Translations under genes and position numbers: made by a program
The notes under the pieces: model-generated
Told to the model about the DNA's origin: nothing
Seen by the model: the letters and a program-made list of their open reading frames with translations, nothing else
Databases searched by the model: none
NCBI GenBank assembly: GCA_026023565.1
Contig: JAPETS010000007.1
Span: 806,001-870,000, forward strand
Origin: Cirrosporium novae-zelandiae
Lineage: Eukaryota
Direction of reading: 5' to 3'
DNA: 64,000 nt
Part shown: positions 1-64,000 of the stretch, piece after piece
How positions within the stretch are numbered: position 1 is the first letter of the stretch
How the letters are laid out: each line of letters begins with the position of its first letter

Positions 1-1864
1 AAACTTAGGGCTTCCTAGTGTATTTTTTATTTTGATATGTATACATCCCTCCCTTGTTTATTCAATTAAAGCTCTGATGACCTCCATCCATAAAAATACA
101 AAAGAAAAAGGAAACTTTTTATGTTTTAACTACCTTGGTTTTTTGGAGGGGTTTTTTCCCCTCCTATTTCAGTGCTATCATATGGGGACCTGGAAGTTAG
201 AGTACTAGCTCTTGTTATATATCACAAAGCAAGCATCGTCGAAAAGGAGTACTTAGTTCCATCATGATCTTATTTATTGGGGCAACATAGCAGAATAGGA
301 TTGTAGCTATCTATCTAAGATTCTTGAAGAAGGACGTATAACTAGACAACAAAATAATTGCAAAATAAAAATAAGTGAATAACTAATTACATTGTAACTA
401 AGGCATAAGCCGTTTCATAACATAACTGATAGGACACCTTAATCCACGTGCCTATCTTTATGAAAGGCAACATTCATTTCCTCTCAAATTCCCTAACCTT
501 GTTCACAAAATAATCCTTCTACCTAAAATATTCACTTACTGACAAACATCGAATATCCCACCCATCTTACTCACCTTACTCATTTATTCACGATGCAATA
601 TATAATACGATACAAATCCCACCTAGCACCCATCATAATTCAATCTCCAGCTTTACACCCCTGCCCCCTCCCCTTACCCTTCCTACCTTTGTGCTTCAAG
701 ATAATATTATTTCTTAGTTTCATTGTTTTCGTCGTTGAAGGATTATGCCATGGGCAGGCATGATAATAAATCATGACAGCTTTAGCTAGTCTCATTGAAA
801 GTGGTAAATGTGATTGATTTTATTAAGGTCAGCTTTACCTGCACATAGATGATATGATAACCTTGGAGCGATGTCGAAAAAAGAATAACTTGCTAAAAAG
901 AATCCTCGGACACTTTTAATTTATAATAGTCATTTTTTCACTTTCGCTCGGTACACGATTCAAGAGTTCTTGCCAATGTTAATCGCCTATACTTATCTCC
1001 AACTTCGAATTGTTTGTTATTTCGGCCTTTACTTTTTTTGCTTCGGCGAAGATGAACCGAGGGGAGGGGATAAATCCGTTTGAGTTATCTATAAGATTTG
1101 GGGGAAGCTTGAAAAGAAAAAGGGTGCTGCTTGGTTGAACACCGAACTTTATTGGATTTAATATCTCCTCTTGAATGCATGCGCATCGGCTCCCAACCCT
1201 CGGGGGACGGCATCTTTATTCGTCAATTTAATTTGGATGATTTTCTAGATGCAGCAATAAGTATATTTGCCGGACGATACGTACGAATTGCTAATACTTA
1301 TACAGTATAACTTCTTCGAAGAAAAAGATGACCTATTTGTATGCGGTCGCGTATATAGAATCAGCTGCGTAGCAGTATATTTCTACTGTGAGGTATAACC
1401 CAGAACTAAATAATATATAAAACGTAGAGCAAGAACATGCTTGGCTTGCATCATACTGCAAGAAGTATTTACAGGAACACTGATCTTTAAGTTGGTACTA
1501 GCAGGCTGAGTGCTGGTGAGTTGGTTATAACTGGCACTCCTCTTTTTAAGTTTGTGATATTTGAAGGAGATGGGAGCATTTAGGATTTAGGGAGTGATAA
1601 GGTGTTGGGATCACATTGAGCTGTTCGAGTCATGTTTCAAAAATTCAACCAATGAGGATACCTAATTGGGTTTGGAATATATCCGTGCAAAGTGGTATAG
1701 CTGAGTTTAAGCGTTATTGCCTTTGAACCTGAACGTCTGTTCCCTCAAATCTGTTCTATATAATGACCCCTCTTCCCCTAGTTTTGCTTGTTTTCTCAAT
1801 TCCTCATCGATAACAAATTTACCTTGACCCTACTTTATATTGCTATGTACTAGGAAACAATAAT

Positions 1865-2458
1865 ATGCCGAATATGGATAATACTATGATGATCCCGCTT
1901 CAACCGCTAAACTACTCCATATCTATGGCCGTGGCGACTGCTTCATCACATAACCCCCCATCGGTGGAAACACAACAAAATGTCGATACTCTTCCTCGTT
2001 GGGACAACAACGCTTCGCCAACAAGCAGCCACAACAACACCCCTAGGGAAATCGACAACAACAACAATACTTGCAACAACATGAAGAAGCGCATATTAGC
2101 AAAAGTTGTCGTCCTACCTTTTCCAACCAAGGAAACTGTTACGAAAGCCCTCGCCGTTGCCATTGCCTTCCTCCTATTTTTCGGGTTGATAAATGAATCA
2201 CAACAACAACATCAGCCACCCGGCTATAGATTTATTTGGCTCGGCGACACTTGGCATCTGCTTTGCCTGTATGGAATCGGCTTCATGGGTCAGGCTGTTG
2301 TTTTCCGGCTGGTTGGGGCTGATAGGTATGGTTCTATAGGATATTGGTATTTAGGGTTTTTTGTCTTGACGGGGATTGCGGTTGGGATGCCGACTCTTAA
2401 GTTGGTGTTGCCGGGTCTGTTTTATGGGATGGGTGGTGGTGGGCATGGGGGACTCTGA
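1865..2458 (+). CDS. Hypothetical membrane protein (low-complexity N-terminus, about 3 hydrophobic segments)
   Basis: 197-aa ATG ORF with a TATA-like element and pyrimidine-rich tract upstream. Hydrophobic stretches ALAVAIAFLLFFGL, WHLLCLYGIGFMG and WYLGFFVLTGIAVG. No recognisable family. Confidence 0.45.
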   Translation: MPNMDNTMMIPLQPLNYSISMAVATASSHNPPSVETQQNVDTLPRWDNNASPTSSHNNTPREIDNNNNTCNNMKKRILAKVVVLPFPTKETVTKALAVAIAFLLFFGLINESQQQHQPPGYRFIWLGDTWHLLCLYGIGFMGQAVVFRLVGADRYGSIGYWYLGFFVLTGIAVGMPTLKLVLPGLFYGMGGGGHGGL

Positions 2459-4651
2459 TTAGGGTTGGGTTATGTTAGATTATATTGGATTAGCGCATAT
2501 GTATAGTATAGTGTATTTGTATGATGGTATGATGGTATGTTTAGTGATGGGCAAAATTACGATATTCATGTAAGTATATACAAATATACGAAGGACAATT
2601 TATCTATATTACATCAAATATCTACATGTATTCCTAGCCAACACCAGACCCGTATATATAATGATACGTCAATTATCATAATTAATATTCAAACTAATTA
2701 GTCTATACGTTTCGACTCTTTAGACTAATTATTGAAGAATTTTATTTTCACTCACTCGTTTGCCTACCTACCTACCTAGGTACTGTACCTTCGTCACTGC
2801 TCCTCCAACATGTATGTTAATATATACCCCTGATATAAGATGATGATGATGATGATGATGTAAGAAATGGAAATGGAATAATTCCAAATAAGGAAGGAAT
2901 AAAGGGGGGGGGGGGGGGGGGGGGGAGAGAGGACTCAGAGGAAAGAGATCTTTTATTATGATCTCTGTAAAAGTATATGTATATATGTAGTTATCTCAAC
3001 CACAACCTCGAATTTTTCATTCTCAATTTTCTCATCAGACGTACATGTACATGTAACATGGATATAAGGACAACAAAATGAAAATTTTTTTTTTTAGTAT
3101 TAGTATCAGTATTAGTATTAGTATTAGATCTAAAGTTGATTGGTTGGTTGGTTGGTATAAATTATCCGCAGAAATGAAATATCCTTGTTCAAACTGCTGA
3201 GTATTAAGAAAAAAAGAAAAGGATTAAGCCTTTCTTTTCCTTCTTCCTTCCTTAGACTGCAAAGATATCTAAAGATATCTAAAGTGATGTCCCTAGCTGT
3301 ATCTCTTCCTTATCCCTAACCCCCCCCCCCCCTTATAGTAGGATGGATTCCAGTACTCAAGTCTAGAAGGTGTATCTATTTCTCAAAGACCGATCGACAT
3401 ATGTTTCCCTTCCTATTTATTTATTCATTCATGTATATAGAATTAATTTTTTTTATTAACAATAAGGCGCATGCATACGTTGTATGTTGTAAAACAAACT
3501 GATAATTAATTATTCGGGGTCCTATCAACCTTTGGATAACGGATAACACCTCTGCTCAGGCCATATATATACTGTGGGCACCTATCTACTACTCTACTAT
3601 ATTTCACCATCAATCACCAATCAACCATCCCATAAACCATCTTATCTCATCCTATCCCATCACATCCCATCCTAGCCTGGCCGGTTACACTAAACCCCTC
3701 CATCCAATCCACATCCACGTCCAGAAAATTTCCAACTCGTCATATTATTTATTGGCCACTTACTTCTTAACAATCTAATCTCCCTGTAATAGGTAATATG
3801 TAATAGGAGGATAGGAGGATATGAATCCGATGCTTCTGTCATGTGGAAGAGGATGTGTGTACATGTATATGGGTGGCACATGTCGTCGGCTAACTGTACC
3901 GTACAACCTCATTTGATTTTTGCAGTTTTTTTCTTGGCCTTGGTGAGGTGAGTGAGTGAGTCGTGGGAATAGCAAATGTATAGCTAAGGCTAGAGCGACA
4001 GCGACAAAAAAAAACCCCCCCCACTAAGAAAATTATACCTCCTCTCCTTAACGGGTATAATTGATACTCCCTATACCCTACTCCAACTCTCTACATTCCT
4101 CATTAAGACCTCAACCCTCAGAGAGGTAAGAAATAAAAGATCGAACGGGCGAGAGAGAGAGAGAGAGAGAGAGAAAGAAAGAAAGAAACAAGATGAGATT
4201 ACTGGATAGATGGATATATAATTAAATAAACAGATACTAAATGCAATAGATACTATCTATATTGGAGTTACATATTGACTGCGCTATGCTCGATATAGAC
4301 ATGACATGCAATTACTAAGTTAATTACCCAGTATGCCCTAGCCCACTTTTTGATTAACTCAACATCGTAGATAGATGGATGGAATGGATGGATGGATGGA
4401 TGGATGGATGAGAAGAAAGGGAGAAAGAAAGAAAAGGGGAGGGGGGAATTGGGATTGGGATTATATTATATTTCATGATGTGATAGTGACGGTGACGGTG
4501 ATGGATGGAGAGGATTTGTGTTTGAGCTGCGTGGTTCTAATAATAATAATATTGTTGCTTTGAGTTATATAGAAATCTAGATATATATGCACGTTGATTT
4601 ATTTATTACAACTCACCCATCCACATCCATCCCCATAAATCAACCAACCAA

Positions 4652-5239
4652 TCAATCAACCCACCTCTTCTGCTGTCCACAAAAATCCTTTCCCCTCGGA
4701 TCCCCCGGCAAAATAGTAATCGTACTCGCCACAATCCCCACCAAATTTTCTGTAGATGTCGTTGTCCCCGTAACTTCATTCCCATAACCATCCACGTAAA
4801 CATAATTTGTATCCGTGATGGTGGTTTGGCCCGTGACGAAAGCCCCTGTTGTGGAACAGGTGATTGGGCAGGTTGTGGGGAGGACTGTGAAGGGGACGTA
4901 GCTTTGACTGTCGACGTAGGTGTAGAATGTGGAGGTTGTGGTTGTCAGAGAGGAGGAGGTGGTGGTGGTTGTGAGGCCGGTGGTTATGGTGGGGTTGGTG
5001 CTGTGGGGGTTTGTTAGGTTTGGGGGTACTGTTTTTGGGTTTTTGGAGGAGGGGGAGCTTACATAGTTATGGTTATGGTGGTCGTGCTGGCGGTGGCGGT
5101 GACAGTTGTTGTTGTGCGTGTGAAGGTGAAGTCGGGGCTGTTGGGGGGGTTGCCGTTTGTAGAGGAGGAGGAAGTCGACGAAGAGGACGAAGAGGATGAA
5201 GAGGATGAAGAGGATGAAGATGATTGAGAGTTACTCGAG

Positions 5240-5280
<41 letters not shown>

Positions 5281-7919
5281 GGTAGTGGTAGTAGGGTGAG
5301 AAATAGTCGGCTGAATAAGTCTCTCTTCAAGTACCATTTCCCCTGTAGACGCAATTATAGGTAGTATAGATGATTTGCAGGGACACACTGTAACGAGCGT
5401 GTGAATAGTGACCGTAACATAAGCCGGTAGGTCCATCGAGCCAAGAATCTGTCTACTTAAAGACGGTGCCATAAGGGGGGGCGGAGCTGAATTAGAAGCT
5501 GTGCTCAGTGCTAGAATGCTGGAAGCTTGGTAGGCGTTGCAGTGGGTGCAGATGGTTGATGTGGTAGTCACCAGGATTGTTGATATTGTTGAAGAAGTTT
5601 GAGTAATAGCCTGGTTGTTCGAGATGATGGTCTGGATCATGGGACAAGTTGTTACCGTCGTGTGAACTCTATTAAAATATTGAGTTAGTACAAATCTAGA
5701 AGGGACTTTTAGTGTTCCGATTTAATATTGAATTAGATTGGCAGTAAGTCCACTGGATGAAGGAATTGATAATTAGAAATTCTGAATTCAGAAACTTACA
5801 TCACTGTTGTAATTGCTTCTTGGACTTCCATGGAAGTAGAAGAACTTGCGTTGGGAACGGAAGTAATGGCTGTAGCCGTAGTTGAACTACCGCCGAGCTG
5901 GCTGGAACTATACGATCTTAAGACAGAATAGCTTGAGGAAATTCCTTGACCCAAGGCTGTCGAACTCGTAGTTGCCAAAGATGTCCCAGAGTTGTTCGCC
6001 CCAGTGCTCATTAGTGATGTGCTGGATGAAGGAAGCCCTGAAGATAAAGAAACGCTGGATAACTGGTTCCTTGAAGCGGTGCTATCTCCAGTATCAGTAC
6101 CAAGGAGTAGCGACGAAGTCGATTCCGAATAGCTCATACTGCTCAAAGAAGTAGACGAGAAAACTGAGCTTGTTGTAGAGACCACACTAGAAGAAGATAC
6201 TAACAAAGACGAGGATGAGCTACTTCCATTTGGATCCGCCAAAAAGGGTATTGCAGCAGAAGTTAGGCTGATACTATCGCTTGAGCCAGTGGGATTAGGA
6301 TTTGGAGATATTGTGCTAGCAGTCGTACTGGAGCTGATGCTGCTAGGATCTCCTGCTGACGATTGCGTTGAGCTGGTACTTGGACTGGCACCATCAGGTC
6401 CCGAACATGATGACGAGAAGGTAGAACCAGAGGGTGTGTTGCCTAGGTTAATCGAAGGACCTTGGGATAGAATGTTACTGCTAGTTGCCGAAAGCGGGAG
6501 TGTTGAACTAAGGCTTAACATAGTGCTGTCCGTCAATAAATTTGACAAGCTTGAACCGGACACAGTGCCGCTTGTTTGCGAGGATGAAACCAAAGTTGAT
6601 ATCGATACAGTGCTGAGGGATGTAGAGATAGACATAGGGATGGAAATATCTGTGGAGCATGTTCCTGAACTCGTTATGGAATTGAGCGTAGAACTAGAAG
6701 TCCCTACCGTGGATGTCTCCGTAGAATAATCGGTGGGACTTGAGATGGAGCTAGTTGTCAAGCTAGTTGTTGAGCTAGATATAGAGCTGGACGTCTCCGT
6801 AGAACCCTCTGTGGAGCTCATAGTTGAACTCACTGTAGACGTAGAGCTTGCTGTAGAGCTTTGTGAGGAGCTTTCTGTGGAACTCGAAGTCAAACTCGCT
6901 GTAGATGTAGAACTTCCCGTAGAACTCTCCGTAGAAGTTGAAGATGAGCTAAATGTAGTCATGGAACTTGTGGAGCTGCTTGTGAAACTTTGCGAGGTAC
7001 TTGTCGAATCTGTCGAATCTGATGTAGAGCTTGATGTAGAACTTGACGTAGAACTTTCAGAGCTAGTTTCTGAGGATGAAGTCATGGTCGTTGAGATTGT
7101 GCTGCTAGTCTCTGACGATGAACTTGATAGACTAGAGCTGGAAGTACTGCTATCAAGTGTGCAGTCTGTAGCCGTTATAAGACTATAGGCTTCACCAGAA
7201 AGCGTATAAATTGAGGTTGTAACCTCAGTAGACGTTGAAGAGTAACTTATAAATGTTGAAGTACTTGACGGGACTGTAATACCTGGTAAGGTCTGAGTGG
7301 TGGTTGGAGGAATAGTTATGGTTACAGTATCCGTTGTTGGTGACGGGCCAATTGAGATTGCATACGAGCCAGCAGCCTGCTCCCCTACAGCAGAAAATCC
7401 AATAGTTAAAGTCCCAGGAGGTATAAGGTATTCATAAATAGGGCAGGCCATTGTTGTGACAAAGGTAGTCGTGGCACTACCAACAGATCTTGAATCACAA
7501 ACAATAACATTTGTTGACTTTCCATCGGCACCAAGAATATAATTCGGTAGAGTGAGCAAAGGAGTGACATAAGCGCCGGGTGCTGTAAAATATATATTAG
7601 CCAAAGAAAGGTTTATGAACAAAGTCACTTGACACAATGATTGAATAGAATATGGTAATTTTATATTTTAGAGATGCAGACGGACTACTCATTATGGTTC
7701 CAAGATTCTCAACTCAATTGCTGTTACGGCTTTGTGGGCTACTCTTCAACTATTTACTTACCACCGGTATAAGCGAGTGTTGCCAAGATATTCCATGTAG
7801 GAGTACTTCCACCTGTTGGAGAGGTAAAGGAGTATACAGTCGGAAATGTAAAACCGTTGGTGGCGCTCGTAGCTGTGACAGCGCCTTGGAGGGCTGGGGC
7901 AGAAAATGAGACGCCCATA
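4652..7919 (-). CDS. Large Ser/Thr-rich mucin-like cell-surface or cell-wall protein, multi-exon; 5' end uncertain
   Basis: ORFs 5796-7637 and 5059-5640 are extremely S/T-rich with T(V)CP motifs. A further exon at about 5005-4652 (…TTCPITCSTTG…KDFCGQQKRWVD*) follows a GTAAGC donor. A probable upstream exon at about 7919-7765 reads MGVSFSAPALQGAVTATS…. Confidence 0.6.
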
Positions 7920-10093
7920 TTGGAACAATGAAAGTGAAATGATGGAATTTGAGAGTAGATTCCGTCGAAATGGTCGGGATGGCCTGATCAAATTGATGCT
8001 CAAACCCCGACTACAGACACATTCATGCTTCTCTCGAGATGTAACGATTCATATGCAAGTAAACAAAATGTGACAGGCTTATGCAAAAATTGTAAATCAA
8101 GAAGAGCGGGTAGTTAATGTAGAAACCCAAAGGAAAACAAGGTCAGCTAACTTCAGCTAATAAAGCCTTTTAGAAGAAAACACATGTTCAGAATAGGAAA
8201 TAGCATCGAGCCAGCATGGTAGAAAGATATTCGAAGCAATGAACAAAACACAACGGCTTCACCCTAAAAGAAAAGTGCCGCATAGGCTTCCAATTGATTA
8301 TTCGGATTTACGGAGGCATCAATGTCCTTCACGACGGTCAAAGTATGTCATCTGGTGGCGTTGTGCCACTGTCAATAAAGGGGTTCATTCTGAGCTTTAT
8401 GAGACTATGATTGGTCTCGTGAATATTCCGATATGCCAAAGGGAAGAATTTGGTATTCGATGAATGTAAAGGAGCAAAATTCTAGATTAACATGAGACAT
8501 GAGGGCTTCCATGAAGTTCTATGGTTGTAAATTTATTTAAGATTGTGGGCAAAGCAAAGTCGTAAATTTTAACTCGGGGCTACATACTTGGTCCCCTTCG
8601 AACACCGAACCAACGAGAACTCTGCAGATTTGTTGGTCACTACCACAGTATTGTCCACATCAATGACCAATGATCCATGAAGCAATCGTCTCTCGACTTA
8701 GCTAACACCTTAGTTAATCAACCAATCGTGACCTTTCTACCTCCACCTTCACCTCCACCCTCCACCCTCCACCCGACCGTTTCTCCCGACCCTTTTCAAT
8801 CTCAATTTATTAAACGATCGTGATGCTTCCGAAATTTGTATAAATACCAAGCGCCGTTCGATAGTTGTCAATATAGTATAGAGTCGCTTTTGTGAAGTGA
8901 ACCCGATCACTAGAAAGAGTAGAGAAAGAGCGGAGATTCTATAAAGTAGACTGCGGGAGGTGTAGGTGGGTATTTAAGTGAGAAAGCGGAAGAATTACTG
9001 TCATAGGACTCTGGCGTATAAGAATGAAGCCGGAGAAATGTACAATCCTCAGCTGTCGTTTAGTTGAGCATGTCGTCCTGAGATATCTACTGTATAATAT
9101 GCTAGACTGTTTTTCCTTCGAATTGACTTCCAAGGGGCAAGACTAGAATTTATTCTCATTCAAATTTCCCTTCCGACTGACTCCATCATTTCCTATCCCC
9201 TTATATCCAAAGTATGAATTCTGCTTACTCAAGTCAAATTTATTCTCCACCTCGATATCCAGACCAAGGAATTATTTATCGACCTTAAAGAGTTGGTCGG
9301 CATTTTAGAGGAGCTAGGAGCCTTTAGGGGAGTCACGCAAGTCGAGGTAGAAGAACCCGATGTCTTTGAAGCTAAATACAAGCATTTAGATCCTGCTTAA
9401 TCCAAGTCCAGGGGCTATGAGTATATTCTCGGGATATGTGGGGAGACCAGGGAATGAAGATGGGTTGGTATCCATGTCGTAGGGGTGGAGATTAATATGA
9501 TGAGATTGCAGTAACTGGTCTAGGATAAACTAGAAAACATTTTCTGGAACATTTAGGTCGATCTTTTGCTATTTTAATGTTTCTATGATATTGTATCTTG
9601 CAGCTCCCCATCTGATACTTACAGTTTCTGCCTAAGGCATGAAGGCTTCAAGATAATTTCAACAGCGGCTAGGAGGCTCCCGAGGATATAAATAGTTATC
9701 TAATCATTGACTCCCACTTTACGGTATCTTAACATCGCTATCAGTTCCTCACACGCTCGCCAAACCCCGATCTAAACTTCGGTCCATACCCTCAATCCAT
9801 TTCTACACATTCGGAAGGACTAAAGAGAATCTATTAATTAAATTGATAGCCAATATGCCGACCTCGGATTTTCGCGACCCCTTATGATAAATGCTACGAA
9901 ATGAGAATTGTATAAGAAAACGTAAAACCCTCTCACCCTTGAGGGAGGAAAATATTCACAATGGCCTCAACTCTTTCTAGCCTTTCAACTTGATACATTT
10001 CATCATTAGGAGATCCACAAATTACCAGTCTGCCTGATACCTCTCGTTTAAGAAAGTACACAATTGATATTTAAAGTATCATTACTTTGCAGG

Positions 10094-11437
10094 ATGCGTA
10101 CCTCTGTCGGTATCTTGGCCGCACTAATCCTTGGTGTGAAATCCTCCAAACCGATATCTACGATCTACAGCCGCAGACAGCTCAATACAAACGGTAGCAC
10201 ATTAAAATATGGCTCTCCAGAGTCAGTTGGTCTTCTGTCACAGCCGTTGAAGGATATGGTAGTCAACATAACCGGATATACCCTCCCAGCGAACTATGGT
10301 AGCTTTACAGATGAAATAGTTCACCCTATCCAGCCAGGAAGTGTAGTTATGGTTGGGCATCAGTCAGTTATTGTCAGTCACTTTGCAAATGGGAAAACAA
10401 ACCTCTATGCAGATTCCAATGGTACTTATCTTCCGGAGGATGAACAAATAGCCACCGAACTAGGCACCATCTATGACATGGCCAGCTTAACAAAGATCTA
10501 TACCACTATCGCCGCCTTGCAGCAAATTGATGCCGGAAATCTTTGCATAAATGTAACAGTAGCATCATACCTCCCTAAGTTTGCAACTAATGGCAAAGGA
10601 AATATCACAATTCTCATGCTCATGACCCATACTAGCGGATTCGATGCGGATCCGGATCCAGCTCTATACTCTTCAAATTATACAACGATTGCACAAAGAA
10701 TAAATGCCATAATTACTCAGAAAATTATCAATACGCCTGGTAGTACGTATCTCTACTCGGACCTGAATTTCATGAACCTTGGGCTTGTGCTCGAGGAAAT
10801 TACTGGCAAGAAGCTTGATGAGCTCATTTATTCACTTACTTCAGTGCTTGGAATGAATAGCACATTCTTCAACCGTGGCAATACAGAGGGGGCAGCTTTT
10901 CCAGAATATCCTAGAATGGTCACTGAAGAGTATCAAATCGAGGTACTTGGAGAAAGCGAACCCCACAGGCCTCAGCCAGTTCGAGGAACTGTGCATGATG
11001 AAAATGCATGGTCTGTAGATGGTGTTAGTGGACATGCAGGTCTTTTCTCCACTGTAGCAGATACAGCCATACTTTGCCAGATGATTCTTAATAATGGAAC
11101 TTATGGAGGTAGAAAAGTCTTGGAGCCGGAGACTGTTGACCTTATATTTACTAATTTTAACGCCCGTTTCCCTGATGATGCACACGGCCTTGGCTTTGAA
11201 TTGGACCAATACTATTTTTCTGGCCCCATGGCGAGCTTGCAGACTGCTGGACACACAGGATACACAGGAACTACCATGGTCATAGACCGGCCGACCAATA
11301 CCTTCTTCATTCTTTTTGCTAATCGAGTACATCCTAGCCGTGAGTGGTCTAGCAACAACATTGTTCGAGAGGCTCTAGGTTATTGGGTTGCACTCGCGCT
11401 TGGAAGAAATAACGTCACGTTTCCTTCGCTCAGTTAG
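10094..11437 (+). CDS. Secreted beta-lactamase/PBP-fold serine hydrolase, AmiE/YbbE-like (putative N-acetylmuramoyl-L-alanine exo-amidase or esterase)
   Basis: Intronless 447-aa ORF with signal-peptide-like MRTSVGILAALILGVKS. Motifs: SxxK (MASLTK), LMTHTSG, YLYSDLNF, RGTVHDENAW, GHAGLFS, GHTGYTGT, NRVHP. Many N-x-S/T sequons. Confidence 0.85.
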   Translation: MRTSVGILAALILGVKSSKPISTIYSRRQLNTNGSTLKYGSPESVGLLSQPLKDMVVNITGYTLPANYGSFTDEIVHPIQPGSVVMVGHQSVIVSHFANGKTNLYADSNGTYLPEDEQIATELGTIYDMASLTKIYTTIAALQQIDAGNLCINVTVASYLPKFATNGKGNITILMLMTHTSGFDADPDPALYSSNYTTIAQRINAIITQKIINTPGSTYLYSDLNFMNLGLVLEEITGKKLDELIYSLTSVLGMNSTFFNRGNTEGAAFPEYPRMVTEEYQIEVLGESEPHRPQPVRGTVHDENAWSVDGVSGHAGLFSTVADTAILCQMILNNGTYGGRKVLEPETVDLIFTNFNARFPDDAHGLGFELDQYYFSGPMASLQTAGHTGYTGTTMVIDRPTNTFFILFANRVHPSREWSSNNIVREALGYWVALALGRNNVTFPSLS

Positions 11438-12104
11438 AGCACAGACTTGTGGTGCTGGATTTGTTCGATATATGTGATTGATCTCAGTTTGAAAAATTGC
11501 TGCAAGGAACTTGGTACTTACTAGCCTAAAACTTTTTGTACAGAAACCTAGCTTAGTATATATCAAGAACATTTCCAAGCACAGATGTATGATCCTCAAT
11601 ACAGCGTTCATCGATACTCACTAGAATCTGCCATTCACTATTCCCTCGTTCGACCCGCAAACCCCGCACTAGAAAACGCGGAGTAGCCGAAGACATCGGG
11701 CTTGCTTCTCATTATGGCACATGAAATAGATAAGAAATCCAAATAGATCATAGTACAAGTCAACAAGATGGAAAACAGATCATCCTAAATTAAACGGAGC
11801 AAATAACTTTCAAGTCATTTGATATGATTTAATAAAACAAACAACTCGCTCAACAGGAATTATATTCAAAAGAGGCAAAAGTCCAGATATACTCTGTTGG
11901 ACCACTTTAGCTAGAGCTGTCCACTTGACATGATTATTTAATGGCGGGACATGACTAAAGATAGTATGGGTTTTTGGAGATATCTACAGACTTTGGAGAA
12001 GTTGTGATTTAGACATCGTGTCCATTATATGAATTTCTCATCCTTCCCCCACAAAGGAAGTAGAATAGTCTCTATAAGCTTTAACTCAAATCTCTGAAAA
12101 GTGA

Positions 12105-13669
12105 TTATTTCCCTTCAAGTTCCAACGATATCTTTGGAGGGGCAGAAGCCTCTTTATCAAAGCTGTCCTCAGAATCAAGTGTCCTACTTGTCATCGTAAC
12201 AGTCCACACAGTTGGAATGGCAATGATTAATGCTGCAATACACAAACCCCAGTCCATTCCGAGCTGTGTCATTGGCGATTTGTCCAAAGCATTAATCCTC
12301 CAAGCCATTGCACCCCCAGTGGCTTGGAATGTCTTGTACGCTCCGACAAGAACAGCCGCAACAGTAACAGAGTTGGATTCTGTTCCAATCAGCCAGTAAC
12401 AGAACGACTGCCAAAGTGCATCATAACCCCCGTAAAACATGTACAAGAGCATTGGTCCAGCCGAAAGCGATCCCTCGGTGTAGTCGATATCCTGTTTGAG
12501 CCCTTTCGCGAGACGCCTATCTTCCCACTTCTGGAACGCATAACCGCCACCCCAGATTGCGAAACCGGATATCATAAGCACAGCCCACCCAAGACGAGAA
12601 CGCTGTCGTCGGTTGAGGGATGGAAAATCAAGTAGGGTTCCCATCAGGAAACCACCCGCCATCTGTGCGATCCAGTACAGCGCACTGTTCAGGGACCGCG
12701 TCCGGATGTTGAAGGTTGTGCCGTTTACATTATTTTGCTGGTAGGAGTAGAACACGTTTGCGCAAAAGAAGAGAGGGAGCATGCAGATAACCCTCCAACT
12801 AGCTAGCGCATTTACCATTGGTCGTATCCTATGCATCAAAGAGCCTTTCTCGTCTTCAGGTTCTTCATGGAGTTGGGTTAATCTGACTTTCGAAGGGGGA
12901 CAGATGAACACTCCAACAACCCAACCAACAGCCATGACGACCATGAGTGCGATATAAGTGGCATCTGACACCGTCCCGCTTGATGAATGATAGTTAAGTC
13001 CGAAGCTTGCGAGAGAGCCTACACCGCCTCCGAGATTGAAGATGATCCAGAATACGGCTATAGCCCTACCCTTTTGAGATTCAGGAACATAGGTGGTCAT
13101 GATTGCTCCCTGGGAGACCCAGAGAAAGGATGCACCAACTCCAAGGAGTGCTCCAGCAGCAATGACAAATGCGCCATTTTGAGTTGCTGTGATGAAAAAG
13201 TCAGTCTATATCCCTCATCCATCAACAAACAAAAAAAATCATATAAACTTCTTTTAAACTTACAGTTAAAATTCAACAAACTCCCTGCATACAAGGCATA
13301 AGTCCAGCCCCCAAGTAGCCAGCAAAGCCTCGGACCTAGAATAGAAAACACCGGACCAACAACAAACAGTGCAGTCCCTGCGGTTGCAGAGAGAAGGGCC
13401 ACATTGGCATTGGCTGCGACAGTCGAATCAACCTGGCCGGAACCTCCTAACCCTGAAAGCGCATTGTACATCTACGCCTCGAAATTCAGTCAAGACATAT
13501 TATGGATGAATTTACTATACGGGAGGATGAAGAAGTAGCTTACGCCCGGACAACAGAAGCAGATAAAACTGATTAGTAATACCTGGGTCCATGGATGCGT
13601 GTAGAATCCAGAAAAGGAGGATGTCGGTGTCGTTTCCAGGAGTGGCGGTGTTGGCTCTGTTGCTGCCAT
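12105..13669 (-). CDS. UNC-93-like/DUF895 MFS transporter (NGT1/NOPE1-like amino-sugar transporter family)
   Basis: Exons 13669-13544, 13471-13264 and 13186-12105 splice in frame via GT-AG introns (471 aa). Motifs: QVLLISFICFCCPGMYNALSGLGG, FLWVSQGAIM, KGRAIAVFW, FNIRTRSLN. About 12 hydrophobic segments. Confidence 0.85.
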
Positions 13670-14126
13670 GGTTCCTTGAAATTTCATCCAGAGTTGGTGA
13701 AGGTGGAAATAAAAATAGTCGGTCCAGCTATACTAATAGCTAAAATGAACCTTCCCTTGTAGTCATATAGATCTGATTTCTGCTATGTTAGGGAACATGA
13801 GTATGAATTAATTATATAAATTCCGGATGTGGATTCTCAGACAACTCCCCTGCCAACTCGGCTTATCTACGCCGATAGCGCTTATCTCCTCAACACCCGA
13901 CCATGAATCCAATTAAGGAATATTGCACCGAAATGTTACATTTCAGAGAAGTATCGCCTTATCTTCTGTATTGTGTTGTAGAGCACAAGAGGTGAGGTGG
14001 TTGTCGTTGCATCGTCAATCGCATTGAAAATACTGGACGAGGTTTTGGGTTGATGGACTAATAATAGGTAACCTGGAAATTTCTCCGCATGCAGCATCTA
14101 TTCCTATATGTATCTACCACAGAAAC
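13670..14126. promoter_or_regulatory. Divergent promoter shared by the transporter and the murQ-kinase gene; GATA sites and a 15-bp palindrome
   Basis: 457 bp between head-to-head ATGs. CTTATC at 13862, 13881 and 13958, GATA at 13874, and GAAATGTTACATTTC at 13930-13944. Confidence 0.55.
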
Positions 14127-16473
14127 ATGTCACCCATCGATCTTTCAACGCTGCAGACAGAAGGTTCAAATCCTAGGAGTACTGACATTGATAAAGTATC
14201 AACTCTTGAGCTATGTCAAATTATCAACAATGAGGATGCAACAGTGGCTGCGACGGTGGCCAAATGTCTACCTATCATTGCGGCCGCCATAGACACCCTG
14301 ACACCTCGAGTTCGCTGCGGCGGACGAGTAATATATGTTGGCGCTGGCACCAGTGGAAGGTAAATATTAAATCAATCAATCAATATGTAGGAGTCAAGCT
14401 GCATAGAATTTTCCTTTTCAATTAGCCGGCTGCATAGGACTTACCAGACGTCTTCTTACAACTACAGACTAGGTGTAATCGACGCATCTGAAATACCCCC
14501 AACTTACTCAGCACCGCACGAACAATTTGTAGCACTGATAGCTGGAGGCGATGCAGCTATGCGTGTCGCTCAAGAAGGCGCAGAAGATAATATCGACCTT
14601 GCAAAAGCTGATCTACAGGTCTTGAAACTTGATCCTAGAATGGACTCTGTGATTGGCATCGCGGCCTCGGGAAGGACACCGTATGTTTTGAGCTGTCTAT
14701 CGTATGCAAAGAGTTTGGGATGTGTAACGGTGGGGGTTGCATGCACCTTCCCATCCACCATGAGCGAGTCGGGAACAGTGGATTTTATGATTAGTCCTGT
14801 TACCGGCGCCGAGGTGGTGACAGGCTCTACGAGGATGAAGGCTGGGACGGCGACAAAGCTTACGTTGAATATGCTGAGTACGGGCATAATGATTAAATTG
14901 GGAAAGACGTTTGGGAATATGGTACGTTTGCTGAAAACATGGTTATGTAGAGGATATAGAGAGTGATTAAGTCTGAGTAATTGTGAGGCTGACTGACTAT
15001 TCACTTAGATGGTAGATTTAAAAGCATCGAACCTGAAGCTACAACAACGGTCACGTAACATAATTCGAAAGCTGTGTGGCTCGCTTTGTCCTAACTCTGA
15101 CGACGAGATAGATGCTCTTATATCAAAGTGTAACGGAAGTGTTAAACTTGCACTAGTTACTTTAACTCTTAATATGTCTGTTGAAGAAAGCGCTCGGCGT
15201 ATCCAAGATGCAGAGGGAAGCCTATCAGCTGTGCTAAGGAGACATGAGGAGCAACGCCTGAAAGGTGAAATTAAAGAGAAATCCCAGATGGAGAATTTTG
15301 AGCCTGTTGACTGGGTTTTGTGTGTTGATGGCGGAGGAACGAAATGTACAGCTATGATCAAGGGACAAAATGGCGAATTTGGTGAAGGGGAGGCTGGGAA
15401 TTGCAATGTGTAAGCTTCTCAGATAACTGCTAGCTTTAGCCTGCCTCCCATTAAACTGATATATTCATAGCACCGACGTTGGTACGGATTCCGCAGTATC
15501 TTGCATCAGTACTGCAGTTCAACGAGCCCTTGATGCACTTGCTACAAAAAAAGCTTCAACCCCACTTAAACTCCAATCCATCCAATTCTCCGCCGTGCTG
15601 GTTGGCCTAGCCGGCTACGAACGACCCGGAATCCGCTCCGGTATCAACTCGGCGCTCTCAGCCCTCTTCCACCACCCGGTAGGGCTAAAACTAAAGATCA
15701 TGAACGACATTGACATGCTAGCCACGGTCGCAGGCAGCAAATTACCAGTAGGAACTTCGATGTTCGTGCTCCTAGCCGGGACGGGCAGCGTAGCTATGAG
15801 ATACCAACGTCAAGAATCGGAGTTCATCAGGACCGGACGGTCTGGAGGTTGGGGCCACGTGCTCGGAGATGATGGCGGTGGATATTGGATGGGGAGACAG
15901 GCGATCCGAGCCACATTGTTGGCGCTAGATGAACTTCGGAACGAAACTGACGGTGATGGTGGTGACGGTGGTGATGCAAGAATATCATTCCAGGATTTGG
16001 GACATCTTTCCCAGAAAGTCATGCAACACTTTGAGCTGACTGAAGAAACTGCTTCTGACTCCGACCTCCTCAGCACCATCCTCGCACCTTTGCAGTCGAA
16101 CCCCAATGCAGGTTGCCCAAACATCAAGGCCAAAGTATCCAGCGCCGCGAAGCTGGTTCTGGAAGTTGGTATCACCGATCCAATCGCCCAAGACATTATG
16201 ACCATCGGCGTCCAGGAACTCATCCAGGCCCTCAAACCCCTCCTATGTCTAACTCCAAGCACTACAGCTAGAAAAAGACCTCCCCCCGATCCTAAAAACT
16301 CCGTATTAGTCTTTGGAGGCAGCCTACTCTGCAACTTGATATATCAAAAAGCGGTTCGGCAAAAGCTAGACGAAAATGGAATCTGTTTTCTGCATGTTGA
16401 GGTTGTGAATCAGCCTGCATGGAGCGGTGCCGAGTTCCTTCGGGATTGCTGCTGGACGGGTTTTAAGAATTGA
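14127..16473 (+). CDS. murQ: N-acetylmuramic acid 6-phosphate etherase (MurQ) fused to a C-terminal BadF/BadG/BcrA/BcrD-family (MurK/NAGK-like) amino-sugar kinase
   Basis: Exons 14127-14359, 14468-14921, 15009-15409 and 15471-16473 splice to a single 696-aa ORF. MurQ motifs: [78 protein letters not shown]. Kinase motifs: [39 protein letters not shown]. Confidence 0.9.
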
Positions 16474-17764
16474 AGAAGAAATGGCTGACATTTATTAAAT
16501 TTAGGCATTTTTTTAAAGGTGGTGGGTTAGGTTGGTCTAGGGGTGGGGTGACAATAGATGGCCTGGTTTGTGGTATCGTATAGTGTAGATGGGGGTGAGG
16601 GGGGTTATCTAACTTCATCTACTATAGTAAGTACCTAGGTAGATATCGTAAACATAACTAACGGTAAATAGGGTTTCACATCTCACCAAATCCAAACCGC
16701 AAACCAGCTGATCTGCTCGTGCCAATTAAATTATAAATCAGAAAAACAAAATCTCTTCTTCTACTTCTTCCGCTACTTCTTTCCTTTTAGCACATATATA
16801 TACATCTCGATTTACTTATCTCTCTACTATTACCTACTATCAACAAAATGGGGGTTTCAACTAGTTACCCAGGTACTCACCAGGCATTGGCTGCTGGGTT
16901 TTCATTGCCGTAAACATTCCTTCCTGTCTTCCTCCCAGAGTCTAATCTACGCATTACAGATCTACCTTTTCTTTCCTTCTTTCCTCCAACACACCCTTCT
17001 CATACAATCATTAATAACTTGAAGAGAAAGAACCTGCACACATGAGCTTTGAGTTGTCCATAGATTAGTTCTTGAACTAGAAGGAAAGAGTGAAGTATAT
17101 GAAAGGAAGCAGCATGCCCTTTTTTCCCCTCCTTTCATTCACCATGTAGCACCTTGGACAAGAACTTATCCCTCGGTGACCTACTATTCTATAGTCAAAA
17201 TCATTATAACCATGACTACGAAAGGAAAGAACATTTTCAAAGAAAAGTGCCCCCGGTCCTCCTTTCCCTTTACCTTCCCCTCGAGAATTACTACCAGGCA
17301 TCTCACATAAAAATCCAGCCTGATCTAACATCCTACATCCTTCATCAACATCCGCATTCACATCATGCAATTAAGCCCCTACATTTATTTTCTTTTCATT
17401 CATTTTTTAATTTTTTTTTCTCTGCCCATATAGCATACCACTTAATAGGATATAGGCGACACCAGAGCACGACCAAGTACTATAAATTTTTGGCACTTTT
17501 GGAACCGTTGGAACTTGGTACCGGTACTTTGGACGGAGACTGTTGCGCTAGGGGCCTAAACCCAACGATAAATGGGTGGAGTGGGATCGTTGAGGAATAA
17601 TTGATTGGTTTGGGTGGGCTTTTTAGTGTGTAATACAGTGAACGAGCAACGGGAAGAGAACGTACCAGCATACACATCGCATATACACACATTGTTTTAG
17701 ACCTCGATATCTATCCATACCAAACCCCCCCCCTTTAGCCTTGGTTGTCTTTCTCACTATCAAA

Positions 17765-18484
17765 ATGTGCTACACCCGTGTCCGCCGCCGCTGCACACTC
17801 TGCGGCATCAAGGATACAATAAATATCCGCTGCAACCGCGAGGGATGCACCTCGGAAGAGATAACCGATTTTGTGTTCAGACGAATTCGAATTGCTGGGT
17901 GTAGGATCTGTCGCAATGAGCATGGTGAGTTTTTTGCGGAGCTGATGGAGAGGGAGAAGGACATGGAGAAGATATGGGTAACGAGATTTGCGAGGAGATT
18001 TCATAGAGGATGCAAGAGAGAATGGAAGAGGCTGCGATTGAGGATTAAGGAGAAGGGGAAATCTACGTGGGAACATGTGCGGCCACCTCCGAGCCCATCT
18101 TTATCTATCTCTACGCTTCCACCTTCACCTGAGTCTGCGGATCCACCTGTGCCTATGTCTACGCTTCCACCTCCAGCTGTATCTGCACGGCCATCTATAG
18201 ATGTGTCTGTACGGCCATCTATAGATGTGTCTGTACGGCCATCTATAGATGTGGCTGTACGGCCATCTATGGATGTGTCTGCACGTCTACCTACAACTGT
18301 GTCTGCACGTCCACCTCTGCATAGAGCTGTGATTTCGTTTCCGTTTGTACCTAGGCGTAGATCCCTGACCCCACCAATGGAATCTCCGGCAGAGTCTTCG
18401 GGTCAATCTCCAGCTGAAGCTTCGGCTTCAACTCGGACGAATAGGGGTAGATACATTGGATTCAGGAGGATCCCACGCCCATAG
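17765..18484 (+). CDS. Hypothetical protein with Cys-rich N-terminus (CTLCG…C…C…CRIC) and Pro/Ser-rich repeat tail
   Basis: ATG in good context (AAAATG). MCY…CxxC pattern typical of small fungal orphan proteins. Internal RPSIDVSV repeats preserve the frame. Confidence 0.5.
   Translation: MCYTRVRRRCTLCGIKDTINIRCNREGCTSEEITDFVFRRIRIAGCRICRNEHGEFFAELMEREKDMEKIWVTRFARRFHRGCKREWKRLRLRIKEKGKSTWEHVRPPPSPSLSISTLPPSPESADPPVPMSTLPPPAVSARPSIDVSVRPSIDVSVRPSIDVAVRPSMDVSARLPTTVSARPPLHRAVISFPFVPRRRSLTPPMESPAESSGQSPAEASASTRTNRGRYIGFRRIPRP
18182..18285 (+). repeat. 24-bp coding minisatellite, about 4 copies
   Basis: Unit GTACGGCCATCTATAGATGTGTCT, directly repeated with no spacers; each unit contains the palindrome CATCTATAGATG. 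Confidence 0.9.
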
Positions 18485-19684
18485 GCATGATGTCGTGTGT
18501 TATGAATTTTGTTTGCGGGATGTGATGTGTGTGTTGGATTTCGGATTCAAGAGAAGTTTTTTTTTTTTTTTCTGTGGATGTAAGGTTTGAATTATGGTTG
18601 GAATGAAGATGAAAGGTCTTTATGATGCGGATGGATGCGCTGCTGGGAGCCTATATGTGAGGCTTCGTTTTTTGTTTTTTGTTTATTGGAGTTGAATTGA
18701 GTGTGGGAATTGGGCATTATATTCATGGCCTGGTTCGTTTTTTGTTGTTGTTTATTGATGCTGATATACTAATGAGGACTGTGCTATACAGAAAAGCGAT
18801 TAGGTTTTAGGGTATATTGTTAAAAATCGGGTTAAGTAGTGAAATTGGTGCGTGCTGAGGATGTTTTTTTGTATTTCTCGTGTTTTTTTGTCATGTTGGT
18901 GTGGGGATATCGTTAGCCAACATGAGGTTACGTAGAGAAGACTCTTGATGAGCGGATCCTGAATCTTGTACGTACAGAATGAACCTCTTGTTTAAATGAT
19001 TCATTAGAGATGGTTTGGAGTCAAGTAAAGTTGGATGTTTTTTCCTTTCTTTTCTTTTTTTTTTAGTCATGGAAATGGAAATGGGATATAGGTTTGAATT
19101 CAGGTAAATAATAAATGGAAGGGGGGGGGGCGGTTATTAATTCTGGGCATGTGTATATAATATATATATATTTGTTGAGGGGAAGGGAAGAGGGTAGGTG
19201 GTTTAGAGTCATGAATATATGAATATTCAACCTCGACTCTAAATTCTCGATTCTTATTTACTTGCTGATTTTCTTATTTCTATTGAGAGACGGAGGCGTG
19301 GGATAGTGGGATAGTGGGATCGTGTTACTGTATGAATGATTTATATACTATACACTGTATAAGCCACCCTGACTAAATCTGAAATGGAATGAATGGATGG
19401 ATGAATGGCATTATTATTATTATTATTATTATTATCAAGTTTTATATTTTATTTCATAAGGTTATCTAAGCCCTAGCCTGAGCCCTAATTATCCCGATTT
19501 CTGCAAAGACTAGACCAAGCCAGATTAGATTACACCAGACCAGACCAGACCAGACCACATTAGTTAAGGGATTTGATTATTGATAAACGCTTTTCTTTTC
19601 TTTTCTTTTCTTTTCTTTATTGTTTTATTTGAAAATGTGAAAACTTGGAAATGCTGAAATGCTGAAATTGGGGGAGGGGTCATA

Positions 19685-19727
<43 letters not shown>
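19685..19727. repeat. Poly-G homopolymer (about 43 nt)
   Basis: Uninterrupted G run in an intergenic region. Confidence 0.95.
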
Positions 19728-19728
<1 letters not shown>

Positions 19729-21291
19729 GGAGTGGTGAGAGAGATAAAAGGATAAAAGATATGGAAGATAAGATGGGATGGAAGGTTTTGGGGATTGAGA
19801 GAGGGAGAAGGGAAAGGGGTGGTGAGATCTTGATTGATTCCCTATCTATCCATCCGCCTATCCATCTATTTGGTCTCTCTCTCGTCCAAATACAGACATA
19901 CAGATTTCCCTTTTCTTCCTTTAACCCTTCCTTGTTAAGATGGTAGTGTTCCCATTCCTGATTCCCATTTCCATTCCTTACCCTCTCAAAAAACAAAACA
20001 AATAAATCTCTAAATCTTAAAGAAGGTTCCCGTTCCGTGCCAGTGTCACTGCCAGCCGTGCTAATGGTTTCTTTTCGTTATGTGTGTGCTATGCTGTGTT
20101 TTGACATATATACTGTACCCCTCAAATCGAAGGGGATGGGATGGGATTTTATGTGTATGGTTGAGGGATGGATTAAAGACTGGACACTCAATAGTGAACA
20201 CCTGAACTGCCAGGGAGTGATTAGTCTTGTCGGTCTAATTTAGTATTGCATTTGCATTTCCTTTGATTGATTGATTGATGGTTAGGAGTTACAAACTCTA
20301 TACTCTATATTCCATCTTAAAGCGTCTCTCTCTCCTTATATAAATAATAAATAAAAAAATAAAAATTGGATTGGTTGTTGGAGAGGGGGGGGGGGTGAAA
20401 GATAGAGAGGATGGATAGATTGAATAATGAAGACGGGAAGACTGAATTTCCTCGGGGCGGCGGGGCGGATTGAACTGGTCGGGCCTGATCTGATTCTATT
20501 CCTCCGGTAGAGTAAATAACATGACATGTAGGTTCGTGGATCGTGGTATATAATATATCGAGTAATTATTTCAGATTCCTAGTCTCATAGTCTCGGTTTT
20601 ACATTGATGGATGGATGGATGGATGGATGGGGTGGATAATTGGGAGTTTGGAGTTACATACTCTATACTCCATACTTTCATCTTGAAAAATCCCTCTTCT
20701 ACCTAAATAAAAAATAGAAATTAGAGTAAGAAAATAAGAATCAGAATAAGAATTATATAACTATATCGAGGGGGTTTAGTGTACTTTATAAAACAAACAA
20801 ATAAACAAACAATACCTATTCCTATTCCTATTTCTATTCCATTTCGCATACGTACATGTACATGTACCTATATACCAGAAAGAGAAATAGAAATAGAAAT
20901 AAAAAGTTGGATGGAGACCTGGTTGGTTGTTTCGTGTGAGGAATTTTTGTTCTTTGAGTATATATGGACATGGACATGGGATATTGGTGGAAAGTGGGAA
21001 GGGGGTGGTGGAAGATGGATGGGTTTTGGGAGGGGATTGGATGTGGTTATATATGTATATATGTAGACATGGAGAGAGAGATGAGGCACATAGGCTAGGG
21101 CTCGAAGCACCTACAGCACCGATGAACTTTTACATTGAGAGGAAAATCCAATTTTTGTGAAATAATCTAGGCTAGGGTTCTAGCGACTTTCAAAACTAAT
21201 TACACTTCCATATTAAGACGAAAAACTCCAACTTTTATAAGGAAATCTAGACTACATGCATGTATGTTGGACTCTCCCATTCCTACGCCCC

Positions 21292-23877
21292 TCACCTGAT
21301 TTTCGGCAACGGCCCAGGAAATGTAGTGAGGTATGCCATGACCGTCGGATCCACAAGCTCTTCAAGCGTAAACATGTACAGCGGCGAGTCCTCCTCCTTC
21401 TGCTGCTGCACCTCGAGCTCCTCCTTCCTCTTGCAAAAAGCCCTCAGCTCCTTACAACCCACATCCCCCTTCTTCTCCAAAAACTCCTTCATGAGGTTCC
21501 CCGACCGCGTGAGCATCAGGCTGTGCGTCATCACCGACTTGATCCCCATCTGCAGGGCGGCCTTGCCCGAGTTCATTGCGGCTAAAAGAACGTATAGGGG
21601 GATACATGGGAGTTGGGACTCGTTTTCGATGTACTGCGGGCCGTTGTACTGGACGAGTTTGTCGTGTAGTTCGGTTCGGAGCGAGCGCAGGAGTTCGATG
21701 CATCGTCGGTGAAGGCCGAAGTAGTTGAAGATGAGTCTGTTCTCCTCGTCCTCGAGGCGTTCGCGCAGCGCAGCGAGGAGCTGCAGGGAGCTCATTTTGT
21801 GGGATTTTTCCCATTGTCGTTGCAGGAGAAGCTCACCGGTTCTGGGACGGTGGGCCTTGGTGGTGGCATCTGCATTGGTTAGTTCGTTGAGGAGCTTTTC
21901 GATGTTATAGACGGAAATGTCGATGGAACCGTTGTTGCAGTACCGGCTTTTGAAAACCTCGGAGACGATGGATGTGTCTTTGAGACCCCGTGGTCCGCTC
22001 TTGGATATTATGTGGTTGAGACTGTCGGGCCGTTTTGTACCCCCTCGAAAGGAAATGGCCCCGGGAGCAACACCCATGGTGAGACAGGCCTTTTTGTACG
22101 AGTCTTCGACAGTTTTGGGCTTGGCACCAAAGAAAATTCGTTCTTCGCCGTGGAATTGAATCAACTTTTCCATGTCTGGCCAGTTTAGAGTTACCACGCC
22201 GGTTTGCTGGACCGCATTCAACAGATAGATCAGATAGACGACGGTCCCCCATGCATTGACAAAGGTGATGCCCGCTTCTTGCATCTTGAGGTTGACATTG
22301 AACATGAGAAGGCCACAAACCAACGGGTGCCGTTCGTAGAACGAAAATTCTTGATGGTCCATGGATTGGACAGGGGCGGCATGCTTCTTGACTTCATAGA
22401 GGTTGTCCCTTGTAATCCAGAAATCAATCATTTCTTTTATCTGCTCGAGGCCTCTGTCGTTTCTTTTGGGCCACGTCCCTGGATATGGCAGCGATCGCGA
22501 GAGCTGGAAATGATCGTCAAGGATTTTTCGAGTTCGGAGACCCGCGAGACGGAGTTCCTGGAAGCCTTTCGATACATTTTCTCTCAAAACGTGGTGGATG
22601 TCCAAATGTACCTGAGTGGCAAAGGCAAGCCATAGAGGTATTTCACGAGTCTTGACCATCCGTCTCATACCTCGAGTAAATTCATCTTGTGATGGCATAT
22701 TCATGTCAAATTGCTCCAAGATTGCAAATTCAGGGAAAATCTCCAAAAGAATAATTTTATCTTCCTCCAATTTCTTTGCCGGTGACATCTTCGATCGGTC
22801 TTGAAGTGGATCGTATCTTCCAAAATGGCCAGGTTTGTAAAGAGGGATACAACCAGGCTCCAGTACTCGACAAAGCGCTTCCAGAAACTGGTACATAGGA
22901 ACATAAGACCATTCAGCTACGTCTGCAGCAGCTATATTGTAGATATCATCGGCTCGTTCACGGTAGCTAGGATCTTCTCCTCGAAGATAACATGCTGTAG
23001 CAAATAGGCTTTGGGATAGGTCTATCCACTCTGTGTATTGTGGATAAGAAGCCAAACACTCCTCGGTGATTTGGCGAACGAGATCGCAAGCGGTATTTGT
23101 GGTAATGGATGCACTCATCAAATCAGTATTCCCAGATTTATAATCAGCCCATATCTGTTGTATGAACTCTCGTATGTTGTGCATATCTTCAAAGAGGCAG
23201 TACACCTCAAATAATATAGACAAGATATCAATCTCTTTTTCATTATTTCCTTCACCTTCATCGACTTCAAAGGTTTGAGTCTGCGGTTCCTTCTTGCTGG
23301 TCATTTGGCTGTTACTAGTCATGTCAACATCGGTTTCTAGCTCTTCTGTCTCTAGTAAAGAGAATTTGTTGGCTAGCTCCTCCAAGGTCGGATTGTTGTC
23401 AACTTTTGGAGAGGAATCGGCTCGGAGCTTGTCTAGCTCCTTGTTGCTCAGTGGTGATAGTATTTCCAAAACCTCCTCAAACACAGTTATGAAGTACTGA
23501 TGCCCCTCGTCATTGTTGGTTACGTGCTTACTAAACCAGTTCGCACATCGCTTTCGTGCACCTATAGCACGTTGAGCGATACCGATGATGGCCAACGGCA
23601 CTTGGACAGCCTTTCCGGAGGTGGCAATTTGCTTAGCAAGAGAGGTAAATTCAGCCAAAGAGATCCTGTATTTGATGGGGGATGGGTTATCTTCATTGTT
23701 TTCCTTTTTCTTTTTATTCTTCTTTTTGCTCTTTTTCCCCCCACCTAGATTTGTGGTGGGTTGAGAGAATTCTTTCTGATAGCCGCATGTCTGAGCTGCT
23801 TTAACCAGCCAGGTGGTGAACCGATCAGTATCAGACTTGTAGCGTTTATAGCTACCGTATAGAAACTTGGGAAGCAT
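21292..23877 (-). CDS. DUF6604-like fungal hypothetical protein
   Basis: Intronless 861-aa ORF. N-terminal YKRYKSDTDRFTTWL followed by a Lys-rich stretch, AIGARKRCANWF, GHQYFI and HPLVCGL, all characteristic of this family. Confidence 0.75.
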   Translation of the reverse strand: MLPKFLYGSYKRYKSDTDRFTTWLVKAAQTCGYQKEFSQPTTNLGGGKKSKKKNKKKKENNEDNPSPIKYRISLAEFTSLAKQIATSGKAVQVPLAIIGIAQRAIGARKRCANWFSKHVTNNDEGHQYFITVFEEVLEILSPLSNKELDKLRADSSPKVDNNPTLEELANKFSLLETEELETDVDMTSNSQMTSKKEPQTQTFEVDEGEGNNEKEIDILSILFEVYCLFEDMHNIREFIQQIWADYKSGNTDLMSASITTNTACDLVRQITEECLASYPQYTEWIDLSQSLFATACYLRGEDPSYRERADDIYNIAAADVAEWSYVPMYQFLEALCRVLEPGCIPLYKPGHFGRYDPLQDRSKMSPAKKLEEDKIILLEIFPEFAILEQFDMNMPSQDEFTRGMRRMVKTREIPLWLAFATQVHLDIHHVLRENVSKGFQELRLAGLRTRKILDDHFQLSRSLPYPGTWPKRNDRGLEQIKEMIDFWITRDNLYEVKKHAAPVQSMDHQEFSFYERHPLVCGLLMFNVNLKMQEAGITFVNAWGTVVYLIYLLNAVQQTGVVTLNWPDMEKLIQFHGEERIFFGAKPKTVEDSYKKACLTMGVAPGAISFRGGTKRPDSLNHIISKSGPRGLKDTSIVSEVFKSRYCNNGSIDISVYNIEKLLNELTNADATTKAHRPRTGELLLQRQWEKSHKMSSLQLLAALRERLEDEENRLIFNYFGLHRRCIELLRSLRTELHDKLVQYNGPQYIENESQLPCIPLYVLLAAMNSGKAALQMGIKSVMTHSLMLTRSGNLMKEFLEKKGDVGCKELRAFCKRKEELEVQQQKEEDSPLYMFTLEELVDPTVMAYLTTFPGPLPKIR

Positions 23878-24299
23878 TTTAAAAATCCTAGAAATGATAA
23901 AGCAGCCTCAGCTGAGGACCTGTGACAGGTCAGATCTGCCCCGAATGATTGAGGTGTTGGCTTCCTCCAAGGTTGTTGTTAGTTGGGGTTGTCGGACAAG
24001 GTGTCAAGGTAATTGTGGGGAATAATCGCTAACTTTATCTTATCTTATCTCTTCCAGTCATCATCTGTTATCTTATCCTATCACATCTACATCAATTCGA
24101 TCATTCTTCTATTCTACCTGTAATTTCTAATCCCTCGTTATAACACAGCGGTAAGCGCCTGATCCTTGAAACAAATTGTCACCTCCATCACCGACCAGCA
24201 AACTATAATACCACATGATAATAAAAAAACAAAATGTCCAACGTACATGGATTATTTTTGAGATATCCACAACTGCTAGGCAAATCCCAAGATTTTTAT

Positions 24300-26268
24300 T
24301 CACCCCCATGTCGATATAATTCTTAGATTCCGTGCTAGTTGATATTTCATCCATTCCGCCTGCCCCTCTCTAAGGCGAAATCCTTGGCCCAAAATGTATT
24401 GAAAGTATGGAACCAAGTTCCATGCCACAAAAACGGCGATAGTTCGTTTCGCCATCAGAGGCAGGGAGGGGTCGTCAATATCATTAGCGCCAGCTATGTG
24501 ACCCGATCGTGGCATTCCTTGGGGGCAGTATTGAAGGGGAGCACTGGAACAGACACCGTCAACTAGCGACTGAATAATGGCGTAACTTTCTCGAATGTCG
24601 CAAGAGATTTGGGACTCCTCAAGTCTGGATGCACATTTGATAATCACCGAGTGAACCAGCATTCGATAGCAGCGATAACGATTCCAGGTCAATACAACGA
24701 ATGGGTCAGGATAAATATCGTATGTCCCATTGTAAACAAGGGAATCTTTGTCCTTATCCATGGGCTGAGCAACAGTTACTGGTATCCAAGCTGGAGGGAT
24801 CGAATCAGGCCAGCTTGAAATGGCTTCTTCGGCCTTGAGAGCCTCTCGGAAGAGGGTAATGATTTCCTCCATCTTAGCTGTAGAGAGAGCTGTCTCCATC
24901 CTGGCTTGTAATGGTATGACCCCGACGGATAATGTGTTGAGGAGAGATTCGGGATCATCTTGGCCGCGTTCATCCACAACTGACTCGGATAAAATATCCA
25001 AGTTTTCATTAGCTGGACCAAGAGACGAGCTGGGCCAAACCGATGACCAAACAGCATGACGTATCTAGAGTGTGTTAGGGCTAGGTAGCTTTACAAAAGT
25101 AGAATAAATTGCTACTCACAAGCTCACTTTGCACTGCAATTGCCAAGTGGCGAGATATTTCAGTAGCAGATTGCACACCTCCACGGTGTTTGACCAGGGC
25201 TGCTGCTCCCTGGATATGAGTTGGTGGCACTGGTTTCCCGCATTTGATGCCTTTGACGTGCTTTATGGCCATTTAGTAATGATACTGGTACCAAATATTG
25301 TCACTTGTGCATTGGATGTTAAATGAAATGGCCGTCTGAAGAAAGCCAGGACCGAATTGAAAACCACGGTTAGAAAGATGTCAAATCTCTCGATTGAAGG
25401 ATTTAATTTTGGTAGAGATCTATATTCACGCAGAACACACCCAAGACATTAAGACAAAGGTTTCAAGCCAGCTTAGACTGAGTTGTGCAAACTGCAAACC
25501 ACCCCTCGATTCAAGAAAACGACAAAAATCAATGGAAGTTGGATACGAACCTCATATGCTACTAAGAGTAAGACGGCCATCAAAGTCTCATCGCTCCGAC
25601 TCTCTACTGGATCTTGAATTGCAATCCTTGTGGCTGATATTGCTTTGGAGAAGTAAAGGTCTCCCCTCATTTTGTCCGTATTTCTACCATTTAAACCACC
25701 AAAGGCAGAGAGCGAGACTGCGGTAGTGGCCAAGGAGAGGAGTGAGCCATTTCTGGCTTTTAAGTATGATGAAAGCAAATAGTCGGCAAATCCTCGACGA
25801 ATTCGGGGATCTCGAGGAGATAAGATATAGGTATTGAAGAAAAATGACAAAGCTTGTTGTTCTGGCGGAATCTGCAGGATGTCTCTGATGGGATGTGATC
25901 CTGGCCAGCCGTCACCCACCGTACTCAGTGTTGTATCTGAAGGATAGGGCCTCTTCTTGCCAGAGCACTCTATAATCTGAGTTGACTCTACTGGTTCTTT
26001 TTTGGGTTCTAATTTGTCCTTGTTTCGATACCTGTGTTGAACGTCGGCGGTACTGTCCTTTAGCATTAAATCAAAGCTATCTTTGTATCCAGGACATTTC
26101 CACCCAGATCTGACACATTTTCCACACTCCGGGGAAGTTTCGTCACACTATACTCAGAAGTAAGCGTGCATGTTCTCGGAAATGTCAATCTTCATAACCA
26201 TGGCTTACTTTGATATGGCGCTTTTTGCAATTGGCACAACCTCGGCTCGGTTTTCCCCTGTACACCAT
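24300..26268 (-). CDS. Zn(II)2Cys6 transcription factor with fungal-specific TF domain, multi-exon
   Basis: MVYRGKPSRGCANCKKRHIK, then an intron, then CDETSPECGKCVRSGWKCPGY. Downstream exons contain DETLMAVLLL, HIQGAAALVKHRG and WNRYRCYR. Confidence 0.85.
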
Positions 26269-26910
26269 AGTTTCGCTCGGACCAACCGAGTCGCACAAAA
26301 TCTTAGAGGGGTAATATTTGATGGGATGAGGCTCAATGCAGCATAGCGTAAGGTACCGAGGTCGTTTTAGCAATGAATGGGTCGAGGGAAACGTAGGCTG
26401 ATCATACAGTGCTGGTGGCGAGATGTGAGGAAGGCAAAGTACTATGTCAGAACTAAACAAAAACTTCGGAAGACCGAAGAACCGAGACCCGAAGTTTAGG
26501 CATCCTTCTAATTATCTCCGACTTCATTCTATCTGGAAAACCTTACGAGGAGGCATGAAATGCGATCTTATCTTATCTGATGGATCATTTACCACAAAAT
26601 CATTCTTGAAGCAACGCTTTTTATTCACTCTTTTGGTTTTCTAAAAGCTAATAATACATCATTGAAGCGTCTTAACAAGTCATGAAATAAAATAAGTAGA
26701 GATGATTCGTTTGGTCAATGATGGTTCCCAGAACTGAGTTTGATCCCTGCTAGTCCATAGAGGGCGAGATATATCAAGAATGATGCTGTAGCCAAATGAG
26801 CGCTGCCTGCATCGCTCGTAACTCATATATGTACTTCCGAAACACATCAATGGAGCGACCTGCGCATTCGACCAAACCAAACATCATCCACTCGACTAAT
26901 AGATAACCAT

Positions 26911-28306
26911 CTAGAAGTTGGAGCTGGCTTTATAGGAAGTTCCACTGGAAACACCAACATCGCTAACCTTGACCACATTTCCTTCTGAGCTAGTCACTCT
27001 CACATCAACGGTATCGGTTCCGAATCCACTATCATTCTCGAAGAAGTTGTAATCGGTTCGGGTGGTGTTTTGCCATGTGCTTCCACTATCGGTAGAGACT
27101 TCGAGGGTTGCGACAGGCTCATTGGCATTGACAACTTGCATGCTGAACCAGTATTCAGAGGTGCCTTCTTTGTTGTGGAGGGTAATGACACCGGTGATAG
27201 GGCACTCGACATATTTCCACGTGACATCAATGATACCCTCCGAAATATCGGCGAGTTCAGCAAAGGCGTCCTGGAAAAGATCCAGGTGATTTGAACCACA
27301 TTCGGGGCACTCATCCACGATCTAGAAGGTAGGTTAGTTACGTCTCATAAAGAATTGATAGCAGTCATGAACATACCATGGCAGTGATGTTGTCACCATC
27401 AGGACCAGTGACCTCAATGCAAGCACCGCAGTTTGCGGAAGTGTCCCAATTGGACGATGATAGTGCGGTACCATAGAGGTTAGAGGGCAGAGTATAGGTG
27501 GAGAAAGAGCAGGCTCCGCCTTCAACATTACCGCCGTAGAAGGTGGCTTCGCCAGAAACAGAATCGCTGAGGGCGACGAGGCTCGAAGAGTCTGAGCTGG
27601 AAACGCTCGATGCAGCCGCGGATGTAGCAGATGAGGCAACAACTGCACTGGAAGCAGCAACAACGGAGGATGCGGCGACAGCTGAAGTAGAGACGGCGGC
27701 TTGTGCCACGCTGACGCTTGAACTAGCAGCTACATAAACAGAGCTGAAGGTGGAGCTAGGTGCGACATAGACCGAGCTGTATGCTGACGAGGCGGCTACA
27801 GCGGCGGCAGAGGTGTAAACGGCCGAGCTGGCGGGAGCTACATATGAACTGGCAACGGCAGAACTCACCGCAGCGACATATGAGCTAACGACCGCCGAAC
27901 TTTCTGGAGCTACATATGAACTGGCAACAGCGGAACTCGCTGGTGCGACATATGAGCTATAGGCGGCCGAGGTTGCTACCGGTGCGGCAGAACTGACGGC
28001 AACAGAAGCTGCTGCGCTGGTCGCTTCCGATTCACCTGTAACTGTGATGGTCTTGTCGACGACCTCGGTGACATAAAAGGTTTCCTGAACACAAGCGGAA
28101 GATGAAGCAAATCCAGCTGACCCAGAAGCAGCTGCTACTACCGCAACTTGAGATGTGACAGGTGTGGCTTCGGCAGTAACGGTAAGGGTGACTTGGTTGG
28201 TGACGGTGACGGTAGCGGCGCTTTGAGAACCGGCTACACAATCTTGGGCGGATGCGAAAGACGCGCTGGCACCCAGGCCAAGAGCTGTAAGACGTTGGAA
28301 CTTCAT
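26911..28306 (-). CDS. Secreted expansin-like protein (DPBB + CBM63-like domains) with Ser/Ala-rich linker
   Basis: Signal peptide MKFQRLTALGLGASASFASA. Motifs GEATFYGGNVEGGACSF, CGACIEV, intron, VDECPECGSNHLDL, YWFSMQVVN and RTDYNFF. Internal SSAVASSYVAP repeats. Confidence 0.88.
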
Positions 28307-29326
28307 GGTTTTTCGATTGTTGGTTTTTTGGTTGTTTTGTTTTCCTAAAATGCCAGACGATCAACGTCAAGAAAGTTGTAAATTGGTTTTCAAAGAATGA
28401 GAAAGAAGTATATTTGGTTAAAGAGAGTGTTCTCTGTAGAATCAGAGTAAGGCTTGCTGCTCCAGACAGGTATGCGCAAGGAAAAGTAAAGAGAACATTA
28501 TAGCAGGGAAAACGGCCGTCTTTGTATAGCACTCGAGGATGGGAATTGATGATCCCCTCAATATTGTATATGAAACACCCATGTTGGATGAGGTTGTTCA
28601 CCCGAAGGCTAGATCGCGTATAGATAGTTAATAGTCGGTTGGAATTCCTTAGTCTTCCAGATCTCGTACGATGCCTGTCAATAGTATTGTACTAGGTAAT
28701 TTTATTATTGCGGTCAGGTTCATATAATTTTGATTGATTTAATACGGAATAACTCACAGCGTCCAGTTGAGTTCCAGACTGATTTGCAGGCAGAGGAGAG
28801 AGACTACCTCCTTGTCGGTGGTTGGATGAGGGAGTTGTTGAAACAGGACTGAAGGAATTGAAACCATTGAAACAAGGCCGAGAAAAGCCATTCGTAGGCT
28901 TTTCGATTAGACCATGACAGCCATTGTTTCCAAAGCTTCTAACTCCAGTAAAGGCTTTCTGACCAATGTGACCTTAAAAGGTCTTGGTCCCCCCATCTTC
29001 CCATCTTCAACCATCACCTGAAGTCTGAAGTTGGTCTGTGTTCTTTTTCCCTTCTTTTTTAATTCCCCTGTCCCTGCCCCTGCCCCTTTGTCCTACCTTG
29101 TGCACATCCACATGAAGGACCAAGCACCCATATCTGATTATATGATATGCACAATCATCTAAAAACCTTCTAGTCTTTTCTATTTCTAAATGAGGAGATT
29201 ACACTGAGAACTCTTTGGATTCAGGATCGTTTGTTCCCAATGAGGATGACCAAGTTCAATAAATCCGTCTCGACTAGGGTGCCAAGGTACGAATCCTTTT
29301 GGAGCCTTCGCTTAGACAAAACATCC

Positions 29327-29328
<2 letters not shown>

Positions 29329-29378
<50 letters not shown>
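29329..29378. repeat. (TG)25 microsatellite
   Basis: Perfect dinucleotide repeat. Confidence 0.95.
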
Positions 29379-29379
<1 letters not shown>

Positions 29380-29736
29380 ACCGTCCTATTGAGGCTTAGG
29401 TTAAGCCCTGACCGTTGATGAGTAATGATGCCCCCCAACTTAAACCCAAATCAGCCAAGTGCACACAGACACTAGTTATGTACTTCTCTCTATGCATCGG
29501 CCCGGGCCGCCCTATCGTCAATCATCATCAATCAGTTCACAAGGAATTGAATTGAAGCTCTGTGTCGGTATTCGGTATTATCGGCATTAGGAACTCTTTC
29601 AATTAATAATGATGATTATTCATTGTTAAATGTCCATATGTTGTTGCAATTAATATTTAATTATATTATTCATCTCTACTTTTATTAAAAGCTTCCCAAA
29701 TTTGAATAATTGATTTGAGCATATTCAAGCGTCAAT

Positions 29737-31029
29737 ATGTCTACCTCTGTTGCACCGCCTCCGCTCGGCATTCCCTCCTCCGAGGCCACTGTCAATGTCC
29801 GAATCATCGATTCCACTGCTCGTGTGCGTGTGCCCAAAGATATGTTCCTCTCTCCAAAAATCTCTGGCCATACCCACGTCAATTGCCCCACCTTTTCCTT
29901 CCTTGTCGAGCATGCTTCGGGTCGAAGGATATTGTTTGACTTAGGCGGCAAGAAGGATTGGACAAATCTAGCGCCGGTTGTTGTGAAGCAGTTGACGGCT
30001 GTTAATGCGACGATTACTATCGAGAAGAATGTTGTCGAGATTTTAGAGGAGAATGGGGTCAAAGCGGAGAGCATTGAAGCCATTGTATGGAGGTACGTTT
30101 GTAGAACCCCATCATTGGTTACCAGATGGATTAGCACCGAAACAAGTTCTGGAATTGGTCGGAGGAGGCCACTGTAATATCTGCATTATATATTGGCTTC
30201 TAAGATTGCGACCATCTGAACCATGGTGCTGGTGACTGTCGGGGCCAATAACAGATCGATTCGAGTGTGTTGACTCGACCTTTATGGCAGCCACTGGCAT
30301 TGGGATCACACAGGAGATCCTTCCACATTCCCTCCCAGCACCAATCTCATTGTCGGACCTGGCTTCAAAGACGCCTTTTATCCCGGCGCACCCGCGAATC
30401 CCGAATGTCCCATCCTAGAATCCGCATATACCGGCCGCAACCTGATTGAACTTCCCCTCGATGACTTTAAACAGAAGTTGGGTCGCTTTCAAGCTCTTGA
30501 CTACTTCGGTGATGGTTCATTCTACCTACTCTCCGCACCCGGCCATGCTATCGGTCATCTCTGTGGTTTAGCACGTACCACTACCGAGCCTGGTACCTAC
30601 GTCTTGATGGGCGCCGATACTGCGCATCACGGTGGTCAATTCCGGCCCACGCCATATCTCCCTTTGCCATCGTCCATCCTCCCAAATCCATTAGATTTTT
30701 ATTCTCATACGCCATGCCCCGGCGCCCTATTTGAAAGAATTCACCCGAAGCGCACAACAATAGCCCCCTTCTATGGCATCGCTGGTGATGGGGTCGTACA
30801 CGAGATCAAGGAAGCAAGGGAGGCCATCGAAAAGTTGGAAGAGTTTGATGGACATACAGACCAGGTATTTGTAATTGTAGCGCATGATGATACGGTGTTG
30901 GATATAGTGGATTTCTTTCCCAAGAATCTGAATGCCTGGAAGGAAAACGGCTGGGCGGAGAAAGTGAGATGGCGGTTCCTGAAAGATTTCAAGGAAGCGG
31001 TATCTGAGCAGGAGAAGGAAGGGAAGTGA
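29737..31029 (+). CDS. Metallo-beta-lactamase-fold hydrolase (lactonase/lactamase-like)
   Basis: Splicing intron 30093-30290 yields SHWHWDHTGD (HxHxDH). Also SFLVEH…LFDLG, DYFGDGSFYLLSAPGHAIGH, GADTAHH and VAHD. Confidence 0.88.
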
Positions 31030-31429
31030 TTGATGAGTAAAGAAATGATGTTGTCTCTGGAAAAGATGAATCAACAATCGACAAGGTAGTTGGCTCTCCT
31101 TCATGAATCTAATAATCCCATCTCCAAGAAATGATAAAATAACGGTGGTTCTACTGTGTGACTGTCGTATTTCGTATTTCGCATATCGTACACTAGTCTT
31201 CTTGTAGATTAGACCCAACCTGGAGAATCGTGATAAGATAAGCATTGTTTACCTTTGCCTTCAACTCAGATATGCTACTCGAGGAGAAAGATCAGAAAAG
31301 ACCCACATTTTGACATGGGTCTTAGCTGTCTGCATTTTAACTGACAATTTCCAGTTTTGTCGCTAGTTTTCCTTAGACTCTGCCTTCCCCCGTCGTTTTG
31401 CACTGCGCTAGCGGATAGAATTTAACTAC

Positions 31430-31526
31430 ACACAGCTAGTGTATAACTCCATATAGCTAGTGTATAAGTCCACATAGCTAGTGTATAACTCCACATAGCT
31501 AGTGTATAACTCCACATAGCTAGTGT
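31430..31526. repeat. 21-bp tandem repeat, about 4.5 copies, upstream of a TF gene
   Basis: Unit CACATAGCTAGTGTATAACTC repeated head to tail with 1-2 mismatches. Confidence 0.9.
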
Positions 31527-31649
31527 GCACCGGCCTCAAAAATGCGCCTTTTCTGACCTTTCAAGCATATATCATCACCATCAACATTGCCACCCGCTAT
31601 CTGCTGTCAGTGTATCACACCTCTTCCATTTACTTAAGAATTGTGGTAA

Positions 31650-32916
31650 ATGTCTGCCCGACGGCCCCATTCCAAGTCCCGCCTTGGCTGTGTGCAATGC
31701 AAGTCAAGACGAGTAAGGGTAAAGACCCCACCCCGATAACCATTGTTAAAATGTTTATTTTCTCTCATGGACCTATCACTAATGTTGGCTCTAGTGCGAC
31801 CTCGAGCATCCAACATGTCGGAATTGCACGCGATTCGGACGAACATGTACATTTCTAGCCACAGTGCCTCCCAGAAAATCTGCCAAATCCAACATGTCAT
31901 TAGCCACAACCTCTCCAGAATCGTCTAGCTGTTCAGACAGCTTGATGCCAATAAACCCCACCTCCAGTCTACAGTGTTATACTTACGACTTGGAGCTTAT
32001 GCATCATTTTTCCACCGAAACCTGCTTCACACTCTCCGATCCTGATGACCACTTCAACCATCTCTGGCAGATTGTTATCCCAAAAGACGCCTTCTTCTGT
32101 GATTATCTGAGGGATGGTTTACTGTCGCTTTCCGCAATACACTTTGTCAGCTGCTATCCAGACAAGAACAATCCATATTTGACGCTTGCTATAACTCACC
32201 AGAATACCGCAATATCATCCTATAGGCGAACACTAGGCAAGATCACCCCTGCTAATTGCAGTACTCTCTTTGCTTTCTCGGCTATCACCATTATATTTGC
32301 CCTTTCCTTTCCGCAACTACCTGGTTCGGCTCAGTTGGGTAGCCCTGTGGAGGAGTTTGCGAACGTCCTCTTGCTTATACACGGTGCCGGAGCTATTCTG
32401 AACACTTCACGGGAATGGATCAAACAGGGAGAACTTGGAGTGTATCTTCAGTCCGACCTAGGACGACCGGAAAACGTACCACCAAATATTCACAACGCTC
32501 TAGATTATTTGCAAAGACTTAATGAAGCAGAAACGTATGACGACCAAGTCAAGAAACTTTACTCTTCGATTCTCAGCCATCTTATGGTCTGTTATCAGCG
32601 GATGATGGCCAACCCGAAACGGAGAGGGTTATCTCTTGTCTGGGCACTCTATATTGAACCTGCATATGTGCCGTTAATCAAAGGAAAGCAGCCCATGGCG
32701 CTTCTTATACTTGCTCATTATATCGTTTCCTTAGACATGGAATCACGCTGGTGGTCAAGAGGATGGGCGGCCCAAATCATCCCAGATGTCTCTCGAATGC
32801 TGGGTGATGAATGGCAACATGCCATGCACTGGCCTATGGAGTGGGTGAAAACCTCTGATAATGCAGCTGGCTTCAATGCCCCTGAGACCAATGCCTTGGT
32901 TTATAATTGGAGTTGA
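31650..32916 (+). CDS. Zn(II)2Cys6 transcription factor (UPC2/sterol-uptake-regulator-like architecture)
   Basis: MSARRPHSKSRLGCVQCKSRRVR, intron 31719-31794, then CDLEHPTCRNCTRFGRTC in frame with the 31864 ORF. Also DLELMHHFSTET, LSLSAIH, PMALLILAHY, WWSRGW and WP. Confidence 0.88.
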
Positions 32917-33935
32917 ATATGGCCACTATAACGAGGTTTAGCCCAGCAGGCTTCGATATAACCAATTTTCTTGAATCATAGAATACCTTGGATGTTACTA
33001 GACTCGTTCCGCGACGAGATGTGCCGAGCCACCTTTGTCCTGACTACTCACCTTTTGCCCCAACGACTCTACTTCCCAGATCAAAGCTCTTGCAATATCT
33101 TTAATGTGATCCTGCTCTTGGTTTTGTGGAGTTTGGTTCTGAGTCGCCCTTCACAGTATTGATATTCAACTCCTATGATACGCATAGGAATTGATGGATA
33201 TTCAAGCTAGCTAATTCCAAAGGCGAGCTCTATTACTTCTCACCTCTGCGACGATCTCCATCATTACAATTTATAACAACTACCCAACAAGAGGTGCCAT
33301 CGCTTTCGCCTAGATGAGCTCTAGTTCCGTAACTACGATGTGCTTCCCGTGGATGGTCATCTCCCCAATTAACTAGATCACGCCCCGGTCTTTCGTACGT
33401 AAGGCGAATATGGGTTCAAAGGTAATATTTGTTTGGAGTAAGTTCTTACTATTTGAGATTGCTTCCTTGTTTGTGACACTGCTTTCATGTTCCCTCGTAT
33501 ATCGTATATTTCATGTTATATATATTTTATATTTGAAGATTGTATAAGAAAATTTATTTGTAATAAATGTACCATTATCCGCCGATTATTTGAAACCATT
33601 TTTACTGACCAATATTTTCTGTAGTTCGTGTTCGCTATGAGCTGTAGCCCCGAACCAGTCTTTAAAATTATTGAGCTACGGAATTATATAACAAATGTTT
33701 AGTGCTGGGTCGTGAGGACTATGCCTTGCACGATACAGACGACTTGTAGTCTATAGGTAAGCATCCTTTGGGTTATAGTTAATTTTGAGAAGAGGTTGCA
33801 AATGTCCCTTAGTGGATTTTATATAATCTCTTTGAACACCTAGAGATCAAGGTGACGTGCTGAACATTTTGGTGTCCGCTTAGATCAATAATTACATATC
33901 CACGCTTAGGTCAACAGACTATTCAAATGAATATC

Positions 33936-35055
33936 CTATGAGGTAGTCCACTTTGCCTTTTTCTCAGAAACACCCCAACCTTTGATCGGTGAGCCATCAA
34001 AAGTGCCTTGAGCAGTTGCGTACCCTTCAAACAATGCTTCAGCGGTGGTCGGATCGTTCTCATTCACCATCTCGCCAGCCAAAACCGGCAACGTGATATT
34101 CAACGAGATGTTCTTTAGAGGAATATCCACGCGATAGTCACCATAATAGGTAATATTAGTCAATTCCGAGACAAATGGATTGGTGGAATGTATATCTTCG
34201 TCAACTGGATAGATCTCATGATGTCCGTCCGAAAACATGATGGTAGCGAACAGCTGTTTCGGAGCGTGGTCAACGGACTTGCTGTCCCAAACACATATTT
34301 TAACGCCATTCTCCAGCAGCAAGATAAAGAGATTCCATCCGGCGGTTCCGAACCCAGGTCCGTATTGTCTGTCGTACCAGGACATTGATTGCTCGGGTAT
34401 CACGTCTACCTCTGTGCCGTTAATTTCCACGGTTCCAGTAACCCAGCATTCGGGGGCGCCCCATTCGGTTGTGGTGTTGATTCCCCAAAAGAAAAACCCG
34501 GCTCCCGCGTCATAAAGATTAGGGCCCTTGGGAACACTGGTCAGATTAAAGGAGGCTCCAGGAACGGAGCTAGTTGACACCATAGTCGACAAGAGATCGT
34601 TCGATGGAGAATACGTCTTGAACAGTCCCAAGTCGACATTGAAGTCTGTCGAGGGCTCCTTTGAGATTCCGCTGGTCGTGTTTGCGGTACCGTAATACGT
34701 TCCACTCGTAATATCGAGAAGGGATACACGATAGATGGTCGAAGGCTCAAGCGGAGAAAAATCATCAAATTGCACGTGGCCGACAGCAAAGTAAGAGTGA
34801 TTGTTACTGGCAGACAAAAAGTAGATGGTCCAGTAACTGTTGATGGGCTCTCCGGGGGTGAGTTGGGAACCGGTCAGATTCAAGGTGGGACCAGTTTGCT
34901 ATAGGCATGTAGGTGAGTCAACGGAAGAGAGAATTTACAAATTCTAGACATACCGTATAATTCGTTGCGAAGGGGCTCACGTCTGAGGCCGTCCTTTGGA
35001 AAGCCCCAACCAGCCCGACGCCTAGGAGGGCCACCAATGCAAAATGCTTGAACAT
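33936..35055 (-). CDS. Secreted kievitone-hydratase-like (AttH/CrtC lipocalin-fold) protein
   Basis: Signal peptide MFKHFALVALLGVGLVGA and an intron at about 34953-34900. Motifs SYWT, YRVSLLD, EWGAP, SWYDRQYG, FATI, GEM…FEGY and GWGVSE. Confidence 0.72.
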
Positions 35056-36376
35056 GTTTTTTTTGTTACTGAAGTATGCGAAGGTAACTAAAAATTCAAG
35101 TTGAGCACCAGATTGTACTGTACCTTTTTACCCATCAGCCATTGACAATCTCTTATATAGATCCACAGTTCATGTCATGTTCATTTCACATCACCAATAC
35201 CACCACCAGTATCACCACTACAACCTCCTCCCTCCATCCCATCCCATCCTTTCCGTTTCCTTCCTTTCCTTCGGCCAACGGAACCATCAAGCCATCAACT
35301 TCAATCCGAGGGGACTCAACTCCAAACTCTAAAATTCTTTCTTCCCTACACCCGCCCATCGGAAACGAGAATAAACCCTACCCGACGCGCAGCGCACAGT
35401 CTACGAAGTTCTTGATTCGCTGGGGGGTTCGGGGGAGGAAAGACCGTAGACCGGAGACCCCGAGTAAACAAACTTTGAAAATGTAACATGAGTATTATGT
35501 TAATAATTGGAGAAAGAGTTTTTTTTGTGGTATGTAGAGCCGTATATGTTGGACAGGGATCGGAACCGGAGCGATAGTAAAAATACTTGGTAGAGTTGCG
35601 ATCCGAGATGACGAGATGGGATGAGATGAGATGAGGGGGGGGGATCATTTATTTAACATTTTTTTTTTTCATTGTACTATAAAATAGAAGTGGGGGGGAA
35701 GTTATTAATTATTGATGCTAATTTTTTGTGGATATTGTTTCATGTGTTTATGTACGCATGCATGCATGGATAATTACATGAATATATACATCTACTAAAG
35801 GTAGCCACCGACATAACACCATTAAAATAAAATAAAATAAAAAAATGCTTGGTCTAATGGATTTCCCTTCCCCCCCCATATATATCAATATTCTATAGGT
35901 TTATAGGTTTATAGGCTTATAGGCCATAAGGGAAGGGGAACGAACTAACTTTTAATCCTAGGGAATAGGGAGCCAGCGGGTCGGGGGGTCGAGGGGGGGA
36001 TAGTAGAGATTCTCAACTTTTTGACTTGAATCTTTTTTTTCTTTTTCTTTTTCTTTTTCTTTTTTTGGACTAGATATCCATAGGTATCAATTCCATCATA
36101 GTTACCTACTGATATATATATGTATATATATACTTTGTGTGTTACGAGCAGCAGCAAATTTAAATAGTTAATTAAATAAGGGTTTGTTTACCTTGCCTAT
36201 TTTAACTAAGAGCGCGGGTAACAGTGTGTCCCTTTTTTTTTTCTTTTTTTTTTTTTGTTTGGTCTAAGGGTTAAAGGGTTAAGGTATGGTATTTAGTAAT
36301 CTACTGTAGCTGTGAACTTGAAGATATAGTTACTGGATGGTATTTGAGACCCCCTTCCCCCCCCTTTCCCCCCCAA

Positions 36377-37634
36377 TCACTCCCCAGCAGGTTTCTGTCC
36401 CCAAACCGCCCAAATAGGCACATAAGCATGCCCATACCCATACCCATGCCCCCCCCTCTCCGCTCCCTTCCCATCCTCCAAAATCGCCTCCCTAACCTTC
36501 CCAACATACTCCTCCACCCTCGCCTTACTCCACCCCAACTGTTCGGTAAAAAACGCCAACGCAAACCCCTCCAACCCATTCATCACATCCCTCCGAAACT
36601 TGTCATGCGCCAAATACATCTTCATGGTTTTGATTTCGACATTCACGAATCCCAGTCTTCGAAACCGCGCTGCCATTCCCTGGGCTGTTTGCATGTGGAC
36701 GCCGCGTTTTGCGGCCGCGGTGGTGATTAGGGAGAGGTATTCCGAGTGGAGGGCTGGGGTGGCGTGGGTTCCTGGGGTGCAGTCGCAGATGGTGGGGTAG
36801 GTGAATTCGTCCACTTCGAGCCAGCCGTTGGGGCGGAGGTGGTGGAGGGATTGTGTGCAGAGGTTGTCCCAGTCGCGCCAGCCGAGGGTTAGGGTTCGGC
36901 CGTGGATGAAGTCGAATTTGTGTGAGTAGGTCCAGGGGGCTTCGGCGTCGTCGATTTCGAAGGTGCAGTTTGGGGGGACCCAGGTTGGTTGGATGGGGCT
37001 GTGGGGGGGGCGGGGGAGGGGGGTTAGATTGGGTTGGTAGATAAGTAGTTGGGTAGATGGATGGTAGTTTATCGGGTCAAAGATTATATGGTGGAAAATG
37101 ATAGGAGCTGTGATTAGCCTGTTGCTTTTACATACCTCAGATCAACGCCAATCACCCTAGCTGAAGGATGGCGATCCGCAAAATCAATAGCCCAATTCCC
37201 CGTCCCCGTCGCAACATCCAAAACGTCCTGCACGTCATCCGGAACCGGCGCCGCCTGGAGCCGATCCCCCAACATCTCTATCCAAATCTCATGTTGCAGG
37301 TCTAGCCGATCCTGCTCGGCTTCGTCGTTGGGAAGATCATATCCTCAAAAATCACTCATATCCGTCAGCTTGTCCGGGAAATAAATCGAAATTGAAATCT
37401 TTTTTCACCACCATTTGCTTGGGGGTTTGGGATGAGGGGCTTTGATTATGTACTTCCGGCTTTGTATGAATGATATCTTCGTCCATGTTTGTATTGGTAG
37501 TTGACTGCTTCGCTGTTCAGTGTTGCTGTGGCTGATAGAGAACTTTCTGAGTCGTCTATAGACGAGTCGGTTTCGTCTTCTCTTGCTTGCGCAATAGGAT
37601 CTCCATTGATCGCGACGGGTTGTTGTAATGCCAT
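36377..37634 (-). CDS. LaeA-like (TAM domain) SAM-dependent methyltransferase
   Basis: Three exons: YQYKHGRRYH, YDLPNDEAEQDRLDLQH…VLDVATGTGIWAIDFAD…GVDL, and SPIQPTWVPPNCTFEIDDAE…FDFIHGR…LRPNGWLEV. Confidence 0.88.
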
Positions 37635-38217
37635 GACTAAAATAAATATAATGAAAATATATAGTTGGCTTTCGAGTGGCTCAGACTATATATATACTTT
37701 TAATTGGAGGTTGTGTAATCGTGTTCTTTCGTCTTCAAATTAAATTCTTCGATCATGAGAGCATTGATAACCATCATTTCTTTTTATCTCAACAATTCTA
37801 GTGAGAAGCTCAAGGCTCTTTTATTACTGCAGTACTGTGCATGGGATTAGTAACATCAAACGGAGAAATATCTCATTTAGTGCAAAATTAACAATGCCGT
37901 CCGATGCGGAAAAGTGACCTCAGATTTGAGAGGGTGGTTATACCCATAATTATGCTCACACACCATTCATTCAAACCGATTGAATTTCATGGTAGATCAT
38001 GGAGCTAATCAAATGTCCATATTTTACTGGTTCATCATCTAAAAAATCAAATAATCCGACGTTCATGCATCCACTCATACCAATGTTAAGCGATGAGGTT
38101 GATCGGAGATACATGCTCTGCTACTAAAGTCTTGGCTCTGCGGAACTGGTGCCGGCTAGAAACGAGACCACGTGGGTTTCTTCCCTAGTCAACCCATCTC
38201 CACTTTATACCCTCTAG

Positions 38218-40294
38218 CTAGTCATTCCACTTTACCTTGATCATATCGGCAGCTTTCTCCGCAATCGCATATAATGTGCTCGAGAGATGTCCACACACTT
38301 GAAAAGGTAGTACAGACGCATCCACCACTCGCACGTTGCTGGTTCCGTAAACAACGAGCTTGGAATCTACCACTCCCCCCAGCTCCTTTGCCATCATAGC
38401 TGCAGTTCCAAGAGGATGCGAATTGGGGCCATCTAAAGTCAGAAAATAAGTTTCGACTTTCGAAAATAATTAGAATCATGAGAAACTGACATGCTTCCTT
38501 GAACCATTCTCCCCAAGCTTGGTCACTGGCGTTGAAAGGGACAGTGGTGACACCGGGGGAAGTCTCGCTATTCACATAGTTGCTTAATGGTTTCGTGTAG
38601 AGAACTTTTCGGGTAAATCTCGCTACTGCTGCTTGCTGGATGATATCCCAATCCAACATGAAAAAGTTGGGATTAATTAAAGGCGAAGCACTGATGTTTT
38701 TTGATGATATATGTACGCCCCCCCTAGAAAACGGGAAAAGACTCCAAAATGTAGCTCCGATCGAGGTAGCACTTGGTACTGTGAGAATCTCTCCCATGGG
38801 GATACCGGACTTGAATATTAGGTCTGCCTGTTTTCTTAAAAGGGTTTCCTGTGCCGCTTGACTAGTTGAGTTGTTGGATTGCTCAGCTATGGTAGTGGCA
38901 AATGCGGGAATGCTCTGGTAAACGTATGCTTCCATGGCACTTGTCTTATTTCCAAATAGATCAAGGGCTGAAGTATAAGTGGCGTAGGATGGGTAGCCTT
39001 CAAAGGACGTGTTGGCGGAGGCATACATGTATACGTTTGACTGATCCTGAAGATTCTCTCCAACTCTTGGTAATGCGATTTGGACAGGGATGGAATACTT
39101 TTGGAGAATACTGTTGCAGTATATTAGCTTTTCTCGGACACAAAATTAATGTCTGTGGGAAAGGGAGGAATTAATTGTCTTTACGTAGATTCCATGTATG
39201 ACTAGACATTTGCTTTGAGAGCTGTGCATAGTTGGAGGCGAATGCAGTATAGAGACGTACGTTGGGTTTCCTACGCCAGAATTTTCCAAAAGCAACGGAG
39301 ACCTTAAGGAGCCAGCTGAGAGAATAATTTCACGACTGGCAAAGAGTGTGCTCTCCACACCATCCGCTGTAGTTATATTGACACCACTCGCTAACGACTT
39401 GTTGCCCTGAAAAGTAGCACTCCATGTCAATCTGTTGGCAAGAGTATTTGTAAAGACCTTCAGGTTTGGTCTTTTAGATATGGGCCAATAATAATCCCGC
39501 GCAGCATCTGCTCTGATGTCAGTGCTAGCATTAAGTGTAAAAGGCCACACAGTAAACCCAAGCATCTCGCCACCGTTAGCATCTGCCCTATACGGTATAC
39601 CCAAATTTTGCCATGTAGCATTGACGATTGCATGAGCATCTCCACCCATCATTGTGGAACTCCAGCCAACAGGTACAGGGCCTGTGGAGCCATGCATGCT
39701 TGAGTTGAATGCAGCACCATCCATTCGTTGCTTGCTATTCGGCCGTTGAAAATATTCGCTTTTTTTATAGTATGGCCACAGCTCAGCCCAATTCCATCCA
39801 GTATTTCCAAGTTCTTCCCATGCGTCAATTTCAACATTTTGGGCTCGTAAGTAGGTCATGCCTAGACGGTAAACTACTATTAGCTTCACATCACTCTCTA
39901 GCTCATTATTAGGCAGTGATATAAATATTGTACCATTAATTGTGCTGGTTCCGCCTAGCGCCTTGCCTGCATGATATATCTGGGTTTCATTGCCGGCATA
40001 TATTTGGAGAGTGCTGGAGTAGGCCCAGTCTATACTGGTGCCAAGGGAAAGGCCAAATGTGGTGGTGTTGGTGACATTGGGATTATTGAACACTGAGTCT
40101 CCAGCTTCAATCACAGCAACTGTTATGGCTGGGTTTTCAGAGAGTCGATTTGCTACGACTAAACCACTAGTTCCACCCCCGACAATGATATAATCATAAT
40201 GAGATTCGTTGTATGATAAACAGCTAACAATTTGGAAAAGTGCTTGAATTATGAACAGCACGAAAGGGTTGAGAATAACGAGATGGATAGCCAT
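38218..40294 (-). CDS. Secreted GMC oxidoreductase, glucose oxidase/glucose dehydrogenase-like
   Basis: [62 protein letters not shown]. The final exon has [10 protein letters not shown]…RVVDAS…[15 protein letters not shown] (His/His catalytic pair). Three introns. Confidence 0.9.
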
Positions 40295-40838
40295 CGGAAT
40301 GAAAATGAGAAGAGATGGGAGGATGCATGTTCGACGAAATGGATACTTTAACGGAAAAATAAGTCAGATGCATCTCGTTAAAGAGCTGCTTGTTCCTGGG
40401 GGCTCAATCCAGAGTGATAGATGCGGAAATGATTAACTACAAGTGTTTCCTCCGCATTTTAATTTCCATAGGGCTGACACAGCCGGGTCGGGTCCTACAG
40501 CTCCGACTTCCGGGCTGAACATGTTCCATCAGGCTTGGCATGGAATCTTTGCTTTATCGAGTGTTAACAAGTTATTGATTTTGCAATTCTTTAATAGCAG
40601 CAGGCCTTCTGCATTTCCTCAACTACCTAGGTAGTTTCCTACGACTTAACCAGGTCTTTCAGTCTACCGCTATGACCATCACAGCCTCTTCCTCATCAAG
40701 CATCTTCGAGAGCAGTCTAAATAGACAATCCATCTGAGAGTCTGTGCCATCAGAGTATAGGCTCTGCGAATCCTAAATAATGAATCAGTCCAATGTTATT
40801 TCCACCGATGGTATAAGAATGAACATGCTTACTATTCA

Positions 40839-41039
40839 CTAGCGCCTGGTAACTGGACTCCTCCACCAGTAGTGCCCAGTTACAGCTCTATGGATACCAG
40901 TCCCGAGAAAAGCGAGAGCAATAACTACCGAAAGGCTAATAGCAGTACTGACTCTCCAATCTTGTGAGTCATATATTGCGGTAGCGAATGTTGCAAAGAG
41001 GGCAAGGATCAGGAGGTAGTGGAAGAGTGCAGAATTCAT
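40839..41039 (-). CDS. Possible small membrane protein (signal peptide + one TM helix)
   Basis: 66-aa ATG ORF with an ACAATG context, two clear hydrophobic segments and a basic tail. No homology recognised. Confidence 0.35.
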   Translation of the reverse strand: MNSALFHYLLILALFATFATAIYDSQDWRVSTAISLSVVIALAFLGTGIHRAVTGHYWWRSPVTRR

Positions 41040-44000
41040 TGTTAGCTTTTAATACTTTCAAATGATACTGCTTGTTTGGGGAAGTTGCTTATGATGGTAA
41101 TTAAAAGCGAAGGTATCAATGTAGTTGAATTATAATAGGGCTCTCCAAGGAATGTAGAGATGATGGTCGATGGAATGAGGACGAGATGAGAAAAATAAAG
41201 GAAGAAGTATGGAACGAGGGGCAAATGCACTTCTAGAAGAGAAGGTACGGTGAAAATGTCAACGGTGTAATGAGAAAAGAAAGTCGAAAATAGAAAGGAC
41301 GGTCGATTCTAGGTCATTAGCATCTTACGGCATAGGCACAACATAGGAGAGGTACATACCAATATCAGAGAATAACCAATGTTGTCATACGAGTATTGCT
41401 TGGAACTTTGTGGAGATATGGACACATAGTACTTGAGATCAAATCATAGAAGATACCAATTGTGGTCTTCTCCTCAAGATGTTCATCCTATATTTGACAT
41501 ACTTTGTCGTCTCTCCTATTAGCTCCATGTCATTCCGTAGGGTAAGAACTCGCATTGTAATATTCAACATGCCCAATCGTCTCAAAGACCACCTTGGTTT
41601 AGCCATTATAATTGCTTTGTCTGGGCGACAACGTATCCACCAGCGAGCTGGTTCCAGACTTTGAGTGCGAATGAGATGGGCAATTCTCATTTCTTCAAAC
41701 ACCAATATATATATTCATTCTCTCAGGCTATAGGTAGTTTTTTCCGACCAGGGGATATTCTATTTCGCACAAGGCGATCCGGGGAGTCAAACCAAATAAA
41801 GGGGTGAAATCCTAGGGGTCAGTAATGACTGTCATTGGATGCTACGCCCTACGAGGCTGTGAACTAACGTTTTCACGTTACTATAAGTCTCCCACGATTA
41901 GGCCAGCCATGACTTGCAGAAGCTTCTATCTGTTATAGCTTTAATGGAGTAACGTGGTCTGGCCGCTTCCGACTACCTAAATCTTTGCTCCAAATATTTT
42001 AGAATTTTCAAGTTGACCTGTGCTGAGTTTTGTTTGACCGGTGTTGAACCACCAAAGCTTCGCTATTGTCAAATTTAACGAGGCCTACGAAAATAAGTAT
42101 TAACATATCTTAAAAGATAGCTTGTACTAAGGGCTCTTCCCACCTTGGTTGACTTTCTCATCCAAGGATCCACCAACTCTCAACGCTTTTCAACGCTTTC
42201 AAACTGGATGGTATCCTGTCCCATGTTAAGCGCTATCATATCCATCCGTTGAATGAGGTAGTAATGATTTGATTAACTGAAATCTGACATCTGTAAACGG
42301 ATAGGTACCCCCAAGAACTGGCCTTGGCTTCATTACTAAAGTAGGAATTGATAATTACTAGATATGGCGAAAAGGTGTCAACCTGTTGTCCTATCAGTCG
42401 AGCACGATATTCAGTACAAGCTCCTGAGTGTTGGTGCTCCTGCGGTTGAGGTTCGATGGCTAGTGATTCAAGGTCAAAATTGGTTTGAAGGATTGAAGGG
42501 AATCAATAGTGTTAAGATAGTGCTAAAGGGACGGGCACTCCGGAGAAATTGTTGTGTTGAAGCAGAAAAAGAATATAGCCACTAGTGCTATAAAGGGACT
42601 AGGGTTCGTCACAGTACGTGAACGATACGGTAATATTACTAGTTTTTCGGGCTATCGGTTCATCAGTTCCTCGGCCCCACCGGATCTCTGACCGAGTTCC
42701 TGCATTAGCAGATCTTGGCATCTGTATTGCTTAACTTGTCGTTAACTAAACTCTTAAACGTCCTGGTCATGAATCCTTCTTTATTGCAGGTAAGCCCTGC
42801 AGTCTCTGGCTCTTAGTATTGCTACTGTCACTTCTCCCCGCCCGACATCGGTTTTTGAGCCTCAAATTTGCGACAATACTATATATTCCTTCTCACATTT
42901 ACACCATGCCTATTGTTTGGTGTTTGGATCAGGCAATTTGAAAATTTGCTATCATGTAACATCAATGTCCATTGTCTTTTGCAAGGTTCGAGATCCAACG
43001 GTTGAACTAGGTATCATCTTGATCGATACCAGGACATTATTATTCCATGATGGTCATATCCCCCCAACAAACCCACATCAAATCCACATCCTTTGGTGAG
43101 ATTCCTGAACTGTGATTAGTTCAAATATATGCGATATGCGCAAAATAAAATCCAAGCATATAGGCTAAGTCTTTAATCCTCATTCCATTAACTCTGATCA
43201 GTGCGTGCCATTGTTGGTGGTACCATATGTATTGTGGCTCGATTTATTGTTGAATATAATATCTCATCCTAAATGTTGGCTTTTACTATAAGGCAACTTT
43301 AAACTTTCCGTATTCCAGATGGCAAAATATTTACATCATTAGGTTCTTGGGCATATAGGTTAGCCCTGTGGGAACCACCTAATTCAAGCTTCCCTGGAGG
43401 AAATTCACTTTTTGTCAAAACATTTCTTCTCTCAAGCATCATTCAACCCGCTACCCGTCAAGCCGCTTCTAACTATTTAGCGATGCCATGCCTATACTAG
43501 GATTACCTGAATGGGACCACCATCAGGGTTCTGTTACAAGGCTAGATAGCCGATAGCATTTCTTACCTAAATTATCCGCTACCTTTAGCAGATCTGCTTT
43601 GCGCGGTCCCTATCATGGCCATCCTTACAATCACGACTTCAGATTAACATGATCGTGAATTATACCCTCTTGGATAGTACCAGGTGACGCGGGAGAGGCT
43701 CAATGTTCATCTTAGCGGGCGTAGAAACCCATCGTCTTCCTAATCTAGCAAACTTGCAACCCTATGTTGTTCCAGCTTTACCCAACTCCTCTGTTTCAAG
43801 GCCTCCCTCGTTCCAGCCGTTTGCTTTTCAAGTTGTATAACGCCTGCAGAACCCTATCTACCAAGGGGGAAAAATAGATTATCCTCATTTCGTCTTGTCA
43901 GAGAAAGCTCCTTGTACGGAGGGCAACGCGTGAGCTGCTACGATCTAAAGCCCGAAGCCTGTGTATCGTGGCACTATTATGTTTGAAGAACCCGGTTTTA

Positions 44001-44311
44001 TCGTACGGCTTCTTGTCTTCTCCTAAGACAGCTACTTGTTCAAGATTGTTTTTTTCCCACTACAGACAGCGAATGTAACCTGGATATTAAGCCAAGAGAA
44101 CATGTAGTAAAACGTGTCCAGGAGTGGAAAAGACTATCTAACATGGAAAAAAAAAGAAACTATCACGTAGCAGGCCCAGCTGAGCAAGCCATCTCCGAAG
44201 ATATCCAACTATATAAAGGTACCAAAAACTATCCCTCCACAATCCCTCCCCAGAAGCAAACAACCTCCTGAAACATCATTCAAATCCCCACCTCCTCAAG
44301 CTCATCCCACG

Positions 44312-45172
44312 ATGCGCGCCTTCACCACCACCACCCTAGCCCTAGGCCTCAGCCTGGCAGCCACAACTTCCGCGCAATCCTCCTCAATCCTAATCCCCAC
44401 GGCCTCAACAGCCATAAACTGGTCCCTCCGCAACGCGCCCCTCCGAACGGCCGTGAGCGGCGCCCTTGAACAAACCTCGATAATCACCACAGCGGCCCCT
44501 ACATCCACAAGCGCAGCAGCAAACCACCTCCACGGCATCGAAGCCGCGGGCTCCTCCCTCACTGTAACAATCTCAAACCTCTGGTCCGTGCCCCTCTACA
44601 TCGTAGGCGCGTCCAACGTCGGTGTCCCCGCCCCCACCATCACCCCCAGCGGGACACTCGCCGCCTCTGCAACAACCATGTACCGCTTTCCAACCGGCTG
44701 GGCCGGAAACATGGCCCTCGGCAAAACCTCAAACGCAAAAAACAGCCTCATAGAAATCAGCTTCGTCAACGCCGTCGACATCGACATCTCGTACGTAAAC
44801 GGCTATTCCGTCGCCATAACCTGTTCCTGCGTCGCCTCTTCCACCGTCATCGCGGGCTGCAGCAAAGCCCTCTTCGCCCTAAACGATTGTCCATCCAGCC
44901 AACTGGAATCTGGACCTTTGTGCTTGAATGGGGCCCCCGATGCGGGTCCCGCGGAGACCTTTTTTGCCCCATGTGAGGGATTAGCGTATACATATCCGTA
45001 TGATAATACGGCGAATTATGGGAATGGGAAGTGTGCGAGTAATAACATTCAGTGCTGTGTAGGGAGGGAGTGTCCAGCTAGTTCGGCGGAGAGTAAGAAG
45101 AGGGATTTGGGGAGGGTGGAGAGGAGGAAGGAGAGGTATGGGGGGAGGGAGATTGAGATGGTGGAGAAATAG
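44312..45172 (+). CDS. Secreted thaumatin-like protein
   Basis: Signal peptide, GWAGN, DISYVNGYSVAITC, FFAPCEGLAYTYPYD and a Cys-rich C-terminus. TATA box at about 44211. Confidence 0.82.
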   Translation: MRAFTTTTLALGLSLAATTSAQSSSILIPTASTAINWSLRNAPLRTAVSGALEQTSIITTAAPTSTSAAANHLHGIEAAGSSLTVTISNLWSVPLYIVGASNVGVPAPTITPSGTLAASATTMYRFPTGWAGNMALGKTSNAKNSLIEISFVNAVDIDISYVNGYSVAITCSCVASSTVIAGCSKALFALNDCPSSQLESGPLCLNGAPDAGPAETFFAPCEGLAYTYPYDNTANYGNGKCASNNIQCCVGRECPASSAESKKRDLGRVERRKERYGGREIEMVEK

Positions 45173-45633
45173 ATGCGTGTGGGCTGATGGGAGGGATGTG
45201 CGCGAGCGAGTGAGAGGATATGTGACCCTTGCTATCTTTTTCTTCTTCTCTCCCTTCAACGAAACCCCCAAGGTCAAGAATTCCATATCATATATCCTAC
45301 CTCCTTCTCTCTCTCTCAACTCCCAGGTCTGAATCGATCTTCAAACCCCCAGTTTTGTTTTTTTTTTGTAAATATTTGAACTTTGAACTCGAACTCTCAT
45401 TGCATGTACATATATATATATGCGCAAGTAAACGAATCGAGCAAATAAGTGAATACATACCATTTCACCTCCAACAGGAGCACAAAAAAGGGCAAAGAAA
45501 GATAGTATAATCCATTATTTCCTTATTCCCCCTTATTTTTTTTTCCCCCTTCTCTCAACCCCCTCCAAAAAAACCTTCAGAATTCCATAATTATCCTATC
45601 TCCTACTCCTTCTCTTACACCTTTTTTTTTCAG

Positions 45634-45664
<31 letters not shown>

Positions 45665-46772
45665 TTACAGTTCCCCAGAACCAACAAAAGCCAAATGCGA
45701 GTTTTTAAACTCCCCAGGTTTTTTTAGGTTCTTTTTTTTTTGTAAATATTTTGAATTTTTTTTTTAAACTTTGAAACTAGTTCCTCCATATATTTATGTA
45801 TTGTATTGTATTGTATTGTATATATTTATGTGTGTGAGAGAGGGAGGGATAGGGGAGGAGGGGGTGTTTATGGAATAGGATCGGTATCCCTAGGTTATAT
45901 TTATGTTTTGAATCTGGTACTTGGATTTGAATTACTAAAAAAAAAAAAAGATATATAAGATATGAGGTATACTTCCTGTAGACGATATGATAGCATATAC
46001 AGATAATAAAACAAAATAAAATAAATCATTATCATCATTATTATTATGTAGAGTACTTAGGAATACTTAGGTAGCTAGGGGATATGAGAATACGGTATAG
46101 TCTATTACTCTATAAGCTAGCTTTAATCAGACATTCTTTTTATTTATTTATTGACTTGGTTTAGAGATTGTCGTAACTAGCAAACCAAAAAAAAAATATA
46201 TATATATATATATATAGTAAGATTGGTTTTGGTTTTGGTTAACCAGGGCTGTCCATGACAGTGGGAGGAGGAGGAAGAGTCCGTTAAGTCAATACTTGGA
46301 TACTAAGTATTCCTCAACTTAACACAAACCTAACAACAACACAACAGGAGATAAACCCCACCGGAACCCCCCCCTTGGACCGGATGTTAGTTTTTACATT
46401 TTCTTCAGAAGCAATCTTAGGTAAGCTAATAGTAAAGTGAGTGATCATTGGTTATTGGCATATGAGAAAGTCAACCTAGGCAAGTCAAACCAAGTCAAGT
46501 CGAACCAAGTCATCATTTATTGATGTTGTCAAGAAGAATGTTATCCTGATACCCAAAGCACTTTGCACTTTTTCCCCCATTTCCATGCTTATTTTGTTTG
46601 GTATAGTACAAAACAAAACCATGATGATATGCGTGCATGCAATATATACATAATATCCACTTTTTTTTGCCAAATCTCCCCACACTTCCACTACCGTCAT
46701 CTCTTCCATCCCACACACTTCCAAACCTCCCAATCATTTTCTCTCCCCCATCATCCATCCACCTCATCCCAT

Positions 46773-47303
46773 CTAACCACACACAACATCCGTAATATTA
46801 TAATCCCCAGTAACGCCCGTAAGCGGGGACGTGGTATCACTAGCAAGCCAAGTCCCAACCCAAGGGGTAAGAACCTCCTCGAGATACTCAAGAGAGCGAC
46901 CATCGGCTTCGTCTTCGTAGAAGAATACATCAAAGGGGGCTTTGGTTGTGTTGGCCCAGTTGCAGTAGTCCTATTTTTTTTATTAGGATGGGGTTAGGTT
47001 TTTGGGGGGGCTTAGAGAACTTGAGGGGGTAGGAAAGAAAGGAGGGGGGACGTACGGAGTTGAAGCTAGAGCCATCGGTTGAGTTTGCCCATTTTATGGC
47101 GATTTCTAAGGTGGGGTCGGGTTAGTGGAAGGTGGAATGTTGGTTCTTGGAGGGAGGAGAGGAGGCGTACTATAGAGAATGAACTCGCCTGGATCGGAGG
47201 GGTTCGTGAGGGTGGATTCGAGGTCGACGGTGCAGCCGGTATCCCTCTTGTTGAGGGCCGCTGCTGCAGCGAGAGAGGCGAAGAGAGTGGCGAGGAAAAG
47301 CAT
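46773..47303 (-). CDS. Small secreted protein (126 aa, 3 exons), effector-like orphan
   Basis: Exons 47303-47171, 47105-47056 and 46970-46773 splice in frame via GT-AG. Signal peptide MLFLATLFASLAAAAA, Kex2 site NKR, 3 Cys, ends DVVCG*. Confidence 0.75.
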
Positions 47304-48296
47304 TTTCAGATTTTATGAGATTTAATAAATAGCAAAATTGCTATAATATGGAGTTGGATCTTGGGGATTCTGCGTGAGTACAGTTATGGTGGAGATGCAT
47401 GCTTTTATACACAAGTCTGCGGAATATAATCCGGTGCGGGACAGTAAGACAGAGAAGGCCTAATTACATTCGAGACCTAGTCCCACCTTCGGCCCCCCAT
47501 CCAAGATCCCGTCCTAGGATTTCTCATGAATCATGATTATTTGATTGTTAGTAAAAGAAAAGGAAAAGATGTGAACAAAATGCCGTTAAAATTTAGTTTA
47601 AAAGCCATGAAGAAACAACCTTCCAAACAAGATTATACGTAGGCCTGTCAGGATGCGACGGGCCGTGTGGTAGCCTGCAAGGAGTAAAAAGGCAACGCTG
47701 CAAGGTGTTGACCAATCGCTGTAACTCTCAGGAACCAAACTAAGCCGGCGGGTGTATAACGTTTCTTTTCGCACAAGGAACATGGGGCCAATGTGTCTGA
47801 TGCCCTGGAATTAACTGGTGGATGGAAACATGGAAAATGGCATAGAATGGTAGAGGGTGACGCGTCCAAAGGGTGTAACAGCTGAAAAGGGCTTGAAGAA
47901 AAGCATGAATGTTCAAATACAATATTGGTCCTGGCATCGAAGGATTCTCAAGGCAGATTTTGTATGGAGGTGGAGGAAGTAGTCTGGCTCGGTAAGGTCA
48001 AGAAGCTTAACTCGAACCGGAGTTTCCCCGTGGTAGCCCATCCCCACTTCTCATCAAAGACACAGATCCCTGAACAAAACTCCAGCTTGAACTTGTTCGT
48101 TATGGCTGGAGTTGGTTGTTGAGACTAGAGGATTGAAAAACGGTTACTCGAGTAGTTACTGGGGGAAAGTTTATGTCAACAAAAACAAATCAAAATGCCA
48201 TTTGTTTTGCTCTAGCCTGATTTCGACAAGTATGATAGCCCTAGCCCTAAGCTAACATCTGTCCCATAACCCCATGCATCTAGAAAGAGACATTCT

Positions 48297-51200
48297 TCAG
48301 ACAATATCCTCCATCAAGTCTTCCTTTGCCCAGAATTTTTCCCAAGCTTTCTTCCACTTCGTCTCCTTTAGTTCTTTCAACCAGTCCGAAAACTTTGTTT
48401 TTTCTTCTCCAATTGTCATGTACCCATGCTTTATTCCTTTCCAACCGTCCACTGGTCCCTTGATATACTTGTGGTTGAGACCGCAGTATGTCTGCCAATG
48501 CGTAAAGGGTTCTCCCCTATTGCGTGACTGACATTTCTGATAGCACTCTTCGCATAGATCGCAGTTGGCGCAAATGAAACAAAGATATATTGGTCCATTC
48601 TGCCATCCATGGAAACGACGCCCACATTCTCCAGAGCAGGTGAATTCACTGTTAGAATCGATATCTTGTGCACTAGAACAAGGCGAGCCATCTTCACTAC
48701 TTTCGCGCTTAACATTGCGGTCGATGATCGAAAATTGTGCCGAATAAGCTATTTGCGCTTCCTTCTCCAGCCCCCCTACAGTGGCCAGAACTTTTGCAAG
48801 CAAACAAACACCACTTTGGTTGTCCCATCCTCCGGTATCGGCTAGTGAATCCATACAGGAACGGAAGGCTTTATCCAGAATCTCCTGGAACTCATACGTC
48901 GGACCCAGCTTTCGTGCCATGTTTGCCAAAACCACAGCCGAGTTAGAATGGAAGGTATCTCCCTCGTCAATAACATCTCCTTGGATTTGTTTACCCATGT
49001 TCTTTAGTTCGTCCAAAAGTATTGCTTTGTCTTTGGGGTTTGTCGCCGATCGAAACTCCTGGTAGATGATGTCCGAGAGATCCAGTCTAGCATCAGATAG
49101 AACTTCAAGTTCTTCTTCGCCAGTTGAAGAATCTATGAAGGTGTTGCTGTTGAGAATCTGGTAGTACGATTTCTTGGCCATTTTATAGTCAACCGACACG
49201 GTCTGATAGTAATTTGCGAGGTGCCATCGCGCTCCCGAGGAAGTCTTTAAGTGATCAAGATATGCTATAATTTCCGTATACGCTTTGAGCATGAAGGCTT
49301 CCTTGCCACTGAATTTTGCTGCTTTTTTAAATCGCTGGTGCGCCTCCCAGCACTCGTCGGAATTTAACCATGCCATGCGTTCCCAAAGCGTCCAGCCCTC
49401 TAGACATGTCATCAGTTCGCTGTAGTCATTCTTCTTCTCAAGGATCATTGTTATTTGATCAAGAACATCTCCTTTCATAATATTTCTCGGACAAATGGTC
49501 CGGGCCTCTTCGTATGATTTGACTGCCTCATCCATTTTGTTTAGGTCCCGTGCACAGTTGGCTCGAATAATGAGAGCCTCCTGTATCTCCAATGCCATTT
49601 CCTTTGAGACCGGTTCTTTTTCATTTTGAGGCCGTATCGAAAGAGCATCGTTAATCGTGGCATAAACTTTTTTATTGCATGCCCTCCTATCATCTTCTGA
49701 TAATGTGGAAGTACGCGCAAGAACTACCAATATATGGAAACTATTAGGCTCAGAGTTACATTTCTCTAGAGCTCTTTGACATTCACGGACGGCCTCATTA
49801 TAGTGTCTATAATATTCCAAGGTCAACGCGATCGCTAGGTGTGCGATGTCGTCCTTTTCAACATCTGTAAAAGCGTTGGCAATTATTCCGATGGTCTCTG
49901 CGCTGGGACTTGTGAGTTGATTTGCTGGAAGTACTGGAATGAGGTCTGTCTATATGGTCTTAGCTTGCTATGAAGACTGGGGCTGTGAAATCATACCATG
50001 AGTAAAGCAGCGGTTGCGAATTTATAAGAAGAGTGATAGGTGTTCAATTTCTGGAACCAATTCGAAACGTGGCCCTTTGCCAAATGCCTCATAACTCGCA
50101 ACGGAGAATCAATGACCTCTTTTACCCATACCGCAGTATCGTCATCGAGGGTTTTTTCTGTGAGTAGTGAAGCTCGTTGTGCAATTTTTGATACGGCATC
50201 AAGGAAGGCGTTATGCCGATCTGTGGTGAGACCAAACATGTCCGAGTACGACACTCCCATTTCAAGTATCTTCGATACGTTGTTATCATTTTTCAATATT
50301 GGCGCTAGCTCCTGAGAGACTTGAACAATATCCTCTTCAGATGCGGTATCCACATTGATCTTACGAAGATGATGGATAAGGTGTTTAGCTGCAGCCACTC
50401 GAACGCGATTAGCTGTTACCCGCCCATCTCTTTGGTAAGTACCGCAAATAATACTGGACATCATTTTGAAAATAATAACATAAGATGGCGCTGGAGGAGT
50501 TCTCAGTCCGGCCTCTTCGACATCAATCGTGCGGAGGTAGTGTTTTAAAGATCGCTCGTGAAATCGTAACAGTGCAGATTTATCGTTATTAACTATTTTC
50601 AAAATTTTCTGTTGGTCTTCACTGCCTTTCTCATCCTCAGTTCCTTCCTTATCTTCTTTGTCGTCAAGGGGCCGAGCAATCTCCAAAATTCTAGCAGATT
50701 TCCCTTCAATTTCATCTTCAATGCGGAAGGATGCATCCTGGCCTACAAGTACTACAAGTTCTGCTGTTTCTTCTAGAGTTAAAGGCCGTTCCGAGAATGC
50801 CAACCAAGCGAAGACCCGTTTCAATGTTTGAGATTTCTCTGCTGTCCTATGTTGCTGGACTTCACTTAACATGAGAGTATAGAGTGACTGGAGGTTATCG
50901 GGTGAATTGTGCTCCAGCTCTTTCAGGACTGCCCCTTCACCACCAGTTGGGTTATATTTTTGTAGCATGTGCTCGACGTATAAGATGCCTAATCAGAATG
51001 GCTATTAGCTTCTTTACGGCTGGGAATTTCCAACCCCTGGGTTCGGGGACGATTGGCTTACTATCCGCGTTCTGAAGCAATTTGGTAAGAATCTCCTCTT
51101 AGTTTGCCTATGAAATTTGTGTAGCTTTGGTAAGTCCCTCAACCGAGCCTGGACCACTCGTCTCATATCAGGAGCTATATTTTCTTTATTGACCTCGATT

Positions 51201-51450
51201 GTTTGTAGTCCTAGATGATTGATGATGGACCTTGTGTCCGGTCGGCTCGTTGGTAGAACATGAAGTTAAGTTTCTCGGTTCGAATGGAATCGAGAAGCTC
51301 TATAAGCTTGCTTCTTCCATCTTCGGCAGCTTCATCAAGTCCATCGAGGATGAGATATAGATGCGAATTAGAATTATGCTTGAACTTGGACACAAAAAAG
51401 TTATTCTAAACAGAAGGCCAGCCATCCATATCTGTTTCTCCATCCTCACG
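48297..51450 (-). pseudogene. 5'-decayed NACHT NTPase / TPR-like / ZZ zinc-finger (NLR-like) gene
   Basis: Walker B LYLILDGLDEA, TSRP, WLAFSERPLTLEE, FHERSLKHYL, and C-terminal CSGECG…CFICANCDLCEECY…H. In-frame TAG at 51406-51408, apparent frameshifts near 51263 and 51093, and no Walker A visible upstream. Confidence 0.7.
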
Positions 51451-52254
51451 ACTTATTTTTACAGTCCCACAGCTTGAAGGTTTCCTGATCAAAAATCCAG
51501 GTACATGTGTCCGAGACGAAAGTATATTCAATTTCTCGAGACTGGTATCCTACATCCGCCTTACTTGAAAAGCATCGTTTCACTTGATCGATAAATTTGT
51601 ATAGAGAAGAGACATGTCGTGTGATGATAAAAATTCATAAAAATTCTAAGATGACTTGTTGCATTACAGAAAAATCATAAAATAGATATGCCCCTCTACA
51701 GTACAGTAAAGTATATAGGAGAGGGGAGATTCTCTAAAGAAAGAAAGAAAGGAAAGGAAAGAACGCGAAGGAGGTTTTATAGTTAATTATATAGACTATA
51801 GCTTATATAACTGTTTATATTAGTGAAGATGGATACAGTCCCTGGCAGAAATAATACATTGGAGATGATGGATGGTATTATTAACTAATTATGGTTAAAC
51901 GACTTGGTTGATTTTTGTCCTTCATGGGGTTTAAGGGCCGAAAGGTGGGGGGGGGAGGGGGGTCTCGGACCGAGAGAGTGTCGGAAGGTGGGTGGGTTGC
52001 CATGACATTTATTATCTACCTACTGGATTAGAATTAAAACCACACACCTATTCATTATTTATATATATATATGCAGAGAGAGGGGATTTATATATAGCAC
52101 GTCTCACAAATAACTCTTATGTATATCCATCGGATATGATTTTACCTTCATTTATTCACAATTTCTGCATCGTTGAACCACCATACAGTATTGACCCACT
52201 AGGTATCTTCGTGCTTTGAGAAAAAGACGAGCCACAATACCCATACCAAGCGTC

Positions 52255-54469
52255 CTATTTAACCTCTTCGCTCACCGGCAAGGTAATTGGGTCTGTTCCT
52301 TTCTTCTTCTCAATGCCAGATGTTGATTTCAATGAACGTTTGTCATAATGCTCGTAAATAACCTCGTCGATCGTCCTCATTTGTCTGCATCATGTGTAAG
52401 TCAATGCTTGTCATTAGTTCAATTTCTTTATTATCCAAGCTCAGAATTTGTTGTTGCATCCACATAACTATTGAATGTTCGATTGATTGTGAAGAAAGAA
52501 AAACCTACCTCGCTTTCTCTCTCCTCCACATGTACCTGACCATCAAGGCAGTGATGATTAGCATGACTGACAAACATGATACAGTGATAAATCCCTTTTG
52601 ATATTGTGGAGCATCTACTTGCTGCCATACAATCAGGGGAAGCCAGGCCTGTAGGACATAGGCCATTTCGTTCATACACGCTATGACAATGGCACGTTCT
52701 TCGTTGTCCGAGTTGCAAATTTCATGGGCCCAGCTAGGTAGTAGGAGATGATGTTAGCGAAATTGGAGGTAACATAAGAGTTTAAGAAAAGAAATTTGAA
52801 GAACATTCAAAAGAACTTACGCCATGCAAAGGCCGGAAAGTCCGTAGCCACCTCCGGAAAGGATGTAACATGTCCACCGCCAGCCCTCGGGGATATTCCA
52901 CGCGGCCAGGGAGACATAACAGAGAATGTTGATGCACTATAATAGGGGTTTCAGTCATTTATCTTGGTAAGCATGCTCGGCATAGGTACATACGGCGCCA
53001 AATATGATGGGTGGCCATCTCGCACCATTCAAGACCGCGTCCGAAACCCAGGCATATATGAACGTTGTGACAACCTGGACGGCATTGGTCGTGGTAGGGT
53101 AGGCATTGATTTGCGCTACCGTGTACTTGGGATCCTTGGAATCTTTAAGGAATTGTGCGAATATAGGGGTAGATCCTGTAGCTGCGTTGTTGAAGAGCCT
53201 GGTGGGACGTCAGTATTTAAATTTCCAATCTTGTGTGAAGGCGCTGGCGCATTTACACATATAGGAGACTTAGTAGATATATATGCCATGAACTGAAGAT
53301 TTTCTTGAACTTTGCCTTGGTATAGGGCTTGCGATTCTCACGACCTTCAAGTTCCATTCTTTTCTTGCCATAGGCTATCTCCTAGGGAAATAATGTTAGT
53401 TATTGTTACAACCTTAAATCATAAGCAATACACAGCACTAACCTCTTTCTTGAAATAGAATGCTCTGGAGATTTCTGGTAAATCCGGGAGCACGAAATAG
53501 CCGGCAAAAGCGATAGGCAAGGATATAACTCCGTCAATAATAAACAACCTTGCGAAATAATTCAGCGAGGTTCTAGTGATGTGACAAGAGACTCATGAAA
53601 ATACCATTGCCAACCTGCAAAGCCATTGTTTCCATCAAGACGGTACACGGCAGCCATTAGATATCCCGAAAACATGGTCGCAATACCACTACTAACATGA
53701 AAGATGCATGATCGTTTTGCTAGTTCGTCCCTTCTATACCAGGAGCCGATGATGTATTGCATGCCTGGATAAAAGGCACTTTCGGCAAGGCCTATTAGAA
53801 TAGATATTTGTTAGTAGTAGTCGGGGAGTCTTCGGACAAAGACAAATAAGAGCTTACCAACAAAAAACCGTACAACATAAATATGGGTTGCAGTCTTGCA
53901 TTGGCAAAGAAGCATGGTTAAAATGGACCAGACGATCTGCCCAATGTCAATTCCAGCTAAGATGCTCGTTGGGCTAAAGGTCTGAGGGCTACTCACCTCT
54001 ACTGATGGGATCCATAGTGAAGGACGGATCCGGGTAAGCAGCATATTACTCGGGATCTCCCCAATAACATAACCTACTGTCCAAGCAGTTGTCATATAGT
54101 TCAATTGATTGCCATAGAGATTGAGATCTTCTTTCCTACACAAACCTGTAAATCAAGGGACAAGACGGGTGTAGGGAAAACTTACATTCCAGATACGAAG
54201 GCGCTATTAATATTCGATTGGTCCAAATATTTGATGAAATACCCTGTCTCAAAGCATAAGTAGGTTAATGGATAACTTTTCTGCTGTGGTGTCATACCGA
54301 GAGATGCAAAAGTCAAAAGCGCCGTGTCAAGTTTGAATAGAAATTTGCGTTCCTCTGGGCTCTTGTCGAAGGTATCCCAAAGATAGCTTTGCCATTTCTT
54401 GTGAATCTCCTTCTTCACGACACTATCTTCCGAGGCTCTCTCTGTGTCACCAACGTCAATTTGAGCCAT
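52255..54469 (-). CDS. MFS transporter, anion:cation symporter/allantoate family (pantothenate transporter Liz1/Fen2-like), many introns
   Basis: [68 protein letters not shown] and WQQVDAPQY; ends …EEVK*. Confidence 0.88.
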
Positions 54470-55660
54470 TCTATATGCTTCAAAGTACCCAGGTAAGTGA
54501 GGATTGTCGGCCAATTGATAGGGTGTAGCAATCAGAATTAGAACTGCTATGGCATTATGAATATTGACAATTATTTATTAAGTATCGATTGCAGATACCG
54601 TGACAGGGATACGGTTAACGAATAATTGCCACACCATCCTAGGTGGTTGAAAGAGCGGGTACGCGTATGTAGAAATGTCAATACGTAGTATTGACGCTTC
54701 AAACCCAGCGATATAGATACATCTCCCAGCGTACTCTAGACCCGATAGGATGCTAGAAATGGTGGGGGCATAGAAAAAGAACCATCATGCAGATGAATCT
54801 CGAGCCCAGATTGCGTGCTCACATCCAGGACGGGTATGGAAACGTACCGAGGGCATGTCCCCGGCAATGAATATGATAACCTAGGAGCATGCGATAGATG
54901 TTAACGAGCAATTAATGTTTGATAACGTATTTTTAATTGATGGCCAGTTACTATCTTTGCAGCGCGCACATGGTAGGATGATAAAAACTAGGTTGTTGAA
55001 AGGCCATTGTTTGACGGAGCCCCTCTCCTAATCGCTATCGCCTCTTATGTAGCTTTGTGGATACCGTCGCTGGATGACACCACTAATGTATAGTAAAGAT
55101 GAGCATCTCAATGACATACATGAACTATTGTCGTTTCTGATATAGGAACGATTCTTAAGGTCCTCCATTCATATAGTAAATGGATGAACATAGGGCTTGC
55201 AAGCAATTTTATGAAATACTTAAATGTAGCTATGAATCGAGGTTGCTTCATGGGAGATGCTGGCTTAAGCATAATGCCCCAGGAATTAGACAATAGGTAA
55301 TCCAAAAGCCAATAAATAAACGGTTATATATAAGCAAGAACAAGCAAGACAAGACTCTGTAAAAATGGACCCAAGGGGCTTGGTAAGTCGGAGACATACC
55401 TCATGGAGGAAGCGGTCTCCGGAAGTTGATGTTGTTGAAATAATTTTCATGACGAAATACCTCATCTAAATGAACTATCACGCAATCCAGATTAATGGGT
55501 GTAGACCATTTATGCATAAGGCGAATAGACAGCCACCTCTGCGGGGAATTGAATTGGAGTTGGGTAGAGTTTCGGGGGAAGGTTTCGGAGTAGAGTTTCG
55601 GGGTAGATATTTAAGACACTTGATAGATAATCCAATCCACTGGGGTTAAATGGAGTTCAT

Positions 55661-55670
55661 ATGGCATCAT
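55661..55670. promoter_or_regulatory. CYS3/MetR-type sulfur-regulatory site (ATGRYRYCAT)
   Basis: ATGGCATCAT is an exact consensus match, about 500 bp upstream of the methionine permease. Confidence 0.45.
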
Positions 55671-56175
55671 TCAAGCCAAAATGAAGCTGATAGTAGACAC
55701 GAATTGCGTAAACCCAGATGGAATGGATTTACTGTGGTACTTGGTTGCTATGTACTTGTAGAATACCTAAATGGATACTGTGTGCCTATTGGTCCGAATG
55801 ATTGTTTATCGCTTACCTCATCATTGTTCATTTTCGGCATTTCAAAGCCCCGACAGCCTCCAACAGCTCCATCACCATTGATAGGAAGAATCTTACAAAG
55901 TCGAGACTCGAATTACTGTCATTACAGAATTATGTCGCTATTCATTCCAGTATCTCCCGCCATCCCATCCACCATGGCGTGCGAGCATAGAGCCTCTGTA
56001 TTACACGGCTGGGCCTTCCACGCTGCCCTCTGTAGTGTCAGTGCAATAGGACTCGAACTCGGGTTTAGGAGAACTGCTATTACGTCAATTTCTAATTCAT
56101 CTCCAGCTATCCTTTGGTGAAATAATTCTCAGAATTCTGTTGTTTCTTTGCAATATCTTATCTTTTTGTTTGGAA

Positions 56176-57917
56176 ATGGCAGATGAAGAACAAGCAAAAC
56201 CTTTGTTATCCTCGATCAAACAGACCCCAGAACCATCGGAGATCTCATCGATATATGGCTCCGTACATTCCAGAGGAGAGATCCTCAACGACAATCCGCT
56301 GAGATCTATCGAGGATGATGTTATTCCAGAAACAGCCACATATGGGAGAAATGTGACATGGGCGAGTGCCTATATTCTCGTCATATCTCGAATAATCGGC
56401 AGTGGAATATTTGCAATGCCCGGGGCTGTTGTGAAGTCGGTTGGCAGCGTGGGGATATCACTGATGGTATGGGCATTAGGCGCAATTATTGCTGCTTGTG
56501 AAGCCATGGTAACTCTGGAATATGGTTGCATGCTCCCTCGATCAGGCGGAGACAAGGTCTATCTCGAATTCACCTATCGCCATCCACGATATCTGGCTTC
56601 TACTATGGTAGCTATTAAAGCTGTACTTCTAGGATTCACCGCAAGTAACTGCATCGTCTTTGGGAAATATACACTTTTTGCTTTAGATGGTGAGTCAACA
56701 GATGCAGCACAGAAGCTTTTAGCAGTGGGTCTTCTTACCTTTATCACGATTATCCATGGCTGCTTTCTCAGGACTGGCATATTAATTCAAAATGCTCTTG
56801 GCTGGATCAAGGTTGTTCTGATAATATTTGTCGCTTTGACCGGTCTCTATGTTCTCATCTTCCGACCTCAAAACACATACGGGCCAACACCAAGTGCTGA
56901 TGTCCTTTCCTGGAATGAACTCTGGAGAGATTCTAGGTGGGGCTGGGGTATTTTATCCACTTCTATTTTCAAGGTTTCTTATTCCTATGCTGGATTATCT
57001 AATGTTAATAATGTCCTCAACGAGGTCAAGAATCCTGTCAGGACGTTGAAGTCGATTGTTCCAACGGCTTTGCTTACAGCTTGTATTTTGTACCTTCTGG
57101 TTAACCTGGCATACTTTGTCGTCGTCCCATTGAATGATATCAAGGAGAGTGGAGAACTTATCTCTGCTCTATTTTTCTCGCGAGTCTTTGGACCTGGCTT
57201 CGGAGATAAACTTCTACCTCTTGCAATTGCGATTTCCGCTGCTGGAAACGTTATGGTCGTTACATTTACCTTGGTATGTGCTCTCTATTCGCATTTATTG
57301 ATTGTTGCTAATACGAGATAGGCGCGTGTAAATCAAGAGATTGCGCGACAAGGATTTCTGCCATGGGCTCGCATTCTTTCCTCGTCGTTACCATTCAATG
57401 CTCCACTTGGGGGGCTCATTGTACATTATATTCCGTCTGTGTTGGTCATAGTTTTCCCTCCTTCAGCTGACGTCTATGCATTCATTGCCGATGTTGAGGG
57501 CTATCCTGGTCAATTCTTTGCACTAGCTACCGCTGTCGGCTTAATATGGCTCAGATATAAAAGACCAGATCTGCACCGACCGTTTAAAGCTTGGTTGCCT
57601 GCTGTGTGGCTAAGAATTGCTATTTGCATCACTTTGATCGTAGCTCCCTTCTTCCCTCCAGCCGATGGGGTAGGGGATGTCAGTTTCTTCTATGCAACCT
57701 ATGCAATCGTGGGTATCGGAATGTAAGTTGCTTGCTATGCCATTAACCTCGTCGTATTTATTAGACTGACAATCGCAGACTTGTTTTATCCGTCCTGTAT
57801 TGGTACGTCTGGATTATTGTCATTCCTAGGTGGAAGGGATATAGAATCGAAGATGAGGTGGAAGTACTTGAGGATGGTACAAGCAGAACGAGACTTGTTC
57901 ATATCAAGGAGGATTGA
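56176..57917 (+). CDS. APC-superfamily amino acid permease, methionine permease (MUP1/MUP3)-like
   Basis: IIGSGIFAMPG, EYGCMLPRSGGDKVYLE, SYAG…NEVKNP, ARVNQEIARQG and RPDLHRPFKAW. Introns at about 57274-57321 and 57723-57778. Confidence 0.88.
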
Positions 57918-58322
57918 TCTCTTGCCTTTGCTAGATTTGATATAGATAGGGTTTAGAATTTTGTAGGATTAAGATGTATGCTTGCAGAGGCATAGATTTC
58001 TTATGATAATCAACCTTGACTCCCTCCAGTTATTGTATTTCGGTAATAGCGGAGTTAGTATTTTCCCCAAGGATGATCCGTGTGACCTCGTTCTACCTCA
58101 TAATGATTACTATGTTACCATCGTCCACATTCCTCACGTCAGAAGCTCAACATTCCTCAAAAGTCAATATGAATTCATCTATTTTGCCGTTTGCTGTTGT
58201 AGGTAGTTTGGAATTTCTTTCAAACTCTCTTCAACTGGCTCTTTGTATCTCCCATCTACTTTTCTATAGGAAGAAATTACGAGTTAACTCACCCATAAGT
58301 AGAGTGACCTTGATCGAATACA

Positions 58323-59819
58323 ATGGATGTACATAACAAAGATGTGGCGGCGATTGCCGCTCATGTACGAGTATTCTACGACTGCAAAGAAAAGTTCCAT
58401 ATATATCATGGTTCGACGAACAGTACGCGGACTACTCAATTCGACCGCAAAAAGGTCATCGATACAAGCCGTCTTTCCCGAGTGCTGAAGGTAGACCACT
58501 ACAACAAAACTGTCCTGGTTGAGCCGAATGTGCCTATGGATCGCCTTGTGGAGAAAACAATGAAACATGGATTAATCCCACCTGTTGTCATGGAGTTCCC
58601 TGGCATTACGGTCGGAGGAGGCTTCGCTGGCACGGCGGGGGAGAGCAGTTCCTTCAAGTATGGATTCTTCCACTGCACAATCAACTGGATTGAGATGGTA
58701 CTTGCCAATGGCGACATTGTCACAGCTTCGAATACAGAGAGAAGCGACCTTTTCCACGGGGCAGCAGGTTCCTTTGGGACTATGGGCGTTACCACGTTGC
58801 TAGAGCTGAAGTTGATTGAAGCACAACCATTCGTGAAATTAACGTACCACCCAATACTTAGTGTAGAAGAAGGCATTCAAAAGATCGAAGAAGCAAGGGC
58901 AGACTCTTCCACTGATTATATTGACGGAATCCTCTTCGGCTATGATGTCGGGGTAATAATCACAGGCCGGCTAACAGATAAAACTCCAATAGAAAATCAA
59001 ATGCAGCGCTTCAGCCGTGCCAAGGACCCCTGGTTCTACCTACACGTAAAGAAGAACCTCGCGAGACACCACTACACATCATGGACAGAAGCCGTTCCAC
59101 TAAAGGATTACCTATTTCGCTACGACCGCGGCGGCTTCTGGACAGGCGCCCTCGCCTTCAAGTACTTCCTAACGCCCTTCAACCGCATCACTCGCTGGCT
59201 CCTAGATCCGCTCATGCATACTCGGGTCATGTACCACGCTCTGCACAAAAGCGGCCTCTCAGACAGCTACATAATCCAAGACCTAGCAGTTCCTTACTCC
59301 GCCGCCCCCGATCTAATTTCCTACATCGACTCAACGCTAGACATCTACCCCCTGTGGCTCTGCCCCCTCCTCCAAATGGACAATAACAATAATAAAAACT
59401 TCTCCATGTACCCTCACACCCGTACTAACACCCCGCTCCTCAACATCGGCGTCTGGGGCCCCGGTTCTTCCACTCCCTTATCTCTCAAAACCATCAATCG
59501 CGACCTCGAGAAAGAGGTTTGCTTCCTAAGCGGCATAAAGTGGCTCTACGCCCAAACTTACTACACGGAAGCCGAATTCTGGGATATCTACGACCGCAAG
59601 TCGTATGATGCACTACGTGCTAAATATCATGCAACGTATTTGCCTAGCGTATTCGATAAGGTAAGGATGAAAGAGAATGAGGATGGAAAAGGGGATTCTT
59701 CATGGCGGAGTTGGGTTGTAGGGAACCTGAAGGAGGTTTGGCCGCTTAGGGGGTTGTGGGGGGTTTTGATGGCGGTGATGGGGGGTGAGTATCTTTTACG
59801 TGGGAAGAAAGACGCATAG
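58323..59819 (+). CDS. FAD-binding oxidoreductase, delta24-sterol reductase (DHCR24/DWF1)-like
   Basis: Intronless 498 aa. HGSTNSTR, VEPNVPMDRLV, PVVMEFPGITVGGG, ESSSFKYGFF, YLFRYDRGGFW, QDLAVP, PLWLCP, KWLYAQTYY. Confidence 0.85.
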   Translation: MDVHNKDVAAIAAHVRVFYDCKEKFHIYHGSTNSTRTTQFDRKKVIDTSRLSRVLKVDHYNKTVLVEPNVPMDRLVEKTMKHGLIPPVVMEFPGITVGGGFAGTAGESSSFKYGFFHCTINWIEMVLANGDIVTASNTERSDLFHGAAGSFGTMGVTTLLELKLIEAQPFVKLTYHPILSVEEGIQKIEEARADSSTDYIDGILFGYDVGVIITGRLTDKTPIENQMQRFSRAKDPWFYLHVKKNLARHHYTSWTEAVPLKDYLFRYDRGGFWTGALAFKYFLTPFNRITRWLLDPLMHTRVMYHALHKSGLSDSYIIQDLAVPYSAAPDLISYIDSTLDIYPLWLCPLLQMDNNNNKNFSMYPHTRTNTPLLNIGVWGPGSSTPLSLKTINRDLEKEVCFLSGIKWLYAQTYYTEAEFWDIYDRKSYDALRAKYHATYLPSVFDKVRMKENEDGKGDSSWRSWVVGNLKEVWPLRGLWGVLMAVMGGEYLLRGKKDA

Positions 59820-60371
59820 CTAGCTATAGCTACCTAGGTACATTAGATAGATATACAATCCATTAATTATCTAGTAGATGCTGTTATAAAATTTATACTA
59901 TTATATGTATATTGGAATTCTGCACTACGGAGGAAGAAGAAGAAGAAGAAGAAGACACACGAAACCCCGAATTGAATTCATTCTCATTCTAATCACCATA
60001 TATCTAGGTAGACTAAGTAAATAGATCCCCAATTCCTCTTCTTCTCCCTTCCAATATATCCCTACATCCACCCTTCCACCATACATACCATACAAATAAA
60101 AGATCTAAAATAAATAACCCATGAATATCGTTATCCCCCTCCCCCAATATATACCTAGGTACACAAGTAAACATACTCGAATACTTATGACATATTACAA
60201 ATCCCCCCCTCCCTTGACCCCCTGGACCCCTTAGTCTAACCCCCGCAATTCGCAATCCACAACCCACAATTACGATTATAATTATTACCAATCCCCCCCC
60301 CTTCTCCTGTTCCCTCCTCTCATATACCTTCTTTAAAAAAAACAAAAAAAACAAAAAAATATCGCATTCCA

Positions 60372-60381
60372 ATGACGTCAT
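60372..60381. promoter_or_regulatory. CYS3/MetR-type (or ATF/CRE) bZIP site
   Basis: Palindromic ATGACGTCAT about 690 bp upstream of the AsaB-like gene, with a second partial copy ATGACGTAC just downstream. Confidence 0.4.
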
Positions 60382-61068
60382 ACATTCATGACGTACTTTA
60401 GTACATTGGTACATACCCCCTCCAAAAACCCCCCACCAAAAAAAAAAAGGAAGGAAGCGAAAAAATCACATCTTCAGGGTCTGGTATTGCGTGCGAACTT
60501 TTTTTTAATCCTTTCTTCTTTTTCCAAGAAGGAAGCCTGCTTCGGAAGGGAATTTGGTTTTAAAACGGGGGGGGGGGGGTTTGAATTATTATTATTAATG
60601 GAATTCATTCTAATTCATTCGTTCAAGGGGGATTTCAAATCGGGTGTCGGGGTCCGGGACCCGAGGGTTTGGGGGTTCTGATGGTAATAGTAGTGGACTG
60701 TGTGTGTGTGTGTGGATTAGTATTTGTTTGATTAGTTAACTCGTGTTAGTATGGGTTTGCTTTGTTAATATGGTTGTATTTTGTGGGGGAAGCTTATTTT
60801 TTTTTTTATTCTTTTGTTATTAATGATGCGGTGGATGGGGGTATATAAATACGAGAGGGGAGAACGTAACTTAAGTGTATAAGTAGAGAGAAAGGGAAAG
60901 TGAAAGTGTGATATTTAAATTTTTTATATTTTTGTACCTTTGAAGTGGTTTTTTGGAATTGAGAGAGATAAGAAAGGATAAGAAAGGAAAAAAAGAGAAT
61001 TGATTTTGGTTTATTATCTATCTATATTGATCCATTTATCTATCCCATCCTCTTCATTCACATAAAAA

Positions 61069-62088
61069 ATGGCCGCCTCGACCCAAACAACAACCACCAC
61101 CACCACCACTCTCCCCACTCCATCCTCCCTCCACCTCACCACCCCCCAACCCCACAACGTCCACACAACCCTGCACTACCTAGTCCCCCCTCCCCCCAAC
61201 CAAGCCCCCCCACCAACCTACGTCAACCGTCCCGAAACCTACGCCCGTCCCAGCGACGACGTCGAGGTTCTAATCCACGACATCCGCGGCCACGAGGACG
61301 AATTCACTTTGGATAAAAATGGATTTCAGATCCATAGGCATGTGAGTGGGGAGAAGGAGTTTTTGGATGGAGAAGAAACAAAAGGGGATTGGGTGGGGGA
61401 GTATTATGGGGAGGTTGAGAGGTTGCTTATGGATGTGTACGTTGTTTTTTTTTTGATTTTTTTTGTTTTGGGGGTTTGGGATGCATGGATTTATGCTTAC
61501 CGTTATGTTTTTTTGGGATATAGGACCGGAGCTTCCAAAATCGTTATTTTCGATCATACTATCCGCCGCAATCCCGAGGATAGCAGAACCAAAGCCAATT
61601 CCCCCGAGGGTCCTCCGCTACGTGGGCCCGTCCACCGTGTACACATCGATCAGACCCCTCAAGCCTCCCGGAACCGCGTCGCCAGCCACTTACCCCCCGA
61701 GGACGTCGCCAAATATCTCGCCGGCCGCCATCAGATCATCAATGTCTGGCGGCCGATCCGCACGGTGATGCGGGACCCGCTCGGCATCGCGGATGCTCGA
61801 TCCGTTCCCGATAAGGATCTTGTTCCGGTTGGGTTGATATATCCGAATCGGAAGGGGGAGACTTATGGGGTGCTAAGAGGGGATGATGGGGCGCACAAGT
61901 GGTATTATAAGAGCTATATGAGTCCCGAGGAGGTGATTTTGATCAAGTGTTATGATTCCAAGGATGATGGGAGGGCGAAGAGGGTTCCGCATACGGCGTT
62001 TGTAGATCCTGGGGCTGATAATGAGGGTCCTGGGAGGGAGAGTATTGAGGTTAGGGCTTTGGTGTTGACGCCGGAGGATACTGAGTAG
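61069..62088 (+). CDS. AsaB/CmcJ/GA4-desaturase-family oxidoreductase
   Basis: IHDIRG…FTLDKNGF, FDHTIRR, VHIDQT, INVWRPI, PLGIADARS, WYYKSYMSPEEV, KCYDS, PHTAF and RESIEVR. Intron 61437-61523. Confidence 0.88.
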   Translation: MAASTQTTTTTTTTLPTPSSLHLTTPQPHNVHTTLHYLVPPPPNQAPPPTYVNRPETYARPSDDVEVLIHDIRGHEDEFTLDKNGFQIHRHVSGEKEFLDGEETKGDWVGEYYGEVERLLMDVYVVFFLIFFVLGVWDAWIYAYRYVFLGYRTGASKIVIFDHTIRRNPEDSRTKANSPEGPPLRGPVHRVHIDQTPQASRNRVASHLPPEDVAKYLAGRHQIINVWRPIRTVMRDPLGIADARSVPDKDLVPVGLIYPNRKGETYGVLRGDDGAHKWYYKSYMSPEEVILIKCYDSKDDGRAKRVPHTAFVDPGADNEGPGRESIEVRALVLTPEDTE

Positions 62089-62774
62089 AGGGAGTGACGT
62101 TTTTGGCTGTTGTTGGATGTTTTTTTCGATTAGACTAAACTCTTTTAGGCATTCGTTTTGTTTTCTAGTTGTCTTAGTTGATGATAATTCATGCTCGTTA
62201 TTTTCAAAAAAGCAAGCACCTGAGAGATGAACACTGATACCAGGATGAACAATCACTAGCGCTCTTAGGAATCAAACCCAACCTGGTATTCATGGCATTC
62301 AACACTGAGGCGTTATCTATGCTAGTCAGAATATGAGTTTGTAGAAATGATGCAGCCAAGGCTCGTACATGAACCAATAGAATGAACGGAAATCAGATTC
62401 ATCAGCAAGCCATCCGGAATCGTTTGCGTCCTTAAGAATAGGTAAGAAAGATGCACCTAAATTTAGGTGCAGCACGTTTGTCTGATAACTTTGTCTGATG
62501 TTGACTATTCCAGAGTACGACTGGTATCTCAATCCACCTATGTACTGTACTGTACATTCGTACATGAAGCAAAACTGATGTGCTACTTCAACCCATGCAA
62601 TTGCGTTATCCCAACGGTTGACGAACTCCCCAGCTCTCGATTGCGTGCTTAACAGAGAAAAAACGACTAGAGCTGCCAATTTTCACGCTGTAGATAAAGT
62701 GCATCCATAGCTACAGTAGATAGGAAGAAATTCGCGATTCTGGATATGATAGTCCTTGTTTTGGGTAAATAAAT

Positions 62775-64000
62775 ATGGCACAATTCCTGAACCACATATA
62801 TAAGAAAGTCTTCTCCACAGTGCACAATAGCAAGGAGAATGTTCCAATAAATGCTAACGACAACAAGAAACGCGTCGCCATAATTGGTGCAGGTGTCAGT
62901 GGTGTTGCAGGTGCCGCACATTTAAAAGCCGCAGGGATCGATGTGGTGGTGTTTGAGAGAAATAGCGTTGCCGGTGGGGTTTGGTAGGTGATTTCTCTTT
63001 AATCGTCTTGATTCTTCAAACATTATCTTCTGGAAAGAGTGTAATATAAAACATATGAACTAATAAATTCGGTTGAATAAAGGGTCTTTGACGAGAGAAA
63101 GCCCATCGAGCCACCCTACCCTTCTGTGGATGCTTCTTTACCAGAAAGTGAATATCCTGGTCAATGGGGTGATAATGCCGTAAAAGAAAGTGCGCCTACT
63201 GATGGGTACGATATTGATGAAGTCAATCTTCGGCATGCACCCCCTGGGTTTGTGTGCTCCCCCCTCTGTAAAGTCGTTAATATTGATAATGTGCAAGGCC
63301 TTGCTATGCAAGTCTTATGAATAATATATCCACACCTCTACTACAATTGAAGGTCAACTCGTTCCCACCTAAAACACCTGATTATGTCAACCATAAGGTG
63401 CTGGAAGAATATATTCAGGACACCGCACAAAAAACAGGAGTGGATGAGCTAATTTTATATAATACTAACGTGGATAATGCGGAGAAGGAGGACGGGAAAT
63501 GGTGGCTTTCAACAAGCACATTGAAGAGTGGAAAGAAGGTTGCACAGAATTGGGTTAGTGGACCCTATTTGATTAAGGGTATTGACGATTGATTTCATGG
63601 CTCTTCATATAGAAGTTTGATACGCTCGTCATCGCTTCGGGGCATTATCATGCATGCAATGTCCCTGATATACCCGGATTATCAGAGTGGAAGGCAAGGT
63701 GGCCAGAAAGGATCCAACATTCCAAGGGATACAGAAGACCTCTAGAGTTCAAGGATAAGGTCTGTTTCCTTTCATGGTTCCTGAAGAATGAACCATCTAA
63801 TCTGACACTGGGCTGTATGATGTAGAACGTCCTCCTTATAGGGGCAGGGGTTTCATCGACGGACATTGCTCGAGATGTCGCCCCAATTGCAAATCAGATT
63901 TACCAAGTCTCTCGCAATGGTCCTTTTGACCTACCTGCTAGCTTTCTTCCAGTTGGTGCAACACGCATTGGGGAGATTGCATCATTCGAGAAGCCTCCTG
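62775..64000 (+). CDS. Flavin-containing monooxygenase (FMO, thiol-specific-like), runs off the window end
   Basis: VAIIGAGVSG…FERNSVAGGVW, PCYASLMNN, ASGHY…PDIPG, HSKGYR and NVLLIGAGVSSTDIARD across five exons. Confidence 0.88.

Follow-up and report, generated by a model that had tools for sequence, protein, structure and literature searches.

The window, a stretch of 64,000 nucleotides of Cirrosporium novae-zelandiae (GCA_026023565.1, contig JAPETS010000007.1, positions 806,001 to 870,000), carries three fungal genes at positions 10094-16473: a hydrolase, an MFS transporter and a MurQ-kinase fusion. All three occupy the positions at which an earlier note, made from the sequence alone, had described them as adjacent.

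10094-11437, plus strand: PBP4B/AmiE-family serine hydrolase, secreted-type, beta-lactamase fold; single exon, 447 aa
12105-13687, minus strand: DUF895/UNC-93-type MFS transporter gene; three exons, stop included
13688-14126, no strand: divergent intergenic region between the transporter and fusion genes, bounded by both start codons; presumed bidirectional promoter
14127-16473, plus strand: MurQ-kinase fusion gene; four exons, 696 aa, identical to database protein P0001
14127-15250, plus strand: MurQ (MurNAc-6-phosphate etherase) domain, residues 1 to ~310; introns ~14361-14468 and ~14922-15008
15321-16473, plus strand: BadF/BadG/NagK-type (ASKHA) sugar kinase domain, residues ~334-696 and stop; intron ~15411-15471

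Architecture of the three genes

The hydrolase, to which a protein on record is identical, matches the Pfam Beta-lactamase family (PF00144, E 1.4e-46) and displays the motifs SxxK (SLTK at 131), YSD (221) and HTG (387). Of the NCBIfam models PBP4B fits it best, with 167.6 bits, below the equivalog cut-off of 385, and it shares 33% identity with E. coli YfeW (E 3e-45). The N-terminus is hydrophobic and the chain contains nine N-x-S/T sequons; the protein is probably secreted.

The transporter gene runs on the minus strand, its exons placed by tblastn with the orthologues P0140 and P0135 at ~13669 (or 13687)-13544, 13471-13265 and ~13190-12105. The protein matches the Pfam families MFS_1 and UNC-93, and its orthologues, present in many fungi at 66-76% identity, are named 'DUF895 domain membrane protein' in the source databases. 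Facing it on the plus strand, with ~440-460 bp between the start codons in the head-to-head layout claimed earlier, lies the fusion gene, with exons at 14127-14360, 14469-14921, 15009-15410 and 15472-16473 (boundaries good to ~2 nt).

The fusion protein consists of two domains. The MurQ domain scores 332.5 bits against the NCBI equivalog TIGR00274, above the cut-off of 302, and shares 50% identity with E. coli MurQ. In a PDB search, residues 5-304 align with the solved MurQ 4S12 from end to end at E 3.7e-75, against just 1e-17 for GKRP. Residues E86 and E117 are invariant across 11 fusion proteins and align with E83 and E114 of E. coli MurQ, the catalytic glutamates. The kinase domain matches Pfam BcrAD_BadFG (PF01869, 56.9 bits) and retains invariant phosphate-binding motifs at D336-G338-G339, A465-G466-T467-G468 and G488...G498. 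The PDB search with P0001 yielded no chain named Tannerella or MurK; the best solved kinase relative returned instead is 8ZO3, an 'N-acetylmuramic acid/N-acetylglucosamine kinase' (E 2.8e-12). The proposed MurQ-kinase fusion is thus borne out by the TIGR00274 score, the two retained glutamates and the kinase Pfam match.

A conserved transporter-enzyme pair and its accessories

The head-to-head layout is found in eight related loci, with an intergenic gap of 420-1340 bp; no shared promoter motif rises above shuffled controls in the divergent region. A scan of fungal metagenomes anchored on the transporter returned 18 loci, five of which have no upstream flank. A divergent fusion gene is present in all ten loci that combine an upstream flank with a transporter of at least 63% identity; once L002 and L007 are counted as one, and L011, L012 and L013 likewise, seven distinct loci remain, and the arrangement is seen in 7/7. 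The fusion gene is not seen at two loci with transporter paralogues of 32% identity, one of which has an upstream flank of only 551 bp, and a further locus (L014) shows no more than a remnant. The pair bears consecutive tags in Cladophialophora psammophila (A1O5_04665 and A1O5_04666); in Polytolypa, the listed transporter and fusion genes are on different contigs. Since the same arrangement recurs in other loci, the adjacency exceeds chance. The pair of MFS transporter and MurQ-kinase genes, transcribed away from each other, makes up the conserved core.

The hydrolase follows a more variable pattern. It adjoins the transporter in L011-13, which represent one Helotiales-like organism; in Leptodontidium, Cadophora gregata and Cadophora sp. 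M221 the accession numbers or tags of the two genes follow directly on one another, and in three Xylaria genomes the hydrolase is three accession numbers from the fusion gene. Among five assessable distinct metagenome loci, it is adjacent in just one and not adjacent in four. In Penicillium paradoxum the hydrolase and fusion genes are unlinked (tags ~438 apart), as they are in Arachnomyces sp. PD_36 and in Niveomyces (different contigs); in P. macrosclerotiorum the listed transporter and hydrolase are ~400 accession numbers apart. Linkage in other fungi, on which the earlier note had staked its proposal, holds for the pair in every distinct locus with an upstream flank and a transporter of at least 63% identity, and fails for the hydrolase in some lineages; the three-gene cluster exists in the window and in L011-13, and is not universal, while in Xylaria the hydrolase lies near the pair. 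A NagZ-like GH3 gene, expected by the earlier note to be encoded elsewhere, directly adjoins the fusion gene in one locus (L009); lysozyme, NamZ, NagA and NagB genes are not seen within the window. To the core pair some lineages have added an accessory gene, the hydrolase or, in one locus, the NagZ-like GH3.

The bacterial relatives of the hydrolase bear on its role. In the tree, the fungal hydrolases group in a single clade that sits inside Actinomycetota relatives, the closest of which (Amycolatopsis, Lentzea, Saccharothrix, Kribbella and others) share 40-44% identity over almost the full length and reside in nagZ-namZ-hydrolase-murR-murQ clusters, as in Amycolatopsis L020. A murQ gene lies within 7 kb of the hydrolase relative in 17/80 bacterial loci and in 12 of the 13 best-ranked. 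In Planomicrobium L061, the order murR-murQ-murP-hydrolase-nagZ comprises the gene set of the B. subtilis operon, and in E. coli pbp4B (yfeW) belongs to the murQ-murP operon, in the order murQ-murP-yfeW. The label 'AmiE-like' is supported by this operon context together with the family, PBP4B being the best model.

It is possible, if somewhat unlikely, that the hydrolase has a different role, as a secreted serine peptidase or esterase acting for instance on D-amino-acid peptides, that it neighbours the pair in a few lineages as a bystander, and that the functional unit comprises two genes. The scarce adjacency among metagenome loci, the unlinked copies, the score under the PBP4B cut-off and the orientation relative to the transporter, convergent in the window and tandem in L011, all fit such a role, as does a large clade of Streptomyces relatives (38 rows) in which murQ is not found within 7 kb. 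Against it, three classes show the adjacency (this Eurotiomycete, Helotiales and Xylaria) despite the changed orientation, the nearest bacterial clades fill the amiE slot of MurNAc operons, and the planctomycete murQ-kinase loci L109, L120, L130 and L136 carry a relative ~2 kb away.

Proposed pathway for MurNAc

MurNAc is, to our knowledge, a sugar manufactured by bacteria only. The gene set is best read, at a probability of roughly 0.65, as a fungal module for the uptake and catabolism of MurNAc freed from bacterial peptidoglycan, a reading that fares well in silico. The secreted PBP4B/AmiE-type hydrolase would act extracellularly and strip the stem peptide from MurNAc-peptides, themselves presumably supplied by lysozymes and hexosaminidases encoded elsewhere. 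The DUF895/UNC-93-type transporter, as its conserved pairing suggests, would import the free MurNAc. The kinase half would phosphorylate its C6 in place of the bacterial PTS, as judged by homology and by bacterial murQ-kinase operons. Cleavage of the lactyl ether by the MurQ half, a step strongly supported by sequence, would then yield GlcNAc-6-phosphate and D-lactate, which may pass into the usual amino-sugar and lactate metabolism of fungi.

A real functional pair acting on another substrate, with MurNAc not the physiological target, is quite unlikely. UniRef and other databases call the fusion protein 'N-acetyl-D-glucosamine kinase', NagK is the sole NCBIfam kinase match (66 bits, far below the cut-off of 370), the solved relative 8ZO3 is a kinase for both MurNAc and GlcNAc, and no substrate work shows up among the listed papers that mention 'DUF895'. 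Yet the MurQ domain lies above its equivalog cut-off with both glutamates kept, and a kinase-etherase fusion makes little sense unless the product of the kinase is the substrate of the etherase. The same kinase family also directly follows murQ in bacteria (~11/80 loci) and is fused to it in L106, L115 and the Gemmataceae protein MER3416581.1, and both kinds of accessory neighbour, the AmiE-type hydrolase and the NagZ-like GH3, belong to peptidoglycan-trimming types.

Catabolism and wall synthesis both draw on GlcNAc-6-phosphate, which leaves room for a role mainly in signalling or defence rather than nutrition, whereby MurNAc derived from muropeptides would be imported and destroyed to sense or quench bacterial signals, or extra GlcNAc-6-phosphate would be made for chitin synthesis. 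This role is very unlikely: the MurQ substrate is a cytoplasmic monosaccharide phosphate whose cleavage cannot harm bacteria, and the secreted exo-hydrolases beside the pair resemble bacterial nutrient-rescue operons. A defensive precedent comes from the Camponotini ants, where the available excerpt of the report describes murQ transferred from Mollicutes and reads the transfer as immune defence (PMC13320244). The likeness to the fungus, within that excerpt, is a murQ of bacterial origin that has become fixed in the genome of a eukaryote; the ant gene is described alone, without kinase fusion, transporter or hydrolase partner.

Origin and relation to known systems

The fusion is found in Ascomycota, Basidiomycota, Mucoromycota, Zoopagomycota and a few Planctomycetota. 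The hydrolase looks to be of actinobacterial affinity, and the MurQ-kinase gene of separate bacterial origin. In the MurQ trees, the Actinomycetota MurQ of the hydrolase clusters form a clade separate from the fungal MurQ domain; therefore the MurQ-kinase/transporter pair and the hydrolase probably did not arrive in one transfer. The Planctomycetota fusions form their own clade, which is not sister to the fungal one. No bacterial counterpart of the DUF895 transporter is found beside murQ (0/80 loci) or beside the hydrolase relatives (0/80 loci). The module looks to have been assembled within fungi from separately acquired bacterial genes and a eukaryotic transporter. Although the source record carries a MAG label and bacterial affinities are seen for two of the three genes, contamination or mis-assembly has a negligible probability and is rejected, because spliceosomal-type introns interrupt the fusion gene (three) and the transporter gene (two), the G+C of the genes is similar to that of the flanks, the neighbours on the 936-kb contig are fungal (Zn2Cys6 and DUF6604 genes, for example) and many isolate genomes carry orthologues; bacterial contamination is thereby ruled out.

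The module is most likely a PTS-independent route of MurNAc import and catabolism analogous to Tannerella forsythia murTKQ, an operon described in the available part of PMC10465942 as encoding the MurT transporter, MurK kinase and MurQ etherase. On that description, the two would share a PTS-independent logic, in which MurNAc enters through a dedicated membrane transporter, an ATP-dependent ASKHA kinase turns it into MurNAc-6-phosphate and MurQ yields GlcNAc-6-phosphate, with all three functions encoded together. The fungal host is a eukaryote, its kinase and etherase form one polypeptide, and its transporter is a DUF895/UNC-93-type MFS. The available part of PMC8054146 gives the B. subtilis operon as murQ-murR-murP-amiE-nagZ-namZ, with AmiE a characterised exo-muramoyl-L-alanine amidase. 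The fungus shares with B. subtilis and E. coli a MurQ encoded with a secreted hydrolase of the PBP4B/AmiE family and beta-lactamase fold; a NagZ-like GH3 in one fungal locus further recalls the secreted exo-enzymes that, as that part has it, release MurNAc in B. subtilis. The fungal set differs in having no PTS MurP, RpiR-type MurR or NamZ, the kinase replacing the PTS. The Planctomycetota fusions share the MurQ-then-kinase domain order, a few of them as one ORF of 632-646 aa, and often the nearby hydrolase relative, in bacterial hosts and without the DUF895 transporter.

The earlier note did not know a eukaryotic route for eating bacterial walls to be characterised. In general form, Veiga-da-Cunha et al. 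(2009), as cited in later work, are reported to have proposed already that a GKRP-like etherase in phagotrophic protists (Naegleria gruberi and others) digests the walls of eaten bacteria; a eukaryotic MurNAc-6-phosphate etherase is common to both. In the fungus, by contrast, the etherase domain is one MurQ of bacterial type that is joined to a kinase and has a plasma-membrane-type transporter as its partner, an arrangement fitting for an osmotroph. No description of the transporter/MurQ-kinase module is found in the literature searched, and the novelty that stands is the fungal, osmotrophic, clustered form of eating bacterial walls. Because many other fungi also carry the transporter-enzyme pair, the module suggests that fungi may feed directly on bacterial cell walls.

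The three genes and their products

The earlier note had placed three adjacent genes in the window, and stop-to-stop reading frames, Pfam scans and NCBIfam scans agree on them at the same positions:

10094-11437, plus strand: hydrolase; a single 447-aa frame; Pfam Beta-lactamase PF00144, E 1.4e-46, 159.6 bits
Middle gene, minus strand: MFS/UNC-93-type transporter; three exons; Pfam match
14127-16473, plus strand: MurQ-kinase fusion; four exons; product identical to the 696-aa database protein P0001

The MFS and fusion genes stand head-to-head, with about 440-460 bp between them, and the MFS orthologues are labelled 'DUF895 domain membrane protein' by their source databases. Introns, local G+C and neighbouring fungal genes rule out contamination. 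Elsewhere in the window, the open frame at positions 17642-18484 repeats an RPSIDVSV-like peptide unit several times in tandem, in proline- and serine-rich surroundings, and has no Pfam match. GC skew in 2-kb bins is strongly positive (0.16-0.28) over positions 4001-8000 and 18001-22000 and near zero in the rest of the window.

The fusion protein consists of two parts: an N-terminal MurQ part of 310 residues and a C-terminal kinase. P0001 scores above the cut-offs of three NCBIfam models, namely the MurQ equivalog TIGR00274 (332.5 bits, cut-off 302), NF003915 (356.2 bits, cut-off 168) and NF009222 (345.8 bits, cut-off 255). Residues 5-304 align with residues 5-297 of the solved MurQ 4S12 (E 3.7e-75), spanning the SIS fold at full length, and a second solved MurQ, 4LZJ, matches at E 3.4e-69. 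E. coli MurQ is 50% identical over 305 aa, and its catalytic residues Glu83 and Glu114 align with E86 and E117 of P0001, both invariant in 11 fusion proteins. The etherase of protists, as far as the accessible part of the literature describes it, has the two-repeat form of the glucokinase regulatory protein (GKRP). The similarity of P0001 to GKRP (E 1e-17) is far weaker than that to MurQ, and the MurQ part is classed from its sequence as a bacterial-type etherase and not as the protist form. Every sequence feature tested in P0001 agrees with MurQ, and MurNAc-6-phosphate etherase activity is predicted.

The C-terminal half belongs to the ASKHA kinases of BadF/BadG type (PF01869, 56.9 bits versus 31.5) and is genetically coupled to MurQ by fusion in the window protein. 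Its phosphate-binding motifs are invariant: D336/G338/G339, A465-G468 and G488/G489/G491/D496/G498. The best solved relative is 8ZO3, an 'N-acetylmuramic acid/N-acetylglucosamine kinase', aligning at residues 377-523 (E 2.8e-12). Because a hexokinase (E 7.7e-11) and human NAGK (E 2.4e-8) score close behind 8ZO3, we infer MurNAc as the substrate and do not read it from the match. The NCBIfam NagK model gives P0001 66 bits, the cut-off being 370, and the MurK chain of Tannerella was not recognised among the PDB matches of P0001. In the available portion of the MurK study, S133-P134-L135 and T94 are described as small residues giving room to the lactyl ether (PMC10465942). Current database names for the fusion protein are 'glucokinase regulator family protein' and 'GlcNAc kinase'.

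For the hydrolase, the best NCBIfam model is PBP4B (NF002968) with 167.6 bits, leading by a wide margin over the second-best model (E 1.2e-14) and lying under the equivalog cut-off of 385. The motifs SLTK131 (SxxK), YSD221 and HTG387 align with those of YfeW, the PBP4B of E. coli, which is 33% identical. These similarities place the hydrolase as a predicted relative of the PBP4B/AmiE subfamily, not an equivalog of E. coli PBP4B. A hydrophobic N-terminus, found in the window protein and its fungal orthologues, and nine N-x-S/T sequons in the window protein fit a secreted glycoprotein.

Linkage of the genes across fungi

A metagenome scan anchored on the MFS, with the fusion and hydrolase then sought by tblastn, returned 18 loci (L001-L018). 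Ten loci combine upstream flank with an MFS that is 63% or more identical, and in all of them the fusion gene lies divergently upstream of the MFS: L001-L004, L006, L007, L009 and L011-L013. L002 and L007 share 95% of their 12-mers, and L011, L012 and L013 are near-identical; after merging, seven distinct loci remain. Five further loci (L005, L008, L010, L015 and L016), with an upstream flank of 176 bp or less, were left out of the count. Missing linkage in other fungi would have counted against the reading of the earlier note. The MFS-fusion pair keeps its adjacency in fungi that are only distantly related, being present in 7/7 distinct loci with flank and in Cladophialophora psammophila, where the two genes carry the consecutive locus tags A1O5_04665 and A1O5_04666 and also consecutive accession numbers; the hydrolase is linked in three classes of fungi, not universally.

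No fusion gene was found at L017 and L018, whose MFS genes are 32%-identical paralogues, L018 having an upstream flank of 551 bp only. At L014 (positions 8746-10965), the MFS match is broken over three frames and the fusion is reduced to an 82-residue remnant, which looks like joint decay of the pair. Polytolypa is a counter-case, the listed MFS and fusion gene lying on different contigs; this separation may reflect a paralogue or a break in the draft assembly. The remaining flanking genes vary between metagenome loci. L014 is syntenic with L003, sharing AP_endonuc_2, O-methyltransferase and AMP-binding neighbours, and an ORF of the ADP-ribosylglycohydrolase family (PF03747, E 2.7e-30) adjoins the fusion gene at positions 2052-3083 of L004. 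Among 6-8-mers in eight non-redundant divergent intergenic regions, no shared promoter motif rises above the shuffle maxima; the best words, such as CTTATC (7/8 regions), stay within them.

The hydrolase adjoins the MFS in one of the five distinct metagenome loci with at least 5 kb of relevant flank (L001, L002, L003, L009 and L011), namely the locus represented by L011-L013. Consecutive numbers mark hydrolase and MFS in three named genomes: KAH9224993/KAH9224994 in Leptodontidium sp., ONS95_002788/ONS95_002789 in Cadophora gregata and IFR05_007037/IFR05_007038 in Cadophora sp. M221. In three Xylaria genomes, the accession numbers of fusion and hydrolase differ by three; in Talaromyces stipitatus, those of hydrolase and MFS differ by five. 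In other genomes the genes are unlinked: the tags of Penicillium paradoxum are separated by about 438, Arachnomyces sp. PD_36 and Niveomyces insectorum carry the genes on different contigs, and in P. macrosclerotiorum the listed MFS, possibly a paralogue, is about 400 numbers off. Hydrolase and MFS are convergent in the window and tandem in L011. At L009, a single-domain GH3 gene (positions 4071-5249) lies beside the fusion gene in convergent orientation and the hydrolase is not there; in NCBIfam, this GH3 scores best against the model of the NagZ beta-N-acetylhexosaminidase (E 6.5e-39, under its cut-off). The unlinked genomes speak for a hydrolase that is a bystander of the MFS-fusion pair, and the linkage in three classes speaks against it; such a bystander role is rather unlikely.

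Bacterial relatives and the origin of the parts

When the hydrolase was scanned against prokaryotes, each species represented by one genome, 80 relatives came up. Within 7 kb of these relatives lie murQ in 17/80, a NagZ-like GH3 in 28/80 and murR in 13/80. Of the 13 relatives ranked highest (identity 40-44%; chiefly Pseudonocardiaceae and Kribbella), 12 have murQ, the exception being a 4.8-kb contig. The order in the Amycolatopsis locus L020 is GH3 nagZ, namZ (PF07075), hydrolase (a tblastn match), RpiR-type murR and murQ, and that in the Planomicrobium locus L061 is murR-murQ-murP-hydrolase-nagZ. The B. subtilis operon has the same gene set as L061, which stands in for it in the comparison with AmiE, a secreted exo-muramoyl-L-alanine amidase according to the accessible text of the source (PMC8054146); in E. 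coli, the order is murQ-murP-yfeW. In MurNAc operons, the nearest kin of the fungal hydrolase stand in the position of amiE.

In a maximum-likelihood tree, a quick one of 93 rows rooted on YfeW alone and computed with no bootstraps, the 12 fungal hydrolase rows, including two Basidiomycota, form one clade (SH-aLRT 100), nested in a 77-row, almost wholly Actinomycetota clade (SH-aLRT 97). Within the latter, the fungal clade forms an unresolved polytomy with two others, the Pseudonocardiaceae clade linked to murQ and a Streptomyces clade showing no murQ within 7 kb.

Among 1.84 billion representatives, many proteins of 600-770 aa have a MurQ followed by a kinase. Of 20 clusters looked up, 12 carry fungal names, one is a Gemmataceae MAG and seven are nameless. 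The fungal clusters comprise three Xylaria spp. (one cluster), Penicillium paradoxum, Aspergillus calidoustus, a Chaetothyriales sp., Pochonia, Niveomyces, Kuraishia capsulata, Candida boidinii, Amanita thiersii, Cyathus striatus, Umbelopsis ramanniana and Smittium simulii. In bacteria, a homologous kinase follows murQ directly in about 11 of 80 murQ loci, mostly of Planctomycetota, and murQ and kinase form one ORF in two loci, L106 (638 aa) and L115 (632 aa). No DUF895-like MFS was found in the 160 bacterial loci (80 of hydrolase relatives and 80 of murQ). The three-gene form of fungi has a bacterial parallel in four planctomycete murQ-kinase loci (L109, L120, L130 and L136), where a hydrolase relative of 29-34% identity lies on the opposite strand, some 2 kb upstream of murQ. 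In a further locus, L100, labelled as a Nitrosopumilus (archaeal) MAG, the kinase gene follows murQ and overlaps it; the MurQ of L100 falls with Rubripirellula (SH-aLRT 99-100), and the locus is probably a mis-binned planctomycete contig.

The MurQ-domain trees are quick trees whose root is unknown. In the first, the fungal fusions form one group with a support of 92, which is not decisive. In the second, 13 of 14 fungal rows fall together, and the MurQs of the hydrolase-linked actinobacterial loci stand in a clade of their own (100). The remaining row, P0271 from the gut fungus Smittium simulii, lies among MurQs of Proteobacteria and Firmicutes with weak support (80); this placement may reflect a separate acquisition or a long-branch effect. 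En-bloc transfer of hydrolase and murQ from Actinomycetota is not supported, the hydrolase-linked MurQs of that phylum standing apart from the fungal clade in this quick tree of unknown root. From the placements in the MurQ and hydrolase trees, the hydrolase and the MurQ-kinase gene are read as separate acquisitions. On these sequence comparisons, the cluster apparently came together in a eukaryote, around a eukaryotic transporter and from bacterial parts gained separately.

The proposed MurNAc pathway and its meaning

In the proposed pathway, the hydrolase would release MurNAc from stem peptides outside the cell, and the MFS would import it. The kinase would then make MurNAc-6-phosphate, in place of the bacterial PTS, and GlcNAc-6-phosphate and D-lactate would pass into general metabolism. 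Among working systems, the nearest analogue is the murTKQ operon of Tannerella forsythia, as described in the available portion of its source (PMC10465942). The core pair of MFS and fusion probably serves MurNAc import and catabolism, a reading to which a probability of about 0.65 is given. The chances are evenly balanced for a broader picture, in which fungi from at least four phyla would consume bacterial peptidoglycan directly through a dedicated, horizontally assembled pathway. In that picture, the first MurNAc transporter of a eukaryote would be a DUF895 MFS, a bifunctional kinase-etherase would feed MurNAc into GlcNAc-6-phosphate and D-lactate, and secreted AmiE- or NagZ-like exo-enzymes would have been repeatedly recruited.

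The literature covered yielded no paper describing a MurQ or MurNAc cluster in fungi; Veiga-da-Cunha 2009 and Jaeger & Mayer 2008, which lie outside it, may treat eukaryotic or fungal homologues. In a paper on a Monascus genome, murQ appears only as an entry in a figure of the chitin pathway. The accessible text of a study on murQ in ants states that murQ transfer into eukaryotes was previously unreported (PMC13320244), and etherases digesting bacterial walls have already been proposed for protists in the part of that literature at hand.

The pathway would offer a first candidate substrate for the large orphan family of DUF895/UNC-93-like fungal transporters, and a candidate function for the protein now named 'glucokinase regulator family protein' or 'GlcNAc kinase'. 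To our knowledge, MurNAc is made by bacteria alone, so a conserved fungal module would mean that osmotrophic fungi, and not only phagotrophic protists, harvest bacterial walls. Muramic acid is widely used in soil as a marker of bacterial residues, and muropeptides serve fungi and animals as signals; if fungi are a sink for MurNAc, this would bear on both the marker use and the signalling. If the pathway is real, the turnover of muramic acid by fungi would amount to a genuine flux in soils, lichens and hosts, and muramic acid would not be a conservative marker of bacterial necromass.

Follow-up and report, generated by a model that had tools for sequence, protein, structure and literature searches.

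A four-exon gene of Cirrosporium novae-zelandiae encodes a MurQ-type etherase domain fused to a MurK/NAGK-type kinase domain and belongs to a fungus-wide family with a predicted role in MurNAc use

MurNAc is a sugar specific to bacterial peptidoglycan. In bacteria, MurQ is the MurNAc-6-phosphate etherase, and the catalytic glutamates of the E. coli enzyme are Glu83 and Glu114. Kinases related to the one considered here are described from bacteria and humans. According to the excerpted text of PMC10465942, Clostridium acetobutylicum MurK accepts both MurNAc and GlcNAc, while human NAGK is described in PMC9477735 and in excerpts of PMC11716661 and PMC10465942 as phosphorylating GlcNAc, MurNAc and muramyl peptides. 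In fungi, neither MurNAc nor MDP was a substrate that Candida albicans Hxk1 would take, as stated in the excerpt of PMC11716661. MurQ has a further set of relatives in eukaryotes, since vertebrate GKRP derives from it, and the GKRP-like protein of Naegleria gruberi was reported to be an active etherase, both according to the excerpted part of bioRxiv 10.64898/2026.05.08.723886. We compared with these systems a gene of Cirrosporium novae-zelandiae, located in the whole 64,000-nucleotide stretch of DNA that was analysed (the window), which places a MurQ-type and a MurK/NAGK-type domain in one polypeptide.

As shown in Table 1, four exons identified from the sequence and the stop-to-stop ORF list are joined by three GT-AG introns into a single frame of 696 aa, as the sequence-only reading had claimed. 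The summed exons amount to 2091 nt, that is 696 codons plus the stop, and all three introns would bring an in-frame stop if retained. When the exons were translated separately, exons 1 to 3 lined up in order along the NCBIfam MurQ model NF003915, with no gap between them. Databases already contained an identical 696-aa protein, entered as a 'hypothetical protein' from a Cirrosporium novae-zelandiae MAG, and its junctions were the same as those of our model (GTSGR/LGV, FGNM/MVDLK and GNCNV/TDVG). The collinear mapping and the shared junctions together indicated that the splice model does not fit by chance. We conclude that the four-exon fungal gene is genuine, its model being drawn from gene prediction and homology. 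Its neighbours are a divergently transcribed gene for an UNC93-like MFS transporter (12105-13732) and an S12 hydrolase gene (10052-11437).

Table 1. Exons and introns of the fusion gene, in window positions
Feature	Position	Strand	Description
Whole gene	14127-16473	+	4 exons and 3 introns
Exon 1	14127-14359	+	ATG at 14127; residues 1-77 and two bases of the R78 codon; MurQ N-terminus as far as GAGTSG; NF003915 positions 3-74 of 300
Intron 1	14360-14467	+	GTAAAT...ACAG, 108 nt, phase 2; in-frame TAA directly after the donor
Exon 2	14468-14921	+	Residues 78-229; MurQ SIS core; NF003915 positions 76-223, 202.6 bits
Intron 2	14922-15008	+	GTACGT...TTAG, 87 nt, phase 0; CTGAC branch-like sites inside
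Exon 3	15009-15409	+	Residues 230-363; MurQ C-terminal lid, linker and kinase start; NF003915 positions 224-298 of 300
Intron 3	15410-15470	+	GTAAGC...ATAG, 61 nt, phase 2
Exon 4	15471-16473	+	Residues 363-696; remainder of BadF/NAGK/MurK-type kinase; stop TGA 16471-16473

The passage from etherase to kinase was located next. Within exon 3 the MurQ lid ends near residue 308 (15245). The secondary structure of the AF2 model places a charged linker helix at about residues 301-325, and VDGGGT follows, with D336 at 15327-15329. In a profile search of the exon-3 piece, MurQ matched its residues 1-79 and NagK_SO3507 its residues 103-133. Because the MurQ end and the kinase start both lie in this exon, the fusion does not depend on any splice, and the junction proved to be where it had been placed beforehand. 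The inter-domain geometry of the AF2 model was uncertain (pTM 0.54), so substrate channelling is unsupported.

The N-terminal part was examined with curated models and solved structures. Residues 6-308 form a full MurQ-type MurNAc-6-phosphate etherase domain, covering NF003915 positions 3-298 of 300. In the MurQ profile scan that had been proposed as a check, the whole protein scored 332.5 bits with TIGR00274 (NCBI equivalog, cut-off 302), 356.2 bits with NF003915 (cut-off 168) and 345.8 bits with NF009222 (cut-off 255). A sequence search of solved structures matched residues 5-304 to Yersinia MurQ 4s12 at E 3.7e-75 and to H. influenzae MurQ 4lzj at E 3.4e-69, and the match to bacterial MurQ was collinear over the full length at 42-46% identity. 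The AF2 model folded as a single SIS domain with a C-terminal helical lid, and Foldseek matched it to 4s12, 4lzj and 4m0d at target TM-scores between 0.78 and 0.83 and E-values down to 5e-22. The catalytic glutamates were said to be intact, and this held: the DASE glutamate is E86 (codon 14490-14492) and the second EGAED glutamate is E117 (codon 14583-14585), with E114 (codon 14574-14576) also within exon 2. The positions of 4lzj aligned with E86 and E117 are 89 and 120 (offset +3), and both glutamates were invariant in all 29 aligned fungal orthologues. The protein differs from bacterial MurQ in being encoded by a fungal nuclear gene with three introns and in carrying a 390-residue C-terminal extension made of linker and kinase; its etherase activity is predicted.

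The C-terminal part, residues 332-692, is a BadF/NAGK/MurK-type sugar kinase domain. The proposed BcrAD_BadFG scan gave a PF01869 match of 56.9 bits, above the gathering score of 31.5, and the best solved relative by both sequence and fold was the C. acetobutylicum MurNAc/GlcNAc kinase MurK 8zo3 (E 2.8e-12 and 1.2e-12 in two sequence comparisons; Foldseek E 2e-14), in agreement with the kinase family that had been named from the sequence. Sulfolobus hexokinase (2e2n), human NAGK and Tannerella forsythia MurK came after it, and the ASKHA-fold matches in Foldseek were 8zo3, 2e2n, 2ch5, 1zc6 and 8oqw, at only 14-24% identity to the solved kinases. In the AF2 model the domain contains low-confidence insertions, with pLDDT dips near residues 525-580. 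Two other assignments were tried: the Shewanella-type GlcNAc kinase equivalog NagK_SO3507 (NF046058), whose cut-off is 370 bits, was rejected at a score of 66.2, matching model positions 11-179 of 295 only, and the Pfam scan of the protein gave no match to the AnmK domain (PF03702).

The active-site motifs were all conserved. Exon 4 encodes TNDID (D442), AGTGS (466-469), a conserved stretch at 486-502 and a C-terminal GG motif (G646), and in the 29-orthologue alignment D336-G-G-G-T340 (DxGxT), D442, G466-T-G-S469 and G489-W490-G491/D496/G498 were invariant. We take G466-S469 to be the GTGS phosphate-binding motif and D442 the conserved catalytic Asp. The phosphate-binding role of DxGxT is described in the excerpted text of PMC10465942. 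In alignments with MurK 8zo3, NAGK 2ch5/2ch6 and hexokinase 2e2n, Gly489 aligned with NAGK G145, and RSGGWGH was identical in 8zo3. According to the same excerpt, a small residue here, such as T. forsythia MurK P134 or NAGK G145, spares room for the lactyl ether, and Glu or His at this position shuts out MurNAc. Gly489 is such a small residue, corresponding to S133-P134-L135 of T. forsythia MurK and G145 of NAGK, and the second determinant, the T94 position, is without reliable alignment. The substrate specificity of the kinase is not readable from its sequence.

Compared with the MurKs of C. acetobutylicum (8ZO3) and T. forsythia (MurK/K1058; 8OQW, 8OW9, 8OW7), which are its best solved relatives by sequence and fold, the fungal domain shares DxGxT, GTGS, RSGGWGHxxGDxGxGY and the small lactyl-pocket residue, whereas it is only 14-20% identical, about 60 residues longer and fused to MurQ, and its specificity is predicted. 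Human NAGK (2CH5/2CH6) belongs to the same branch of the kinase superfamily and likewise has GGWGH and the Gly at position 145; the two are 16-17% identical, and NAGK is a stand-alone enzyme that works in GlcNAc salvage and in the activation of NOD2 ligands rather than in MurNAc catabolism.

We then determined how widely the fusion occurs. Both domains were present in all 120 best database relatives, which spread across Pezizomycotina, and apart from the identical deposit all 119 had the same domain order, with lengths of 640-715 aa and alignments that covered 86-99% of the length at 44-55% identity. Named members were also found in yeasts, Basidiomycota, Mucoromycota and Zoopagomycota, for example in Kuraishia, Candida boidinii, Amanita, Cyathus, an Umbelopsis cluster and Smittium. 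The gene is therefore an orthologue within a fungus-wide family, neither recent nor a lineage-specific invention, and it shows no structural difference from the other members. The novelty implied in the sequence-only reading did not stand, given the identical deposit and a large kingdom-wide family already labelled in databases; as a sequence feature the gene is ordinary, since hundreds of fungal genomes already contain the fused gene with a label and this is a further orthologue. The warning of mis-annotation given in that reading was justified, as many orthologues are labelled 'putative glucokinase regulator family protein', and UniRef names them 'N-acetyl-D-glucosamine kinase'. Literature searches found no activity data for any fungal MurQ-kinase fusion. 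The value lies in the wider family, which has no characterised fungal member that we found and in which many members carry a wrong name, either glucokinase regulator or GlcNAc kinase. Otherwise the searches returned only a reference to murQ in Monascus, in the style of KEGG, and the transfer of murQ into ants.

Bacterial counterparts of the pair were examined in the same way. Adjacent or fused, murQ and a kinase of this type occurred mainly in Planctomycetota (Gemmataceae, Pirellulales, Aeoliella, Rubripirellula, Ca. Kuenenia): the kinase lay directly 3' of murQ in 12 loci of bacterial genomes and was fused to it in Gemmataceae, in the same domain order as in the fungal protein. As predicted for the fungal fusion, these systems couple a MurNAc-6P-producing kinase to MurQ, and the same coupling logic is seen in reverse-order kinase-MurQ fusions (e.g. 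Coraliomargarita) and in AnmK-MurQ and ROK-MurQ fusions, although AnmK and ROK are different kinase families. Among the 150 best cluster representatives, 56 were MurQ-kinase and 29 kinase-MurQ, and others were AnmK-MurQ (fusion proteins P0173, P0180, P0199 and P0230) or ROK-MurQ. We count such repeated coupling in fusions and operons in favour of a sequential MurNAc pathway. Unlike the fungal gene, the bacterial systems are intronless, and their kinases fall in clades separate from the fungal one. A metagenome scan yielded 80 loci, and those carrying the kinase were bacterial in type and intronless by ORF analysis and clustered with bacterial MAGs in the kinase tree. A word-based search for stand-alone kinase relatives returned 13 proteins, some of them partial fused proteins (P0137, P0160), with Paenibacillus NagK (49 bits) as the sole named bacterial match.

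Separate phylogenies, as had been suggested, were built for the two domains. Fungal sequences clustered in both domain trees with the same subclades, and we read the two domains as having travelled together; the trees were unrooted, and the fungal kinase clade was long-branched and distinct from the bacterial kinase clades. A bacterial origin is plausible and consistent with these trees, while any named donor was rejected, since three trees resolved no bacterial sister group. As a tentative proposal, to which we give somewhat less than even weight, a single-polypeptide MurNAc kinase and etherase pathway reaching from Zoopagomycota to Pezizomycotina may have been acquired once and early from a Planctomycetota-like murQ-kinase operon or fusion.

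Taken together, and on the reading with the best support, the protein is probably a cytosolic two-domain enzyme for using MurNAc, which would run from MurNAc through MurNAc-6P to GlcNAc-6P and D-lactate; both activities and the kinase substrate are predictions. The C-terminal kinase would phosphorylate free MurNAc, and probably GlcNAc too, at C6 with ATP, and the N-terminal MurQ domain would strip the D-lactyl ether from MurNAc-6P by two-glutamate elimination/hydration, giving GlcNAc-6P and D-lactate. GlcNAc-6P would then feed the ordinary fungal GlcNAc pathway. The MurNAc would presumably come from bacterial wall debris, and the physiological role suggested for the enzyme is likewise a supposition. 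If so, the family would equip fungi with a defined biochemical route to consume MurNAc from bacterial walls. Such a route would be relevant to fungal-bacterial interactions, to how bacterial necromass is turned over in soil and lichens, and to fungal muropeptide handling. On the tentative proposal of one early acquisition, it would be a kingdom-wide eukaryotic way to feed on wall debris which the canonical fungal GlcNAc kinase cannot provide, and it might perhaps also make or remove phosphorylated muropeptide signals.

A different assignment of the kinase deserves the most weight among the alternatives, although we consider it unlikely. The domain could be mainly a GlcNAc or broad hexose kinase, with the two domains converging on GlcNAc-6P in parallel and MurNAc-6P coming from elsewhere. 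The UniRef name, the NagK model as sole NCBIfam kinase match, the broad specificity of the second-best solved relative, the Sulfolobus hexokinase, and the acceptance of both sugars by C. acetobutylicum MurK (PMC10465942, excerpt) all agree with it. However, a eukaryote has no PTS with which to form MurNAc-6P, and since Hxk1 refuses MurNAc in the excerpt of PMC11716661, the usual fungal GlcNAc kinase would be unable to supply MurNAc-6P, so MurQ would lack a substrate unless a MurNAc kinase is present. The Gly in the lactyl pocket, as in MurNAc-phosphorylating enzymes, and the repeated fusion of MurQ with kinases, among them the MurNAc-6P-forming AnmK, also argue for a MurNAc kinase.

It is improbable that the two domains act on another ether-linked or modified phosphosugar, fungal or environmental and not derived from peptidoglycan. 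Fungi do not make MurNAc, the Pfam scan of 36 large ORFs in the window found no lysozyme, amidase, hexosaminidase or GlcNAc-6P deacetylase/deaminase, a result that also counts against the MurNAc reading, and the long branch of the fungal kinase clade, apart from the bacterial ones, would suit such a substrate. Against this stand the full-length identity to characterised or solved bacterial MurQs and the score above the equivalog cut-off, and no alternative substrate is known for this family.

Less probable still is that the MurQ-like domain now serves as a phosphosugar-binding regulator of the attached kinase, as vertebrate GKRP does, instead of an etherase. The GKRP names of the Pfam families that match the SIS and lid regions (PF22645 and, at a score under its cut-off, PF20741), the 'glucokinase regulator family' labels and the derivation of GKRP from MurQ (bioRxiv 10.64898/2026.05.08.723886, excerpt) could be read in this way, and GKRP and the N. 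gruberi protein do share MurQ descent and the SIS and lid modules. However, GKRP arose by duplication, has two SIS domains in about 620 aa and lacks a kinase domain, and only one SIS domain (PF22645, residues 51-158) was present here, of MurQ length. Whether the N-terminal domain groups with MurQ or with GCKR had been named beforehand as decisive, and the sequence-search scores were 237-257 bits for MurQ structures against 49-67 bits for GKRPs. With the equivalog cut-off passed and both glutamates invariant, GKRP identity was rejected and the domain is classed as MurQ-type, not GKRP-type.

An artefact, whether a bacterial contaminant, a mis-joined gene model or a pseudogene, is hardly credible: the deposited record is indeed a MAG, but the frame is intact and split by three spliceosomal-type introns, all catalytic motifs are conserved, the genes on either side are of fungal type (a Zn(2)Cys6 factor, DUF6604 and an MFS gene with introns), and more than 100 isolate genomes have orthologues built in the same way.

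In the C-terminal half of the predicted protein, PF01869 (BadF/BadG/BcrA/BcrD ATPase family) was matched over residues 332-692 with 56.9 bits (cut-off 31.5). In two comparisons with solved structures the closest kinase was the C. acetobutylicum MurNAc/GlcNAc kinase MurK 8zo3 (E 2.8e-12 and E 1.2e-12), followed by the Sulfolobus hexokinase 2e2n and human NAGK 2ch5/2ch6; by homology, this half is a sugar kinase. An AlphaFold2 model was built from 29 orthologues (mean pLDDT 80.5), with a pTM of 0.54 that makes the mutual placement of the MurQ and kinase domains unreliable. Foldseek ranked MurQ structures first (target TM-score ~0.8), then 8zo3, 2e2n, 2ch5, 1zc6 and T. forsythia MurK 8oqw/8ow9, which matched the sequence-based ranking. 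The Shewanella-type NagK equivalog was rejected, at 66 bits against a cut-off of 370.

We then compared 29 Pezizomycotina orthologues with 44-56% identity to the window protein. The invariant residues were D336 and G338 (DGGGT), N362, D442, G466-T-G-S469, R486, G489-W490-G491, D496, G498 and G646 for the kinase half and E86, E114 and E117 for the etherase half, so each half appears fit for catalysis and constrained by selection. The motif at residues 486-502 aligned with RSGGWGHIIGDEGSGY of MurK 8zo3 and GGWGHMMGDEGSAYW of NAGK, with Gly489 equivalent to NAGK G145. PMC10465942 places P134 of T. forsythia MurK at this position, where a small residue is needed to give the lactyl ether room and Glu or His excludes MurNAc. 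Gly489, the one of the two determinants named there that could be mapped at so low an identity, is suggestive of a kinase domain that can accept MurNAc. The paper also reports that NAGK phosphorylates muramyl peptides at C6, and that the substrates of C. acetobutylicum MurK are MurNAc and GlcNAc.

In the proposed route, the kinase domain would convert free MurNAc and ATP to MurNAc-6P, from which the MurQ domain would produce GlcNAc-6P and D-lactate. Judged from the sequence, this kinase-then-etherase order is the best explanation and is probably, though by no means surely, correct, and the function proposed in the sequence-only reading was sensible. We know of no PTS that would deliver MurNAc-6P in a eukaryote. 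According to PMC11716661, Hxk1, the canonical fungal GlcNAc kinase in C. albicans, did not accept MurNAc or MDP. Taken together, these two points would make a dedicated kinase sensible in a eukaryote.

Similar couplings were found in bacteria. ORF analysis covered 160 loci, including the best 80 of 599 relatives from a prokaryotic scan with one genome per species, and ORFs were considered adjacent when <400 nt separated stop-to-stop ORFs on the same strand. Both domains lay in one ORF in at least the Gemmatales/Gemmataceae loci L081 and L082 (partially in L112) and three metagenome contigs (L001, L002, L006). At least 12 genome loci carried murQ followed by a directly adjoining, separate BadF-type kinase ORF (L083-L088, L090, L091, L093, L094, L098, L132); they were mostly from Planctomycetota, and one MAG each carried the label Chloroflexota, Lysobacterales, Proteobacteria or Nitrosopumilus. 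The kinase was directly upstream of murQ in at least three loci (L096, L111, L125), and named bacterial fusions included Gemmataceae P0280 and, in reverse order, Coraliomargarita P0188. MurQ is therefore coupled with kinases of three families, in either order, adjacent or fused; of the comparative arguments for a kinase that would feed MurQ, this repeated coupling is the strongest. A kinase that acts chiefly on GlcNAc, or on hexoses broadly, with the two activities in parallel, is an unlikely reading but the best of the alternatives; the GlcNAc activity of MurK and the match to 2e2n are compatible with it, while Gly489 and the coupling point to the sequential route.

The N-terminal half was matched over residues 6-308 by all three curated MurQ models, with whole-protein scores of 332.5 bits for the equivalog TIGR00274 (cut-off 302), 356.2 for NF003915 (cut-off 168) and 345.8 for NF009222 (cut-off 255); the scans for MurQ and BcrAD_BadFG domains suggested earlier thus both came out above cut-off. 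Among solved structures, residues 5-304 matched Yersinia MurQ 4s12 (256.8 bits, E 3.7e-75) and H. influenzae MurQ 4lzj (237 bits). E86 (DASE) and E117 (EGAED), which we take to be the catalytic glutamates of MurQ, aligned with positions 89 and 120 of the H. influenzae enzyme and are intact, as originally described. These matches identify the N-terminal half as an etherase of the MurQ type, and it is quite improbable that the substrate is another ether-linked sugar. Glucokinase regulatory proteins (GKRP, GCKR) scored only 49-67 bits, far under the MurQ scores, so the preset test of MurQ against GCKR grouping favours MurQ; a GKRP-like regulatory role for this domain is more doubtful still.

As shown in the table, direct reading against the ORF list gave four open pieces linked by three canonical-ended introns, each with an in-frame stop when retained. 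The exons sum to 2091 nt, that is 696 codons plus TGA. In-frame exon parts, translated one by one, fell successively on positions 3-74, 76-223 and 224-298 of the 300 in the NCBIfam MurQ model NF003915; each splice restored contiguous model coordinates, so the fit cannot be put down to chance. A database search with exon 4 retrieved a 100% identical deposited 696-aa protein, 'MAG: hypothetical protein M1834_008896 [Cirrosporium novae-zelandiae]', from this Pezizomycotina fungus of class Xylobotryomycetes, and its sequence carries exactly all three derived junctions. The single frame through three GT-AG introns described in the sequence-only reading is confirmed, its coordinates were exact, and an artefact is hardly credible. 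In the deposited model of the Polytolypa hystricis orthologue P0006, a 9-residue insertion, QVKYYLLLL, follows GAGTSGR and coincides exactly with the intron 1 site, which suggests that the intron position is conserved and that the splice site was called wrongly in that annotation.

Gene structure of the MurQ-kinase fusion and other genes in the window
Feature	Position	Strand	Details
Exon 1	14127-14359	+	sequence and stop-to-stop ORF list
Intron 1	14360-14467	+	GTAAAT...ACAG
Exon 2	14468-14921	+	sequence and stop-to-stop ORF list
Intron 2	14922-15008	+	GTACGT...TTAG
Exon 3	15009-15409	+	sequence and stop-to-stop ORF list
Intron 3	15410-15470	+	GTAAGC...ATAG
Exon 4	15471-16473	+	sequence and stop-to-stop ORF list; ends TGA
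S12 serine hydrolase, 'beta-lactamase' family	10052-11437	+	PF00144, 159.5 bits
MFS/UNC-93-like transporter, intron-containing ORF pieces	12105-13732	-	PF07690, PF05978
DUF6604	21292-23907	-	ordinary fungal gene
Zn(2)Cys6 factor fragment	25473-26147	-	ordinary fungal gene
GMC oxidoreductase	38222-40363	-	ordinary fungal gene
Amino-acid permease	56050-57726	+	ordinary fungal gene; split by intron/frame change
FAD_binding_4 oxidase	58314-59819	+	ordinary fungal gene

A whole-protein search (8000 scored candidates) gave 6129 proteins at E ≤ 0.001, and PF01869 and PF22645 occurred together in 120/120 matches listed. Besides the identical deposit, the 119 listed matches had 640-715 aa and 44-55% identity over 86-99% of the query, with named sources including Aspergillus, Penicillium, Talaromyces, Trichophyton, Nannizzia, Cladophialophora, Fonsecaea, Exophiala, Xylaria, Metarhizium, Beauveria, Cordyceps, Pseudogymnoascus, Cadophora, Zasmidium and Xylona. 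Many orthologues bear the name 'putative glucokinase regulator family protein', the mis-annotation that the sequence-only reading had forecast. An exhaustive search of 50%-identity representatives returned 10,969 matches at E ≤ 0.001, and custom domain HMMs classified the best 150 as 56 MurQ-kinase, 29 kinase-MurQ and 65 MurQ without this kinase. In a subset of 30 of the 150, Pfam revealed AnmK-MurQ (P0173, P0180, P0199, P0230) and ROK-MurQ (P0248) types. Cluster look-ups found same-order fusions in Saccharomycotina (Kuraishia capsulata, Candida boidinii), Basidiomycota (Amanita thiersii, Cyathus striatus), Mucoromycota (a cluster with an Umbelopsis ramanniana protein) and Zoopagomycota (Smittium simulii). 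MurQ-length stand-alone proteins of Naematelia and Marasmius (Basidiomycota) were among the N-terminal domain's nearest relatives in the matches listed. The window gene is one ordinary orthologue in a large family that occurs across the fungi and has already been labelled, and the biochemistry of the whole fusion family is of more interest than this gene as a sequence finding.

All trees were unrooted. In the MurQ-domain FastTree (221 rows, after dropping those with <240 matched model positions), all 32 fungal or fungus-clustering rows formed one group (SH-like support 93, not starred) within a weakly supported set including Planctomycetota and Chloroflexota murQ-plus-kinase sequences. In an IQ-TREE 'quick' mixture-model tree of 88 rows hand-picked from the 221, the 28-row Dikarya group had support 96 (starred), the branch uniting it with the Umbelopsis-cluster and Smittium rows only 61, and the bacterial sister of the fungal group was an open polytomy. 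The kinase-domain FastTree (107 rows; those with <250 matched positions or envelopes >480 residues dropped), in which the program flagged several long-branch joins, showed a 33-row fungal clade (95, starred) and a separate 36-row clade of Planctomycetota-type kinases (98, starred), with the long-branched Smittium row (1.73) just outside the fungal clade in a weak group. The same fungal subgroups appeared in both domain trees, indicating joint evolution of the two domains from early fungal history onward. That the linked pair came from bacteria, earlier proposed with later intron gain, is plausible from these trees; recent acquisition in this lineage alone did not hold, the fusion being old on phylogenetic evidence. 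A second Pezizomycotina paralogue group of the fusion was seen in Pochonia, Niveomyces, Aspergillus calidoustus and a Chaetothyriales species; this long-branched clade (P0135, P0150, P0151, P0158, P0164, P0196), present in only some Pezizomycotina, had support of 100 in the MurQ tree and 98 in the kinase tree (both starred). The murQ and kinase pair of L083, the Nitrosopumilus-labelled MAG contig, grouped tightly with Rubripirellula (Planctomycetota) in both trees, so this contig is probably mis-binned.

Full-text searches found no study of the fungal MurQ-kinase fusion; Veiga-da-Cunha et al. 2009 and Jaeger & Mayer 2008 may cover eukaryotic MurQ homologues. One Monascus genome paper has murQ as a pathway annotation (PMC9159588), an ant genomics paper describes murQ transfers into Camponotini and terms murQ transfer previously unreported (PMC13320244), and a 2026 preprint on how GKRP evolved cites a GKRP homologue from Naegleria as having etherase activity (bioRxiv 10.64898/2026.05.08.723886).

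Among the 36 large ORFs scanned in the window, no further peptidoglycan-related gene turned up. The MFS/UNC-93-like transporter lies upstream and divergent, with ~400 bp between starts, and is a possible co-regulated importer. Beyond it, two genes from the etherase-kinase gene, lies the S12 hydrolase; stem peptides of peptidoglycan are no more than a guess as its substrate, and its solved relatives were mixed, comprising esterases, ClbP, Flp and the R61 DD-peptidase (DD-carboxypeptidase) at 30-63 bits.
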